Source: Gallionella sp. (GTDB taxonomy: Bacteria > Pseudomonadota > Gammaproteobacteria > Burkholderiales > Gallionellaceae). From it: DNA of 64,000 nt. Below are positions 1 to 64,000 of this stretch, one piece after another (the first letter of the stretch is position 1; the number at the start of each line of letters is the position of its first letter). Below the pieces are notes generated by a model. The model was not told the origin of the DNA. It worked only from the letters and a program-made list of their open reading frames with translations, and searched no databases. Made by a program: the position numbers and the translations under genes. The DNA lies in contig JAQTMZ010000001.1 of the NCBI GenBank assembly GCA_028714075.1, positions 279,753-343,752 of the forward strand. Reading direction: 5' to 3'.

Positions 1-1
1 T

Positions 2-121
2 GTCAAATTTGAGCGGGAAGCAGACCGCGCCTATCTGGAGAAGCATCTGAAAAACCACCATGTTGAGCTGCCAGACTATGTATGCCGACGGAGCACCGAT
101 CAGGCGATAGTACTCAGGTAG
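2..121 (+). CDS. 3' end of an unidentified CDS running in from the left edge
   Basis: Open frame from base 2 (VKFEREADRAYLEKHLKNHHVELPDYV...VLR) to TAG 119-121, converging on hrpA; family not recognised. Confidence 0.35.
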   Translation, partial: VKFEREADRAYLEKHLKNHHVELPDYVCRRSTDQAIVLR

Positions 122-154
122 TGGTTTATTGTTCCGCACACAGGGGATGGCAAA

Positions 155-3100
155 TTAGCCCCTGAGCGCGGCCAGCATCTTCTCCAGCCGCTTCACCGAC
201 ACGATTACCGGCGTTTTCAATTCCTGCGCGAACAGCGACACGCGCAACTCCTGCAGCAGCCAGGCAAATTCATCCACGCGCGGATCGGTCTTGAGTTGCG
301 GTGTCTGGCGCAGCTTCTGCCATGCCTGTGATAGCGGCTGCAACTGCGCCATGCACTGCGCGTCGCGCGCCGGGTTGCTGCGCAGCTTTTCGATGCGCAG
401 GCTGATCGCCTTGAGGTAGCGCGGCACATGCTGCAAGCGCTCATAAGGCGTGTCGGCAATGAAGCGTTTATGCAGCAGCCATTCCAGTTGCGCGCGTATA
501 TCCTGCAACGCCTGAACGTGTGTCTTGATCTGCGGCAGGACTTTTTGCACAGCCTGGTATTCGGTGAGTACGTTGCCGACCAGCCGCGCAATTTCCTGCG
601 CGATCAGCAGCAGACGGTTTTTTGCTTCCTTGCCGCGCGCGATAAATTCCGCTTCGTTGGCAGGCAGCGGATCGTTCAGGCAGCAGCGCGCGAAGGTCGT
701 CTCCAGTATCTGCTGTTGCAGCTCCTGTTGTGTGCCGCTAAACGGGGAATTGGGTGTCATGAACAACATGCCGAGGCGCTGCGCGTCGGGCAGGTTCTTC
801 TCCAGGTATTTCACCTGCTCTTTCAGCAGCAGCATGAACAAACGGCGCAGTCCGCCGCGATGTGCCGTTTGCGCGGCATCGCGCGTATCGAAGGCGCGCA
901 GCAGCACCGCGTCACCGTCGTCCACCAGCGCGTTGAATACGGTGACGGCTTGCCCGGCGCGTTTCTCTACGCTGGTCTCGGTAAAGATGCCGAAGCTCCA
1001 CGAGGTGTAACGCTGCTCCGTTGCCGTGGCGCCCTTTCCTTCCGGCGCTGCTGCGAGCTTGACCGGCGCGACACGCGGCGCCAGTTCGCCGTGCAACTGC
1101 GCGAAATTGCGCGACATGCCGAGTTGCCGGCCATGCTCATCGACGATGCGGAAGTTCATCAATAGATGCTGCGGCAACTGCTCCAGACGGAATGCATCGG
1201 GCGGCACATCGAGCTGTTTCTGTTCGCGGATATAGCGTGTCAAAGCTTGCACCAACGGCATATTGGACGGGAGAACATCACGGCAGAATGCCGCCGCAAA
1301 TTCCGGCACCGGCACCAGATTGCGGCGCAAGCGTTGCGGCAACGTCTTGATCAGCTGCACCACTTTTTCCGCCAGAATGCCCGGCACCAGCCATTCGCCG
1401 CGCGCCGCGCTCACCTGGTTGATGAGCGCGAGCGGCACGGTGAGCGTGATGCCGTCGTCGTTCTTGCCGGGCGAGAAGTTGTAGCTCAGAGCGAAGCTGA
1501 CATTGTCGATCTGCAACTGCGGCGGGAACTGGTTGGTGGTGATGCCCGCCGCCTCGTGGCGCATCAGGTCGTCCTTTTTCAGGTACAGCAACCTGGGCTG
1601 GTCGCGCTCCGCTTCCTTGCGCCAGTGTTCGAAGGCCGCGCCGTTGTGGATGTGTCCCCCAGAAAAATGATGGGGAATGCGTTCATCGTAAAAGGAAAAA
1701 ATCAGTTCATCGTCCACCAGCACATCGGGGCGGCGCGCCTTGTGTTCCAGCGCCTCGATGTCGGCGATCAGCTTCTGGTTATGCGCGAAGAAGGCTGCCT
1801 GGGTATTAAATTCGCCGCCGACCAGCGCCTGGCGGATGAATATCTCGCGCGCTTCGGCAGGGTTCATCGGCCCGTAATGCACGCGCTTCTTGGCGTTCAG
1901 CAGCAGGCCGTGCAGCGTGCTGCGCTCGAAGGCGCTGACTTGCGCGGCTTTCTTCTCCCAGTGCGGATCGTAATAATGCCGCTTGATCAGATGCGCGCCA
2001 ACCTCCTCCAGCCATTCCGGTTCGATGCGCGCCACGCAGCGCGCATACAGGCGATGCGTCTCAATCAGCTCGCTCGCCATCACCCACTTGCTGCCTTTTT
2101 TCGCCAACACCGAATTCGGCGCGATGAAAAATTTGATGCCGCGCGCGCCGAGGTATTCATTGCTTTCCACGCTCTTCATGCCGATGTTGCCGAGCAGGCC
2201 GCACAGCAGGGCCTTATGTATCTGCTCGTAGGTCGCGGGTTGTTCGTTGCCGCGCATCCCCATCTCGGCAACCTGTGCGTGCAGCTGCTGGTGCAGCTCG
2301 CGCCACTCGCGCAGGCGCAACGGCGACAGGAAATTCTTGCGGCATTCTTCCGCCAGCAGACGGTTGGATTGCTTGTGTGCTACCGCCTGTTCGAACCATG
2401 CCCACAGTTTCAGGTGCGCCAGAAAGTCGGAGCGCTCGTCGGCAAAACGTTTGTGCGCGGTGTCCGCCGCCTCCTGCCTGTCCAGCGGTCGCTCGCGTGG
2501 GTCTTGCACCGACAGCGCGCTGGCGATGATCAGTATCTCGGTCAGGCACTGATACTGTCTCCCGGCCAGCAACAGGCGCGCGATCTTTGGGTCGAGCGGC
2601 AGCTTGGCCAGCTCATGTCCGAGCGGTGTAAGTTGGCGCGCTTCGTCGATTGCATTCAGCTCGGCGAGCAACTGGTAGCCGTCCGCGATCATGCGCGGCG
2701 TGGGCGGCTCTATGAACGGGAATTCGGCAATGTCGCCGAGCTCCAGCGCGCTCATGCGCAGGATCACGGTCGCCAGCGATACGCGGAAAATTTCCGGGTC
2801 GGTAAATTCCGCGCGCTGCAAAAAATCCGCCTCGTCGTACAGCCGGATGCATACACCGCTCATCACCCGCCCGCAACGCCCGGCGCGCTGATTGGCGGCG
2901 GCGCGCGAGATTTTCTCGATATGCAGCTGTTCGACTTTCTGGCGGATGCTGTAGCGGTTCATCCGCGCCAGGCCGCAGTCGATCACGTAGCCGATGTTCG
3001 GCACGGTCAGCGAAGTTTCCGCGACGTTGGTCGCCAGCACCACACGCCGCTGCCCTCCGGTCTTGAATACCCGGTCCTGCTCCGCCGCCGACAGGCGCGC

Positions 3101-3931
3101 GAACAGCGGCAATACTTCAATACCTTTCGGATGATGTTTGCGCAACACTTCCGCCGTGTCGCGTATCTCGCGTTCGCCGGGCAGGAACACCAGCACGTCG
3201 CCGCGCAGGCCGCCGGCAGCCAGCTCATCCAGCGCGGCACTTACCGCCTGCGGCACATCCTGCGCATCGCCCGCCTCATCCACTTGCAGCGGGCGATAGC
3301 GCGTCTCGATCGGGTAACTGCGCCCCGACACTTCGATCATCATTGCGCCGAAATGCCTGGCGAAGCGCTCCGCATCCAGCGTGGCGGAGGTGATGATGAG
3401 CTTGAGATCGGGGCGGCGCGGCAATAACTGTTTGAGGTAGCCGAGCAGGAAGTCGATGTTGAGCGAGCGCTCGTGCGCCTCGTCGATGATCAGCGTGTCG
3501 TAATTTTTCAGCAGCGGGTCGCTGTGGATTTCCGCCAGCAGGATGCCGTCGGTCATTAATTTAATACTGGTGTCGGGCGACACCTTGTCGTGGAAACGCA
3601 CCTTGTAGCCGACCGCGCCGCCCAGTTCGGTTTTCAGCTCGAACGCGATGCGTGTCGCCACCGAGCGCGCCGCCACCCGGCGCGGCTGGGTGTGGCCGAT
3701 GCAGCCGTGAATGCCGCGCCCCAGCGTCACACAGATTTTCGGCAACTGGGTGGTCTTGCCCGAACCGGTTTCGCCGCACACGATGACTACTTGATGGTCA
3801 CAAATCGCGCGCGCCACATCCTCGCGCTTGCCCACCACCGGCAGCTCGGCAGGGAACTCGATGGCTGAAAGCGAATCGAGCCGCGCCTTGCGGCGCAGGG
3901 CGCTGGCAGACATGGGGAATTTCGCTGTCAC
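155..3931 (-). CDS. hrpA: ATP-dependent RNA helicase HrpA
   Basis: GETGSGKTTQ, DEAH, SAT and QRAGRCGR motifs; HrpA-type C-terminus (ELRVSLFAQEL). Confidence 0.95.
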   Translation of the reverse strand: MTAKFPMSASALRRKARLDSLSAIEFPAELPVVGKREDVARAICDHQVVIVCGETGSGKTTQLPKICVTLGRGIHGCIGHTQPRRVAARSVATRIAFELKTELGGAVGYKVRFHDKVSPDTSIKLMTDGILLAEIHSDPLLKNYDTLIIDEAHERSLNIDFLLGYLKQLLPRRPDLKLIITSATLDAERFARHFGAMMIEVSGRSYPIETRYRPLQVDEAGDAQDVPQAVSAALDELAAGGLRGDVLVFLPGEREIRDTAEVLRKHHPKGIEVLPLFARLSAAEQDRVFKTGGQRRVVLATNVAETSLTVPNIGYVIDCGLARMNRYSIRQKVEQLHIEKISRAAANQRAGRCGRVMSGVCIRLYDEADFLQRAEFTDPEIFRVSLATVILRMSALELGDIAEFPFIEPPTPRMIADGYQLLAELNAIDEARQLTPLGHELAKLPLDPKIARLLLAGRQYQCLTEILIIASALSVQDPRERPLDRQEAADTAHKRFADERSDFLAHLKLWAWFEQAVAHKQSNRLLAEECRKNFLSPLRLREWRELHQQLHAQVAEMGMRGNEQPATYEQIHKALLCGLLGNIGMKSVESNEYLGARGIKFFIAPNSVLAKKGSKWVMASELIETHRLYARCVARIEPEWLEEVGAHLIKRHYYDPHWEKKAAQVSAFERSTLHGLLLNAKKRVHYGPMNPAEAREIFIRQALVGGEFNTQAAFFAHNQKLIADIEALEHKARRPDVLVDDELIFSFYDERIPHHFSGGHIHNGAAFEHWRKEAERDQPRLLYLKKDDLMRHEAAGITTNQFPPQLQIDNVSFALSYNFSPGKNDDGITLTVPLALINQVSAARGEWLVPGILAEKVVQLIKTLPQRLRRNLVPVPEFAAAFCRDVLPSNMPLVQALTRYIREQKQLDVPPDAFRLEQLPQHLLMNFRIVDEHGRQLGMSRNFAQLHGELAPRVAPVKLAAAPEGKGATATEQRYTSWSFGIFTETSVEKRAGQAVTVFNALVDDGDAVLLRAFDTRDAAQTAHRGGLRRLFMLLLKEQVKYLEKNLPDAQRLGMLFMTPNSPFSGTQQELQQQILETTFARCCLNDPLPANEAEFIARGKEAKNRLLLIAQEIARLVGNVLTEYQAVQKVLPQIKTHVQALQDIRAQLEWLLHKRFIADTPYERLQHVPRYLKAISLRIEKLRSNPARDAQCMAQLQPLSQAWQKLRQTPQLKTDPRVDEFAWLLQELRVSLFAQELKTPVIVSVKRLEKMLAALRG

Positions 3932-3967
3932 GCTTTTTGGGACGAGTTGTGGTTTTTTAGAGATGCC

Positions 3968-4537
3968 CTACACATTCTCTTGCAAAAAATTCTTCAACAG
4001 GTCATGTCCGTGCTCGGTAAGAATGGATTCGGGGTGGAACTGCACGCCATGCACCGCCAGCGTCTTGTGGCGCACGCCCATGATATCGCCGTCATCCGTC
4101 CATGCGGTAATTTCGAGGCAGTCCGGCAGCGTTTCGCGCTCGATCACCAGCGAGTGGTAGCGCGTCGCGATGAACGGGTTGGGCAGGCCGCGAAACACGC
4201 TGCTGTCGTTGTGGTGAATCGCCGAAGTCTTGCCGTGCATCAGCTGTTTTGCATGGATGATGTGCCCGCCGAAGGCCTGTCCGATACTCTGATGACCGAG
4301 GCATACGCCGAGAATGGGAACTCTCCCCGCGAATTGCCGGATCGCCGCGACCGACACGCCCGCTTCATTTGGCGTGCATGGGCCGGGGGACACCACGATG
4401 TGCTGCGGATTGAGCGCGGCAATTTGCGCCAGCGAAATTTCGTCGTTGCGATGCACCGCCACGTCCGCCCCCAACTCGGCAAAATATTGCACCAGGTTGT
4501 AGGTGAAGGAGTCGTAATTGTCGATCATTAATAGCAT
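3968..4537 (-). CDS. trpG: Anthranilate/aminodeoxychorismate synthase component II (glutamine amidotransferase)
   Basis: [29 protein letters not shown]; trpG versus pabA cannot be resolved. Confidence 0.85.
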
Positions 4538-4805
4538 GCAGTGTCCATTTTGTCAGTTTGTCGGGGCATCAAAAGCCAGTGGCTTAGCTTGCCGGCCTTG
4601 CACGCAACACCGCCCATATCAATTGCAATTGCGCCGCAATTCTCCCCCGAAATTGCTTTCCGTGTAAGCCCCTTGAAGCTGGCTTCGGTAATTGCGCGTT
4701 GCTATATAAACCCAAATTGGTTGACGAATGTTGGTTTGGCTGTTTTTAAATAAGCTATATAAATTGGTTATATTTTTTCAAAATTACGCTATGGTAATTT
4801 CAAAT

Positions 4806-4825
4806 TTGTTGCAAAAAAACAACAA
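4806..4825. promoter_or_regulatory. Palindromic candidate operator TTGTTG-N8-CAACAA
   Basis: Inverted repeat in the AT-rich trpG/porin intergenic region; 17/20 match to 45435-45454. Confidence 0.45.
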
Positions 4826-5225
4826 AAATTGATTGTTTTGAGCTTGATTGATAATTGATTTTATCCCTTGATGTTGGTTTGAATTTATTTAAATCATATA
4901 GATAGCCTGGAGGTAAGGTTTGTGTGGCAAGTTGTTGGAAGCCTCTTGAGCCATTGAATATTAAAAAAGCCAAATTTCCAATTGCTACCCATACTGCTTG
5001 TAATGGATAATCCGTTTCAGAATTCCCTTACTCGGTCACTGGGATTTTCAGGATTCGTTGGGCGCAGTCAAATTCGTGGAATTTGTTTTTGAGTGGCGTA
5101 TGTCGATATGGATTCCGGGTTGTGCATGGCAGCACGCGCATCTGGCAGAATTTTTTGGAAGCAGCAAAGTAAATAGAGCAAAAGAAGCTAAAGTAATTTT
5201 TATAACATCATTATTGGAGATCGTA

Positions 5226-6719
5226 ATGAATAACAAGCAATTTCAAATGAAAAAAATAATTTTGTCGCTCGCTGCGGGAGCGGTGCTCGGAGCGGCGCCG
5301 GCCTTGGCATCTGCCGAAACAAAAGTAGACTTTGGCGGCGATATCATCATCAGGCCTTTCTACAGGGATAACGCGAGGGACTTCAACAGCGGCGTCCAAG
5401 ACACAAAAAAATTCACCACAGAGCGAGCAAGGCTTAAAGCCAACATCAAGGTGGATCAGGACATCGGCGGCGTCATCGAAATCCTGCATTTCAGAAAATG
5501 GGGTGGTGCGGATCCCAATAGAGTTGTTGATGCTAATGCTGCTCAAGCTGGCGCCGCAGATGACAATTGGATGGATCTTAACCAAGCGTATATCGAAGTC
5601 AAGAACCTTTGGGATTCTGGGTTGTACATGAAAGCCGGACGTCAGGAAATGGCCTATGGCGATCAACGGCTTGTCGGTAATACCAATTTCTGGTCCACCT
5701 ATCCCTTCCCGAGGGCATATGATGCACTCAAGGTGGGTGCCAAGTACGACAGCTTTGACATCGATGCATGGTACGCAACTGTGGTCGAGAGGCAGATGGC
5801 AGGCCTGTTTGGTGCGCCAACAGTATCAACTACAGCCATGAACTCAGACAGAATGTTCAGTGGCGTCTGGGCTACCTTGAAGAATATTCCGGATCATACC
5901 CTTGACCTCTATCTCCTGAATATGGACGATGGCGGGTATGTCACTGGTGGGGGACTTAGCACATATGATGCAACAACTATTGCGCCAAACTTGGGTCACT
6001 TCCCCTACCAAGTAAATGCTGCCGGCGCTATTGCCAGTAAAACAAAAGTGCACAACTGGGGTACCAGGCTAAAGGGCAAAAACGGTGGTCTGGATTACAC
6101 CGTGGAATTGAACAAGCAGACTGGTCAATCTGGTACGGATAGCGCCAGCATAAGCGCTCATGGCGGTGCGGGCGTAATCGGATACACTTTCCCCGACGCA
6201 ATGAATTTCAGGCTATCCGGTGAATATGTGTTTGCCTCCGGTGATGACACCCCAACCAGCGGCGACCATAAAACGTTTTATCAGTTCTCACCTTCGCCGC
6301 ACAATAATCTTGGTGCTCAGGACTTCATCGCGTTCCAGAACATCAAAGCTTGGAGGCTCGGTGGTGCCTTTAATCCCAAGAAGAACCTCAAGATTTCTGC
6401 GGATTTCTGGAATTTCCAGTTGGATAAGCAACAGGATAGCTGGTACAGCTCTAACCTGACATCTACGCGGGGAGCGGGTGCGCCTTTTGCAGCATCAGGT
6501 GCCGAAGGTCTGCTGGCTGACAAGAAGATTGGAACCGAGATTGATTTGGTGGCCAATTATAATTACTCACCAGCACTTTCTTTCGAACTCGGTTACTCTG
6601 TGTTTAACCCCGGTACCGGAATAAAGAATGTCACCACCCAAGCTAATTTGGTCGGTTACACAATAGGCAAGGGTGATTCCGCCACGTTTGCGTGGGGCAT
6701 GCTGATGCTGAAGTTCTAG
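5226..6719 (+). CDS. Alginate-export-family outer-membrane beta-barrel protein
   Basis: GGAGA RBS before ATG 5226; signal peptide; LNQAY, KAGRQEMAYGDQRLVG, YVFASGDD, GTEIDL motifs; terminal Phe. Confidence 0.8.
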   Translation: MNNKQFQMKKIILSLAAGAVLGAAPALASAETKVDFGGDIIIRPFYRDNARDFNSGVQDTKKFTTERARLKANIKVDQDIGGVIEILHFRKWGGADPNRVVDANAAQAGAADDNWMDLNQAYIEVKNLWDSGLYMKAGRQEMAYGDQRLVGNTNFWSTYPFPRAYDALKVGAKYDSFDIDAWYATVVERQMAGLFGAPTVSTTAMNSDRMFSGVWATLKNIPDHTLDLYLLNMDDGGYVTGGGLSTYDATTIAPNLGHFPYQVNAAGAIASKTKVHNWGTRLKGKNGGLDYTVELNKQTGQSGTDSASISAHGGAGVIGYTFPDAMNFRLSGEYVFASGDDTPTSGDHKTFYQFSPSPHNNLGAQDFIAFQNIKAWRLGGAFNPKKNLKISADFWNFQLDKQQDSWYSSNLTSTRGAGAPFAASGAEGLLADKKIGTEIDLVANYNYSPALSFELGYSVFNPGTGIKNVTTQANLVGYTIGKGDSATFAWGMLMLKF

Positions 6720-6767
6720 TAACTCATCCCTCCTGCACTCCAAGTGAGTCAGGGCGGGTGTATCAAG

Positions 6768-6797
6768 AAGGGCGGGATAAATCCCCGCCCTTTTTAT
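6768..6797 (+). terminator. Rho-independent terminator of the porin gene
   Basis: AAGGGCGGG-ataaat-CCCCGCCCTT followed by a T run. Confidence 0.8.
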
Positions 6798-6826
6798 TGC
6801 CTCTGGGCAGGATAGCTTTATCTCAA

Positions 6827-6855
6827 TTGACATTTCTATATACAGTTGATACATT
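6827..6855 (+). promoter_or_regulatory. Sigma70 promoter
   Basis: TTGACA-17 bp-TACATT. Confidence 0.65.
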
Positions 6856-6909
6856 GCCAAAGCAGTACTTTTATCGATCAACCCCATCAATTAACCAAGG
6901 GTCTTTACT

Positions 6910-6987
6910 ATGTCTAATGTCATATCAATGGTGGTCGTCTCCATACCCCTCTTAATCATTGCCTTCATCATTTTCTTCGGCAAATAA
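6910..6987 (+). CDS. Putative 25-aa single-TM small protein MSNVISMVVVSIPLLIIAFIIFFGK
   Basis: Read directly from sequence (below ORF-track cutoff); promoter upstream, weak AAGGG RBS, terminator downstream. Confidence 0.55.
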   Translation: MSNVISMVVVSIPLLIIAFIIFFGK

Positions 6988-7086
6988 CCTACCTGATTGC
7001 CAGTGCTGCCTGATGTCGAAATTGATATCAGGCAAGGGGTGAGCTAAAGTTTTATATAAAGCCGGTTCTATTACAGGCTTTAAGAT

Positions 7087-7117
7087 AGGGACTCGAGTAA
7101 TCGAGTCCCTTTACTTT
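7087..7117 (+). terminator. Rho-independent terminator
   Basis: AGGGACTCGA-GTAA-TCGAGTCCCT followed by TTACTTT. Confidence 0.8.
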
Positions 7118-7288
7118 ATCGGTCTGCCTCTTGTTGTTTGCCTCGCGCTTGAATTGAAGATGTGTTTTTGTTGTTACGCTACCGTTTCTCCTTTTTGGAA
7201 GGGCGCGCTGTGCAGGGTATTTCTGCCGGGAGCTGGAATTAACCTGTTAACCAATAACTTTGACTGCGCTCGAAAACGCTAATTCAGT

Positions 7289-7317
7289 TTGACATTCAGG
7301 AGGGCAGTTGGCATAAT
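7289..7317 (+). promoter_or_regulatory. Promoter of the tRNA-tuf operon
   Basis: TTGACA-17-CATAAT with GC-rich discriminator CGCGGG. Confidence 0.8.
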
Positions 7318-7331
7318 CGCGGGTTCTGTCT

Positions 7332-7417
7332 GGAGGGGTGGCCGAGTGGTTAAAGGCAGCAGACTGTAAATCTGCCCTCTTATGAGTACGAAGGTTCGAA
7401 CCCTTCCCCCTCCACCA
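7332..7417 (+). tRNA. tRNA-Tyr(GTA)
   Basis: GGAGGGG acceptor stem, CTGTAAA anticodon loop, long variable arm, GTTCGAA, CCA. Confidence 0.95.
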
Positions 7418-7522
7418 AGCAATATGTTGTTGGTTTTAATGGCTTCGTGTGGTTAGTTGGGCGTTGTGGCAACTGCGGTTCTGCCTTATGTGTGGCGGCC
7501 AGTTGCGTTGAAGGGAAAGCCT

Positions 7523-7596
7523 GCGGGTGTAGCTCAATGGTAGAGCAGAAGTTTTCCAAACTTACGACGAGGGTTCGATCCCCTTCACCCGCTCCA
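7523..7596 (+). tRNA. tRNA-Gly(TCC)
   Basis: GCGGGTG...TTTCCAA...GTTCGAT...CACCCGCTCCA. Confidence 0.95.
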
Positions 7597-7608
7597 GTGT
7601 GAATCTCT

Positions 7609-7683
<75 letters not shown>

Positions 7684-7727
7684 AATTTTATTTTATTATT
7701 AACGTTTGACATTGATAAGGAAAAATC

Positions 7728-8918
7728 ATGGCAAAGAGCAAATTTGAACGAACCAAGCCGCACGTCAACGTAGGGACGATCGGCCACGTGGATCACGGCA
7801 AGACCACCCTGACGGCGGCGATCACCACCGTCCTGTCGAAGAAATTCGGCGGCGAAGCCAAGGCGTACGACCAGATCGACGCGGCGCCGGAAGAAAAAGC
7901 GCGCGGCATCACGATCAACACCGCCCACGTCGAATACGAAACGGCCAACCGCCACTACGCCCACGTAGACTGCCCGGGCCACGCCGACTACATCAAGAAC
8001 ATGATCACCGGCGCCGCGCAAATGGACGGCGCGATCCTGGTCTGCTCCGCAGCCGACGGCCCGATGCCGCAAACACGCGAACATATTTTGCTGGCGCGCC
8101 AGGTAGGCGTACCTTACATCGTCGTATTCATGAACAAGTGCGACATGGTCGACGACGAAGAGCTGCTCGAACTGGTCGAAATGGAATTGCGCGAACTGCT
8201 CTCCAAATACGACTTCCCCGGCGACGATATCCCAATCATCAAAGGCTCCGCACTGAAAGCCCTGCAAGGCGACCAGAGCGACCTCGGCGAGCCGGCCATC
8301 TTCCGTCTGGCCGAAGCGCTCGACACTTATATCCCGCAGCCCAAGCGCGCGCTGGATGGCGCCTTCCTGATGCCGGTCGAAGACGTATTCTCGATCTCCG
8401 GCCGCGGCACCGTGGTGACCGGACGTATCGAACGCGGCGTCGTCAAGGTCGGCGAAGAACTCGAAATCGTCGGCATCAAGCCAACCCTGAAGACCACCTG
8501 CACCGGCGTGGAAATGTTCCGCAAACTGCTCGACCAGGGCCAGGCGGGCGACAACGTCGGCGTACTGCTGCGCGGCACCAAGCGCGAAGAAGTCGAGCGC
8601 GGCCAAGTGCTGGCCAAACCCGGCTCGATCACACCGCACACCAAATTCACCGCCGAAATCTATGTGTTGGGCAAAGACGAAGGCGGGCGCCATACCCCGT
8701 TCTTCCAGGGCTACCGTCCGCAGTTCTACTTCCGCACCACCGACGTGACCGGCGCGGTCGAGTTGCCGGCGGGCACCGAAATGGTCATGCCCGGCGACAA
8801 TGTCAGCATCACCGTGAACCTGATCAACCCGATCGCGATGGAAGAGGGCTTGCGTTTCGCGATCCGCGAAGGCGGCCGCACCGTCGGTGCGGGTGTGGTT
8901 GCAAAGATTATTGAGTAA
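7728..8918 (+). CDS. tuf: Elongation factor Tu (copy 1)
   Basis: [18 protein letters not shown] motifs. Confidence 0.99.
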
Positions 8919-8926
8919 AGAACCAG

Positions 8927-9017
8927 TCGTTAGATGCTAGGCGTTAGTCGTTAGTTAAAGCAGAGCCCGCGCAGCGGACAATGCCAACTAGCGACTAGCG
9001 ACTAATAACTAACAACT
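8927..9017. repeat. Heptamer tandem-repeat hairpin (TCGTTAG)n...(CGACTAG)n
   Basis: Four degenerate 7-mers facing 4-5 complementary 7-mers. Confidence 0.75.
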
Positions 9018-9023
9018 GCATTT

Positions 9024-9099
9024 AGGCCAGTAGCTCAATTGGTAGAGTATCGGTCTCCAAAACCGAGGGTTGGGGGTTCGAGACCCTCCTGGCCTGCCA
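9024..9099 (+). tRNA. tRNA-Trp(CCA)
   Basis: AGGCCAG...CTCCAAA...GTTCGAG...CTGGCCTGCCA. Confidence 0.95.
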
Positions 9100-9133
9100 A
9101 GAAGTAAGTAAAAGTTGATTGGAATAATTGCGC

Positions 9134-9481
9134 ATGGCGGACAAGATCAAGTTGCTGGTTGCTTTTCTGCTGGTTGCGGCGGGTATCGCAGGCTACTATT
9201 ATTTGCACGACAGTGCGGCAGTGCTGAAGTTGGCATCGGTGCTGATCGGTCTGTTGCTGGCTACAGGGGTGGCATGGACCAGCGAACCGGGCAAGCGTTT
9301 TTTTGCTTTCGGTAAGGATTCTGTTGCCGAGGCTAAGCGTGTGGTTTGGCCGACGCGCAAGGAAACGCTGCAAACCACGGGTGTGGTGATTCTGTTTGCG
9401 ATCACCATGGCCTTGTTTTTGTGGGCGGTGGATGCCAGTTTGATGATGGTGGTAAATAAGCTGATGGGACGGGGTGAGTGA
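9134..9481 (+). CDS. secE: Preprotein translocase SecE
   Basis: [12 protein letters not shown] motif, TM segments, synteny. Confidence 0.95.
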
Positions 9482-10014
9482 TGGCCAAGAGTTGGTATGT
9501 TGTTCATACGTACTCGCAGTTTGAGAAAAGCGTACAGCGGGCATTAATCGAGCGCATCCAGCGCGAGGGTATGCAGGATAAGTTCGGCCAGATTCTGGTT
9601 CCGGTCGAAGAGGTCGTGGAGTTGAAGTCGGGACAGAAAAGCATCACCGAGCGCAAGTTTTTCCCCGGTTATGTTTTGGTCGAGATGGAGATGACCGATG
9701 AAAGCTGGCACCTGGTGAAGAGCACTCCCAAGGTAACCGGCTTCTTGGGTGGCTCGGCAATGAAGCCGACACCGATCAGCGAGAAAGAAGTGCAGAATAT
9801 CATGCAGCAGATGCAGGCCGGGGTTGAGAAACCAAGGCCCAAGGTGCTGTTTGAAGTGGGTGAGTTGGTGCGTGTCAAGGAAGGCCCATTCACCGACTTT
9901 AGCGGCTCGGTTGAAGACGTTAATTATGACAAGAGTAAAATCCGCGTGGCGGTGACGATCTTCGGTCGTTCGACACCCGTGGAGTTGGGTTTCGGTCAGG
10001 TAGAAAAGGCTTAA
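9481..10014 (+). CDS. nusG: Transcription factor NusG
   Basis: [19 protein letters not shown] domain. Confidence 0.97.
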
Positions 10015-10015
10015 A

Positions 10016-10078
10016 GAGGGGAAGGGTTAAGGGAGAAGGGTATGTTTTTGTAGTTGCTCTTCTTTCTTCCCCCTTCTC
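10016..10078. repeat. Heptamer tandem-repeat hairpin, purine arm/pyrimidine arm
   Basis: GAGGGGA AGGGTTA AGGGAGA AGGGTAT ... CTCTTCT TTCTTCC CCCTTCT. Confidence 0.6.
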
Positions 10079-10088
10079 GGTTTTGAAC

Positions 10089-10130
10089 GGGGAGCGTGCC
10101 GGAGTAGTTGCGGTATGCGTTTAACCCACT
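10089..10130 (+). promoter_or_regulatory. Probable L1-binding leader of rplKA
   Basis: GGGGAG...AACCCAC directly upstream of rplK. Confidence 0.5.
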
Positions 10131-10146
10131 GATAAGGAGCAGTAAC

Positions 10147-10578
10147 GTGGCAAAGAAAATTGTTGGCTATATCAAGTTGCAAGTGCCTGCGGGCAAGGCA
10201 AATCCAAGCCCACCGATTGGCCCGGCATTGGGTCAGCGCGGCCTGAACATTATGGAGTTTTGCAAGGCGTTTAACGCGCAGACTCAGGGTGTCGAACCCG
10301 GCCTGCCGATTCCGGTGGTGATTACCGCTTTTGCGGACAAGAGTTTCACCTTCATCATGAAAACCCCACCCGCGACCATTCTGATCAAGAAGGCCGCCGG
10401 TATCCAGAAGGGTAGCAAGACGCCGCATACCGACAAGGTGGGCAAACTGACCCGCAAACAGGCGGAACAAATCGCAACAACCAAGATGCCTGATCTGACA
10501 GCAGCCGATATGGATGCCGCCGTGCGCACCATCGCCGGTAGCGCGCGCAGCATGGGTATTACCGTGGAGGGTGTTTAA
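10147..10578 (+). CDS. rplK: 50S ribosomal protein L11
   Basis: GTG start, [20 protein letters not shown]. Confidence 0.98.
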
Positions 10579-10579
10579 C

Positions 10580-11269
10580 ATGTCCAAACGTTATAAAGCA
10601 ATTGCGGCCAAAATTGATCGCGACAAGCTGTATCCCTTGAGCGATGCATTGAATCTGGTCAAAGAAACTGCCGTGGCGAAATTCGATGAGTCCATTGATG
10701 TTGCGGTAAATCTCGGTATCGACGCGCGCAAATCGGATCAATTGGTGCGTGGCTCGGTGGTGTTGCCTAAAGGAACTGGCAAGACGATGCGTGTAGCGGT
10801 ATTTGCACAAGGCGCGAAGGCTGAAGAGGCCAAGGCTGCCGGTGCGGACATCGTGGGTTTTGACGATCTGGCCGAATCCATCAAGGGCGGCAACCTGAAT
10901 TTTGACGTGCTGATCGCCAGCCCGGACGCGATGCGTCTGGTCGGCCAACTGGGTCAGATTCTCGGCCCGCGCGGTTTGATGCCTAACCCGAAGGTGGGCA
11001 CGGTATCCGCCGATGTGGCGGGTGCGGTGAAGAATGCCAAAGCCGGCCAGGTGCAATATCGCACCGACAAGAACGGTATCGTGCAATGCACTATCGGTCG
11101 TGCTTCGTTCACACCGGAGGCATTGCGTGAAAACCTGCTGGCGTTGGTTGATGCGCTGAACAAGGCCAAACCGGCGGCATCCAAGGGGGTGTACCTGAAG
11201 AAGGTATCCATCTCCAGCACCATGGGTGCCGGCATCCGCGTCGAACAGGCCAGCCTGGTTGCAGGTTGA
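10580..11269 (+). CDS. rplA: 50S ribosomal protein L1
   Basis: [24 protein letters not shown]. Confidence 0.98.
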
Positions 11270-11351
11270 TTTAATTTGTGGTGATTTGAATTTGTTGGCG
11301 AGACTTTAGTCTCGCCGGCATTTGTTTTTGGACTGCTGGCGTGTATGCAGC

Positions 11352-11435
11352 ATCCAAGACCGTTGGTGTTTTGAGTGATGTTGACTTGATACTTAATTGC
11401 CGGAGAAATCCGGCGGCCCACGCAGATGGTGTGCC
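11352..11435 (+). promoter_or_regulatory. L10 leader RNA
   Basis: CCAAGACCGTTGGTG...CACGCAGATGG upstream of rplJ. Confidence 0.65.
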
Positions 11436-11534
11436 CGCGAGCAGGAATAGTTGTTCTCCTGGCTCAAGGTCGCTGTTGTAACCAATGGAGTGCGTAAGAT
11501 CCCCGTAAGCGCATTCCGGAAAATGGAGGAAGAC

Positions 11535-12038
11535 TTGAGTCTTAATCTGCAAGAAAAACAGGCCGTGGTAGCGGAAGTCAGTGCGCAAGTGGCACAGGCG
11601 GAAACCATTGTTCTGGCTGAGTACCGTGGCATCGCAGTTGCCGATATTACCCGGTTGCGTGCCAATGCACGCCAAGCCGGGGTGTATTTTCATGTGTTGA
11701 AGAACACATTGGCACGTCGCGCGGTACAAGGAACCCCGTTTGAGCCGTTGGCTGAAAAAATGATTGGCCCTCTCGTGTATAGCATGAGTGCCGATCCGGT
11801 CGCTGCGGCAAAAGTGCTGTTCGATTTTGCCAAAACCAATGACAAGCTGGTGATTAAAGCAGGCGCAATGAGCGGTTCCGTGATGTCGGCGGAACAAGTT
11901 GCTGTGCTCGCCGCAATCCCAAGCCGCAACGAGTTGATTGCGCGCCTGATGGCAACCATGAATGCGACGACCAGCAAGTTCGTGCGCACCTTGGCTGCAA
12001 TCCGCGACAACAACGAAGCTGCAACCGCTGCTGCTTGA
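11535..12038 (+). CDS. rplJ: 50S ribosomal protein L10
   Basis: TTG start after GGAGG; [14 protein letters not shown]. Confidence 0.96.
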
Positions 12039-12074
12039 TTAATTTTGAATTAACTGAATTATTAGGAGAACAAC

Positions 12075-12449
12075 ATGGCTGTATCTAATGCTGATCTGAT
12101 GGACGCAATCGCTAAAATGACTGTGCTGGAACTGTCTGATCTGATCAAACAAATGGAAGAAAAGTTCGGTGTTTCCGCTGCGGCTGTTGCCGTTGCTGCG
12201 CCTGCTGCCGGAGGTGGTGCCGCTGCTGCTGCCGAACAAACCGAATTCTCGGTGATTCTTAAAGCTGCCGGCGACAGCAAGGTAAACGTGATCAAGGTGG
12301 TTCGCGCCATTACCGGTCTGGGCTTGAAAGAAGCCAAGGATCTGGTTGACGGTGCGCCAAAACCTGTCAAGGAAGGCGTATCCAAGGCTGATGCCGACGC
12401 GATCGTGAAGCAACTGATTGAAGCAGGCGCAACTGCTGAACTCAAGTAA
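12075..12449 (+). CDS. rplL: 50S ribosomal protein L7/L12
   Basis: [18 protein letters not shown]. Confidence 0.98.
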
Positions 12450-12465
12450 GGTTGTCTGTTGAAGA

Positions 12466-12495
12466 AAGGCTGGCGGTATACCGTCAGCCTTTTGC
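12466..12495 (+). terminator. Terminator/attenuator after rplL
   Basis: AAAGGCTGGCGG-tata-CCGTCAGCCTTTT. Confidence 0.75.
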
Positions 12496-12618
12496 CGCTT
12501 TAAGAAGCCAGAGGTTAGGAAGTCAAAATATTTCTTGCCCCCTGTCTTTTTGGTTCCGGCATAACCTGGAAGTTATGCCTGCTCTGAAACTTCGTTTTAC
12601 TTCAATCGTGGAGATTAT

Positions 12619-16693
<4,075 letters not shown>

Positions 16694-16695
<2 letters not shown>

Positions 16696-16772
16696 GGAGT
16701 AGGGAGTGGGGAGTAGGGAGTGGAAAAGCCCACTCGCCACTTCCCACTCACCACTTTCCACTCTCCACTCAC
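16694..16772. repeat. Heptamer tandem-repeat hairpin (AGGGAGT)4...(CACTCNC)6
   Basis: 7-bp periodic arms, mutually complementary, in the rpoB-rpoC spacer. Confidence 0.85.
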
Positions 16773-16791
16773 CAGATTTTAGGAGTCACAC

Positions 16792-21033
<4,242 letters not shown>

Positions 21034-21165
21034 AATTCGCAACCTTTTTTCCGTCGCAGCGGATGAATCTTGTCATGCTGCGGCGGTATATTTTTTTATT
21101 CCTTGATTTTTAACGGGAATTTTTAACAGGATTTTCAGAAATTATTTTTTTAGGATGTGTAGATA

Positions 21166-21543
21166 ATGCCAACCATTAATCAGTTGATCCGCAAGCCGCG
21201 CGCCGCAATCGTAGAAAAGAGCAAGGTGCCTGCTTTGGCGGGCTCTCCGCAAAAACGCGGAGTATGTACGCGCGTGTACACCACGACTCCGAAGAAGCCA
21301 AACTCTGCGCTGCGCAAGGTGGCCAAGGTTCGCCTGACCAACGGTTTCGAGGTGATCAGCTACATCGGCGGTGAAGGCCACAATTTGCAGGAGCACTCGG
21401 TAGTGTTGTTGCGTGGTGGTCGTGTGAAGGATTTGCCGGGTGTGCGTTACCACATGGTGCGCGGTAGTCTGGATACGGCCGGCGTGAAAGATCGTAAGCA
21501 GGGCCGTTCCAAGTACGGTTCGAAGCGCGCCAAAAAGGCCTAA
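21166..21543 (+). CDS. rpsL: 30S ribosomal protein S12
   Basis: [10 protein letters not shown]. Confidence 0.99.
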
Positions 21544-21604
21544 CTTGCAAAAAGCGTAATTGAGTATTCGTAATTATTTGAGCCAAAAATAAACTGAGGT
21601 AGCT

Positions 21605-22075
21605 ATGCCAAGACGTAGAGAAGTCCCCAAACGCGAGATTCTGCCCGACCCTAAATTCGGCAATCAGGATTTGTCCAAGTTTGTAAATGTACTGATGACT
21701 GCCGGTAAAAAATCGGTCGCCGAGCGCATCCTTTACGGCGCGCTGGAGCAAATCGTCAAGAAAACCAGCAAGGACGCGATCGAGGTATTCAATCTCGCAT
21801 TGACCAATGCCAAGCCGCAGGTTGAAGTGAAAAGCCGCCGTGTCGGCGGTGCGAACTATCAGGTGCCGGTTGAAGTGCGCCCTTCGCGCCGTATGGCGTT
21901 GGCGATGCGCTGGCTGCGCGAAGCCGCACGCAAGCGCGGTGAGAAGTCCATGGGCATGCGCCTAGCTGGTGAGTTGATCGATGCGTCCGAGGGTCGCGGC
22001 GGTGCGGTGAAGAAGCGCGAAGAGGTGCACCGCATGGCAGAAGCGAACAAGGCATTCTCACATTTCCGCTTCTAG
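21605..22075 (+). CDS. rpsG: 30S ribosomal protein S7
   Basis: [12 protein letters not shown]. Confidence 0.99.
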
Positions 22076-22120
22076 TCGGATTGCCGCAATTTCAACCAGA
22101 ATAATAGTTAGGTATCCATC

Positions 22121-24214
<2,094 letters not shown>

Positions 24215-24237
24215 TTTTGATTTAAGGGGCGATAATC

Positions 24238-25428
24238 ATGGCAAAGAGCAAATTTGAACGAACCAAGCCGCACGTCAACGTAGGGACGATCGGCCACGTG
24301 GATCACGGCAAGACCACCCTGACGGCGGCGATCACCACCGTCCTGTCGAAGAAATTCGGCGGCGAAGCCAAGGCGTACGACCAGATCGACGCGGCGCCGG
24401 AAGAAAAAGCGCGCGGCATCACGATCAACACCGCCCACGTCGAATACGAAACGGCCAACCGCCACTACGCCCACGTAGACTGCCCGGGCCACGCCGACTA
24501 CATCAAGAACATGATCACCGGCGCCGCGCAAATGGACGGCGCGATCCTGGTCTGCTCCGCAGCCGACGGCCCGATGCCGCAAACACGCGAACATATTTTG
24601 CTGGCGCGCCAGGTAGGCGTACCTTACATCGTCGTATTCATGAACAAGTGCGACATGGTCGACGACGAAGAGCTGCTCGAACTGGTCGAAATGGAATTGC
24701 GCGAACTGCTCTCCAAATACGACTTCCCCGGCGACGATATCCCAATCATCAAAGGCTCCGCACTGAAAGCCCTGCAAGGCGACCAGAGCGACCTCGGCGA
24801 GCCGGCCATCTTCCGTCTGGCCGAAGCGCTCGACACTTATATCCCGCAGCCCAAGCGCGCGCTGGATGGCGCCTTCCTGATGCCGGTCGAAGACGTATTC
24901 TCGATCTCCGGCCGCGGCACCGTGGTGACCGGACGTATCGAACGCGGCGTCGTCAAGGTCGGCGAAGAACTCGAAATCGTCGGCATCAAGCCAACCCTGA
25001 AGACCACCTGCACCGGCGTGGAAATGTTCCGCAAACTGCTCGACCAGGGCCAGGCGGGCGACAACGTCGGCGTACTGCTGCGCGGCACCAAGCGCGAAGA
25101 AGTCGAGCGCGGCCAAGTGCTGGCTAAACCCGGCTCGATCACACCGCACACCAAATTCACCGCTGAAATCTATGTGTTGGGCAAGGACGAAGGCGGGCGC
25201 CATACCCCGTTCTTCCAGGGCTACCGTCCGCAGTTCTACTTCCGCACCACCGACGTGACCGGTGCGGTCGAGTTGCCGGCGGGCACCGAAATGGTCATGC
25301 CTGGCGACAATGTCAGCATCACCGTGAACCTGATCAACCCGATCGCGATGGAAGAGGGCTTGCGTTTCGCGATCCGCGAAGGCGGCCGCACCGTCGGTGC
25401 GGGTGTGGTTGCAAAGATTATTGAGTAA
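24238..25428 (+). CDS. tuf: Elongation factor Tu (copy 2)
   Basis: Protein identical to 7728-8918. Confidence 0.99.
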
Positions 25429-25437
25429 GGCTACAAT
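25409..25437 (+). promoter_or_regulatory. Probable S10 operon promoter; -35 lies inside the tuf 3' end
   Basis: TTGCAA-17-TACAAT then GCGCGCC discriminator. Confidence 0.6.
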
Positions 25438-25527
25438 GCGCGCCTTCGCGTGGTCCGGGTTGTTGGTTCGGGTCGCGCGATTCGTTCTTTAATTAGCGGC
25501 ATTGCCGCATGAAAGCAAGAGAAAATT

Positions 25528-25839
25528 ATGCAAAGTCAGAAAATTCGCATTCGCCTCAAGGCGTTTGACTATCGTTTGATCGACCAGTCGGCTGCGCAGA
25601 TTGTTGAGACTGCCAAGCGTACCGGCGCGGTGGTAAACGGCCCGGTACCATTGCCAACCAAGATCGAGCGTTTCGACGTGTTGCGTTCACCGCATGTCAA
25701 CAAGACTTCGCGTGACCAGTTTGAAATTCGTACCCATCTGCGTTTGATGGACATCGTCGATCCTACCGACAAGACGGTAGATGCGCTGATGAAGCTGGAT
25801 CTGCCAGCAGGTGTGGATGTGGAAATCAAGTTGCAGTAA
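25528..25839 (+). CDS. rpsJ: 30S ribosomal protein S10
   Basis: [15 protein letters not shown]. Confidence 0.99.
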
Positions 25840-25928
25840 TTGCTGTGCCCCGGTTTCGTAATTGAAGTATCAGTAGAAAAAAATCGGTTGACCAATTGTA
25901 GTCAACCCCTTAACAAGAGGAAATTAAA

Positions 25929-26573
25929 ATGAGCTTAGGACTTGTCGGTCGCAAGATTGGCATGACCCGCGTATTTACCGACGATGGTTCTTCGTTGCCG
26001 GTGACTGTGCTGGAAGTGTCCAATAATCGTGTCACTCAGGTTAAATCCGCAGACACCGATGGCTACACCGCTGTGCAATTGGCACACGGAGTGCGTCGTC
26101 CCGGTCGCGTCAGCAAAGCTGCCGCCGGACATTACGCCAAGGCGGGTGTGGAAGCGGGGAGTGCACTGAAAGAATTCACCGTTTCGCCTGAACAACTGGC
26201 CGGCCTGCAAGCAGGTTCTGTGGTCAGTGTGGAGATTTTTCAGGTGGGGCAACTCGTAGATGTGACGGGCGTATCCAAAGGTAAGGGTTATGCCGGCACC
26301 ATCAAACGTCACCATTTCAAATCCGGCCGTGCATCGCACGGTAACTCCAAGTCGCATAACGTACCCGGCTCTATCGGTATGGCGCAGGATCCGGGTCGCG
26401 TGTTCCCCGGTAAGCGCATGACCGGCCATCTGGGCGACGTGCAAAGAACCGTGCAAAATTTACAGGTCGTGCGCGTTGACGTTGCACGTCAATTGCTGCT
26501 GGTAAAAGGCGCTGTTCCGGGTTGCATAAACAGCAGCATTGTCGTGCGTCCCGCAGTGAAGGCAGGTGCGTAA
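25929..26573 (+). CDS. rplC: 50S ribosomal protein L3
   Basis: [18 protein letters not shown]. Confidence 0.98.
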
Positions 26574-27196
26574 TGGAACTCAAAGTTATTAATGATAAGG
26601 GTCAGGCGACCGCAAATTTGAGCGCGTCTGACGAATTGTTCGGCCGTGAATACAACGAAGACCTGGTGCATCAGCTGGTCACCGCCTATCAGGCGAATGC
26701 GCGCGCCGGCAACAGCAAGCAAAAGGGTCGTAGCGAAATCGCCAAGAGTACCCGCAAGCCGTTTGCGCAAAAGGGTACCGGCCGTGCGCGTGCCGGTATG
26801 GCATCCAGCCCGTTGTGGCGCGGCGGCGGCAAGATTTTCCCGAACACCGGCGAAGAAAATTACACCCAGAAAATCAATCGCAAGATGTACCGTGCGGGAT
26901 TGGCTGCGATTTTTTCGAAGCTGGTCAGCGAGAACCGTCTGGTGGTAGTGGACAGCCTGACGGTTGATTCCCCGAAAACCAAGCTGCTGGCGCAAAAGAT
27001 CAAGGGTATGGGGCTGAATGGCCGCCTGTTGATCATCACCGATAATGTGGACGAGAACTTGTATTTGTCCTCGCGTAACCTGCCCAATGTGCTGGTGCTG
27101 GAAGCCAATCAGGCTGACCCGGTCAGCTTGGTACGTTTCCCGAGTGTGGTCGTCACGCGCAATGCGGTGGCAAAAATTGAGGAGATGTTCGCATGA
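26573..27196 (+). CDS. rplD: 50S ribosomal protein L4
   Basis: [10 protein letters not shown]; ATG overlaps the rplC stop. Confidence 0.98.
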
Positions 27197-27507
27197 GTAC
27201 CCAACAATTCAGCCAGGAACGGTTGATGAAAGTATTGCTCGCTCCGCAAATCTCCGAAAAGGCAACTTATGTCGCCGACAAGCATGAACAGGTGATTTTT
27301 CGTGTGGCGACGGATGCGACCAAGCCCGAAATCAAGGCTGCCGTTGAAATGATGTTCAAGGTGAGCGTTAATACCGTGCAAGTGGCCAACGTCAAGGGCA
27401 AGGTAAAAGGCGGCCGTTACTCCGGGCGACGCAACAACTGGAAGAAAGCTTATGTGTGTCTGGCAGCCGGCCAGGAAATCAATTTTGCCGCAAGCGAGCA
27501 AGGATAA
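27193..27507 (+). CDS. rplW: 50S ribosomal protein L23
   Basis: [17 protein letters not shown]. Confidence 0.97.
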
Positions 27508-27512
27508 CCATC

Positions 27513-28340
27513 ATGGCATTGATTAAACTAAAACCAACAACTCCGGGGCAGCGTGCGGTAGTGCGCGTTGTCAATCCAGACCTGCATAAGGGCAAACCGG
27601 TTGCAGCGTTGCTGGAGAAGCAGACCAGAACCGCGGGCCGCAACAATAACGGGCACATCACCACGCGCCATATGGGCGGCGGTCATAAGCAGCATTATCG
27701 TCTGGTCGACTTCAAGCGCGACAAGGATGGCATTCCGGCGACTGTCGAGCGCCTGGAATATGACCCGAATCGCAGCGCTAACCTGGCTCTATTGTGCTAC
27801 GCCGATGGCGAGCGCCGCTACATCATTGCGCCCAAGGGCGTTGCTGCCGGGGCAACTCTGGTGAGCGGCTCGGAAGCGCCGATCAAGCCGGGCAATACAT
27901 TGCCGTTGCGCAACGTTCCGGTCGGCTCGACCATTCACTGCATCGAAATGCTGCCGGGCAAAGGCGCGCAACTGGCGCGTTCTGCGGGTACTTCCGTGCA
28001 ACTGCTGGCGCGCGAAGGCAGTTACGCGCAATTGCGTTTGCGTTCCGGTGAAATTCGCAAGGTGCATATCGATTGCAAGGCGACGTTGGGCGAAGTGGGC
28101 AATTCCGAACACAGCCTGCGTTCCATTGGCAAAGCCGGTGCAATGCGTTGGCGCGGTGTGCGCCCGACCGTGCGCGGTGTGGTTATGAACCCGGTCGATC
28201 ACCCGCATGGCGGTGGCGAAGGCAAGACTGCCGCAGGCCGTCATCCGGTCAGTCCATGGGGCGTGCCGGCCAAGGGTTTCCGCACACGCCGCAACAAGCG
28301 TACCAGCGGCATGATTGTACGCCGTCGCTTTCAGGTTTAA
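27513..28340 (+). CDS. rplB: 50S ribosomal protein L2
   Basis: [21 protein letters not shown]. Confidence 0.99.
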
Positions 28341-28353
28341 GGGGTAGATAGAT

Positions 28354-28635
28354 ATGGCACGTTCAATTAAAAAAGGTCCATTTGTCGACGCTCACTTGCT
28401 CAAGAAGATTGAGACGGTGCGTGCGACCAACGATAAACGCCCGGTGAAAACCTGGTCGCGCCGTTCCACGGTGCTGCCCGAGTTCGTCGGCCTGACCATC
28501 GCGGTACATAACGGCAAGCAGCATATTCCGGTGTACGTCTCCGAAAACATGGTGGGCCACAAATTGGGTGAATTCTCCCTGACGCGCACCTTCAAGGGAC
28601 ACGCTGCCGATAAAAAAGCAGTGGTCAAAAAATAA
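28354..28635 (+). CDS. rpsS: 30S ribosomal protein S19
   Basis: KTWSRRS, GHKLGEF. Confidence 0.99.
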
Positions 28636-28641
28636 GGGGGC

Positions 28642-28977
28642 ATGATGACAACGACTATGGCTGTTGCAAAAAACATTCATCTTTCCGCGCAAAAAGGCCG
28701 CTTGGTTGCCGATCAGATTCGCGGTCTGCCGGTAGCGCAAGCGCTCAACATTCTTGCCTTCAGCCCTAAAAAAGGTGCGGGGATCATCAAGAAGGCACTG
28801 GATTCGGCGATTGCAAATGCCGAGCATAACGATGGTGCCGACATCGACGAACTGAAGGTGACAACCATTTACATCGACAAGGCGAAATCGCTGAAGCGTT
28901 TCATGGCACGCGCCAAGGGCCGCGGCGCCGGCATCGAAAAGCAAACTTGCCACATTACAGTCGTCGTCGGGAACTGA
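28642..28977 (+). CDS. rplV: 50S ribosomal protein L22
   Basis: [14 protein letters not shown]. Confidence 0.97.
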
Positions 28978-28986
28978 GGATAAATT

Positions 28987-29697
28987 ATGGGACAGAAAAT
29001 TCACCCAACCGGTTTCCGGTTGTGCGTTCGCAAGAACTGGGATTCAAAGTGGTATGCAAACAGCAAGAATTTCTCCGATTTGCTGCTCAAGGATATTGAA
29101 GTCCGTGCTTTCCTGAAAAAGAAGCTGGCTTCTGCCGGAGTATCCAAGGTCATCATCGAGCGTCCGGCCAAAAATGCCAAAGTGACTATTTACACCGCGC
29201 GCCCCGGCATGGTGATCGGCAAAAAAGGCGAGGACATCGAGGCGTTGCGCGCCGAATTGCGCAAGCGCATGGGCCTGCAGTCCGTTGACCTGGCCATCGA
29301 AGAAGTGCGCAAGCCGGAAGTCGATGCGCAACTGATTGCCGACAGCATCACCGCGCAACTGGAAAAACGCATCATGTTCCGCCGCGCCATGAAGCGCGCG
29401 ATGCAAAACGCGATGCGCTTGGGCGCTCAAGGCATCAAGATCATGAGTGCGGGCCGCTTGAACGGTATCGAAATTGCACGTACCGAGTGGTATCGCGAAG
29501 GCCGCGTGCCGTTGCATACACTGCGCGCCGATATTGACTATGGCACTTCCGAAGCCAAGACCACTTATGGCATCATCGGGGTGAAGGTTTGGGTATTCAA
29601 GGGTGAAATTGGTGGGCAGGAAGTTGCCGTGCCAGTCGCCGCTGAACCGGAAAAGAAAGCAAGGAAGTCGGGAGTGAAACATGCTACAGCCAGCTAG
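28987..29697 (+). CDS. rpsC: 30S ribosomal protein S3
   Basis: [24 protein letters not shown]. Confidence 0.99.
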
Positions 29698-30097
29698 AAG
29701 AAAATACCGCAAGGAACAGAAGGGCCGCAATACCGGCATTGCCACCCGTGGCAATAAGGTGAGTTTCGGCGAGTTTGGTTTGAAGGCGGTTGGGCGCGGT
29801 CGTTTGACGGCACGTCAGATCGAAGCGGCGCGTCGCGCGATGACGCGTCATATCAAGCGCGGAGGACGTATCTGGATCCGTATTTTTCCGGATAAGCCGA
29901 TTTCCAAAAAACCTGCCGAAGTTCGCATGGGCAATGGCAAGGGCAATCCCGAGTTCTACGTCGCTGAAATTCAACCAGGCAAAATGCTGTACGAAATGGA
30001 TGGCGTGAATGAGGTATTGGCACGCGAAGCGTTTCAATTGGCATCCGCTAAATTACCAATTGCGACCACTTTTGTGGTCAGACAGGTAGGTGCGTAA
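29681..30097 (+). CDS. rplP: 50S ribosomal protein L16
   Basis: RMGNGKG, WIRIFPD. Confidence 0.99.
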
Positions 30098-30098
30098 T

Positions 30099-30290
30099 AT
30101 GAAAGCCAGTGAATTGAAAACCAAGTCCGCGGCGGATTTGCAACAGGAAATGCTATCGCTGACCAAGGCGCAATTTGGCCTGCGCATGCAGATTGCCACA
30201 CAGCAAATGGCCAATACCAGTGAGTTGCGCAAAGTGCGCCGCGATATCGCCCGCGTGAAAACCATATTGAAAGAGAAGGGTGCCAGCTGA
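30099..30290 (+). CDS. rpmC: 50S ribosomal protein L29
   Basis: MKASELK...RRDIARVKT. Confidence 0.97.
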
Positions 30291-30553
30291 TGAGCGAGCC
30301 AAAACTGAAACGTACCCTGACCGGTACTATAACAAGCGACAAGATGGACAAGACCGTCACGGTTCTGGTCGAACGCAAAGTGAAACATCCGTTGCTGGGC
30401 AAGATCATTCGCGTTTCCAAGAAATATCACGCCCATGATGAAGCCAATGAGTTTCATGCAGGTGACGTGGTAATGATTGAAGAATGCCGCCCGATTGCCA
30501 AAACCAAGAGCTGGCGTGTGGCCAAACTGCTTGAGAAAGCACAAGCAGCCTAG
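30290..30553 (+). CDS. rpsQ: 30S ribosomal protein S17
   Basis: [17 protein letters not shown]. Confidence 0.98.
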
Positions 30554-30640
30554 TCAGAGCCGGCTTTTGTTGTAACTGTCTTATGCGCCCTGCGGCTTGC
30601 TGCGGGGCGTTTTCATTGGCCTTTTAAAACCACAACTCAA

Positions 30641-30750
30641 GCCACAGAGTTCACCGAGAGACCGGCGATTTAACACGCTTTCGTGACTCACCCAAAAGGT
30701 GAATCACTATTCTCTTCAGCCGGTTGTTTTTCCTCTGTGACCTCTGTGGC
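30641..30750. repeat. Miniature palindromic element GCCACAGAG...CTCTGTGACCTCTGTGGC
   Basis: Terminal inverted repeats around an internal hairpin (TCACC/GGTGA). Confidence 0.65.
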
Positions 30751-30774
30751 AAAACGCTTTTGCTGGCTGATTGC

Positions 30775-30814
30775 AAAAAAACCGTCCATGCTTTGCAGCA
30801 TGGACGGTTTTTGT
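30775..30814. terminator. Bidirectional terminator between rpsQ and metK
   Basis: A run-ACCGTCCATGC...GCATGGACGGT-T run. Confidence 0.8.
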
Positions 30815-30848
30815 TATTTCAACAGCAGCGTGCGGGTTGTCTGTTCTG

Positions 30849-32012
30849 CTACAGCCCGGCATCTGCACGCAGTGCCGCAGCCTTATCTGTGCTCTCCCAT
30901 TTGAATTCGGGTTCTTCACGGCCAAAATGGCCATAGGCTGCCGTTTTCTGGTAGATCGGGCGCAGCAGGTCGAGCATTTGCACGATACCTTTCGGGCGCA
31001 GGTCAAAATGCTTTTTGACCAACTCCGCAATCTTTTCATCGGTTACTTTTCCGGTGCCGTAAGTGGTGACCCAGACGCTGGTCGGGTGCGCTACGCCGAT
31101 CGCATAAGAAATCTGGATCAGGCATTTGCTGGCCAAGCCGGCAGCGACAATATTTTTGGCTACATAGCGGCCGGCGTAAGCGGCCGAGCGGTCTACCTTG
31201 GACGGGTCCTTGCCGGAGAATGCACCACCGCCGTGCGGCGCTGCGCCGCCGTAGGTGTCGACAATAATCTTGCGCCCGGTCAGGCCACAGTCGCCCTGCG
31301 GGCCGCCGACGACAAAACGTCCGGTCGGGTTGACTAGATACTTGATGTCGCCCTTGATCAGTTCCTTCGGCAATATTGGTTTGATGATTTCCTCGATGAC
31401 CGCTTCACGGATTTGCGCCAGCGTCATTTCCGGCGCGTGCTGTGTCGAGATCACCACGGTGTCGATGGAGTGCGGTTTGCCATCCATATAGCGGACGGTA
31501 ACCTGCGATTTGGCGTCCGGGCGCAACCAGGGTAAACGGCCATCGCGGCGCAGTTGCGCCTGGCGTTCCATTGCGCGGTGTGCCAGGTAGATCGGCAGCG
31601 GCATCAAGGTATCGGTTTCGTCGCAGGCATAGCCGAACATCAGCCCCTGATCGCCCGCACCCTGATCCATGTTGTCGTCATAAGCCTTGTTCACGCCCTG
31701 CGCGATATCCGGACTCTGCTTGTCATAGGCCACCAGCACCGCACAACCCTTGTAGTCGATGCCGTATTCGGTATTGTCATAGCCGATGCGCTTGATGGTG
31801 TCGCGTGCCACCTGAATATAATCGACCACGGCGGCGGTGGTGATCTCGCCGGCCAGTACCACGAGGCCGGTGTTGCACAGCGTTTCGGCGGCAACGCGCG
31901 AATGCTTGTCCTGCGCTAGAATGGCATCGACGATGGCATCGGAAATTTGATCTGCCACTTTATCGGGGTGGCCTTCGGACACGGATTCGGACGTAAACAA
32001 ATATTCGCTCAT
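30849..32012 (-). CDS. metK: S-adenosylmethionine synthetase
   Basis: [28 protein letters not shown]. Confidence 0.98.
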
Positions 32013-32287
32013 GGTTTTTCGCTCAATCACTCAAAAATTAAATGGGCGGCCATTCTACCAAATCCGGCCAAACTTGGTAGCATTGCACTGAGAATGATGT
32101 AATCAAAGAGCCGATTTCTCTGCATGCTTTGCGGCTTGAATTGCAGTTTTTAAAGTCGTGCTTGGACTGCTTGAAATGACGAGGGTAGTATGGACAGGAC
32201 GAAATATTCGATTCGGCAAAACCATTGCCACCAAAGAAGATGGATGGCAGGCAGTTTCCCAACGAGCAGTATCAAGAGGGCGGTTGC

Positions 32288-32488
32288 ATGTTAATTTTGC
32301 GTTTGTTTCTGGTGCTGGTTACGCTACTGCTGGTGCTGAGCGCCGGCATGTATATTTTTACGCGCAACCGCCGCTATCTCAAATTCGCTTGGCAGACGCT
32401 GCGTTTTACTGCGTTGCTGTTGCTGACCTTCGTACTATTGTTCGTGCTGGAACGCTATGTGCTCGTCGGCTGGAGAGTTTTGCTTTAA
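32288..32488 (+). CDS. Small two-TM hypothetical membrane protein (66 aa)
   Basis: GAGGG RBS; two hydrophobic helices separated by RNRRYLK. Confidence 0.6.
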   Translation: MLILRLFLVLVTLLLVLSAGMYIFTRNRRYLKFAWQTLRFTALLLLTFVLLFVLERYVLVGWRVLL

Positions 32489-32489
32489 C

Positions 32490-32615
32490 GTGAAATTCGC
32501 GCAGCGATTCGTTTGCTCCCTCGCCCGCTTGCGGGATAACCAGCGACTTGGCTGCGGTCTGTTGCAGCCTAGTCGAATGGCTAGTTGTTTCATTCAGAGG
32601 GGTGGGGAGAGGGAA
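32490..32615 (-). repeat. Palindromic repeat (CCCTCTCCC family) with a nested ~60-bp insert
   Basis: Reverse complement matches 57322-57387 apart from an internal insertion and about 3 mismatches. Confidence 0.8.
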
Positions 32616-32664
32616 AAGGGCATGGCGGGTTTCATCATCGGGGGCGGTATATTTGCCATGACCG

Positions 32665-33279
32665 TTAGATATCCATCACTTCAAGAACGCTTAACACCTT
32701 CTGCACGCAATCCTGCAAATCCATCTCCGCTGTTTTTACCGTCAGTTCGGGCGCATCCGGCGGTTCGTAGGCAGAAGAAACACCGGTGAACTGGCCGATC
32801 TCCCCCGTGCGCGCTTTCTTGTACAGCCCCTTTACATCGCGCTGCTCGCATACTTCGATCGGGCATTGGCAATAAATCTCGATAAATTCGCCCGGCTGCA
32901 CCATGGCGCGCACCTTGTTGCGATCTTCGCGGAACGGTGAAATAAAGGCCGTCAGCACGATCACGCCAGCCTCCATGAAAAGCTTGGCGACTTCGCCGAC
33001 CCGGCGGATATTTTCAGCCCTGTCTGCTGCCGAAAATCCCAGATCCCCGCACAATCCATGGCGTACATTATCACCGTCCAGCACGAACGTCCGGCATCCC
33101 ATGCGATGCAGTTGCTCTTCCACGGCATGCGCCAGAGTTGACTTGCCTGCGCCTGAAAGCCCGGTAAACCAGAGAATGGCGCCGCGATGTTTGTTCATCG
33201 CCTCGCGCCGCGCGCGCGTTACCGTAGCGCGATGCCACACGACATTATCAGAAATCGAAGCGGTACTTTCATTTGCCAT
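32665..33279 (-). CDS. cysC: Adenylylsulfate (APS) kinase
   Basis: [33 protein letters not shown]. Confidence 0.96.
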
Positions 33280-33467
33280 GGTTCAGATTTTGATTCTTTG
33301 GCGTAAAGCGTTAAAAATTGATGTTGGAATATTGACAGGATACCGTGATGCGAGCCAAGCACAAATTATTTCTACATACTATGAATGTTATTTTAGGTGT
33401 TCGATCCGATTGGCTTTGTTAAAACTCAAGTAAAATACTTTGCAATGAATGATTGAGGATAGTGAGT

Positions 33468-35492
33468 GTGATACTAGGAAGAAACGATCCATGCATATGC
33501 GGCAGCGGGGAAAAGTACAAAAAATGCTGTGGCAGGCTCGAGTCCGGCCTGCCAGTTCAATCACGGCAGCAAAGTATCGATAACACTACACAGAACAGCT
33601 CTGTGAAGGGCGCTGTGCCTGTGCAAGACGAGTTTAACCAACTTATGGCCCTGTACAACGCCGGACACTATGCGGAGTTGGAAAGCAGGGCACATTTGCT
33701 GCTTGAGCAGCACCCGGATTCCGGGCTTGCCTGGAAAATACTGGGAGCTACTCTTCAGGTGCAAGGCAAAGACAGCTTGCACGCTTTGCGGAAGGCGACG
33801 GAGTTTTCACCCAATGATGCCGAGGCACATAACAATCTGGGTGCCGCCTTCAAGGATATAGGCAGGATGGATGAGGCCGAGGCTAGCCTTCGGCGCGCAC
33901 TGGAGATCAAACCGGAAATTGCCGAGGTACATAGCAATCTAGGTCAAATCCTGCTGGCGCAATGCAGGTTTGACGAGGCCGAGGTCAGTTATCGGCGGGC
34001 ATTAAAGATCAAACCTGGTTATGCCGAGGCATACGGTGGTTTGGGAGGAGCTCTCTTGTATATGGGTTGCCTGAACGAGGCAGAGGTCAACTGCCGGCGG
34101 GCGCTGGATATCCAGCCTGGTTTAGCCGAAGCGTACTGCAATTTGGGTGAAATATTAAGGCTTCAGGGACGCCTAGGCGAGGCCGAGGCCAGCTTTCGGC
34201 GGGCACTGGAGATCAAACCGGATTTCGTCGACGCATGGAGCACTTTGTTGTTTTCCTGTGGCTACCATGCCTTGCTTGATCCACGTGAATATCTTGCCCA
34301 AGCCCGCAATTGGGAACTGGACTGCGTGTCTGCACAGGACCGTCAGGCTGCGCATAACCGGACTTTTAACCGCATACCGCTCGCTGGCATGCGTCTGAGG
34401 GTGGGTTATGTGTCGGGAGATTACCGCCAGCACGCAGTGAGCTACTTTATAGAGCAGCTTTTCGCCCACCATGACCGTGCGCGAATAGAGCTATTCGCCT
34501 ATTCCAACCATGTGCAAAGCGATACCGTCACAGAACGTTTGCGAGCGCTGGTGGAACACTGGGTTCCAATCGCGGGAATTCCCGATGCGGCAATCCGGGA
34601 ACGGATAGAGGCAGACGGCATCGATGTGCTGATCGATCTGTCCGGCCACACCGGCCATAGCCGTCTAGGGATTTTTGCCCGCCGTGCCGCGCCAGTGCAG
34701 GCCCATTACCTGGGTTATTTCGCCAGCACGGGATTGACGGAAATGGACTACTGGATCGGCGATGAAATCCTGACCCCTCCAGAAACAGACAGCCATTTTA
34801 GCGAACGGGTCTGGCGCTTGCCGCGGGTGTGGGTAAGCTATGACGGCAAGGCTGGCGTTCCCGTTCCCGATTGGCAGCCAAGTCAGGACGGTGTCGTATG
34901 GTTGGGGAGTTTTAATAATCTGAGCAAGCTGACGCCAGCGACCCTGAACCTTTGGGCAAAGGTGCTCCATGCTCTGCCGGAGGGCAAGCTGCTGCTGAAG
35001 ACCAAAGAGCTAAGCGATAATGTTACTCGCCAGCGTATTTTGGATGCCATGTCGGGCTATGGCATTGGATCCGATCGCATTGAACTGCAAGGCAGCAGCG
35101 CCACGCCTGGTTGGATGGAGCATATGGCCTATTACAACCGGCTGGATATTGCGCTCGACCCTGTCGGCGGCGTGGGTGGCGGCACCACTACTTGCGATGC
35201 ACTGTGGATGGGGGTGCCGGTCATTGCCTGCGAGGGGGACCGTATGGCGTCGCTTATGACCGCCTCCATGCTGAACGCCGTCGGCCGCTCGGAATGGGTA
35301 GCACGCTCTGAGGCGGAATACATGGGCAAGGTTATTGCGCTTGCCCGTGATGTGGAACAGCGCAAGGCGCTTCGCTTTGTCCAGCGCAACCGGATGGCTT
35401 CCAGCCCGTTGTGCGATGCGCGTGGTTTGGCCATGTCCTTGGAGAATGCCTACTTTGAGATGTTCGAGCGGTGGTTCGATGAGAAAAATTAG
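33468..35492 (+). CDS. SEC-C + TPR + SPINDLY-like GT41 glycosyltransferase (copy A)
   Basis: GRNDPCICGSGEKYKKCC; four tandem 34-aa TPRs; RVGYVSGDYRQHAV, DLSGHT, GSFNNLSK, TTTCDALWMGVPV. Confidence 0.9.
   Translation: MILGRNDPCICGSGEKYKKCCGRLESGLPVQSRQQSIDNTTQNSSVKGAVPVQDEFNQLMALYNAGHYAELESRAHLLLEQHPDSGLAWKILGATLQVQGKDSLHALRKATEFSPNDAEAHNNLGAAFKDIGRMDEAEASLRRALEIKPEIAEVHSNLGQILLAQCRFDEAEVSYRRALKIKPGYAEAYGGLGGALLYMGCLNEAEVNCRRALDIQPGLAEAYCNLGEILRLQGRLGEAEASFRRALEIKPDFVDAWSTLLFSCGYHALLDPREYLAQARNWELDCVSAQDRQAAHNRTFNRIPLAGMRLRVGYVSGDYRQHAVSYFIEQLFAHHDRARIELFAYSNHVQSDTVTERLRALVEHWVPIAGIPDAAIRERIEADGIDVLIDLSGHTGHSRLGIFARRAAPVQAHYLGYFASTGLTEMDYWIGDEILTPPETDSHFSERVWRLPRVWVSYDGKAGVPVPDWQPSQDGVVWLGSFNNLSKLTPATLNLWAKVLHALPEGKLLLKTKELSDNVTRQRILDAMSGYGIGSDRIELQGSSATPGWMEHMAYYNRLDIALDPVGGVGGGTTTCDALWMGVPVIACEGDRMASLMTASMLNAVGRSEWVARSEAEYMGKVIALARDVEQRKALRFVQRNRMASSPLCDARGLAMSLENAYFEMFERWFDEKN
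34268..35467 (+). repeat. 1,200-bp direct repeat, copy 1
   Basis: Appears identical to 42146-43345 (offset 7,878); identical spurious ORFs recur at this offset in the track. Confidence 0.9.
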
Positions 35493-35524
35493 CAAGATTT
35501 GCACAACTACGTAAAATAGCGTGC

Positions 35525-36316
35525 ATGAAAAAAACTGACTCGGTACCGACAAACTGGCGCACTCCCCTTGAGACGCGCCCTGATCTTAACTTCGTCGTAA
35601 GGGATATGCAACGCACATTTCTGCGTGTGGCCGACAATCTGCGCTGGTACGAGCAGACTTGGCTCGGCGTCCCGATCTGGCAATTGCCGGATGACTTGGT
35701 AGCATTGCAGCGCATCGTGTCCGATGTCAATCCGAAGTGGATAGTCGAGACGGGCACCAAATTTGGCGGCTCGGCTATTTTTTTTGCATCGCTACTGGCG
35801 ATGATGGGGCGCACCGCCGAGTCTGGTGGCGGTATCATTACGGTGGATGTGCATGAAACGACCGAGGCGAAGGAGCTTTTGTTAGACAAGCCACACCGTT
35901 TTGCACCTTTGGTGCGCCAACGCCTGATTGGTGATGCCAAGGCGCCTGAAATACTTGCCTCCATAAGCGCAACGATTGCGGCTGATCCAGGCTCGGTGAT
36001 GGTTTTTCTAGACGATTGGCATGATGGTGACCATGTCTATGCCGAGATGTTGGTCTACTCAGAACTGGTGACACCGGGGGGAATCCTGATTGTCGCAGAT
36101 ACCACTTTCGAGGATCTGGCGGATACACCGGTAGTGGTGCCCAGCGAAAAATATCCCGATGCAAAGCGTTCCAATCCGCGTGTGGCATTAAGGCGCTTCC
36201 TGTCCGAACGCAGCGATTTTGCGGTGATTACGGATTACACTTCCACGGGGATCAGCAATTTTCCAGACAGCGTGCTGCGCAAGGCAGGGCTGGAAGCGCA
36301 CGGCAATTCAGCATGA
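35525..36316 (+). CDS. CmcI/cephalosporin-hydroxylase-family (sugar O-)methyltransferase
   Basis: WLGVPIWQLPDD, WIVETGTKFGGSA, VFLDDWHDGDHV, GGILIVADT. Confidence 0.85.
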   Translation: MKKTDSVPTNWRTPLETRPDLNFVVRDMQRTFLRVADNLRWYEQTWLGVPIWQLPDDLVALQRIVSDVNPKWIVETGTKFGGSAIFFASLLAMMGRTAESGGGIITVDVHETTEAKELLLDKPHRFAPLVRQRLIGDAKAPEILASISATIAADPGSVMVFLDDWHDGDHVYAEMLVYSELVTPGGILIVADTTFEDLADTPVVVPSEKYPDAKRSNPRVALRRFLSERSDFAVITDYTSTGISNFPDSVLRKAGLEAHGNSA

Positions 36317-36837
36317 TCCGTAAAGGGATACACCCTTCCGCCGTGGTGGAAAACTTGGGGTCTGTTCTGATACCCGAGAGCACAATAATAGAACCGCTTG
36401 CAGTGGTGTTTGTTGGCGGGCGGGGCAGGCTCAATCTAGGCGAGATGAACACGATCTATCCCGGTGCGACTATCCGCATTGATCAGGGATGGATGGAAAC
36501 CGGGAGAGAGGTGTCATTTGGCTCGGGTTGTCATATCTACGAACCTCGCGCCGGCCTTACCATTGGCGATCACAGTATGATTGGGGGTGGAGTGCTGATT
36601 TGCGGGGTGAATCATGGGTATGCCATTCGGGGTGAGCCCATGCGCCATCAGCCAGTTGAGGCAGCACCCATTGTGATCGGGAAGGATGTGTGGGTTGGTA
36701 TGGGCGCCATCATTTTGCCCGGCGTCACACTCGGAGACGGTGCAATTATTGCTGCCGGGGCGGTGGTGACATCCGACGTAGCACCAGGGGCTGTGGTAAG
36801 CGGTGTTCCGGCACGATTTGCGAAACACAGGGAGTAG
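36313..36837 (+). CDS. Left-handed beta-helix (hexapeptide) acyltransferase
   Basis: NHGY, PIVIGKDVWVG, AGAVVTSDV, GVPAR. Confidence 0.9.
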   Translation: MIRKGIHPSAVVENLGSVLIPESTIIEPLAVVFVGGRGRLNLGEMNTIYPGATIRIDQGWMETGREVSFGSGCHIYEPRAGLTIGDHSMIGGGVLICGVNHGYAIRGEPMRHQPVEAAPIVIGKDVWVGMGAIILPGVTLGDGAIIAAGAVVTSDVAPGAVVSGVPARFAKHRE

Positions 36838-36843
36838 AAAATT

Positions 36844-37380
36844 ATGAAACTTCATCTGGGTTGCGGCCCTCGTTATATACCGGGGTTTGTACATGTTGAC
36901 GCGCAGCATGCACCTCATGTGGATATTGTCGGGCCGGTAGAGTGCTTGCCGATGGATGACAATAGCGCCTCCCTGATCTATGCCAGCCATGTGCTGGAGC
37001 ACTTCGGGCGACATGCCTATAAAGAGGTACTCAAGGAATGGTTCCGGGTGCTGAAACCCGGCGGCATACTGCGCCTGTCGGTTCCGGACTTTGCCGCCTG
37101 CGCGGCGATTTATTACGAGAACGGTTTGGCCGATGGGCTAAGTGGACTGGTCGGCCTGATCATCGGCGGGCAGCGCAATGAGCACGACTTTCATAAAATG
37201 ATTTTTGATGAAGATTTTTTGCGCCGTGATCTTCTTTCGATCGGTTTTCGTGAAGTGCGGCGCTGGGATTGGCGGGCGACCGAGCACGCCGAAGTCGATG
37301 ACTATTCACAGGCGCACATACCGCACCTGCATAAAGAGGATGGCAGGTTGATGAGCCTCAACATTGAGGCCGTCAAGTAG
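36844..37380 (+). CDS. Class I SAM-dependent methyltransferase
   Basis: KLHLGCG, SHVLEH, RVLKPGGILRLSVPD. Confidence 0.88.
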   Translation: MKLHLGCGPRYIPGFVHVDAQHAPHVDIVGPVECLPMDDNSASLIYASHVLEHFGRHAYKEVLKEWFRVLKPGGILRLSVPDFAACAAIYYENGLADGLSGLVGLIIGGQRNEHDFHKMIFDEDFLRRDLLSIGFREVRRWDWRATEHAEVDDYSQAHIPHLHKEDGRLMSLNIEAVK

Positions 37381-37457
37381 TTGCGGGAGGGTGTGGCAGT
37401 GGGTCATCAGATCACCGAGGGTGTAATAAACCCAAATAATCCATTAACCCAAAGCTG

Positions 37458-37484
37458 CGTCATTCGGCGCAGGCCGGAATGACG
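37458..37484. repeat. Collapsed REP-like palindrome CGTCATTC-GGCGCAGGCC-GGAATGACG
   Basis: Inverted repeat in the methyltransferase-manC spacer. Confidence 0.5.
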
Positions 37485-37583
37485 GGCTAGTGGACTACCC
37501 GGGATAAACTCAAAACTCGAATCAAAAATGGTAAGTAAAAAATCGACTGTTGCCAACGTAATATTTTAGGGGAAGGTGGCATT

Positions 37584-39107
37584 TTGAAGCAGAAAAGTAT
37601 TTGTGCGACTATTCTCGCTGGTGGTAGCGGTAGCCGCTTGTGGCCGCTATCGCGCCGACATTTGCCCAAACAATTTCTGTCACTGAATGGTGACATGTCG
37701 CTGCTGCAAACCACCATCAACCGCCTGGCACCGGTGATTGATGCCAAGAATATCCTGATTGTCACGCAAGAGGCACTCGCCAAAGGCGAGGCTTATCACG
37801 CACTGCTGCCCTATCAGAGCCTGTTTGAACCGGTTGGGCGTAACACTGCCCCGGCCATCGCCCTGGCGGCCGCCTACCTGATGTTGGATGGCGCGGATCC
37901 TATCATGGTCGTGTTGCCTGCCGACCACATCATCAAAGATGAAGTGCGTTTTCTCGCGCATTTGAATATTGCGATTGAAGCTGCCGAGAGTGGCAAGCTC
38001 ATTACCTTCGGCATTCAGCCCACTCGACCTGATACCGGCTTCGGCTATATCAAAGCTAAAAAAAGGACTGAGTGCCAAGAACCGAGGACTGAGGAGCGGG
38101 GGCCGAGTGCAAAAGCAGCGAGTGGTTCTACTCAGCCCGCAGCCCTCGAACCTCATTCCTGTATTTATGAAGTCGAGCGCTTTATCGAAAAGCCAGACCA
38201 CGCTACCGCCGAGCACTTTCTCAAGGAAGGCGATTTCTATTGGAACTCCGGCATGTTCGTCTGGCGTGCTTCGGTGATTCTGGCTGAAATCGAGCAACAC
38301 CTGCCTGCTGTTTATCAGGTAATTCAAAACATCATTGCAGAGAGCTACTCCGCTGGAACATTCCAGCAAGCCGTAGAAAATCACTTCGCCGCCATGCCCT
38401 CAGTTTCCATCGATTACGGCGTATTGGAGAAATCCAGCCGCGTATCATTGATCCGCTGCGACATCGGCTGGAACGATGTGGGCAGTTGGCAGGCCGTTCA
38501 CGAAATTTCCGCCAAAGATGAAAACGGTAATGTGCTGCAAGGCAACGTCATCGCACTGGATTGCAAAAATAGTTTGATCCGTGCCGAGAAACGACTGGTT
38601 GCTGCCATCGGCGTGGAAGATATTTGCGTTATCGAAACTGCCGATGCGGTACTGATCTCAAAAAACGACCAGACTCAGCGTGTGCGCGAAGTGGTCGATG
38701 TCCTTCATCATTGCGGTGCGACCGAGCATGTTTATCACGCCAAGGTCAATCGTCCGTGGGGTAGCTACACAATACTGGAGGAAGATCAGGAAGGCTTCAA
38801 GATCAAACGCATCGAAGTTGCTCCGGGTGCGCGACTCAGCCTGCAAAGTCATAATCAGCGCTCCGAGCATTGGGTAGTAGTCGCCGGCACGGCAACCATT
38901 ACTAATGGTGATGAAGTGATTACCGTGCAGAAAAACCAGAGTACCTACATTCCGATAGGCGCGAAACATCGCTTGGAAAATCGTGCTAGCGAACCGTTGC
39001 ACATCGTTGAAGTGCAGGTTGGTAACTATCTGGACGAGGATGACATTCAGCGATATGAAGATAATTACGGCAGGCAGCCAGCAATCACAAAGGGTATTGA
39101 AAAATGA
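37584..39107 (+). CDS. manC: Mannose-1-P guanylyltransferase/mannose-6-P isomerase with ~32-aa insertion
   Basis: [31 protein letters not shown]-terminal cupin ([12 protein letters not shown]). Confidence 0.95.
38064..38160. repeat. Heptamer tandem-repeat hairpin inside manC, in frame
   Basis: (AGGACTG)-like x6 ... (CTCAGCC)-like x4; encodes [32 protein letters not shown]. Confidence 0.75.
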
Positions 39108-40198
39108 GCCCAACTAAAAAAGTTGCATTGATCACCGGCATTACCGGACAGGACGGGGCCTACCTTGCCGAGTTCCTGCTTAAAAAAGGCTATGACGTAC
39201 ATGGCGTTAAACGGCGCTCATCCCTGTTCAACACGGACCGTATCGATCACCTTTACCAAGATCCGCACGTCAATGATGCGCACTTTTTTTTGCACTACGG
39301 CGACCTGACCGATTCTACCAACCTGATCCGCATCATCCAGCAGGTGCAGCCCGACGAGATATACAATCTCGCGGCGATGAGCCATGTCGCGGTTTCCTTT
39401 GAAACACCCGAATACACTGCTAATGTAGATGGCGTAGGGACGCTACGTATTCTCGAAGCGATCCGTATCCTCGGTATGGAAAAGAAAACCCGTTTCTACC
39501 AGGCATCCACCTCCGAGCTATACGGACTGGTGCAGGAAACTCCGCAAAAGGAAACCACGCCGTTCTATCCGCGCAGCCCCTACGCAGTGGCCAAGCTATA
39601 CGCTTACTGGATTACCATCAATTACCGCGAGGCTTATGGCATCTACGCTTGCAACGGTATCCTGTTCAATCACGAAAGCCCCGTTCGCGGTGAAACCTTT
39701 GTCACGCGCAAGATCACCCGCGCTTTGGCTCGCATCAAACTCGGCCTACAGGATTGCCTTTACCTCGGCAATCTCGATGCACTGCGCGATTGGGGGCACG
39801 CTAAAGACTATGTCGAAATGCAATGGCTGATGTTGCAGCAGGAGCAAGCCGAGGATTTTGTGATCGCCACTGGCGTACAGTACAGCGTGCGCCAGTTCGT
39901 CGAAATCGCGGCGCAGGAACTGGGTATCAGCATCAAATGGCAAGGCTCAGGGGCGAACGAAAAAGGCTGCAACGCTGCCGGACAATGCATCGTGCAAGTC
40001 GATCCGCGTTACTTCCGCCCCACCGAAGTCGAAACCCTGCTGGGTGATCCCACTAAAGCCAAACAAAAACTCGGCTGGACAACGAAGATCACCTTCCACG
40101 AAATGGTGGCCGAAATGGTGTGCGAAGATCTCAAGAGCGCCGAGCGCGATGAACTGGTCAAAAAGCACGGCTTTGCCGCATACGATTACCACGAATAA
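39104..40198 (+). CDS. gmd: GDP-mannose 4,6-dehydratase
   Basis: GITGQDG, YQASTSE, SPYAVAK. Confidence 0.98.
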
Positions 40199-40207
40199 AG
40201 AGCATCG

Positions 40208-41191
40208 ATGGACAAGCACAGCAAAATCTACATCGCCGGTCATTGTGGCCTTGCCGGTAGCGCAATCATGCGCGAGCTGCAACGGCAAGGCTACACCAAT
40301 CTGGTAGGGCGTACGCACGCCGAACTGGACTTGGAAGACGCTGTTGCCACACATCAATTCTTCGAGCAAGAGCGTCCTCAGGTGGTATTTTTGGCTGCGG
40401 CCAAAGTCGGCGGCATCCATGCCAACAGCACCTATCCGGTGGAATTCCTGATGAGCAACCTGCTGGTTGAGGCCAGCGTCTGCCGTGCTGCTCACGCGAC
40501 AGACGTGAAACGACTGATCTTTCTGGGGAGCTCCTGCATCTACCCGCGCGATTGCCCGCAGCCGATCAAGGAAGAATATCTGCTCACCGGCCCACTCGAA
40601 GCAACCAACCGTCCTTATGCTCTGGCCAAGATCGCCGGTATCGAAATGTGCTGGTCATATAATCGTCAGTATGGCACCAAATGGCTGGCTGCGATGCCGA
40701 CCAACTTGTATGGCCCCGGCGACAGTTACGATTTGAATAATTCCCATGTTCTGCCCGCGCTGATCCGCAAGATGCACGAGGCGAAAGTTTCCGGTGCGAC
40801 TGAGGTGGTGTTGTGGGGCAGCGGCAAACCCAAGCGCGAGTTTATGTATGTAGATGATCTGGCGAATGCGTTGGTGTTCTTGGCGGCTTTGGACGATCAG
40901 TGTTACAACTTATTAGTTGCTCCCGCTTTGTGTCCGATTATCAATATTGGCACAGGCGAAGACGTAACCATTCGCGAACTAGCAGAGGTAATTGCTGGCG
41001 TAGTGGGTTACACAGGCAAGTTTATACAAGATACACACCAACCGGATGGCACAATGCGTAAGGTACTGGATGTGTCAAAGATTCAAGGCTTGGGGTGGCA
41101 GGCGAGTACAAACCTAAAAAAAGGCATTGGTTTAACCTACAATGAATTTAGCAAATTGGCTCCAATTCCAGATAGGGCTGCCGCTAATTGA
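40208..41191 (+). CDS. fcl: GDP-L-fucose synthase
   Basis: AAAKVGGIHAN, LGSSCIYP, YALAK, PTNLYGP, SHVLPAL. Confidence 0.96.
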   Translation: MDKHSKIYIAGHCGLAGSAIMRELQRQGYTNLVGRTHAELDLEDAVATHQFFEQERPQVVFLAAAKVGGIHANSTYPVEFLMSNLLVEASVCRAAHATDVKRLIFLGSSCIYPRDCPQPIKEEYLLTGPLEATNRPYALAKIAGIEMCWSYNRQYGTKWLAAMPTNLYGPGDSYDLNNSHVLPALIRKMHEAKVSGATEVVLWGSGKPKREFMYVDDLANALVFLAALDDQCYNLLVAPALCPIINIGTGEDVTIRELAEVIAGVVGYTGKFIQDTHQPDGTMRKVLDVSKIQGLGWQASTNLKKGIGLTYNEFSKLAPIPDRAAAN

Positions 41192-41450
41192 CTACCGACA
41201 ACCGTTCGGTTTGGCCCTTCGGTTTCACTCAGGACTAAAGATATTGTTGAAGGCAAGTAGTGGCAAGGTAATTGTGATTCGACAGGTTCTGATAACAGTT
41301 AATTAGTGACTAATGCGATACTCTGTGCTAAGCCACTGTTTAGCTACGAGCGGCTTAGTTGAGGTTTGCCCGCCCTATGCCGGTTGTGTCATGAAGTTAA
41401 GTCCGTGAGATAAAATGCCCCGCAAAGAATCGGTCGAAGGAATGTAATAA

Positions 41451-43367
41451 ATGAGATCAGGAAGAAACGATCCGTGCATCTGCGGTAGCGGGAAGAAATA
41501 CAAGAAATGCTGTGGCCAGCCCGAACCCAGCTTACCGGTTCAACCACGGCAACCTCAAAATACTGCTGCGCATAACCGCTCTGCGACGGGTGTAACGCCT
41601 GCACAAGACGAATTAAATCACCTTGCCGGGTTGTTTAATGCAGGCCGCCATGCGGAGTTGGAAAGTCGGACGCGCCTGCTGCTTGAGCGGTATCCGGATT
41701 CCGGACTTGTTTGGAAAATACTGGGAGCTATTCTTCAGATACAAGGCAAAGACAGCTTGTCCGCTTTGCAGAAGGCAGCGGAACTTCTACCTGATAGTGC
41801 CGATGTATACAACAATCTGGGCCTCGCCTTTATGGATGTGGACAGACTGGATGAGGCCGAGGCCAGCCTTCGGCACGCACTGAAGATTAAACCGGGTTTT
41901 GCTGAGGCATGTAGCAATCTTGGCATCGTTCTCAGGAGCATGGCTCGATTGGATGAAGCAGAAGCCAGCTACCGGCGGGCGCTTCAGACCGAGCCTGATT
42001 ATGCCGAGGCGCACTACAATTTGGGTATCACCCTTCAGGAGTTGGGACGCCTGAACGAGGCCGAGGCCAGCTTTCGGCGGGCACTGGAGATCAAGCCGGA
42101 TTATGCCAGGGCGCATAGCAATATGCTTTTTCTCCACGGCTATCGTGCCTTGCTTGATCCACGTGAATATCTTGCCCAAGCCCGCAATTGGGAACTGGAC
42201 TGCGTGTCTGCACAGGACCGTCAGGCTGCGCATAACCGGACTTTTAACCGCATACCGCTCGCTGGCATGCGTCTGAGGGTGGGTTATGTGTCGGGAGATT
42301 ACCGCCAGCACGCAGTGAGCTACTTTATAGAGCAGCTTTTCGCCCACCATGACCGTGCGCGAATAGAGCTATTCGCCTATTCCAACCATGTGCAAAGCGA
42401 TACCGTCACAGAACGTTTGCGAGCGCTGGTGGAACACTGGGTTCCAATCGCGGGAATTCCCGATGCGGCAATCCGGGAACGGATAGAGGCAGACGGCATC
42501 GATGTGCTGATCGATCTGTCCGGCCACACCGGCCATAGCCGTCTAGGGATTTTTGCCCGCCGTGCCGCGCCAGTGCAGGCCCATTACCTGGGTTATTTCG
42601 CCAGCACGGGATTGACGGAAATGGACTACTGGATCGGCGATGAAATCCTGACCCCTCCAGAAACAGACAGCCATTTTAGCGAACGGGTCTGGCGCTTGCC
42701 GCGGGTGTGGGTAAGCTATGACGGCAAGGCTGGCGTTCCCGTTCCCGATTGGCAGCCAAGTCAGGACGGTGTCGTATGGTTGGGGAGTTTTAATAATCTG
42801 AGCAAGCTGACGCCAGCGACCCTGAACCTTTGGGCAAAGGTGCTCCATGCTCTGCCGGAGGGCAAGCTGCTGCTGAAGACCAAAGAGCTAAGCGATAATG
42901 TTACTCGCCAGCGTATTTTGGATGCCATGTCGGGCTATGGCATTGGATCCGATCGCATTGAACTGCAAGGCAGCAGCGCCACGCCTGGTTGGATGGAGCA
43001 TATGGCCTATTACAACCGGCTGGATATTGCGCTCGACCCTGTCGGCGGCGTGGGTGGCGGCACCACTACTTGCGATGCACTGTGGATGGGGGTGCCGGTC
43101 ATTGCCTGCGAGGGGGACCGTATGGCGTCGCTTATGACCGCCTCCATGCTGAACGCCGTCGGCCGCTCGGAATGGGTAGCACGCTCTGAGGCGGAATACA
43201 TGGGCAAGGTTATTGCGCTTGCCCGTGATGTGGAACAGCGCAAGGCGCTTCGCTTTGTCCAGCGCAACCGGATGGCTTCCAGCCCGTTGTGCGATGCGCG
43301 TGGTTTGGCCATGTCCTTGGAGAATGCCTACTTTGAGATGTTCGAAGAAAAAATGGGGCAAGGATGA
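41451..43367 (+). CDS. SEC-C + TPR + SPINDLY-like GT41 glycosyltransferase (copy B)
   Basis: GRNDPCICGSGKKYKKCC; three tandem TPRs; catalytic part identical to copy A. Confidence 0.9.
   Translation: MRSGRNDPCICGSGKKYKKCCGQPEPSLPVQPRQPQNTAAHNRSATGVTPAQDELNHLAGLFNAGRHAELESRTRLLLERYPDSGLVWKILGAILQIQGKDSLSALQKAAELLPDSADVYNNLGLAFMDVDRLDEAEASLRHALKIKPGFAEACSNLGIVLRSMARLDEAEASYRRALQTEPDYAEAHYNLGITLQELGRLNEAEASFRRALEIKPDYARAHSNMLFLHGYRALLDPREYLAQARNWELDCVSAQDRQAAHNRTFNRIPLAGMRLRVGYVSGDYRQHAVSYFIEQLFAHHDRARIELFAYSNHVQSDTVTERLRALVEHWVPIAGIPDAAIRERIEADGIDVLIDLSGHTGHSRLGIFARRAAPVQAHYLGYFASTGLTEMDYWIGDEILTPPETDSHFSERVWRLPRVWVSYDGKAGVPVPDWQPSQDGVVWLGSFNNLSKLTPATLNLWAKVLHALPEGKLLLKTKELSDNVTRQRILDAMSGYGIGSDRIELQGSSATPGWMEHMAYYNRLDIALDPVGGVGGGTTTCDALWMGVPVIACEGDRMASLMTASMLNAVGRSEWVARSEAEYMGKVIALARDVEQRKALRFVQRNRMASSPLCDARGLAMSLENAYFEMFEEKMGQG
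42146..43345 (+). repeat. 1,200-bp direct repeat, copy 2
   Basis: Appears identical to 34268-35467. Confidence 0.9.
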
Positions 43368-45391
43368 CAAGTATGAAACCTGGAAGAAACGACCCATGCA
43401 TTTGCGGCAGCGGGAAAAAATACAAAAAATGCTGTGGCCAGCCCGAACCCGGCTTGCCGGTTCAATCACGGCAACACCGGAATATCGCTGCGCAAAACAG
43501 CCTTGCAAAGGGTGCAGCACCTGCACAAGATGAATTAAATCGGCTTATCGCCCTGTACAACGCCGGAAGTTATGCGGAGCTGGAAAACCGGACATATCTG
43601 CTGCTTGATCGGTATCCGGATTCCGGGTTTACCTGGAAAGTATTGGGCGTAACCCTTCAGATGCAGGGCAAAGACAGCCTGCCTGCCTTGCGGAAAGCGA
43701 CAGAACTTTTGCCGGACGATGCAGATGCGCATTACAACCTTGGGAATACCCTCATGATGCTGGGGCGGTTGGACGAGGCCGAGGCCAGCTACCGGTGCGC
43801 GCTACGGATTCAACCGGATTATGTCGACGCTTATTATAATTTGGGGAATACCCTGCGGAACATGGGTCGCATTGGTGAGGCAGAAGCCAGCTACCGGCAG
43901 GCACTGCGGATCAAGCCGGATTACGCCGAAGTGTATAGCAATCTGGGGAACGTCATGCTGGAACAGGGTCGGCTAGCCGAGGCCGAGGCCAGCTACCGGC
44001 AGGCGTTACGGATCAAACCGGATTATGCTGCGGCGCATTACAATCTGGGTAATTTTCTTCATGACCGGAGTCGTCTGGATGAGGCCGAGGCCAGTTTCCG
44101 GCGGGTGCTGCAAATCAAGCCGGACTATGCCGATGCGCACAGTAATTTGGGCAATGTCCTTCAGGATATGGGTCGGCTGGCCGAGGCTGAGGCCAGTTAC
44201 CGGCGGGCGTTACAGAACAAGCCTGACCACGCCGAAGCATATAGCAATCTGGGGAATACCCTTCTGGAGTTGGGCCGCATAGCTGAGGCCGAGGCCAGCC
44301 ATCGACATGCGCTGGAAATCAAACCGGACTTTGTTGAGGGGCGTTTCAATTTTACGCTGGCAAAAAAGGCGAAGGCTGGCGACGAAAACCTGGTGGCATT
44401 GGAAGCCGCCGAGGAAGCGGTGCGGGACGGCACCGCCACGCTATCGAATAAAGAGGCGGTGTACCTGCATTTTGCGCTGGGTAAAAGCTATGACGACCTC
44501 GGCGATTACGAAAAAGCCTTTCCGCATTTCCTCGAAGGCTGCAAGCTGAAGCGCGCTACATTTGGCCATGATCCAGATCATGCCTCGCGGCTTTTTGCCG
44601 GCATCATGCGCAATCTTGATGCAGCGGCGATAGACCGGCTGCGTGGCGGCGGCGATCCCTCGAATCTGCCGATTTTCGTGCTGGGCATGCCGCGCTCTGG
44701 CACCACGCTCACCGAGCAGATTATCGCCAGCCATCCCGAGGTTCACGGCGCCGGGGAGTTGCCCGACCTGATACGGATTGCGCGGCGCGACATTGACGGT
44801 GCTGCCTTCCCGGATAACCTGCGCCTGTTCGACCAGGCGCGGCTCAGCGCTTGGGGGGCGGAATATGTAGCCGGCTTGCAGCGGCGCGCACCGGATGCGC
44901 GCCGCATCACCGACAAGATGCCGGAGAATTTTCTGGTTGTCGGTCTGATCCACCTGATGCTGCCTAACGCGAAGATCATCCATGTCAACCGCAATCCGGT
45001 GGATACCTGCCTGTCCTGCTTTACCAAACTGTTCAAGCACCAGCATGAATACACCTACGATCTGGCCGAGCTGGGGCGCTACTATGCCGGTTATGCCCGC
45101 CTGATGGACCATTGGCGCAAGGTGTTGCCAGGCGGCGCCTTCCTCGATGTGCGGTATGAAGATCTGGTGGCGGACCAGGAGGCGCAGTCGCGCCGCATCA
45201 TCGGGTATTGTGGGCTGGAGTGGAACGATGCATGTATCGATTTTTACAACAACAAGCGCCCGGTAAGCACTGCCAGCATGGCGCAGGTGCGCCAGCCGAT
45301 GTACAAATCGTCGGTGGAACGCTGGCGGCATTATGAGAAATTCCTCGGGCCGTTGCTCGATGCGCTCGGTGAGCTTGTTACCGAGCGGTAA
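43364..45391 (+). CDS. SEC-C + TPR + PAPS-dependent sulfotransferase
   Basis: GRNDPCICGSGKKYKKCC; six tandem TPRs; GMPRSGTTL (5'-PSB loop), RNPVDTCLS (3'-PB), VRYEDLV. Confidence 0.9.
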   Translation: MTSMKPGRNDPCICGSGKKYKKCCGQPEPGLPVQSRQHRNIAAQNSLAKGAAPAQDELNRLIALYNAGSYAELENRTYLLLDRYPDSGFTWKVLGVTLQMQGKDSLPALRKATELLPDDADAHYNLGNTLMMLGRLDEAEASYRCALRIQPDYVDAYYNLGNTLRNMGRIGEAEASYRQALRIKPDYAEVYSNLGNVMLEQGRLAEAEASYRQALRIKPDYAAAHYNLGNFLHDRSRLDEAEASFRRVLQIKPDYADAHSNLGNVLQDMGRLAEAEASYRRALQNKPDHAEAYSNLGNTLLELGRIAEAEASHRHALEIKPDFVEGRFNFTLAKKAKAGDENLVALEAAEEAVRDGTATLSNKEAVYLHFALGKSYDDLGDYEKAFPHFLEGCKLKRATFGHDPDHASRLFAGIMRNLDAAAIDRLRGGGDPSNLPIFVLGMPRSGTTLTEQIIASHPEVHGAGELPDLIRIARRDIDGAAFPDNLRLFDQARLSAWGAEYVAGLQRRAPDARRITDKMPENFLVVGLIHLMLPNAKIIHVNRNPVDTCLSCFTKLFKHQHEYTYDLAELGRYYAGYARLMDHWRKVLPGGAFLDVRYEDLVADQEAQSRRIIGYCGLEWNDACIDFYNNKRPVSTASMAQVRQPMYKSSVERWRHYEKFLGPLLDALGELVTER

Positions 45392-45434
45392 AAATACCTG
45401 TTTATCCAGCTTGCTCGGATTGGGTTCTGCGTAA

Positions 45435-45454
45435 TTGTTGTAAAAAAACCACAC
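45435..45454. promoter_or_regulatory. Candidate activator site upstream of cyc2
   Basis: TTGTTGTAAAAAAACCACAC, centred about 60 bp before the predicted TSS; 17/20 to 4806-4825. Confidence 0.45.
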
Positions 45455-45469
45455 TTCCCCCATAAACTT

Positions 45470-45498
45470 TTGACAGTGCTTCCATCCGCTTCTATAGT
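45470..45498 (+). promoter_or_regulatory. Near-consensus sigma70 promoter of cyc2
   Basis: TTGACA-17-TATAGT. Confidence 0.8.
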
Positions 45499-45580
45499 CC
45501 GCCACAGTGGTAGCAAGGGGGTTTTGCAATCACTTCGAGTTTTTAATTTAATCAACTTTTCTTTTTAGAGGAAAATCACA

Positions 45581-46930
45581 ATGAAGAAAATCGTTCTCTC
45601 ACTGGCAGGCGTGTTGGCAGCAACCGCATTTGCTCCTGAAGCATCGGCTATCCCGTCGTTTGCCCGTCAAACCGGCATGGCGTGTAACTCTTGCCACTTT
45701 AATTCTTACCCAGCGCTGACCAGTTTCGGTCGTGCGTTCAAGTCCGGCGGCTACACCATGATGGGCGCGCAAGCCAAGGTTGAAGGCGATCACGGTCTGT
45801 CTATTCCTGCAACCCTGAACGCTTCGGTTTATACGCAAATGCGTTACATCAAAACCAATGGCTCAAGCTTTGCGGCTGGCAGCACTAAGGTTGCCAACGA
45901 AGGCCGCTTCGACGTTCCAGACGAAATGGCCCTGTTCCTGGGTGGCCGCGTATCTGAAAACATCGGCGCAATGGTGGAAGTTGCAATACCTGGTACGGTA
46001 ACCATGGCCAACCTCAAGATGCCGTTTGTGTTCGATGCGGGTGGTGCGAAATTAGGCTTTATCCCTTTCACCACGAACGGTCTTGGCCCAGCAGCAGCTT
46101 TTGACCTGTTCGGCACCGGCTCCAACGCCGCCGGCCGCGTCACTGAAAACGGTATTGGCTATAGCGCCGCAGAATATCTGGGTACAACGAACGCCAAGGC
46201 TGCAACCGGCGTAGCGCTGGTGGCAAGCAGCGACCAGTTCCATGTGGCCGTGACTCCTTATTCCGGCACGGGTGCTGCTGTGCAAACATCCAAACTGGGC
46301 GCAACCTATCTGCGCGCCGCTTGGACACCCAGCTATAACAACTGGGATCTGGGTTTGGGTCTGCAGAACTTCAGCGGCAAGCCTAACAGGGGCCTCGCGG
46401 CTACAACTCTAGATCAGAGCGAAGATCGTGCGACTATCGTTGACTTCCAGGCTCAAGGCGAAGCAGGCGGTATGCCTTTGGGTATCTATGGTAGCTATGG
46501 TACTGCCCCTGCGTCTACTGTAGGCGCAGTTGCAGGTGGAGCAGGCTTCAACAACCTGAACATCAGCCAAACTAATCGCAGGACCTCCTTCGGTTTGCTG
46601 GGCGATTTGTGGGTAATGCCCGGCACCTTGGGTCTGCAACTCGGCTTCATGCGCGCCAAAACAGGTTTGGCTAACACCAATACCACCGGACAGGAAAACG
46701 ACAATTCCTACACGATCGGCGCACGTTACAAGATGCGTCAAAACGTGAAGCTGGGCTTGGCTTACACCAAGTTCTCCGGTTCCGCGTATGACATCGGTGG
46801 TTCCGGTGGCGCCAATACGGCCAACTACGCTCCTATCGCAGCAGCCGGTACTCTGGGTGCAGCGGCGGGTGGCGTGGCAGGTGGATTGGGTAATAGCCGC
46901 CTGACACTCATCCTGTCCGCCGGTTGGTAA
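45581..46930 (+). CDS. cyc2: Cyc2 outer-membrane cytochrome-porin (Fe(II) oxidase candidate)
   Basis: Signal peptide, then IPSFARQTGMACNSCH...PALTSFGRAFK..GY signature with a single CxxCH; beta-barrel ending in W. Confidence 0.93.
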   Translation: MKKIVLSLAGVLAATAFAPEASAIPSFARQTGMACNSCHFNSYPALTSFGRAFKSGGYTMMGAQAKVEGDHGLSIPATLNASVYTQMRYIKTNGSSFAAGSTKVANEGRFDVPDEMALFLGGRVSENIGAMVEVAIPGTVTMANLKMPFVFDAGGAKLGFIPFTTNGLGPAAAFDLFGTGSNAAGRVTENGIGYSAAEYLGTTNAKAATGVALVASSDQFHVAVTPYSGTGAAVQTSKLGATYLRAAWTPSYNNWDLGLGLQNFSGKPNRGLAATTLDQSEDRATIVDFQAQGEAGGMPLGIYGSYGTAPASTVGAVAGGAGFNNLNISQTNRRTSFGLLGDLWVMPGTLGLQLGFMRAKTGLANTNTTGQENDNSYTIGARYKMRQNVKLGLAYTKFSGSAYDIGGSGGANTANYAPIAAAGTLGAAAGGVAGGLGNSRLTLILSAGW

Positions 46931-46976
46931 TCGGGCAGTATGGCTTGATCCGGCCAGTTTGGCGGATATAGCGAAT

Positions 46977-47008
46977 GTAGGATGGGTGGAGCGCAAGCGA
47001 TACCCATC
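46977..47008 (+). repeat. GTAG-type REP
   Basis: GTAG-GATGGGT...GCGCAAGC...ACCCATC in the cyc2 3' UTR. Confidence 0.7.
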
Positions 47009-47030
47009 AAACAAAAGCAGTTGATGTATA

Positions 47031-47061
47031 ACAGGGGAGACTTCGGTCTCCCCTGTTTTTT
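47031..47061 (+). terminator. cyc2 terminator
   Basis: ACAGGGGAGAC-TTCG-GTCTCCCCTGT-TTTTT. Confidence 0.9.
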
Positions 47062-47121
47062 GTCTTTAAATCCAACAACGCGCTGTTATACTTTGCGTCA
47101 TCTTGAGGAAATGAGTTCGCC

Positions 47122-47193
47122 ATGAAAGCGTTATTTATTCGTGCTGAGTGGGATGACGAAGCCGAGGTGTGGGTTGCCACCAGCGATGTATAA
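47122..47193 (+). pseudogene. Truncated DUF1902/HicB-like antitoxin remnant
   Basis: MKALFIRAEWDDEAEVWVATSDV* resembles the DUF1902 N-terminus (A.WD.EA.VWVATSDD). Confidence 0.6.
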
Positions 47194-47226
47194 GGTGTGT
47201 TACACGCACCGCGCGTATCCAAAATT

Positions 47227-48198
47227 ATGATGGAATCACCAGAGCGAACGGCAGGGACTCTGCTACAGCACCATAGCAAGCAGCTGGCAACCGCGCTGAA
47301 GCTGGATTGCGGCAGCGCGCGCATCGAGGTGCAATGCCTGCTGCAAGCCGTGCTGCAAGTGAACCGCGCCCGCTTGCTCACCCACCCGGAACAGTCCCTC
47401 AATCCCGAACAATATGCGCGCTACGCAGCGTTATTCGAGCGGCGCCTGAGCGGCGAACCGGTCGCTTATCTGCTCGGCGAGCGCGAATTTTTCGGGCTGG
47501 ATTTCAAGGTTTCCCCCGCGACGCTGATCCCGCGCCCCGACACCGAATTGCTGGTCGAACTGGCATTGGCACGTATGTCACCGCCCTCTCCCCCAGCCCC
47601 TCTCCCTGTACCCGCAGGGGGCATCCCCGCCGCGAGCGGCAGCAAAGCTGCTCGCACTGGCGAGATGGGCGAGGGTGGCCGAAAGGCCGGGAGAGGGTGT
47701 CGTGTGCTGGACTTGGGCACCGGCAGCGGCGCGGTTGCGCTGAGCATCGCCCATGTGCGCCCGGATGTCGAAGTAACGGCAGTGGACGCTTCCGGTGCCG
47801 CGCTGGAAGTGGCCCGGTTCAACGCGCAACGGCTCAATCTCGACAATGTGCGCTTGCTGCAAGGCGACTGGTTCAGCGCGCTGGGATCAGAACGCTTCGA
47901 TCTGATCGTGTCCAATCCACCGTACATCGCTGCCGACGATGCGCATTTGTCGCAGGGCGACCTGCGCTTCGAGCCGCGCACCGCGCTGGCTTCCGGTCCA
48001 GACGGGCTGGACGACATCCGCCGTATCGTTGCACAAGCGCGAGCGCATCTCAATGCCGGCGGCTGGCTGCTGCTGGAACATGGCTACGACCAGGCGGGAC
48101 GGGTGCGTGCGCTGTTGCAGCAGGCGGGGTTTGCGCAGGTATGCTCCGCGCGCGACCTGGCGGGAACCGAACGGGTGAGCTGCGGCTTGGCAAACTAA
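47227..48198 (+). CDS. prmC: Release factor glutamine methyltransferase with ~38-aa insertion
   Basis: GEPVAY, TLIPRPDTE, LDLGTGSG, SNPPY, LLEHG. Confidence 0.95.
   Translation: MMESPERTAGTLLQHHSKQLATALKLDCGSARIEVQCLLQAVLQVNRARLLTHPEQSLNPEQYARYAALFERRLSGEPVAYLLGEREFFGLDFKVSPATLIPRPDTELLVELALARMSPPSPPAPLPVPAGGIPAASGSKAARTGEMGEGGRKAGRGCRVLDLGTGSGAVALSIAHVRPDVEVTAVDASGAALEVARFNAQRLNLDNVRLLQGDWFSALGSERFDLIVSNPPYIAADDAHLSQGDLRFEPRTALASGPDGLDDIRRIVAQARAHLNAGGWLLLEHGYDQAGRVRALLQQAGFAQVCSARDLAGTERVSCGLAN
47584..47697. repeat. 114-bp palindromic element in frame in prmC
   Basis: CCCTCTCCC ... GGGAGAGGG termini; length divisible by 3. Confidence 0.8.
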
Positions 48199-48202
48199 AT
48201 TG

Positions 48203-48261
48203 GTAGCGTGCGCTGTGCGCACGGCTTTGGGTTGTGTTGTCGTGCGCACAGCGCACGCTAC
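48203..48261. repeat. Inverted REP doublet GTAGCGTGCGCTGTGCGCACG
   Basis: 21-bp perfect inverted repeat with GTAG foot. Confidence 0.85.
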
Positions 48262-48383
48262 GCGCAACTCTGCACAGATTAGCAGCCGATCAACGCGCTT
48301 CAAACACATCCTGGCCGGATCAACAGCTTGAGCAAGGGCAATAAAGCTGCTAGTCTGCGTGCGTCGAGTAGGAGGTATAAGGT

Positions 48384-50156
48384 ATGCGTTCACGCAACAC
48401 ACTGTATCTCTGCCTCATCGGTGCGCTCCTGAATGCCTGCGGAACCAGGCCGATTCAACCGTCAGACCAGCACATCCAGCAACCGCCTAATCAGGCCGCC
48501 CCCAGCGGAAATATCCCGCAGACCATCAGGCAAAAAATAGTATTGCCGCCGCCGACACCGCCGCCGAAAGTTGAAATTTACAGCGTGGTGGTCACCAATG
48601 TGCCGGCGCAGGAAATCTTGTTCGCGCTGGCGCGCGATGCGAAAATCAACATGGACATCCATCCCGGCATTCAGGGCAATGTCACGCTGAATGCCATCAA
48701 TCAGACGCTGCCGCAAATCCTCACGCGCATCGCCAGGCAGATCGATATGCGCTACGAGCTGGACAACGACAACCTGACCATAATGCCGGATGCGCCTTAC
48801 CTGCACAGCTACAAGATCGATTATGTGAATATGGCGCGCGACTCGGAAAGCTCCATCGTCACCAGCGCGCAGGTGACCTCCAGCACGGCTTCTTCCGGCG
48901 CGGGCAGCGGGACGAACAATTCGTCGATCAGCATCAAGGACAGTTCCAGAAACCGCTTCTGGGAAACCTTGACCCAGAACATCAAGGATATCCTGCACGA
49001 AACCGACAAGATTCTGCCCGAGGGTTCCAGCGAAACATCGGTGCAGCAAGTCCGGGCGGCCAGCAGCAGCGGCACCGGCCATCAACCGGCAGCAACCAAT
49101 AAAAAATCCGCAAACGCGGCGAGGGGCGGCATCGAGAACAGCCCCAATCCGGTCAGCCTCGAAGAAGGCGGAACCACGCTTACGCGGCACAGCACGTTTC
49201 GCGAAGCCGCCGCGGTGATCGCCAGCCCGGAAGCCGGTTTGATCACGGTGCGCGCCACCGCGCGGCAGCACGAAAAGATTCAGGAATTCATCGCGCAAGT
49301 GATGGGCAGCGCGCGCCGCCAGGTGATGATAGAGGCGACCATCGTCGAAGTGCGCCTGAGCGACCAGTACCAGCAAGGCATCAACTGGTCGGCGCTGATC
49401 AAGGCGGGAGGCAAGCAATTCAAGCTGGTGCAAAGCAGCGCGGGACTGCCTACCGGAGTCGGCAAGGGTATCATCGGCATCATCACCAATCCGACCGCCA
49501 CGACCATCGGTTCGCAGGTGTCGCTGCTGGAATCCTTCGGTAACGTGAAGGTGCTGTCCAGCCCGAAACTCAGCATGCTCAACAACCAGACGGCGATCAT
49601 CAAGGTGGTGGACAACCTGGTCTATTTCACCATCGCGGCTACCACGGTGACTAACCAGACCGGCTCGCAAACCAACTACACCAGCTCGCCAACCACGCTG
49701 CCGGTCGGCTTCACGATGAGCGTCACACCGCAGATCAGCGAAAACGACAGCGTGCTGTTCAACCTGAAGCCCGCCATTTCGCGGGTCACCAGCTACGTCA
49801 ACGACCCCAACCCGGATCTGGCGCGCGCCGGGGTGGTCAGCCGCATTCCGCAAACCCAGACGCGCGAAATGGAGTCGGTGCTCAAGATCGAGAACAACCA
49901 GATCGCCGTGATGGGCGGGTTGATGCAGGACTCGGTAAACAATCTCACCGATGCGGTGCCCGGCCTGTCCAATATCCCGCTGGCCGGCGAGCTGTTCAAA
50001 CAGCGCAACGACAGCACCGAAAAAACCGAACTGGTGATTTTTCTGCGCCCGATGGTCATCAGGAATGCCAGCATAGATGGGGATTTTAGCGCGTACCGGG
50101 ATGCGCTGCCGGATCAGAATTTTTTCAAGGAATCCAGTGCGGCATCGCGCAAATAG
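48384..50156 (+). CDS. mshL: MSHA-type secretin MshL (lipoprotein)
   Basis: LNAC lipobox, YKIDYVNMAR, QVMIEATIVEV, VLSSP, KTELVIFLRP. Confidence 0.88.
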   Translation: MRSRNTLYLCLIGALLNACGTRPIQPSDQHIQQPPNQAAPSGNIPQTIRQKIVLPPPTPPPKVEIYSVVVTNVPAQEILFALARDAKINMDIHPGIQGNVTLNAINQTLPQILTRIARQIDMRYELDNDNLTIMPDAPYLHSYKIDYVNMARDSESSIVTSAQVTSSTASSGAGSGTNNSSISIKDSSRNRFWETLTQNIKDILHETDKILPEGSSETSVQQVRAASSSGTGHQPAATNKKSANAARGGIENSPNPVSLEEGGTTLTRHSTFREAAAVIASPEAGLITVRATARQHEKIQEFIAQVMGSARRQVMIEATIVEVRLSDQYQQGINWSALIKAGGKQFKLVQSSAGLPTGVGKGIIGIITNPTATTIGSQVSLLESFGNVKVLSSPKLSMLNNQTAIIKVVDNLVYFTIAATTVTNQTGSQTNYTSSPTTLPVGFTMSVTPQISENDSVLFNLKPAISRVTSYVNDPNPDLARAGVVSRIPQTQTREMESVLKIENNQIAVMGGLMQDSVNNLTDAVPGLSNIPLAGELFKQRNDSTEKTELVIFLRPMVIRNASIDGDFSAYRDALPDQNFFKESSAASRK

Positions 50157-50210
50157 CCTGCGGGGCATTGCGCCGGCAAGTGCCAGCCTTGTAACCCGGC
50201 ATTCGCAAAA

Positions 50211-51278
50211 ATGAGCCTGTTGCTGGATGCGCGCAGGAAGCAGCAAGCGCAGCAGGGTGCCGAATTTGAACTCAGTCTGGTGGAACCGCCGAATTTGGCC
50301 GCACCGGACAGGCAACCGATCCAGAATATCCGCGATGCGAGCCCAAATTTGTTTGGCGTGAAATCGCCCAACCCAGCGGCCTCGCATACCGGCGTCAGGC
50401 GCAATTTACTGGTTGCCCTGTGCGGCGCGATTTTGTTGCTTGCAGCGGGCTATTATTGGCCTATCGTTTCTGCGAGCAACACCCGGCCGCTGCAGCCATC
50501 CGCCATTGCGCCGATTCTGCGGCCAATACCTTCTGCCGCAGCAGCAGAACTAAAAACACGAAATACTTTTGCCGCAGAGCCTGCCGCACCCCATTCCGCT
50601 GACAACATGCCGAAACCGCTGCTGGCTGGAATCGTTCTGCCGGCTAATAGCCGTGCGCTGACGATACCCGCTTTCCATGAGAACAATCAGGTACGCATGG
50701 AAGGACAAAAAACCGGAACCGTCGACCCGTTGCTCAACAATGCCTATCTTGCTTACCGCAACGGCAATCTGGATACGGCGCAGCAACTGTACCGGGCAAT
50801 GCTCGGCAGGGATGTGCGCAATACCGATGCGCTGCTGGGCATGGCCGTCATTGCACAACAACGCGGCGAGGACATGCTGGCGGCACAGTATTATTCCCGT
50901 GTGCTGGCGCTCGATCCGCGCAATGCGCTGGCGCATACCGGTCTGTCCGCCTTGACTGCGGACAGCAGCGACGAAGACCATTTGAAAACCTTGCTCAACG
51001 AACAGCAGGACTCGGCCATCCTGCATTTCGCACTGGGCAACCGCTATGCGGAACAATCGCGCTGGAGCGAGGCTCAACAAAACTATTTCAACGCCTACAC
51101 GCTGGAGCCGGACAGCATTGAGTTTGCGTTCAACCTGGCAGTCAGTCTCGATCATCTCGGCCAGAGCAAATTGGCTGCACAATATTATCAGCGCGCGTTG
51201 CAACTGGATCAGCAAGAGAGCCACCCTGGATTCGATCACGCGCAAACCGAACAGCGCGTGCTTGAATTGACCCGCTAA
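50211..51278 (+). CDS. MshN-like TPR protein
   Basis: MSLLLDA N-terminus, one TM helix, C-terminal TPRs (FNLAVSLDHLG). Confidence 0.75.
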   Translation: MSLLLDARRKQQAQQGAEFELSLVEPPNLAAPDRQPIQNIRDASPNLFGVKSPNPAASHTGVRRNLLVALCGAILLLAAGYYWPIVSASNTRPLQPSAIAPILRPIPSAAAAELKTRNTFAAEPAAPHSADNMPKPLLAGIVLPANSRALTIPAFHENNQVRMEGQKTGTVDPLLNNAYLAYRNGNLDTAQQLYRAMLGRDVRNTDALLGMAVIAQQRGEDMLAAQYYSRVLALDPRNALAHTGLSALTADSSDEDHLKTLLNEQQDSAILHFALGNRYAEQSRWSEAQQNYFNAYTLEPDSIEFAFNLAVSLDHLGQSKLAAQYYQRALQLDQQESHPGFDHAQTEQRVLELTR

Positions 51279-51308
51279 CCGCAATGGCGACGAGCCGATT
51301 ATCTTGGT

Positions 51309-51363
51309 GTAGGAGCGGGCCATGCCCGCGACCAAGCAATTCGCGGGCATGGCCCGCTCCTAC
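51309..51363. repeat. Inverted REP doublet GTAGGAGCGGGCCATGCCCGCGA
   Basis: Perfect inverted repeat with GTAG foot. Confidence 0.85.
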
Positions 51364-51375
51364 AAAATAGTCGGT

Positions 51376-51432
51376 GTAGCGTGCGCTGTGCGCACGATTT
51401 CTGAATTATTTCGTGCGCACAGCGCACGCTAC
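51376..51432. repeat. Inverted REP doublet GTAGCGTGCGCTGTGCGCACG
   Basis: Same arms as 48203-48261, different spacer. Confidence 0.85.
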
Positions 51433-51528
51433 ATTGAGGCATCGCTCACATAGCATATTGATCGGGCTGCACAATCATTTATCATTCCGTTTTCAATTCG
51501 TAAATTCGCTTTTCCGGAGACCACCTCA

Positions 51529-52344
51529 TTGCCCGAACTACCCGAAGTTGAAATCACAAGTTGCGGCCTGGCCGCGCATCTGGTTGGCGTGCCCATCGCC
51601 AACGTGGTCATCCGCAACGCCAGCCTGCGTTGGCCTATCCCGAAAAATCTGCCCAAGCTGTTGCGCGGCCAGACCATCGTCGCGCTCGAACGCCGCGCGA
51701 AATACCTGCTGATGGATTGCGGCAGCGGCACGTTGATCCTGCATCTCGGCATGTCCGGCAGCCTGCGCATCCTGCCCGCCGATACGCCGGCGGAAAAACA
51801 CGATCACTTCGATTTGGTGCTGGGCAACGGCATGATGATGCGCCTGCGCGACCCGCGTCGCTTTGGTGCGGTGCTGTGGCATCGCGGCGATGTGCATGCT
51901 CACCCGCTGCTCGCCGCGCTCGGCCCCGAACCTTTAGAAGATGGCTTCGATGCGCGCTACCTGTATCAGGCTACGCGCGGGCGCAGCAGCGCCATCAAGC
52001 AATGCGTGATGGATAGCCGTATCGTGGTTGGCGTGGGTAACATCTATGCCAACGAGGCGCTGTTCCGCGCCGGGATAAAACCGCAACTCGTCGCCGGAAA
52101 ACTTAGCCTGGCGCGCTGTGCCAGGCTGGTTGCCGAAATACGCGCTACACTTAACGAGGCCATTGAGCTGGGCGGCAGCAGCCTGCGCGATTTCGTTAAT
52201 GCTTCCGGGCAACCCGGCCACTTCCAGCAACACTATTGGGTATACGGGCGCGGCGGCGAACCCTGCCGCAAATGCAGTACGCCGATCAGGCAGGTCAGGC
52301 AGGGGCAGCGTTCCAGTTTTTATTGTACAAAGTGCCAGAAGTGA
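51529..52344 (+). CDS. mutM: Formamidopyrimidine-DNA glycosylase
   Basis: [23 protein letters not shown]-terminal zinc finger. Confidence 0.97.
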
Positions 52345-52385
52345 ATTTTATTAACCAACGCCATCCGGCAGAATAACCAAGCCCT

Positions 52386-53222
52386 ATGAAGCTCACACAT
52401 CGCTACCTGTTCGCACTGCTTACCTTAACATTCGCACTTGTCGCGCATGCCGGGAAATTACCCCGACCCGATCATGTGGTCGTGGTGATCGAGGAAAATC
52501 GCGGCTATTCGCAGATCATGGACAAGCTGCACAGCGATTCCTATATCCATGCATTAGCGAAACGCGGCATGCTGTTCACGCAGTCTTATGGCGTATCCCA
52601 TCCGAGCCAGCCGAATTACCTGGCGCTGTTCTCCGGCTCGACGCAGGGCGTCAACGGCAACGCATGCCCGAACCTGTACGACACCGACAACCTCGCCTCA
52701 GCCCTGCTGGATGCAGGTTTGAGCTTTGCCAGCTTTGCGGAATCGCTGCCCGCAACGGGCGACTTGAGCTGCGCCTCCGGGGCGTATCAGCGCAAACATA
52801 ATCCGGCGGCAAACTGGCAGGGTTCGCGCCTGCCGGCCGAAGCAAACAAACGCTTTGCCGATTTTCCGCAGGATTTCGCCAGGCTGCCGACCGTATCTTT
52901 TGTCATTCCCGACCAGGATCACGATATGCACGACGGCAGTTTTTATGCGGCGGACGTTTGGCTGAAGACGCATATCGCGCCCTACGTCGATTGGGCGTTC
53001 AAGCACAACAGCTTGTTGATACTCATTTGGGACGAGGACGATTTCAAGGAGGGCAACCGCGTGGTAACACTGCTGGTCGGGCCGATGGTGAAGGCGGGAA
53101 GCAGCGCCCAGCGCATCGATCACTACAACGTGCTGCGCACCCTGCTGGATATTTACGGATTGCCGCCGCTCGGCGCGAGCCGCGATGCGGAGGCCATCAA
53201 GGGGGTTTGGAAGAAACGTTGA
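52386..53222 (+). CDS. Secreted acid phosphatase/phosphoesterase-family protein
   Basis: Signal peptide, VVIEENR, HPSQPNYLALFSG, RKHNP, DMHDG. Confidence 0.85.
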   Translation: MKLTHRYLFALLTLTFALVAHAGKLPRPDHVVVVIEENRGYSQIMDKLHSDSYIHALAKRGMLFTQSYGVSHPSQPNYLALFSGSTQGVNGNACPNLYDTDNLASALLDAGLSFASFAESLPATGDLSCASGAYQRKHNPAANWQGSRLPAEANKRFADFPQDFARLPTVSFVIPDQDHDMHDGSFYAADVWLKTHIAPYVDWAFKHNSLLILIWDEDDFKEGNRVVTLLVGPMVKAGSSAQRIDHYNVLRTLLDIYGLPPLGASRDAEAIKGVWKKR

Positions 53223-53282
53223 TCTGATAACGACAAAAGGCCGCGCAAGCTACCGCGCGGCCTTGGCGTGATGCACGGGTGC

Positions 53283-54586
<1,304 letters not shown>

Positions 54587-54588
54587 TT

Positions 54589-55908
54589 TTATTTGGCGGC
54601 CTCTTGCTGCGGTGCGCCCACGATCACCGTCGCCATTGCCTGCGGGTTGATATGGCGCGCAAACGCTGCGCGGATTTGCGCGACGCTCACCTGTTCGATT
54701 TTGTGCGTGAAATCGTCCAGATAGGTCAGCGGTAAGTCGTAGAAGCCGATGGCGCTCAGGTAGTCGAGTATCTTGCGGTTGCTGTCGATGCGCAGCGGGA
54801 AGCCGCCGACGATATTCTGTTTGGCGGACAGCAATTCTTTTTCGGTCGGCCCTTTGGCGATAAATTCCGCCAGCGTGTTGCGCACCAGTTGCAGGGCTTC
54901 ATCGGCCTGCTCCTTCTTGGTTTGCAGGCCGAGCTGAAACGCGCCCGGCTGCTTCAGCGGCATGAAATAGCTGTAGACGCTGTAAGCCAGGCCGCGCTTT
55001 TCGCGCACCTCGTTCATCAGGCGCGACACAAAACCGCCGCCGCCGAGAATGTGGTTGCCGACATACAGCGGAAAGTAATCCGGGTCGTTGCGCGCGATGC
55101 CCGGCGCGCCGACCAGGATGTGGCTCTGGCTGGCGGGATGTGCAATGCGCTGCTCGCTTGCGGGGATTTGCAGCGCGACATCGGGCAGCGCGGAAGGTGC
55201 ACCCGTTGACGGCAATTTTGCGGTGAGCTGCTGCGCGATGGCTTCGGCCTCGGCGCGCGTTACGTCGCCCATGATGGCCACCACCGCGCTACCGGCGCGG
55301 TAATGCGCACGGTAGAAGTTGGACAGGTCTTGCGCGGTAATTTTTTCCACGCTGGTGATTTCGCCGGAAGCCGGCAGCGCATAAGGGTGCGCGCCATATA
55401 CCGCCTTCTGGAAAGCCTTGCTGGCGATGCTTTCCGGCTTGGTTTCGGCTTCTTTCAGGGCGGCTATCACCCGCACCTTTTCGCGCGTCAGAACCGCTTC
55501 CGGAAACAGCGGGCTTTGCAGCACGCGCGCCATGATGCCCAGCGCCTTGTCGCGTTCCGCCGCGCTGCTCAGGGTGCGCAAGGAAATGCCGGCCCGGTCC
55601 TGGTCGAAGCTGCCGCCGAATTGCGCGCCGATGTCCGCCATGCCGCGCGAAATATCGTCCTCGCTCAACCCTTCCGCGCCCAGATCCAGCAGGTGATGGG
55701 TCAGGCCCGCCACGCCGGATTTATCCGCCGCATCGAAGCCGCTGCCCGCCGGAACGCCGACCGAAACATCCAGCATCGGGATGTCGTGATTCTCCACGAA
55801 CAGCACCTTCGCGCCACTGGCGCTTTGCCAGTGCTGGATGCTGGGGGTGGCCAAAGCGGCTGTAGCAACACAGCACAGCATTGCAATGAGGATGGATTTA
55901 ATGGGCAT
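54589..55908 (-). CDS. M16 (pitrilysin) family protein, non-catalytic partner
   Basis: Signal peptide, M16 fold motifs, no HxxEH. Confidence 0.88.
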   Translation of the reverse strand: MPIKSILIAMLCCVATAALATPSIQHWQSASGAKVLFVENHDIPMLDVSVGVPAGSGFDAADKSGVAGLTHHLLDLGAEGLSEDDISRGMADIGAQFGGSFDQDRAGISLRTLSSAAERDKALGIMARVLQSPLFPEAVLTREKVRVIAALKEAETKPESIASKAFQKAVYGAHPYALPASGEITSVEKITAQDLSNFYRAHYRAGSAVVAIMGDVTRAEAEAIAQQLTAKLPSTGAPSALPDVALQIPASEQRIAHPASQSHILVGAPGIARNDPDYFPLYVGNHILGGGGFVSRLMNEVREKRGLAYSVYSYFMPLKQPGAFQLGLQTKKEQADEALQLVRNTLAEFIAKGPTEKELLSAKQNIVGGFPLRIDSNRKILDYLSAIGFYDLPLTYLDDFTHKIEQVSVAQIRAAFARHINPQAMATVIVGAPQQEAAK

Positions 55909-57262
55909 GTGTCGCTCCCTGCGGCGGGTGTTTCGGTTTTCCTGAAAGCGGCTGCGGGTCAAGCACCGCAACGGTCAGGCTGTCGTCGCGCAGAAATTCC
56001 TCCGCGACCTGGCGCACTTGCTCCGCCGTTACCGTCTGAAGTTTCTCCAGCATCACCGGGATGGCGCGGTGCGTCAGCCCGATGCTCTCCATCTGGCCGA
56101 TCTGCATCGCCTGATAAAACACCGAGTCGAGTTTATACACTTCGCTTGCCGTCACTTGCGCCTTGACGCGCTTCAATTCTTCCCCGGTCACACCATCCTT
56201 GATCAGTTGCGCGATCTCCTGGCGCAGCGCGGCTTCCACATCGTTCACCGTCTTGCCTTCGCTGGGCGTGGCTTCGAGGGTGAACAGGCTGGGGCCGCGC
56301 GAAGCCGAGTCATAACCGGCACCCGCCTCGCTGGCGACCTGCTGCTCGCGCACCAGATGCTTGTTGAGGCGCGCGGATTCATTGCCGTCCAGCACGCCAG
56401 CCAGAATCTCCAGTGCATAAGGCTTCCAGTCCTGCTCGGGGTTTTTCAACGTGGGCGCGTGGTAACTCATCACAAGATGCGGCAGCTCGGCGGGGGCTTT
56501 CACCACCATGCGTTTGATGCCCACCTGCGCGGGCTCGGTGAAATTACGCCGCGCTGGAAGCACGCGCCTGGGAATTCCGCCATAGTAGCGTTGCGCCAAT
56601 TCGAACACTTCGCTTGCCTTGACATCGCCGGCAATGACCAGCGTGGCGTTATTCGGCGTGTACCAGCGGTCGTACCACGCCTTCGCATCGCCCACCGTCA
56701 GCGCTTCCAGATCGCTCATCCAGCCGATCACCGGATGCTGGTAGGGATGCTCCTGGTAAATCGTCGCCATCATTTTTTCCTGCAACAACGCGTGCGCCTC
56801 ATCGTCGGTGCGCCAGCGGCGCTCCTCCATGACCACCTTAATTTCCTTGGCGAATTCGGCGGGGGTGAGGTTCAGGTTGCGCATCCGGTCCGATTCCAGT
56901 TGCATCGCCAACACCAGTTTGGATTTGTGCAATTGCTGGAAATAGGCGGTGTAGTCGTAGCTGGTAAACGCGTTTTCGCGCCCGCCTGCCGCCGCGATGC
57001 GCTTGGAGAATTCGCCCATCGGCACGTCTTTGGTGCCCTTGAACATCAAGTGCTCCAGCACATGTGCGATGCCCGTCACGCCGGTGCGCTCGTCCATGCT
57101 GCCGGTCTTGTACCAGATCTGCTGCACCACCACCGGCGCGCGGTGGTCTTCCTTGACGATGACTTTTAGCCCGTTCGCCAGCGTGCGCTCGAACACTTCC
57201 GCCTGTGCGGCAGTCTGCAATCCTCCCAGCAATAGCGCGACGCAAAACAGATAAATTCTCAT
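55898..57262 (-). CDS. M16 zinc peptidase, catalytic subunit
   Basis: HVLEH (HxxEH), ENAFT, VVMEERR; start reassigned to MRIYLF because the longer ORF start lies in a repeat. Confidence 0.9.
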   Translation of the reverse strand: MRIYLFCVALLLGGLQTAAQAEVFERTLANGLKVIVKEDHRAPVVVQQIWYKTGSMDERTGVTGIAHVLEHLMFKGTKDVPMGEFSKRIAAAGGRENAFTSYDYTAYFQQLHKSKLVLAMQLESDRMRNLNLTPAEFAKEIKVVMEERRWRTDDEAHALLQEKMMATIYQEHPYQHPVIGWMSDLEALTVGDAKAWYDRWYTPNNATLVIAGDVKASEVFELAQRYYGGIPRRVLPARRNFTEPAQVGIKRMVVKAPAELPHLVMSYHAPTLKNPEQDWKPYALEILAGVLDGNESARLNKHLVREQQVASEAGAGYDSASRGPSLFTLEATPSEGKTVNDVEAALRQEIAQLIKDGVTGEELKRVKAQVTASEVYKLDSVFYQAMQIGQMESIGLTHRAIPVMLEKLQTVTAEQVRQVAEEFLRDDSLTVAVLDPQPLSGKPKHPPQGATHAH

Positions 57263-57321
57263 GTACCTAGCCCTAACGGGTACGGCAAATAGCCGCCCCT
57301 TTAATAAAATTTGCATGCCCG

Positions 57322-57387
57322 TTCCCTCTCCCCACCCCTCTCCCGCAAGCGTGAGAGGGAGCAAACGAATCGCTGCGCGAGTTTCAC
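57322..57387 (+). repeat. Palindromic repeat (CCCTCTCCC family)
   Basis: TTCCCTCTCCCCACCCCTCTCCCGCAAGCGTGAGAGGGAGCAAACGAATCGCTGCGCGAGTTTCAC. Confidence 0.8.
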
Positions 57388-57495
57388 ATTAAACCGTGTA
57401 ATCAGCATAAAATAACAACACCAGCCACGCCATATGCCGTGTGGCTAATTTGTGCGTATTATGCCCCATTTTCCTGTGCCCAGAACTCGTCCAGC

Positions 57496-58491
57496 ATGTT
57501 TAGTTTTCTGAAAAAAAATCCGCCTGAAGTATCCGATACGGAACCCGGCACCGGCTGGATTGCGCGCCTCAAGTCCGGCCTGGCGCGCACCGGCAGCCAG
57601 TTGGCCGACTTGTTTGGCAGCGGCGGCAGGATAGATGATGACCTGTACGAAGAATTGGAAACCATCCTGATCACCGCCGACGTCGGCATGGACGCGACCA
57701 GCGCGCTGCTTGCCGATCTGCGCCACCGGGTTAAGGAGCAGCATTTAACGGAAACGGCGCAGCTCCGAGAGGCGTTGGCGCACTGTCTGCTCAAACTGCT
57801 CAAGTCGCTGGCACAACCGTTACAGGCTCGGCCGTTTAAAACAAATGATTCGCACAAACCGTTCGTCATCATGTTGTGCGGCGTGAACGGCGCGGGCAAG
57901 ACCACCTCCATCGGCAAGCTGGCGAAGTATCTGCAAGGCCAGGGATTGTCGGTGCTGCTCGCGGCAGGCGATACGTTCCGTGCCGCCGCGCGCGAACAGT
58001 TGATAACCTGGGGCGAGCGCAACAACGTGACGGTGATCGCGCAACAGGGCGGCGACCCGGCCGCCGTGATCTACGATGCGGTGCAGGCGGCGCAAGCGCG
58101 CAACATCGACGTGGTGCTGGCCGATACCGCCGGGCGCCTGACCACCCAGGCGCACCTGATGGAAGAGATCAAAAAGGTCAAGCGCGTCATCGCCAAGGCG
58201 TTGCCCGAAACACCAGACACCCCCGCCGCGCCGCACGAGGTGCTGCTGGTGCTCGACGCCAACACCGGGCAAAACGCGCTGAGCCAAGTCAAGGCCTTCG
58301 ATGAAGCACTCGGCGTGACCGGGCTGATCCTGACCAAGCTGGACGGCACCGCCAAGGGCGGTGTGATCGCCGCAATTGCGAAAGCACACCCGATCCCGGT
58401 GCGCTTCATCGGCGTGGGCGAAGGGCTGGACGACCTGCGCCCGTTCGTCGCGGAAGATTTTGTCGCGGCGCTGCTGGGGCTGGACGAATGA
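57496..58491 (+). CDS. ftsY: SRP receptor FtsY
   Basis: GVNGAGKTT, DTAGR, TKLDGTAKGG. Confidence 0.97.
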   Translation: MFSFLKKNPPEVSDTEPGTGWIARLKSGLARTGSQLADLFGSGGRIDDDLYEELETILITADVGMDATSALLADLRHRVKEQHLTETAQLREALAHCLLKLLKSLAQPLQARPFKTNDSHKPFVIMLCGVNGAGKTTSIGKLAKYLQGQGLSVLLAAGDTFRAAAREQLITWGERNNVTVIAQQGGDPAAVIYDAVQAAQARNIDVVLADTAGRLTTQAHLMEEIKKVKRVIAKALPETPDTPAAPHEVLLVLDANTGQNALSQVKAFDEALGVTGLILTKLDGTAKGGVIAAIAKAHPIPVRFIGVGEGLDDLRPFVAEDFVAALLGLDE

Positions 58492-59141
58492 TCCGCTTCA
58501 ACCAAGTCAGCAAGCGCTACCCAGGCGGCTATGAGGCGCTGAAAAATGTTTCGTTCGACATCGCCGAGGGTGAGATGGCGTTTCTCACCGGGCACTCCGG
58601 CGCGGGCAAGAGCACGCTGCTCAAGCTCATTGCCGCGATTGAGCGCCCCAATTCCGGCAGCGTGCTGGTAAACAACCAGAACGTCGGCGTGCTGAAAGGC
58701 GGCGCATTGCCTTATCTGCGCCGCAATCTGGGTATTATTTTTCAGGATCACAAGCTGCTGTTCGACCGCAGCGTGTTCGACAACGTGCTGCTGCCGCTGC
58801 AAATCTGCGGTTTCGATCATCGCGAAAGCGGCAAACGGGTGCGCGCCGCACTGGATAAGGTCGGCCTGCTCAAGCGCGAAAAGGCCAATCCCATCGCGTT
58901 GTCCGGCGGCGAGCAGCAACGCCTGTGCATCGCGCGCGCAATCGTGAACCGTCCTTCTATATTGCTGGCCGATGAACCAACCGGCAATCTGGACGCGGCC
59001 TATGCGCAGGAAATCATGGCGATCTTCAAATCCTTTCATCAGGTCGGCGTCACCCTGCTGATCTCCACGCACGATGAAAGCGTGCTGCAGGACACCGGTG
59101 TGCGCGTGCTTGCGCTGAAGCATGGGGAGTTGCAAGCATGA
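58488..59141 (+). CDS. ftsE: Cell division ATP-binding protein FtsE
   Basis: [26 protein letters not shown]. Confidence 0.95.
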
Positions 59142-60055
59142 TGCACGCACTCGCCCAACATCTGGCCGTATTGCGCACCGTGCTGCAACGCATGTTTGTG
59201 TCGCCGCTGGCGGGATTGCTCAACATTCTGGTCATCGGCATCGCTCTCAGCCTGCCGGCCGGCATGTACGTGCTGCTGCAAAACGTGCAAGGCTTGGTCG
59301 TGCAGTTATCCGGCACGCCGCAGATCAGCCTGTTTCTGGCAATGGATGCGAAAGCGGATGACGCCGATCATTTGCGCAAACAACTCGCGCAACACCCGGC
59401 CATCGCCCGCACCGAGTTTGTCGCCCGTGCGCAGGCGCTGGAGCAGCTCAAACAAAGCACCGGCCTCGCCGATGTGATCGGCGGCTTGACCCAGAACCCG
59501 TTGCCGGACGCCTTCATCGTTTATCCCAAACAAAGCGGTGCGCAAGCACTGGATGGGCTGCGCGATGAACTGGCGAAACTGCCCAAAGTGGAGCAGGCGC
59601 AACTCGATTCGGCTTGGGCCTACAAGCTCGAGGCGTTGCTCAAGTTTGGCCGCGTTGCGGTGCTGATCCTCGCCAGCCTGCTCAGCCTTGCGCTGATCGC
59701 CGTCACTTTCAATACTATCCGCCTGCAAATCCTCACCCAGCGCGACGAGATCGAAGTCGCCAAACTGATCGGCGCGACCAACGGTTTCATCCGTCGCCCG
59801 TTCCTGTATTTCGGCGCGCTTCAGGGTCTGCTCGGCGGCATCGCGGCGTGGCTTATCATCACCGCCAGCCTGCAGTTGCTCAACCATCAACTCGGCGCGC
59901 TGGCGCAGCTTTACGCCAGCCAACTGGCCTTGCACCCGCTGTCTGTCGGCGACAGCCTGTCGCTGCTGCTGTTCTCGGTGTATCTCGGCTGGCTGGGAGC
60001 CTGGCTGTCGGTGGCGCGGCATTTGTCGCAGGTCGAGCCGGGCCGGAAACCGTAG
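59138..60055 (+). CDS. ftsX: Cell division permease FtsX
   Basis: NPLPD, FNTIRLQI, LIGATNGFIRRPF. Confidence 0.95.
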   Translation: MMHALAQHLAVLRTVLQRMFVSPLAGLLNILVIGIALSLPAGMYVLLQNVQGLVVQLSGTPQISLFLAMDAKADDADHLRKQLAQHPAIARTEFVARAQALEQLKQSTGLADVIGGLTQNPLPDAFIVYPKQSGAQALDGLRDELAKLPKVEQAQLDSAWAYKLEALLKFGRVAVLILASLLSLALIAVTFNTIRLQILTQRDEIEVAKLIGATNGFIRRPFLYFGALQGLLGGIAAWLIITASLQLLNHQLGALAQLYASQLALHPLSVGDSLSLLLFSVYLGWLGAWLSVARHLSQVEPGRKP

Positions 60056-60162
60056 CCCACGGAGCTTGTATTGATGTAGCTGTGTTGATGTAGTAGTCTC
60101 GCTTGTTATGGATGCAACAATCCCGTCTGTCTTGGGAAAAACTTACCAATTTACCGAATTTG

Positions 60163-61287
60163 ATGCCAAAAAACTCTTCTAATCCGCCGGCCAGCCCATC
60201 CCCGGACAAACTGCAGGGATTCATCGCCAGTTTGCCTGGAATGGCCTGCCAGATCGAACTGCAAAAAGACGGGACGTTTACTTTTCCTTACGTCAGCGAA
60301 GGTTGTTCTACGCTGTTTGGGGTTTCCGCAAGCGACCTGCAAAACGATGCGGCATGTTTTTTGAATCTCATCCACCCCGAGGATGTCGCCTCCCTTCTTG
60401 AGACCCTGAAGAACTCGGCACAAACCATGTGTTTCTGGAACTGGGAAGGGCGCATCGTCTTGCCGGGCGATGAAACCAAATGGATCAGCCTCGGCGCTAC
60501 GCCGCAGGAGACGCCAAGCGGCCTGCCGCGCTGGGAAGGCATCATCCTCAACACCACGCAAAGCAAGCTGGGCGAACTCGAAGTCAAGCGGGTGCAGCAG
60601 CAGTTAATGGAGCTTTCCTCGCATATTCAGGACGCCAAAGAGCAGGAACGCCTGCGCATCGCGCGCGAAGTTCACGATGAAATTGGCAGCCTGCTCACCG
60701 CGATCAGAATGGATTTGTCGTGGATGGTGCAACGCCTGCCCGCTGACAATCAGGCGCTTACCAATAAGTTAAAAACCATAGAAGAGCTGGTAAACCGGGC
60801 GATTACTTCCGCGAGCAATCTCGCCCACAGTTTGCGCCCGGGGTTTCTCGACTGTTTTGGCATCATTGCGGCGATCGAGATCGAGGCGCAGGAATTCAGC
60901 AAGCGCAGCGGCATCTCGTGCACCGTTATCAAATCGCAGGAAAACATCGAGCTGCCCGAGGCGCATTCCATCACGCTGTTCCGGATTTGCCAGGAAACCT
61001 TGAACAACATCCTGAAGCATGCCCACGCCAAGCATGTGCAGATCGAAATCGTCAAAGGGACGGATCATCTCGAGTTGATTATCTCGGATGACGGGGTGGG
61101 ATTCAGCGAGGCAGCGCGCAACAAGCCGCGTTCGTTCGGGCTGCGCGGCGTCCAGGAGCGCGTCGCGCATCTCGGCGGCACGGTTAAAATAGCCAGTACA
61201 TTGGGCAGAGGGACGCAAATCGCCATCTTCGTCCCGCTCATGGAAGAAACCCCGCAACAGGCGCTTTTCGGCGATACATCGATATGA
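60163..61287 (+). CDS. Cytoplasmic PAS-domain histidine kinase (HisKA_3 type)
   Basis: YVSEG/IHPED PAS motifs, RIAREVHDEIG, QETLNNILKHA, DDGVGF. Confidence 0.9.
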   Translation: MPKNSSNPPASPSPDKLQGFIASLPGMACQIELQKDGTFTFPYVSEGCSTLFGVSASDLQNDAACFLNLIHPEDVASLLETLKNSAQTMCFWNWEGRIVLPGDETKWISLGATPQETPSGLPRWEGIILNTTQSKLGELEVKRVQQQLMELSSHIQDAKEQERLRIAREVHDEIGSLLTAIRMDLSWMVQRLPADNQALTNKLKTIEELVNRAITSASNLAHSLRPGFLDCFGIIAAIEIEAQEFSKRSGISCTVIKSQENIELPEAHSITLFRICQETLNNILKHAHAKHVQIEIVKGTDHLELIISDDGVGFSEAARNKPRSFGLRGVQERVAHLGGTVKIASTLGRGTQIAIFVPLMEETPQQALFGDTSI

Positions 61288-61925
61288 TCAATATTCTCGT
61301 GGTGGACGATCATGCGCTGATCCGCAAGGGTCTGAAGATGCTGCTCGAGGAGGGTCCCGACTTCCATATCGCCGGCGAGGCGGAAACCGGCCTGCAAGCC
61401 ATCAACATGGTGCGCGAACAGAACTTCGATCTGGTATTACTGGATATCTCCCTGTCGGACAAGCACGGCATAGACGTGCTCAAACAACTCAAGCTGGAAA
61501 AGCCCGATATCAAGATCATCGTGCTGAGCATGTACCCGGAAGAGCAATACGGCGTGCGCGCATTAAAGGCGGGTGCGATGGGCTATATCAACAAGCAGAG
61601 CGCGCCGGAAAAGCTGGTCGGCGCGATCCAGCAGGTCATCAGCGGCAAAAAATATATCAGCGCACCCCTGGCCGAACAATTGCTGAGCAACCTGATCGGC
61701 GAGTCGCAGGAGCTGATGCACCATAACCTGTCCAACCGCGAATATCAGACGCTCTGCCTGATGGCTTCCGGCAAATCATTGACCGAAATTTCCGAAATCA
61801 TGGTGCTCAGTCCCAAGACCGTAAGCGTCTACCGCGCCCGGATGCTGGAGAAAATGGGCTTCAAAAATAATGCCGAGGCGGTTCACTACGCCATTGCGCA
61901 TGATCTGGTGGACGCCAAGAAATAA
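61284..61925 (+). CDS. NarL/UvrY-type response regulator
   Basis: VVDDH, LLDI, LuxR HTH (LSNRE, LSPKTVSVYR). Confidence 0.92.
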   Translation: MINILVVDDHALIRKGLKMLLEEGPDFHIAGEAETGLQAINMVREQNFDLVLLDISLSDKHGIDVLKQLKLEKPDIKIIVLSMYPEEQYGVRALKAGAMGYINKQSAPEKLVGAIQQVISGKKYISAPLAEQLLSNLIGESQELMHHNLSNREYQTLCLMASGKSLTEISEIMVLSPKTVSVYRARMLEKMGFKNNAEAVHYAIAHDLVDAKK

Positions 61926-62208
61926 GGGAATACTTTCCCTCTGTTCAGTACATCACAAATTCTGTGATACCCGATAATCACCCGAAGTAAATTACCGTCA
62001 TAGCGTGCGGCGAATCTGCGCTACGGTATTTCTCGCGGTGATGTCATGCCTGATGCAACGACCATTGTTATTGCCAATGCCTCCACGGAAGATGGTGGGA
62101 GTATCGTTTTTGGCGGTTTCTGGCTTGCCGGTGTCATTTGTGCGCCTGCGGGAAATATCAGGCTTTGCCGGAAGCAATTTAATATACAGAAAAATTATTT
62201 ATTGATCC

Positions 62209-63984
62209 ATGAGTAAAGCAGCCCAAAGCCCATCCGATATTGCGCGCGAGACCCTGAAGACGCTGGCGTCGCGCAAGACTCCGCCGACGCCGGGTAACTA
62301 CACCAGGATTTACGCCGAAATCAGCGGCATCGCCAGTGAAGAGGGTGGCGGTGCGGAAAAAGTCTTGCGCGGTATTGCCGATTACCTTGCGCAGACGCCT
62401 AAATCTGCGCCCACCAGTATTTTATTGAAGAAGATGATTGGGGTGGGGGACTGGGAAAAGTGCCTCAAGGAAATCGAAAAAACTCTGCCTAAAACGGGCG
62501 GCAGCGAAAATATTCAACCTTGGTCGGACCTGATACGTGACTTGTTGCGCCAACTGGAAATTACCCATAAAGGTTTGACCCTAGCCCGCAAGAAAGAGAT
62601 GCTGGAAAACGTGTTGGCGCGGTTTGCGGCAAACCCGGAAGCCTTGTTTGAAAAACTGACCGGGCTGATTCGCTCGTGGGCGGGATACCAGGCTGCAACC
62701 AATATCGAGATTGACGCCGTACCAGGCGGCGAACTTGCCGCAACTGCGCTAGCCGGTGCAGCATCTTCTCAGCATATCTCCGGGGGCGGTGCCGAAATGT
62801 TCGGGCAACTCTCGGAGTTGCTGGCGCAAGCGCTGGAAAGCATACTCGGCACGCTGCCGGAGTTGGCGCAGGATGTGCAGAGCCTTGCCAGTCAAGTACG
62901 CAGCAGCAAAACTCATGAGCAGCTTATCGCGCTGACCAAGCCCCTGCGCCAATTCTGGATAAAGACCGAGCTGCGCGCCGGGGATCATGCCAGGATTCAC
63001 GATGGACTGGTGCGCTTGTTGCGCCTGCTGGTGGAAAACATCGGCGAAATGGTCGAAGACGAAGACTGGCTGTTCGGGCAAATAGCTATTCTGCAAGATA
63101 TCATCGACAAGCCAATGGATATGCGGGCTATCGCCGACGCCGAACGCAGCCTGCGCAATGCCATCATCAAGCAGGGAATGCTCAAGCAAAGCCTGGACGA
63201 TGCCAAGGCCACCCTGAAAAGCCTGATGACCAGCTTTATTGACCGGCTTGGGGAGATTACCGAAAGTACCGGCGAATATCATCAGAAAATCGAGGGTTAT
63301 AGCAAGAAGATCGGCAAATCCAACAACATCGCCGAGTTGGGTCAGCTGCTGGATGACATCATGCACGACACGCGCATCATTCAAGCCAGCGCGCTGCGTT
63401 CGCACGAGGAATTGGTCGGGACGCGCAAGCAGGTACAGGAAGCGCAAGACAAGATCAAAGAGCTGGAGCGGGAACTTAATCAAGTCAGTGAATTGGTGCA
63501 ACAGGACCAGCTTACCGGCGCGCTCAACCGGCGCGGTATGGATGCCGCCTTTGAGCGCGAGGCCACCCGCGCCGATCGCAGTCAGCATCCGCTATGCGTC
63601 GCGCTGCTCGACATCGACAATTTCAAGCGTCTCAACGATACCTTGGGCCACCAGGCGGGCGATCAGGCGCTGATTCACTTGAGCAGCGTAATCAAGGAAA
63701 CATTGCGCCCCAGCGACTCGGTGGCGCGCTATGGCGGCGAAGAGTTCATCATTATCCTGCCGGAAGTCGAACTCGAAGAAGCAGCCGCTACCGTAGAACG
63801 TCTGCAACGCGAGTTGACCAAGAAATTTTTTCTGCATGAAAACGACCGCATTTTGGTGACTTTCAGTGCCGGGGTCGCGCAGCGCGCGCCGGAAGAACCG
63901 CAGGAGAATGTTATTGGTCGCGCCGACAAGGCAATGTATGAAGCCAAGAAGACCGGCAAGAACCGTGTGGTCGCGGCGAAATGA
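62209..63984 (+). CDS. Diguanylate cyclase
   Basis: RYGGEEF with intact RxxD I-site (RPSD), long helical N-terminus. Confidence 0.93.
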   Translation: MSKAAQSPSDIARETLKTLASRKTPPTPGNYTRIYAEISGIASEEGGGAEKVLRGIADYLAQTPKSAPTSILLKKMIGVGDWEKCLKEIEKTLPKTGGSENIQPWSDLIRDLLRQLEITHKGLTLARKKEMLENVLARFAANPEALFEKLTGLIRSWAGYQAATNIEIDAVPGGELAATALAGAASSQHISGGGAEMFGQLSELLAQALESILGTLPELAQDVQSLASQVRSSKTHEQLIALTKPLRQFWIKTELRAGDHARIHDGLVRLLRLLVENIGEMVEDEDWLFGQIAILQDIIDKPMDMRAIADAERSLRNAIIKQGMLKQSLDDAKATLKSLMTSFIDRLGEITESTGEYHQKIEGYSKKIGKSNNIAELGQLLDDIMHDTRIIQASALRSHEELVGTRKQVQEAQDKIKELERELNQVSELVQQDQLTGALNRRGMDAAFEREATRADRSQHPLCVALLDIDNFKRLNDTLGHQAGDQALIHLSSVIKETLRPSDSVARYGGEEFIIILPEVELEEAAATVERLQRELTKKFFLHENDRILVTFSAGVAQRAPEEPQENVIGRADKAMYEAKKTGKNRVVAAK

Positions 63985-64000
63985 TGAGTTGTATGGAGCT

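Follow-up and report, generated by a model that had tools for sequence, protein, structure and literature searches.

A mosaic gene island of Gallionella sp. coding TPR-GT41 glycosyltransferases, GDP-fucose enzymes and a TPR-sulfotransferase: a candidate system for cytoplasmic decoration of an exported protein

The flagellin glycosylation islands of enterobacteria typically code a GT41 glycosyltransferase (COG3914, "SPINDLY family") together with methyl- and acetyltransferases (De Maayer & Cowan 2016, PMC4875605). FlmG of Caulobacter and Brevundimonas, reportedly confined to Caulobacterales, is a soluble flagellin glycosyltransferase whose TPR region binds flagellin (PMC7591256) while its GT-B domain chooses the donor, CMP-pseudaminic or CMP-legionaminic acid (PMC7591256; bioRxiv 10.1101/2022.03.25.485807). 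The GT41 enzyme Ogt of Synechococcus elongatus is needed for glycosylation of PilA (bioRxiv 10.1101/2021.07.06.449578). In the Arabidopsis O-fucosyltransferase SPINDLY (SPY; PDB access codes 7Y4I and 8DTF), the Lys at position 689 reads the guanine of GDP-fucose, the small residue Ala731 makes room for it, and Tyr744 binds fucose O2 and O3. Replacement of Tyr744 by Ala sharply lowers activity, which is barely detectable when the replacing residue is Cys.

The locus described here lies in a stretch of 64,000 nucleotides of a 2.83-Mb Gallionella sp. genome, hereafter the window. A sequence-only reading had interpreted its island of ten genes as a self-contained cytoplasmic pathway that places fucose on proteins, and analysis of open reading frames, Pfam and NCBIfam found every gene that it named in its place. 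The leftmost, cysC (32665-33279, minus strand), codes an adenylyl-sulfate kinase (Pfam APS_kinase, 233 bits). It had been called divergent, which is correct for its transcription but not for its sequence, an ordinary one (NF003013, 314 bits versus a cut-off of 163). The nine other genes are all on the plus strand. GT41a (33453-35492) features a SEC-C zinc motif, about five TPRs and a GT41 catalytic domain; its true start is probably the GTG at 33468, which has GAGGA ahead of it. The following genes code a methyltransferase of the CmcI/rhamnosyl O-methyltransferase family (35525-36316; PF04989, 134 bits), a hexapeptide-repeat O-acyl(acetyl)transferase of the maltose-OAT/WcaF/NeuD type (36313-36837; Pfam Hexapep, with weak NCBIfam matches to MAT, WcaF and NeuD) and a small class I SAM methyltransferase (36844-37380; Pfam Methyltransf_11). 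The cassette manC-gmd-fcl (37584-41191) is identified by NCBIfam equivalogs: manC (37584-39107) by TIGR01479 (548 bits, cut-off 373), gmd (39104-40198) by TIGR01472 (603 bits, cut-off 415) and fcl (40208-41191) by NF047922 (446 bits, slightly below the cut-off of 500), homologues of fcl with 82-93% identity being annotated as GDP-L-fucose synthase. GT41b (41451-43367; Pfam), with SEC-C, about four TPRs and the catalytic domain of GT41a, overlaps by 4 nt the start of the last gene (43364-45391), coding a protein with SEC-C, six to seven TPRs and a sulfotransferase domain (Sulfotransfer_3, PF13469, 167 bits) that resembles tyrosylprotein sulfotransferases (TPSTs). Junctions between the co-oriented genes are mostly overlaps or gaps of at most 32 nt. 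Two gaps are wider (~203 and ~259 nt), and a strong terminator is not apparent anywhere from GT41a to the sulfotransferase gene.

Like the enterobacterial islands, this one combines GT41 enzymes, SAM methyltransferases, a maltose/NeuD-type O-acetyltransferase and nucleotide-sugar genes, the enzymes being soluble. It differs from them by its location outside the flagellar locus, its GDP-fucose genes (the word fucose is absent from the main text of the survey PMC4875605), the addition of a TPR-sulfotransferase and cysC, the N-terminal SEC-C motif of its GT41s, and the presence of two GT41s with one common catalytic domain. Unlike O-antigen/EPS clusters, and as the sequence-only reading had held, it codes no flippase, ABC exporter, polymerase/ligase or priming transferase domain recognized by Pfam in its ten proteins.

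GT41a, GT41b and the sulfotransferase have the same architecture of SEC-C, OGT/SPY-type TPRs with an N-L-G motif and a catalytic domain. Reading the three translations by eye revealed neither a signal peptide nor a membrane segment, consistent with the earlier view of soluble, protein-directed enzymes. The TPRs of the GT41 proteins align with those of human OGT, and their N-L-G motif presumably corresponds to the Asn ladder by which OGT binds peptide. Glyco_transf_41 (PF13844), a profile that also matches the Caulobacter control genome, scores 171 bits in both GT41 proteins (cut-off 25). Their catalytic domains are identical owing to an exact direct repeat of 1200 bp (34268-35467 and 42146-43345, found as the longest exact match), leaving the TPR arms as their only difference. 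One catalytic domain carried by different TPR arms fits the two-domain design of FlmG, and the soluble TPR plus GT-B organization is a feature of the FlmG class.

SPY is the top PDB match of full-length GT41b (E 1.1e-111) and aligns with GT41a in a single contiguous match (E 1.6e-103), without an intervening domain in the catalytic region. The shared C-lobe likewise has SPY as its best match, with 121 bits versus SPY and 74 bits versus human OGT. The motifs GSFNNLSK and QHAVSYF, which had suggested the kinship with SPY, are present, and the first is nearer to GSFNNLAK of SPY than to NFNQLYK of OGT. Its Lys aligns with that of SPY FNNLAK and OGT FNQLYK, which we take to be the essential catalytic Lys (SPY K665, human OGT K842). 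The proposal of a SPY-type O-fucosyltransferase holds in part: the catalytic domain is nearer SPY than OGT, but of the three residues reported to set donor specificity (K689, A731, Y744) a single one is kept. This is K689, where LLLKTK aligns with SPY LVVKCK. The position of the small A731 is occupied by a Tyr (HMAYYN versus SPY HMQAYS). Y744 is absent here and throughout a clade of 44 sequences (see below): the loop LDPVGGVGGGTT stands where SPY has LDTF-PYAGTT, so that the Y744 position lies in a Gly-rich stretch, DPVGGVGGGTT, with a one-residue insertion relative to SPY. On these alignments the island GT41s are on the SPY-like side of the family and lack the SPY-type O-fucosyltransferase signature; fucose transfer by them is possible.

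A tree of 77 GT41 sequences places the window pair inside this 44-sequence clade (support 100/99), all members of which have the Gly-rich loop. Other bacteria do have GT41s with the SPY signature (K / A or S / Y) in such arrays, but these form a separate clade, which counts against a SPINDLY-type system here. Nested in the 44-sequence clade is a monophyletic subclade of 12 sequences (100/99), ten of them labelled as flagellar-locus proteins; the window pair is sister to this subclade and outside it. The corresponding loci of about 11 Gallionellaceae have the order fliC-flaG-fliD-fliS-fliT-fliK-flhB'-ycgR-MT-GT41-fliB, with FliB recognized at 282 bits (cut-off 85), and this position of close kin of the window enzymes in flagellin loci by fliB resembles the enterobacterial islands. 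A SEC-C head is found on four GT41s of the subclade and on the second GT41 of locus L019. Another setting is that of a GT41 subclade flanked by pilin genes (L010, L012/L054), reminiscent of the TPR-GT41 Ogt of S. elongatus with its surface-appendage subunit encoded alongside, although Ogt uses UDP-GlcNAc and the window has no pilin gene.

The neighbourhoods of GT41 homologues were surveyed in 51 loci (696 kb). In seven of them (50-84% identity) a CmcI gene lies directly 3' of the GT41 gene, and six of the seven have both the hexapeptide and the Methyltransf_11 (MT11) genes; a Methyltransf_11 gene adjoins GT41 homologues in about 16 loci. The GT41-CmcI-Hexa-MT11 module of the island is collinear with that of L001 (81% DNA identity), and CmcI-Hexa-MT11 is found within the flagellar loci L019 and L023. 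The remaining two GT41 genes of the genome (GT41c and GT41d) come after fliC-flaG-fliD in a classic glycosylation island, where they are accompanied by two DegT genes, two GNAT genes and a hexapeptide gene. There are three flagellin genes in the genome, one just past the window end, and ~17 kb of housekeeping genes separate the island from the nearest fliC. The location of related GT41s by fliB and the lack of glycan export and polymerization genes in the island fit the earlier preference for cytoplasmic protein modification over O-antigen/EPS synthesis.

The link to fucose fares differently. The genome has one copy each of manC, gmd, fcl and cysC. The sequence-only reading had named an association of GT41 with GDP-fucose genes as a test of its proposal, and gmd and fcl occur in none of the 51 GT41 loci; they are likewise missing from 84 sulfotransferase loci. 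Because of this absence, the fucose link is peculiar to the present genome among the surveyed loci and may have arisen by chance when genes were rearranged. In three Gallionella-like relatives an orthologous manC-gmd-fcl trio comes first in an ordinary O-antigen cluster that includes GT10 or GT11 fucosyltransferases, with export, polymerase/ligase and priming genes beside the trio, contrary to the idea that this fucose is made for protein rather than O-antigen. An HTH_24 gene precedes the trio-headed cluster in two of the three. The genome studied here also has an HTH_24-headed polysaccharide cluster (C1:112-144 kb), which lacks a manC-gmd-fcl of its own. The island cassette has a lower G+C content (~52%), and only over the coding region 37600-41150 does its DNA match the O-antigen-cluster trios of L139 and L140. 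The cassette is displaced from its usual place. No GT10 fucosyltransferase was found in the genome by tblastn and motif search, and no GT11 enzyme by motif search. Fucose transfer is also feasible by GT2 or GT4 enzymes, this screen being one for GT10 and GT11.

The best PDB sequence matches of the sulfotransferase are TPST1, TPST2 and a tick TPST (PDB access codes 5WRI, 3AP1, 8W5Z), with which it has PF13469 and the loop PRSGTTL in common. This loop aligns with TPST1 and tick TPST and is presumably the PAPS-binding loop. An invariant Glu, in an alignment register ambiguous by one residue, is at or beside what we take to be the TPST catalytic-base position. The AF2 model (pLDDT 84.7) retrieves TPSTs as its top 13 Foldseek matches (E 1e-9 to 4e-7, TM 0.52-0.60), the next-best including acyl- and glycolipid-type sulfotransferases. 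The island enzyme differs from TPSTs by its identity of only 20-25% at TM ~0.6, its predicted cytoplasmic location and its fusion to SEC-C and TPRs. A cysC gene adjoins sulfotransferase homologues in eight other loci. The assimilation genes cysI-H-D-N are elsewhere in the genome (C1:152-157 kb), and the CysH protein carries the CC and CxxC motifs that are the hallmark of APS-type reductases, so that sulfate assimilation should not need PAPS. The suggestion that cysC provides PAPS is plausible in this light, and its product likely supplies the sulfotransferase.

The conserved partner of the sulfotransferase gene is neither a flagellar gene nor GT41; it is cyc2. In the window the cyc2-like gene (45581-46930, plus strand) codes a fused cytochrome-porin with a signal peptide and the haem motif CNSCH in its translation, and forms its own transcription unit between a promoter-like site (45470-45498, 11 of 12 matches) and a terminator (47030-47057). 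Homologues with 40-76% identity are found beside sulfotransferase orthologues in nine to ten other loci (L055, L056, L057/58, L062, L068, L069, L073, L103, and ~5 kb off in L072), and the window shows the two genes in the opposite order to these loci. The pairing is limited to the closest sulfotransferase orthologues (at least 67% identical), cyc2 being missing from seven of the 16 SEC-C-type loci with enough upstream sequence, and may be inherited synteny.

By its homologies, the island is a mosaic put together recently from three separately conserved modules (GT41-CmcI-Hexa-MT11, the TPR-sulfotransferase and manC-gmd-fcl), and not the self-contained single pathway first proposed. The explanation that we favour, with about an even chance of being right, is a TPR-guided system that glycosylates and decorates, while still in the cytoplasm, a protein destined for export, with flagellin as first candidate. 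Its principle would be that of flagellin glycosylation islands, FlmG, cyanobacterial Ogt-PilA and HMW1C. The system would most likely be a variant of a known bacterial kind rather than a plant-like SPINDLY fucosylation pathway. ManC, Gmd and Fcl, as assigned by family, would yield GDP-mannose and GDP-L-fucose, and the sugar would be tailored, on the nucleotide or after transfer, by the two methyltransferases (CmcI-type and small) and the hexapeptide acetyltransferase. GT41a and GT41b would attach the same sugar to Ser/Thr residues of two distinct proteins, or protein regions, in the cytoplasm before these fold. The TPST-like sulfotransferase, translationally coupled to GT41b and served with PAPS by its dedicated CysC, would then sulfate the glycan or the protein. 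The acceptor is most likely flagellin, the alternatives being pilin or the neighbouring Cyc2 porin-cytochrome. Against this explanation count the ~17 kb of housekeeping genes that keep the island apart from a flagellar locus, the position of the window pair as sister of the flagellar subclade and not within it, the absence of gmd/fcl from the 51 GT41 and 84 sulfotransferase loci, the service of trio orthologues in O-antigen clusters of relatives, the missing fucose-binding Tyr744 and the conserved partnership of the sulfotransferase with cyc2.

The mosaic could instead be functionally unrelated, its adjacency reflecting a recombination hot spot only: the trio would feed GDP-mannose and GDP-fucose to LPS or EPS synthesis encoded elsewhere in the genome, the GT41 module would use another donor on a protein target of its own, and the sulfotransferase-cysC pair would work with cyc2 or otherwise. 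This is unlikely, yet carries real weight, as each module is kept elsewhere without ever joining the others, DNA homology ends exactly at module borders, and the perfect 1.2-kb repeat is a mark of recent recombination; the lower G+C of the cassette and the HTH_24 that precedes O-antigen trios in two of three relatives, and a trio-less cluster in this genome, point the same way. It accounts poorly for the common orientation of the genes from GT41a to the sulfotransferase gene, which overlap or lie close together and lack a strong terminator between them, for a cassette flanked by two copies of one GT41 catalytic domain, for the lack of a detected GT10/GT11 fucosyltransferase in the genome and for the guanine-reading Lys retained in the GT41s. 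The strong SPINDLY form, a single fucose placed as a regulatory modification on many intracellular proteins, draws on the overall closeness to Arabidopsis SPY with the common FNNLxK, the kept K689, the GDP-fucose genes of the same cluster and a published statement that SPY-like genes are conserved in bacteria (PMC10027727). It is nevertheless decidedly improbable: two of the three specificity residues differ, among them the Tyr744 whose mutation nearly abolishes SPY activity, true SPY-signature GT41s form a different clade, homologues have no gmd/fcl in any of 51 loci, and flagellin or pilin contexts of relatives suggest dedicated exported targets, as opposed to the many regulatory proteins modified by SPY.

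Modification of the iron oxidase Cyc2, or of another Sec-exported outer-membrane protein, as a cytoplasmic precursor by the TPR-sulfotransferase, and in this island by the GT41s as well, is improbable too; in that case the role of the SEC-C head might be docking on SecB or the ribosome. The GT41 enzyme HMW1C modifies the HMW1 adhesin in the cytoplasm ahead of Sec export and offers a precedent, and cyc2 recurs beside sulfotransferase orthologues. That recurrence is confined to the closest orthologues, though, a strong promoter and a terminator of its own flank cyc2, which is found in no surveyed GT41 locus elsewhere, and SEC-C heads are also present on flagellar-locus GT41s, whose targets are not Sec-dependent. 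Action of the TPR-fused enzymes on something other than protein, be it polysaccharide, lipid or small molecule, has a very low probability; an exopolymer rich in fucose and sulfated, managing Fe(III) precipitates, would be one example. Fucose, methyl, acetyl and sulfate are usual polysaccharide decorations, and acyl- and glycolipid-type sulfotransferases come next after TPSTs among the structural relatives; but it is protein tyrosine sulfotransferases that come first, the N-L-G motif is found in the TPR arms, the island lacks export, polymerization and priming genes, and all GT41 members with a defined acceptor known to us act on proteins.

Two further ideas, which together we regard as speculative and rather unlikely, go beyond the favoured explanation. 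GT41s of the Gly-rich-loop clade and their CmcI/acetyl/methyl module would use a GDP-linked 6-deoxyhexose bearing methyl or acetyl groups, here fucose-derived, and transfer it in the cytoplasm to flagellin or another exported protein, a glycoprotein that the TPR-guided sulfotransferase would then sulfate. The sulfotransferase family would be a conserved Cyc2 partner in Gallionellaceae, its sulfation touching the iron-oxidation machinery or its surroundings. Literature searches found no description of a bacterial sulfated O-fucosyl protein glycan.

Overall SPY-like sequence is insufficient to name a bacterial GT41 an O-fucosyltransferase. If the favoured explanation is true, TPR-guided cytoplasmic glycosylation of surface proteins, as in FlmG, cyanobacterial Ogt and the predicted enterobacterial islands, would reach the iron-oxidizing Gallionellaceae, where genes of this kind form large families. 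The large uncharacterized GT41 clade would gain a donor hypothesis, GDP-6-deoxyhexose read by the Gly-rich loop, and TPST-like sulfation with a dedicated PAPS supply would join the known bacterial protein decorations. The repeated occurrence of cyc2 together with the TPR-sulfotransferase and cysC would also give research on neutrophilic iron oxidation a lead to test.

The island at window positions 32665-45391 carries the ten genes that the sequence-only reading had placed there, all of them recovered by ORF, Pfam and NCBIfam analysis. The minus-strand gene cysC (32665-33279), which that reading called divergent, codes for an ordinary adenylyl-sulfate kinase (NCBIfam, 314 bits versus a cut-off of 163). 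Nine plus-strand genes follow in the order GT41a, CmcI-type methyltransferase, hexapeptide acyltransferase (Hexa), Methyltransf_11 protein (MT11), manC, gmd, fcl, GT41b and TPR-sulfotransferase. They are joined mostly by overlaps or gaps of no more than 32 nt, with two gaps of ~203 and 259 nt, and no strong terminator was seen inside the run; at the last junction, 4 nt are shared by GT41b and the sulfotransferase gene. GT41a likely starts at GTG 33468, which has a GAGGA ribosome-binding site ahead. ManC and Gmd score above the NCBIfam equivalog cut-offs, while Fcl reaches 446 bits versus a cut-off of 500 and its homologues with 82-93% identity bear the name GDP-L-fucose synthase. The genes manC, gmd, fcl and cysC are each found in one copy in the genome (2.83 Mb, 27 contigs), which the names of homologues and the adjacent cyc2-like gene assign to a Gallionellaceae-like iron oxidiser. 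Pfam detected no export, polymerase or priming-transferase domain in the ten island proteins, in agreement with the earlier reading.

The 160-nt intergenic stretch located 3' of cysC (32509-32668) shares 81% identity with the stretch between PCMT and OEP on a Gallionella contig (L139). Further upstream (29681-32030), the S10 ribosomal-protein operon apparently ends after L16, L29 and S17, with metK next to it in convergent orientation; the other genes that normally belong to the operon do not adjoin it.

The island has a mosaic structure, combining a duplicated GT41 with three modules that are each conserved separately. The modules are GT41-CmcI-Hexa-MT11, the TPR-sulfotransferase with cysC and cyc2, and a displaced manC-gmd-fcl cassette. 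An exact repeat of 1200 bp (34268-35467 and 42146-43345) spans the catalytic domains of GT41a and GT41b, which are thus identical, and the TPR arms of the two genes have ~74% DNA identity. GT41a, GT41b and the sulfotransferase all feature an amino terminus with a SEC-C zinc motif followed by TPRs (Pfam). The three SEC-C heads (33453-33560, 41451-41560 and 43364-43480) precede a linker rich in Pro, Gln, Ser and Thr, and the first ~110 residues of the proteins are 66-72% identical. SPINDLY (SPY), the Arabidopsis GT41 protein O-fucosyltransferase, auto-fucosylates its own disordered amino terminus; it is therefore conceivable by analogy that the island proteins headed by SEC-C and linker modify themselves.

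GT41a and GT41b match SPY in a single contiguous alignment (E 1e-103 to 1e-111), while their alignment to human OGT is interrupted by the intervening domain of the latter. The carboxyl-terminal lobe scores 121 bits against SPY, 117 against Thermobaculum OGT, 74-79 against animal OGTs and 43 against XcOGT. The likeness noticed earlier between the FNNLSK motif and FNNLAK of SPY holds, and by sequence comparison the window enzymes can be classed as SPINDLY-like overall. The SPY-type reading stands for this overall similarity and for the FNNLxK motif, but not for the residues that select the donor. Donor specificity depends on a triad that is K689/A731/Y744 in SPY versus L866/R904/C917 in OGT (PMC10027727). 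Y744 determines how large the sugar pocket is, and its replacement in Y744A and Y744C leads to loss of most or nearly all activity (Zhu et al., PMC9715652). The window GT41s retain only the Lys, so that a SPY signature was rejected for them: the A731 position is occupied by Tyr, and the glycine-rich loop LDPVGGVGGGTT, with one inserted residue, stands where SPY has Y744. This loop is common to all 44 members of the clade of the window enzymes. The true SPY signature (K, A or S, Y) is found in other bacteria on other GT41s of the same gene arrays, which belong to different clades. On these grounds the window GT41s match the "intermediate" prokaryotic group of Kumar et al. rather than the SPY-type O-fucosyltransferases. 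The retained Lys is compatible with a GDP-sugar donor, and the open loop suggests that the sugar differs from plain fucose or is larger than it.

The neighbourhoods of related GT41 genes were surveyed with one genome per species, yielding 51 loci that total 696 kb (median 12.8 kb, 35 loci of at least 10 kb). The genes for CmcI, Hexa and MT11 again lie immediately downstream of GT41, as the full trio in 6 loci and as two of the three in 2 more, with 50-89% identity; MT11 is found in ~16 GT41 loci altogether. Collinearity of one locus (L001) with the window extends from the catalytic domain of GT41a through the end of MT11, at 81% DNA identity. None of the 51 loci has gmd, fcl, cysC or a sulfotransferase domain, and one has a distant manC. 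The association of GT41 with GDP-fucose genes expected by the sequence-only reading is thus not seen in homologous loci. A tie to gmd/fcl was rejected both for this GT41 clade and for the sulfotransferase, since these genes are also missing from all 84 sulfotransferase loci, and cyc2 adjoins none of the other GT41 loci. Among the neighbours of GT41s outside flagellar loci, methyltransferases, further TPR proteins, sulfotransferases and pilin-like genes are over-represented. Other GT41s are arranged in arrays of up to seven genes. In one case (L053, identical to L004, positions 730-16855) seven GT41-type genes are found consecutively, several of them SEC-C-headed, and the array ends with a fusion of GT41 to a DegT aminotransferase, behind which lies an ATP-grasp gene. 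In locus L033 a radical SAM/SPASM gene of the peptide/cofactor-maturation type (12092-13192) is located between CmcI and Hexa, with a TPR-methyltransferase gene upstream.

A flagellar setting was revealed by clustering of neighbouring ORFs. Highly conserved synteny in ~11 Gallionellaceae comprises GGDEF, fliC, flaG, fliD, fliS, fliT, fliK, flhB', ycgR, a methyltransferase gene, GT41 and the gene of a Cys-rich protein of 445 amino acids, which is the flagellin lysine N-methylase FliB (282 bits versus a cut-off of 85). In the tree, the GT41s of these flagellar loci group as a monophyletic subclade (100/99) within the Gly-loop clade, to which the window pair also belongs. The CmcI-Hexa-MT11 module lies within the flagellar locus in L019 and L023. 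Type IV pilin genes flank another GT41 subclade (L010 and L012).

In three Gallionella-like relatives with Fcl homologues of 84-87% identity, the manC-gmd-fcl trio opens an ordinary O-antigen-type cluster, preceded by an HTH_24 gene in two of them. A Wzx flippase is encoded together with a GT11 fucosyltransferase in one of these clusters, a GT10 fucosyltransferase in one and Wzm/Wzt in one. Homology of the window to the relatives' trios is limited to the coding region 37600-41150, the G+C content of the cassette is ~52% versus 56%, and the window's own genome has an HTH_24-headed polysaccharide cluster (contig 1, 112-144 kb) without manC-gmd-fcl of its own. These features indicate that the cassette has moved out of the O-antigen context in which it is normally found and into the GT41 island. 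A screen of the genome for GT10 and GT11 fucosyltransferases found no GT10 gene, either with tblastn or with a motif scan that had been validated on L139, and no GT11 gene with a motif scan without positive control. The cassette may now feed the GT41s, LPS or both.

The carboxyl-terminal domain of the TPR-sulfotransferase belongs to PF13469, behind six to seven TPRs with an N-L-G motif. Its best sequence matches in the PDB are tyrosylprotein sulfotransferases (TPSTs), with which it has the PRSGTTL loop in common. TPSTs are also the top 13 Foldseek hits of its AF2 model (pLDDT 84.7), above CurM/OLS, mycobacterial Stf and heparan-sulfate enzymes. The family has more than 7900 matches, of which 84 loci were examined. 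The cysC gene adjoins the sulfotransferase gene in 8 of them, downstream in L055 and 7 others, and a GT41 gene is found nearby in 7, in direct tandem in 3; no flagellin gene was found in the 84 loci. The closest SEC-C-type orthologues have a homologue of the iron-oxidase-like cyc2 gene as their neighbour in 9-10 other Gallionellaceae-type loci (among L055-L058, L062, L068, L069, L072, L073 and L103) whose flanks differ. Among SEC-C-type loci with sufficient upstream sequence cyc2 is present in 9 and absent in 7. The neighbouring homologues are 40-76% identical to the window Cyc2 and have an amino-terminal PxFARQTGMACxxCH motif in common with it. In the window (43364-46930) the order is inverted, the sulfotransferase gene preceding cyc2. 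The window cyc2 unit has its own promoter-like site (11/12 matches) and a strong terminator, and is 77% identical to L055 at the DNA level. No mention of a cyc2-sulfotransferase pairing was found in the literature searched.

A need for cysC in sulfate assimilation was rejected. The genome has a cysI-cysH-cysD-cysN cluster outside the window and away from cysC (contig 1, 152000-157100), whose CysH homologue features the motifs KRCCHIRK and GCAPCT. Their CC and CxxC signatures are hallmarks of APS-type reductases, for which reason assimilation should not require PAPS. This supports a dedicated role for cysC.

The genome encodes also a classic flagellin glycosylation island outside the window, adjoining thiC (contig 1, 196-214 kb; 196000-214500). 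It comprises a GNAT gene, a TPR protein gene, fliC, flaG, fliD, GT41c, GT41d, a hexapeptide acyltransferase gene, a second GNAT gene and two DegT aminotransferase genes. GT41c and GT41d (886 and 909 amino acids) are 37-39% identical to the window GT41 catalytic domain. A second flagellin gene begins ~120 nt past the window end and a third is found on contig 6. The ~17 kb between the window island and the second flagellin gene code for housekeeping functions and the window yielded no prepilin gene, for which reasons a location of the island inside a flagellar or pilus locus was rejected. The segment downstream of cyc2 (47197-51278) codes for PrmC (306 bits), a TPR protein and the MSHA-type pilus secretin MshL, which scores 259 bits versus a cut-off of 250.

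Of the 42 types of flagellin glycosylation island described in enterobacteria, 14 contain GT41 (COG3914) enzymes, which frequently carry methyltransferase domains and are encoded along with O-acetyltransferase and sugar-synthesis genes (PMC4875605). The soluble flagellin O-glycosyltransferase FlmG combines TPRs that bind flagellin with a GT-B domain that chooses the donor, and is reportedly confined to Caulobacterales. Systems in which TPRs guide GT41-type enzymes to glycosylate exported appendage proteins in the cytoplasm are thus already known; no report of sulfated bacterial flagellin glycans was found in the literature searched. In the best-supported mechanism for the island, TPRs would guide the O-glycosylation of an exported protein in the cytoplasm, and methyl, acetyl and sulfate groups would decorate the product. 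The analysis establishes the gene identities, mosaic structure, signature residues, synteny patterns and fold similarity, while the donor sugar, acceptor, tailoring order and sulfation target are inferred. Flagellin is the leading candidate acceptor, with pilin or Cyc2 as alternatives, and GT41a and GT41b would transfer the same sugar onto two acceptors.

Follow-up and report, generated by a model that had tools for sequence, protein, structure and literature searches.

Two GT41 glycosyltransferase genes of a Gallionella genome share an identical catalytic module under diverged TPR halves, best explained by recent gene conversion

Two paralogous genes, here called A and B, carry an identical 1.2-kb catalytic module behind clearly diverged N-terminal halves in the 64,000-nt stretch of Gallionella sp. 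DNA that we analysed (the window). From the sequence comparisons the best explanation appears to be a recent, domain-limited interlocus gene conversion between old paralogues, a reading to which we assign a probability of about 0.72. The coordinates of the genes, the repeat copies and the internal controls are collected in Table 1.

Table 1. Features of the repeat-bearing locus and internal controls (positions in the window).
Feature	Position	Strand	Remarks
tuf copy 1, internal control	7724–8918	+	Paired with 24234–25428, 1,195 bp, 5 mismatches
tuf copy 2, internal control	24234–25428	+	
Gene A: SEC-C zinc motif, ~6 TPR units, GT41 domain	33453–35492	+	ORF from TTG 33453
Diverged SEC-C/TPR module A (266 aa)	33468–34267	+	72% nucleotide, 63% amino-acid identity to module B
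Repeat copy 1: linker and complete GT41 catalytic domain of gene A (codons 272–671)	34268–35467	+	1200/1200 vs copy 2; Pfam Glyco_transf_41; aligned to PDB 5djs, 7y4i
Unique segment between repeats (6,678 bp): A tail, cassette genes, SEC-C/TPR-B module	35468–42145	+	Pfam, NCBIfam matches
CmcI-type O-methyltransferase	35525–36316	+	Pfam/NCBIfam
Hexapeptide acetyltransferase	36313–36837	+	Pfam/NCBIfam
Methyltransferase	36844–37380	+	Pfam/NCBIfam
manC	37584–39107	+	Pfam/NCBIfam
gmd	39104–40198	+	Pfam/NCBIfam
fcl	40208–41191	+	Pfam/NCBIfam
Gene B: SEC-C, ~5 TPR units, GT41 domain (638 aa)	41451–43367	+	
Diverged SEC-C/TPR module B (231 aa; shorter than A by one TPR unit)	41451–42145	+	
Repeat copy 2: linker and complete GT41 catalytic domain of gene B	42146–43345	+	100% match, two copies genome-wide
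Gene C: SEC-C, TPR, sulfotransferase domain	43364–45391	+	Pfam Sulfotransfer_3, E 1e-48

The original prediction had noted by eye that the two copies look identical at an offset of 7,878, that they cover almost exactly the GT41 catalytic domain and that the 5′ SEC-C/TPR halves have diverged; all three observations were borne out. Direct comparison returned 1,200 identical bases out of 1,200, which is the longest exact run at this offset, and since the offset is divisible by three (3 × 2,626), both copies share the reading frame. The repeat is also the longest exact one of the whole assembly, the runners-up measuring 953, 921, 904 and 891 bp. Its copy number is two across the 2.83-Mb draft genome; beyond these two copies the best DNA matches in the genome reach 68–75% over 80–130 bp, and a search of the genome's contigs for a third, diverged copy on an orphan contig found none. 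The exactness of the match (100%, as against at least 99.5%) and the threading of two copies depend on a draft assembly that comprises 27 contigs, of which four contain N gaps. In gene A the repeat corresponds to residues 272–671, comprising a linker of ~40 residues and, as judged from Pfam PF13844 and from the alignment to 5djs, the entire catalytic domain. The 5′ edge is sharp and falls at ...GY(H/R)/ALLDPREY (the second slash marking the edge). Identity between the copies is 60–84% in the 370 bp upstream and ~16–28%, that is random, directly downstream, where the flanks are non-homologous starting 8 codons (A) or 7 codons (B) ahead of the stop.

The likely start of gene A is the GTG at 33468, located 8 nt past a GAGGA; the database gene call for A is 623 aa long and omits the SEC-C motif. 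The C-terminal tail of A (...FEMFE/RWFDEKN) agrees with the family consensus. The unique tail of gene B, EKMGQG, is devoid of the family's conserved RW (ERW) and contains the ribosome-binding site (AAGGA) of the downstream sulfotransferase gene. The stop of B overlaps the start of this next gene, C, which is translationally coupled to B and whose N-terminal module is a third paralogue, with 73% amino-acid identity to B and 67% to A. A GT41-MT-AT-MT core is kept in relatives and manC-gmd-fcl is absent from the orthologous loci; judging from this comparison, these three genes are an accessory addition to the locus. A junction between the S10 operon and metK, unique to this assembly, lies 2.7 kb upstream and could represent either a real rearrangement or a mis-join.

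From their sequence signatures, A and B are GT41 glycosyltransferases (CAZy family 41, OGT/SPY type) of the SPINDLY/TtOGT-like kind. The PF13844 match has an E-value of 3e-50 (171 bits against a gathering cut-off of 25), and the catalytic part matches the structures 5djs (E 4e-78) and 7y4i (E 2e-69), each in a single continuous alignment that, for Thermobaculum terrenum OGT (TtOGT, 5djs), spans residues 161–516. Like SPINDLY (PDB 7y4i, 8dtf) and TtOGT, the two proteins have a TPR array ahead of a GT-B catalytic domain and lack the intervening domain found in metazoan enzymes; unlike both of them, they carry an N-terminal SEC-C zinc motif. Tyrosine 744 of SPINDLY has been proposed to set the size of the donor, its bulky aromatic side chain restricting the donor pocket (Zhu et al., PMC9715652). 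The residue aligned to Y744 in A and B is Val or Gly, within a PVGGVGGG loop, which does not fit a SPINDLY-type protein O-fucosyltransferase. The GDP-fucose genes manC-gmd-fcl adjoin the pair here and not at orthologous loci.

Evidence for gene conversion comes from the difference in divergence between the two halves of the genes. Over 231 codons, the 5′ modules of A and B have a dS of 0.79, a dN of 0.25 and a dN/dS of ~0.32, and module B is one 34-residue TPR unit shorter; because of these values we regard the modules as old and both under purifying selection. The catalytic part shows no substitutions over 400 codons (dS 0). The best orthologue reaches 81.5% amino-acid identity (L041), and the two same-genus genomes that have an orthologue, each in single copy, reach 67–68%; with their 100% identity, the two copies thus resemble each other far more than either resembles any orthologue. 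In a quick tree of the catalytic domain, for which the support values are SH-aLRT alone, within-genome pairs were sisters in three genomes, with values of 90–93 for the two non-identical pairs. Paralogues nearer to each other than to orthologues, an abrupt mosaic that includes synonymous sites, and recurrence across the gene family are features by which concerted evolution is recognised, and these three were found; as to a homologous substrate on both sides of the tract, another such feature, the 5′ flank is homologous at 60–84% and the 3′ flank is non-homologous. In this respect the original prediction, which proposed that recent gene conversion or domain exchange keeps one catalytic module under two different TPR modules, agrees with the dS of 0 in the catalytic part vs ~0.8 in the 5′ halves, with the sister pairs and with the mosaic seen in relatives.

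This recurrence was observed both in relatives and elsewhere in the same genome. In the closed genome of the same genus, G008, 1,466 bp at the catalytic end of two paralogues located 770 kb apart are 99.93% identical, while the overall amino-acid identity of these paralogues is merely 73%, and neighbouring genes share a further 814 bp at 99.9%. Four tandem genes in G015 have common blocks of 430–530 bp, and L094 has such a block of 1,004 bp at 99.9%. Relatives with two copies have pairs that are 80–90% identical along the catalytic domain, and the identity of paralogue pairs overall spans 80% to 100%. A fliD-linked GT41 pair of the present genome shows N-termini that are 97–99.5% identical and catalytic parts at ~70%. 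The A-cassette-B layout was in none of the same-genus genomes compared; exact-protein look-ups of A and B found neither on record, a search of 5.8 billion proteins gave no non-self match above 71% identity, and the protein and contig collections contained no near-identical sequence to A or B.

The sequences directly show the identity of the repeat, its diverged flanks, its copy number, the in-frame product of a deletion and the recurrence in relatives; how the recombination took place, which gene was the donor and what follows for function we infer from these patterns as set out below. A and B would be old paralogous genes encoding SEC-C/TPR-fused GT41 glycosyltransferases, in one of which the linker and catalytic domain would recently have been overwritten by a non-reciprocal homologous exchange, that is interlocus gene conversion or an equivalent double-crossover patch. 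The tract would have extended to the limits of alignable homology, which may be set on the 5′ side by the TPR/catalytic junction and on the 3′ side by a point that precedes the stop by 8 codons in A and by 7 in B; the tail of B at this place bears the ribosome-binding site of the sulfotransferase gene. Gene A was probably the donor, a weak suggestion based on synteny, A occupying the position of the GT41 gene in the conserved GT41-MT-AT-MT module, and on the tail of A, which keeps the ...FEMFERW... consensus. The outcome would be a single catalytic chemistry on two TPR arrays presumably differing in acceptor preference and, as a by-product, a 1.2-kb direct repeat that may expose a 7,878-bp unit to RecA-type deletion or amplification. 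On either side the tract stops precisely where homology does, a picture equally expected from a one-off illegitimate copying of the domain or from a collapsed consensus.

The first of these alternatives supposes that the SEC-C/TPR part of B formerly ended in a different C-terminal domain, or in none, and that the 1.2-kb catalytic module of A was recently pasted onto it by illegitimate recombination, an event that requires no prior homology across the tract. Both edges are indeed abrupt, with the 3′ side falling directly to non-homology, and the conserved ERW is missing from the tail of B, which may mean that B never possessed a complete homologous 3′ end of a GT41 gene; gene C, moreover, with the same N-terminal module joined to a sulfotransferase, documents that module-level fusions arise in the family. 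We nevertheless consider such an insertion unlikely, as the 370 bp upstream of the edge are homologous and in the same TPR register, so that the TPR end of B resembles that of a GT41 gene. Furthermore, the two-copy pairs of relatives, being similar along the whole catalytic domain, are the substrate expected for homologous conversion, and the near-identical blocks of G008 and G015 lie within otherwise homologous genes.

Also unlikely is the possibility that the identity was produced by the assembly, either by flattening the consensus of similar domains, by filling a gap from the paralogue or by mis-threading the contig via a collapsed repeat, possibly in a strain mixture. The number of contigs and the N gaps of the draft are compatible with this, as are the coincidence of the end of identity with the end of homology, the rank of the repeat as the longest exact one and the unusual rpsQ/metK junction nearby, which sits at a short repeat family. 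However, the assembly kept the two tuf copies of the window separate and holds repeats of 1,384 bp (98.7%) and 931 bp (99.7%) distinct, and consensus flattening is unlikely because near-identical repeats of 0.9–1.4 kb, the tuf pair included, are separated in this way. With regard to the usual marks of a collapsed repeat (contig ends or N gaps, merging of near-repeats), contig C1 is without N, and the tuf copies together with three repeats at 97–99.7% retain their mismatches. Exact runs of 890–950 bp are traversed inside contigs, there is no leftover contig with a diverged third copy, the reading frames are intact across both junctions, and the sole alternative threading of the graph would put a single fused gene on the chromosome and the rest on a 7.9-kb circle lacking replication genes. 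The same pattern, in addition, is present in the closed genome G008.

Two further readings would ascribe the identity to selection. According to the broader one, which we regard as very unlikely, the SEC-C/TPR-fused modification enzymes of Gallionellaceae would make up a mix-and-match repertoire, gene conversion combining variable TPR heads, which bind the acceptor, with constant catalytic bodies in new ways. In the present genome the 1.2-kb direct repeats would in addition control whether the fucose-tailoring cassette is heritably lost or amplified, so that a surface or protein decoration would vary within the population; the Cyc2-like iron oxidase nearby might conceivably be a target of it.

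The narrower one starts from the on/off or dosage switch that the original prediction considered possible, and holds that selection maintains the repeat, with sugar decoration being toggled or dosed in populations as RecA cuts out or amplifies the 7,878-bp cassette. The geometry was confirmed computationally: deletion of the 7,878 bp would yield an in-frame 678-aa chimera of TPR-A, catalytic domain and B tail, intact and still coupled to the sulfotransferase gene, and would remove all the sugar-tailoring and GDP-fucose genes (both methyltransferases, the acetyltransferase, manC, gmd and fcl) plus the SEC-C/TPR-B module. The accessory nature of manC-gmd-fcl also speaks for it. Selection for a switch is nonetheless highly improbable in our opinion. 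The protein and contig collections searched yielded no other arrangement of the locus, no site-specific recombinase gene occurs among the proteins searched at 27–52 kb, and deletion between direct repeats is one-way and effectively irreversible. Such recombination potential is common to any 1.2-kb direct repeat, for which background deletion, circle or amplification junctions are expected at ~1e-5 to 1e-4. Finally, blocks of this kind are also shared by paralogues that lie 770 kb from each other or side by side and enclose no cassette, so that no switch is needed to account for the identity.

Other origins were rejected: a simple tandem duplication because the catalytic segment alone is duplicated and the intervening genes are not, a Campbell-type integration of a foreign circle because identical repeats would be expected only if the circle came from the same clone, and a mobile element or site-specific cassette since there are no inverted repeats, no motif common to the two boundaries and no recombinase nearby among the proteins at 27–52 kb.

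Domain-limited gene conversion is an event of a well-known kind and reveals no new mechanism. The locus would provide a clean bacterial example of it, in an iron-oxidising bacterium: two enzymes with distinct substrate-recognition arrays and one byte-identical catalytic module, in a pattern that recurs across TPR-GT41 paralogue arrays. GT41 loci of this type are easily mis-assembled, and their orthology is easily mis-called. The bracketed cassette, with its methyl- and acetyltransferases and GDP-fucose synthesis genes, is predicted to be structurally unstable and may therefore vary between strains. Of more interest than the repeat itself are the questions of what target the A and B enzymes modify and which sugar they donate.

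Direct repeats undergo RecA-dependent deletion and amplification (gene duplication-amplification), and the present locus resembles such systems in that 6.7 kb lie between perfect 1.2-kb direct repeats and a deletion is predicted to leave the reading frame intact; it differs from them in that no copy-number or deletion variant was seen in the collections searched. Interlocus gene conversion between tufA and tufB of Salmonella and E. coli is said to have been described by Abdulkarim and Hughes in 1996. As with tuf, dispersed paralogues on one chromosome would be kept identical or nearly so over ~1.2 kb by non-reciprocal homologous exchange, and the window contains its own tuf pair, the copies of which are separated by 16.5 kb and differ at 5 of 1,195 bp; unlike tuf, where the whole gene is homogenised, A and B share the catalytic domain alone with a diverged 5′ targeting half, and their copies are direct repeats that bracket accessory genes. 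Domain-restricted concerted evolution is known for TLR1/TLR6. The "domain movement" of Helicobacter pylori hsdS is an example of domain-level recombination within or between genes (PMC3077401). In both cases, as in A and B, the recombination tracts match protein-domain modules and recognition parts are re-assorted with catalytic or constant ones; these are, however, other protein families in other organisms. [quoted passage not shown]

Direct comparison of positions 34268-35467 with 42146-43345 showed that 1,200 of 1,200 positions are identical, as claimed in the original prediction, at an offset of 7,878 bp that is a multiple of three (3 x 2,626) and thus keeps both copies in the same reading frame. 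The repeat is far beyond chance; it occurs exactly twice in the 27-contig, 2.83-Mb draft genome, in which the window corresponds to C1:279753-343752, and is the longest exact repeat of the assembly, with runners-up of 953, 921, 904 and 891 bp. Copy 1 lies in gene A and copy 2 in gene B, both encoding a SEC-C zinc motif, TPR and GT41 domains in this order. In A it comprises residues 272-671, that is a linker of about 40 residues and the entire catalytic domain, so the expected coverage of the GT41 domain was also correct. This domain gives one continuous alignment both to Thermobaculum OGT (5djs, E 4e-78) and to Arabidopsis SPINDLY (7y4i, E 2e-69). The 5′ boundary falls between GY(H/R) and ALLDPREY, directly past the last TPR, and the 3′ boundary 8 codons ahead of the A stop and 7 ahead of the B stop. 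Following FEMFE, A ends with RWFDEKN, the consensus tail in about 50 relatives, and B with EKMGQG. Identity at this offset is 60–84% across the 370 bp upstream of the repeat and drops to random (16–28%) immediately 3′ of it.

Features of the repeat-bearing locus and the near-identical block of a closed relative
Feature	Position	Remark
cysC	32665-33279	minus strand
Gene A	33453-35492	
CmcI/rhamnosyl-type O-methyltransferase	35525-36316	
Hexapeptide acetyltransferase	36313-36837	
Methyltransferase	36844-37380	
manC	37584-39107	
gmd	39104-40198	
fcl	40208-41191	
Gene B	41451-43367	
Gene C	43364-45391	
G008 1,466-bp block	G008:C1:1959022-1960487 vs 2729143-2730608	L118 5022-6487 / L119 7143-8608

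As had been predicted, A and B have diverged in their SEC-C/TPR modules, to 72% DNA and 63% protein identity, with one 34-residue TPR unit fewer in B. A dS of 0.79 (dN 0.25, dN/dS about 0.32) indicates that both modules are old and under purifying selection; the module of gene C is a third paralogue (dS 1.1–1.3). The 400 catalytic codons, on the other hand, carry zero substitutions, where roughly a hundred synonymous differences, or more, would be expected if the catalytic part matched the 5′ part in age. The identical block is thus a recent event on top of old paralogues, in agreement with the recent gene conversion originally proposed. Interlocus conversion limited to the catalytic module is the best explanation, to which we assign a probability of about 0.7; the tract would reach the ends of alignable homology. 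A simple tandem duplication was ruled out, as no other sequence between the copies is duplicated.

A one-off illegitimate insertion of the domain into a SEC-C/TPR gene is difficult to tell apart from conversion, but appears unlikely given the in-register, homologous TPR sequence just upstream of the repeat and the 80–90% identical pairs held by relatives. Two relatives' loci (L049 and L052) carry two copies of this clade each, 81 and 90% identical in DNA. In a quick maximum-likelihood tree the two copies of each locus group as sisters (SH-aLRT 93 and 90), and so do the catalytic domains of A and B.

Slightly less probable still is that the identity was produced by the assembly. In its favor, the rpsQ/metK junction (~30.6–30.8 kb) occurs in this assembly only and lies at a short repeat family. 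Against it, two tuf genes, taken as an internal control, were kept apart with 5 mismatches in 1,195 bp (7724-8918 vs 24234-25428), other repeats stay distinct (1,384 bp at 98.7%, 1,208 bp at 97.5%, 931 bp at 99.7%), and exact runs of 890–950 bp are traversed within contigs. Contig C1 is without N, the whole assembly holds no orphan contig with a diverged third copy, the frames are intact at both junctions, and the sole alternative threading of the repeat would give one fused gene and a replication-less 7.9-kb circle. The five tuf mismatches cluster at 8615-8792 in copies 16.5 kb apart, a classic tufA/tufB-type conversion pair. At 30290-30849 the S10 ribosomal operon ends at rpsQ, the next gene is metK in opposite orientation, and rplN (spc operon) is on another contig (C11:11070). 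This adjacency of rpmC-rpsQ to metK was found in 0 of 16 relatives; the junction (~30623-30812), whose repeat family is also on C6, C7 and C10, reflects a genuine rearrangement or else a mis-join.

Similar mosaics recur in related genomes. Two 795-aa GT41 paralogues of G008, a closed 3.14-Mb genome from the same genus, lie 770 kb from each other and are 73% identical overall; over the catalytic end they share the tabulated block at 99.93%, and one of them has 814 bp of its N-terminal part in common with its neighbor at 99.9%. In G015, four tandem TPR-fused genes, three with GT41 domains (L123 2399-9058; G015:C2:239000-253000), have N-terminal blocks of 430–530 bp in common at 98.7–100%, and locus L094 holds 1,004 bp at 99.9%. 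The fragmented MAGs examined showed no such near-identical blocks, as expected if these repeats break short-read assemblies. In the genome studied here (C1:202443-210117, some 70 kb ahead of the window), fliD, assigned by Pfam FliD_N/FliD_C, is directly followed by two TPR-GT41 genes of 893 and 910 aa, probably flagellin glycosyltransferases. Their N-terminal parts share two blocks, one of 395 bp (99.5%) and one of 673 bp (97.3%), and their catalytic parts are only about 70% identical, the reverse of the A/B mosaic. Taken together, mosaicism appears to be a habit of the TPR-GT41 family.

Orthologues of the catalytic domain were found in only two same-genus species, in single copy and at 67–68% amino-acid identity; the best match anywhere is in locus L041 (81.5%). 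Many relatives keep a GT41-(CmcI methyltransferase)-acetyltransferase-methyltransferase core, after which their loci have no manC-gmd-fcl, second GT41 or sulfotransferase, making A the positional orthologue. Since the neighbors of A are 85–90% identical to L041, in line with its catalytic domain, A rather than B may tentatively be considered the donor of the converted tract. The 178-aa methyltransferase ahead of manC matches only profile positions 30–93 of 95 in Methyltransf_11; many relatives, some of them not Betaproteobacteria, nevertheless keep it full-length (69–89% identity) beside their GT41 gene, and it is therefore a real short gene of the module.

Gene A most likely starts, judging from its sequence, at GTG 33468 (window 33453-33470), 8 nt after GAGGA, which supports a longer protein than the database call (623 aa), beginning at an internal GTG without the SEC-C motif; the longer N-terminus looks like those of B and C (M..GRNDPCICGSG). 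Gene C fuses an N-terminal module of the A/B kind to a sulfotransferase domain; its start overlaps the B stop and its AAGGA ribosome-binding site sits in the unique tail of B. Directly 3′ lies a Cyc2-like gene (45581-46930) without match in Pfam or NCBIfam. Its product combines a signal peptide and a single CNSCH haem motif with a porin-like body whose last residues are LILSAGW; the gene is preceded by a promoter-like site of its own (45470-45498, 11/12) and followed by a strong terminator (47030-47057).

As originally predicted, recombination between the copies would remove 7,878 bp with both methyltransferases, the acetyltransferase and the genes manC, gmd and fcl. The TPR-B module would be lost as well, and an in-frame 678-aa chimera of TPR-A, catalytic domain and B tail would remain, still overlapping the start of gene C. 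We saw no sign that the repeat acts as a recombination switch, a reading that is unproven: such a deletion is one-way, the proteins searched between 27 and 52 kb include no recombinase, no variant was found in the sequence collections searched, which hold no close strain, and identical blocks are also present where no cassette is bracketed. The two enzymes now carry one and the same catalytic domain behind different TPR arrays, which by analogy with OGT/SPY (PMC9715652) may target acceptors.

The finding belongs to an already known kind, domain-restricted gene conversion between paralogues, of which it is a clean example; it also calls for caution in assembly and in orthology calling and draws attention to a sugar-tailoring cassette that is structurally unstable. 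Neighboring GDP-fucose genes and the likeness to SPY suggest O-fucosylation by A and B, a reading weakened by the fact that manC-gmd-fcl is unlinked to the orthologous module in relatives, and also by the position of SPY Y744, a residue proposed to limit donor size (Zhu et al., PMC9715652). The aligned residue is Val/Gly (motif PVGGVGGGTTTCD, window 35100-35130, within the repeat), so that a SPY-like restriction to GDP-fucose is unsupported by this marker: where SPINDLY has Y744, A and B have a glycine-rich PVGGVGGG loop.
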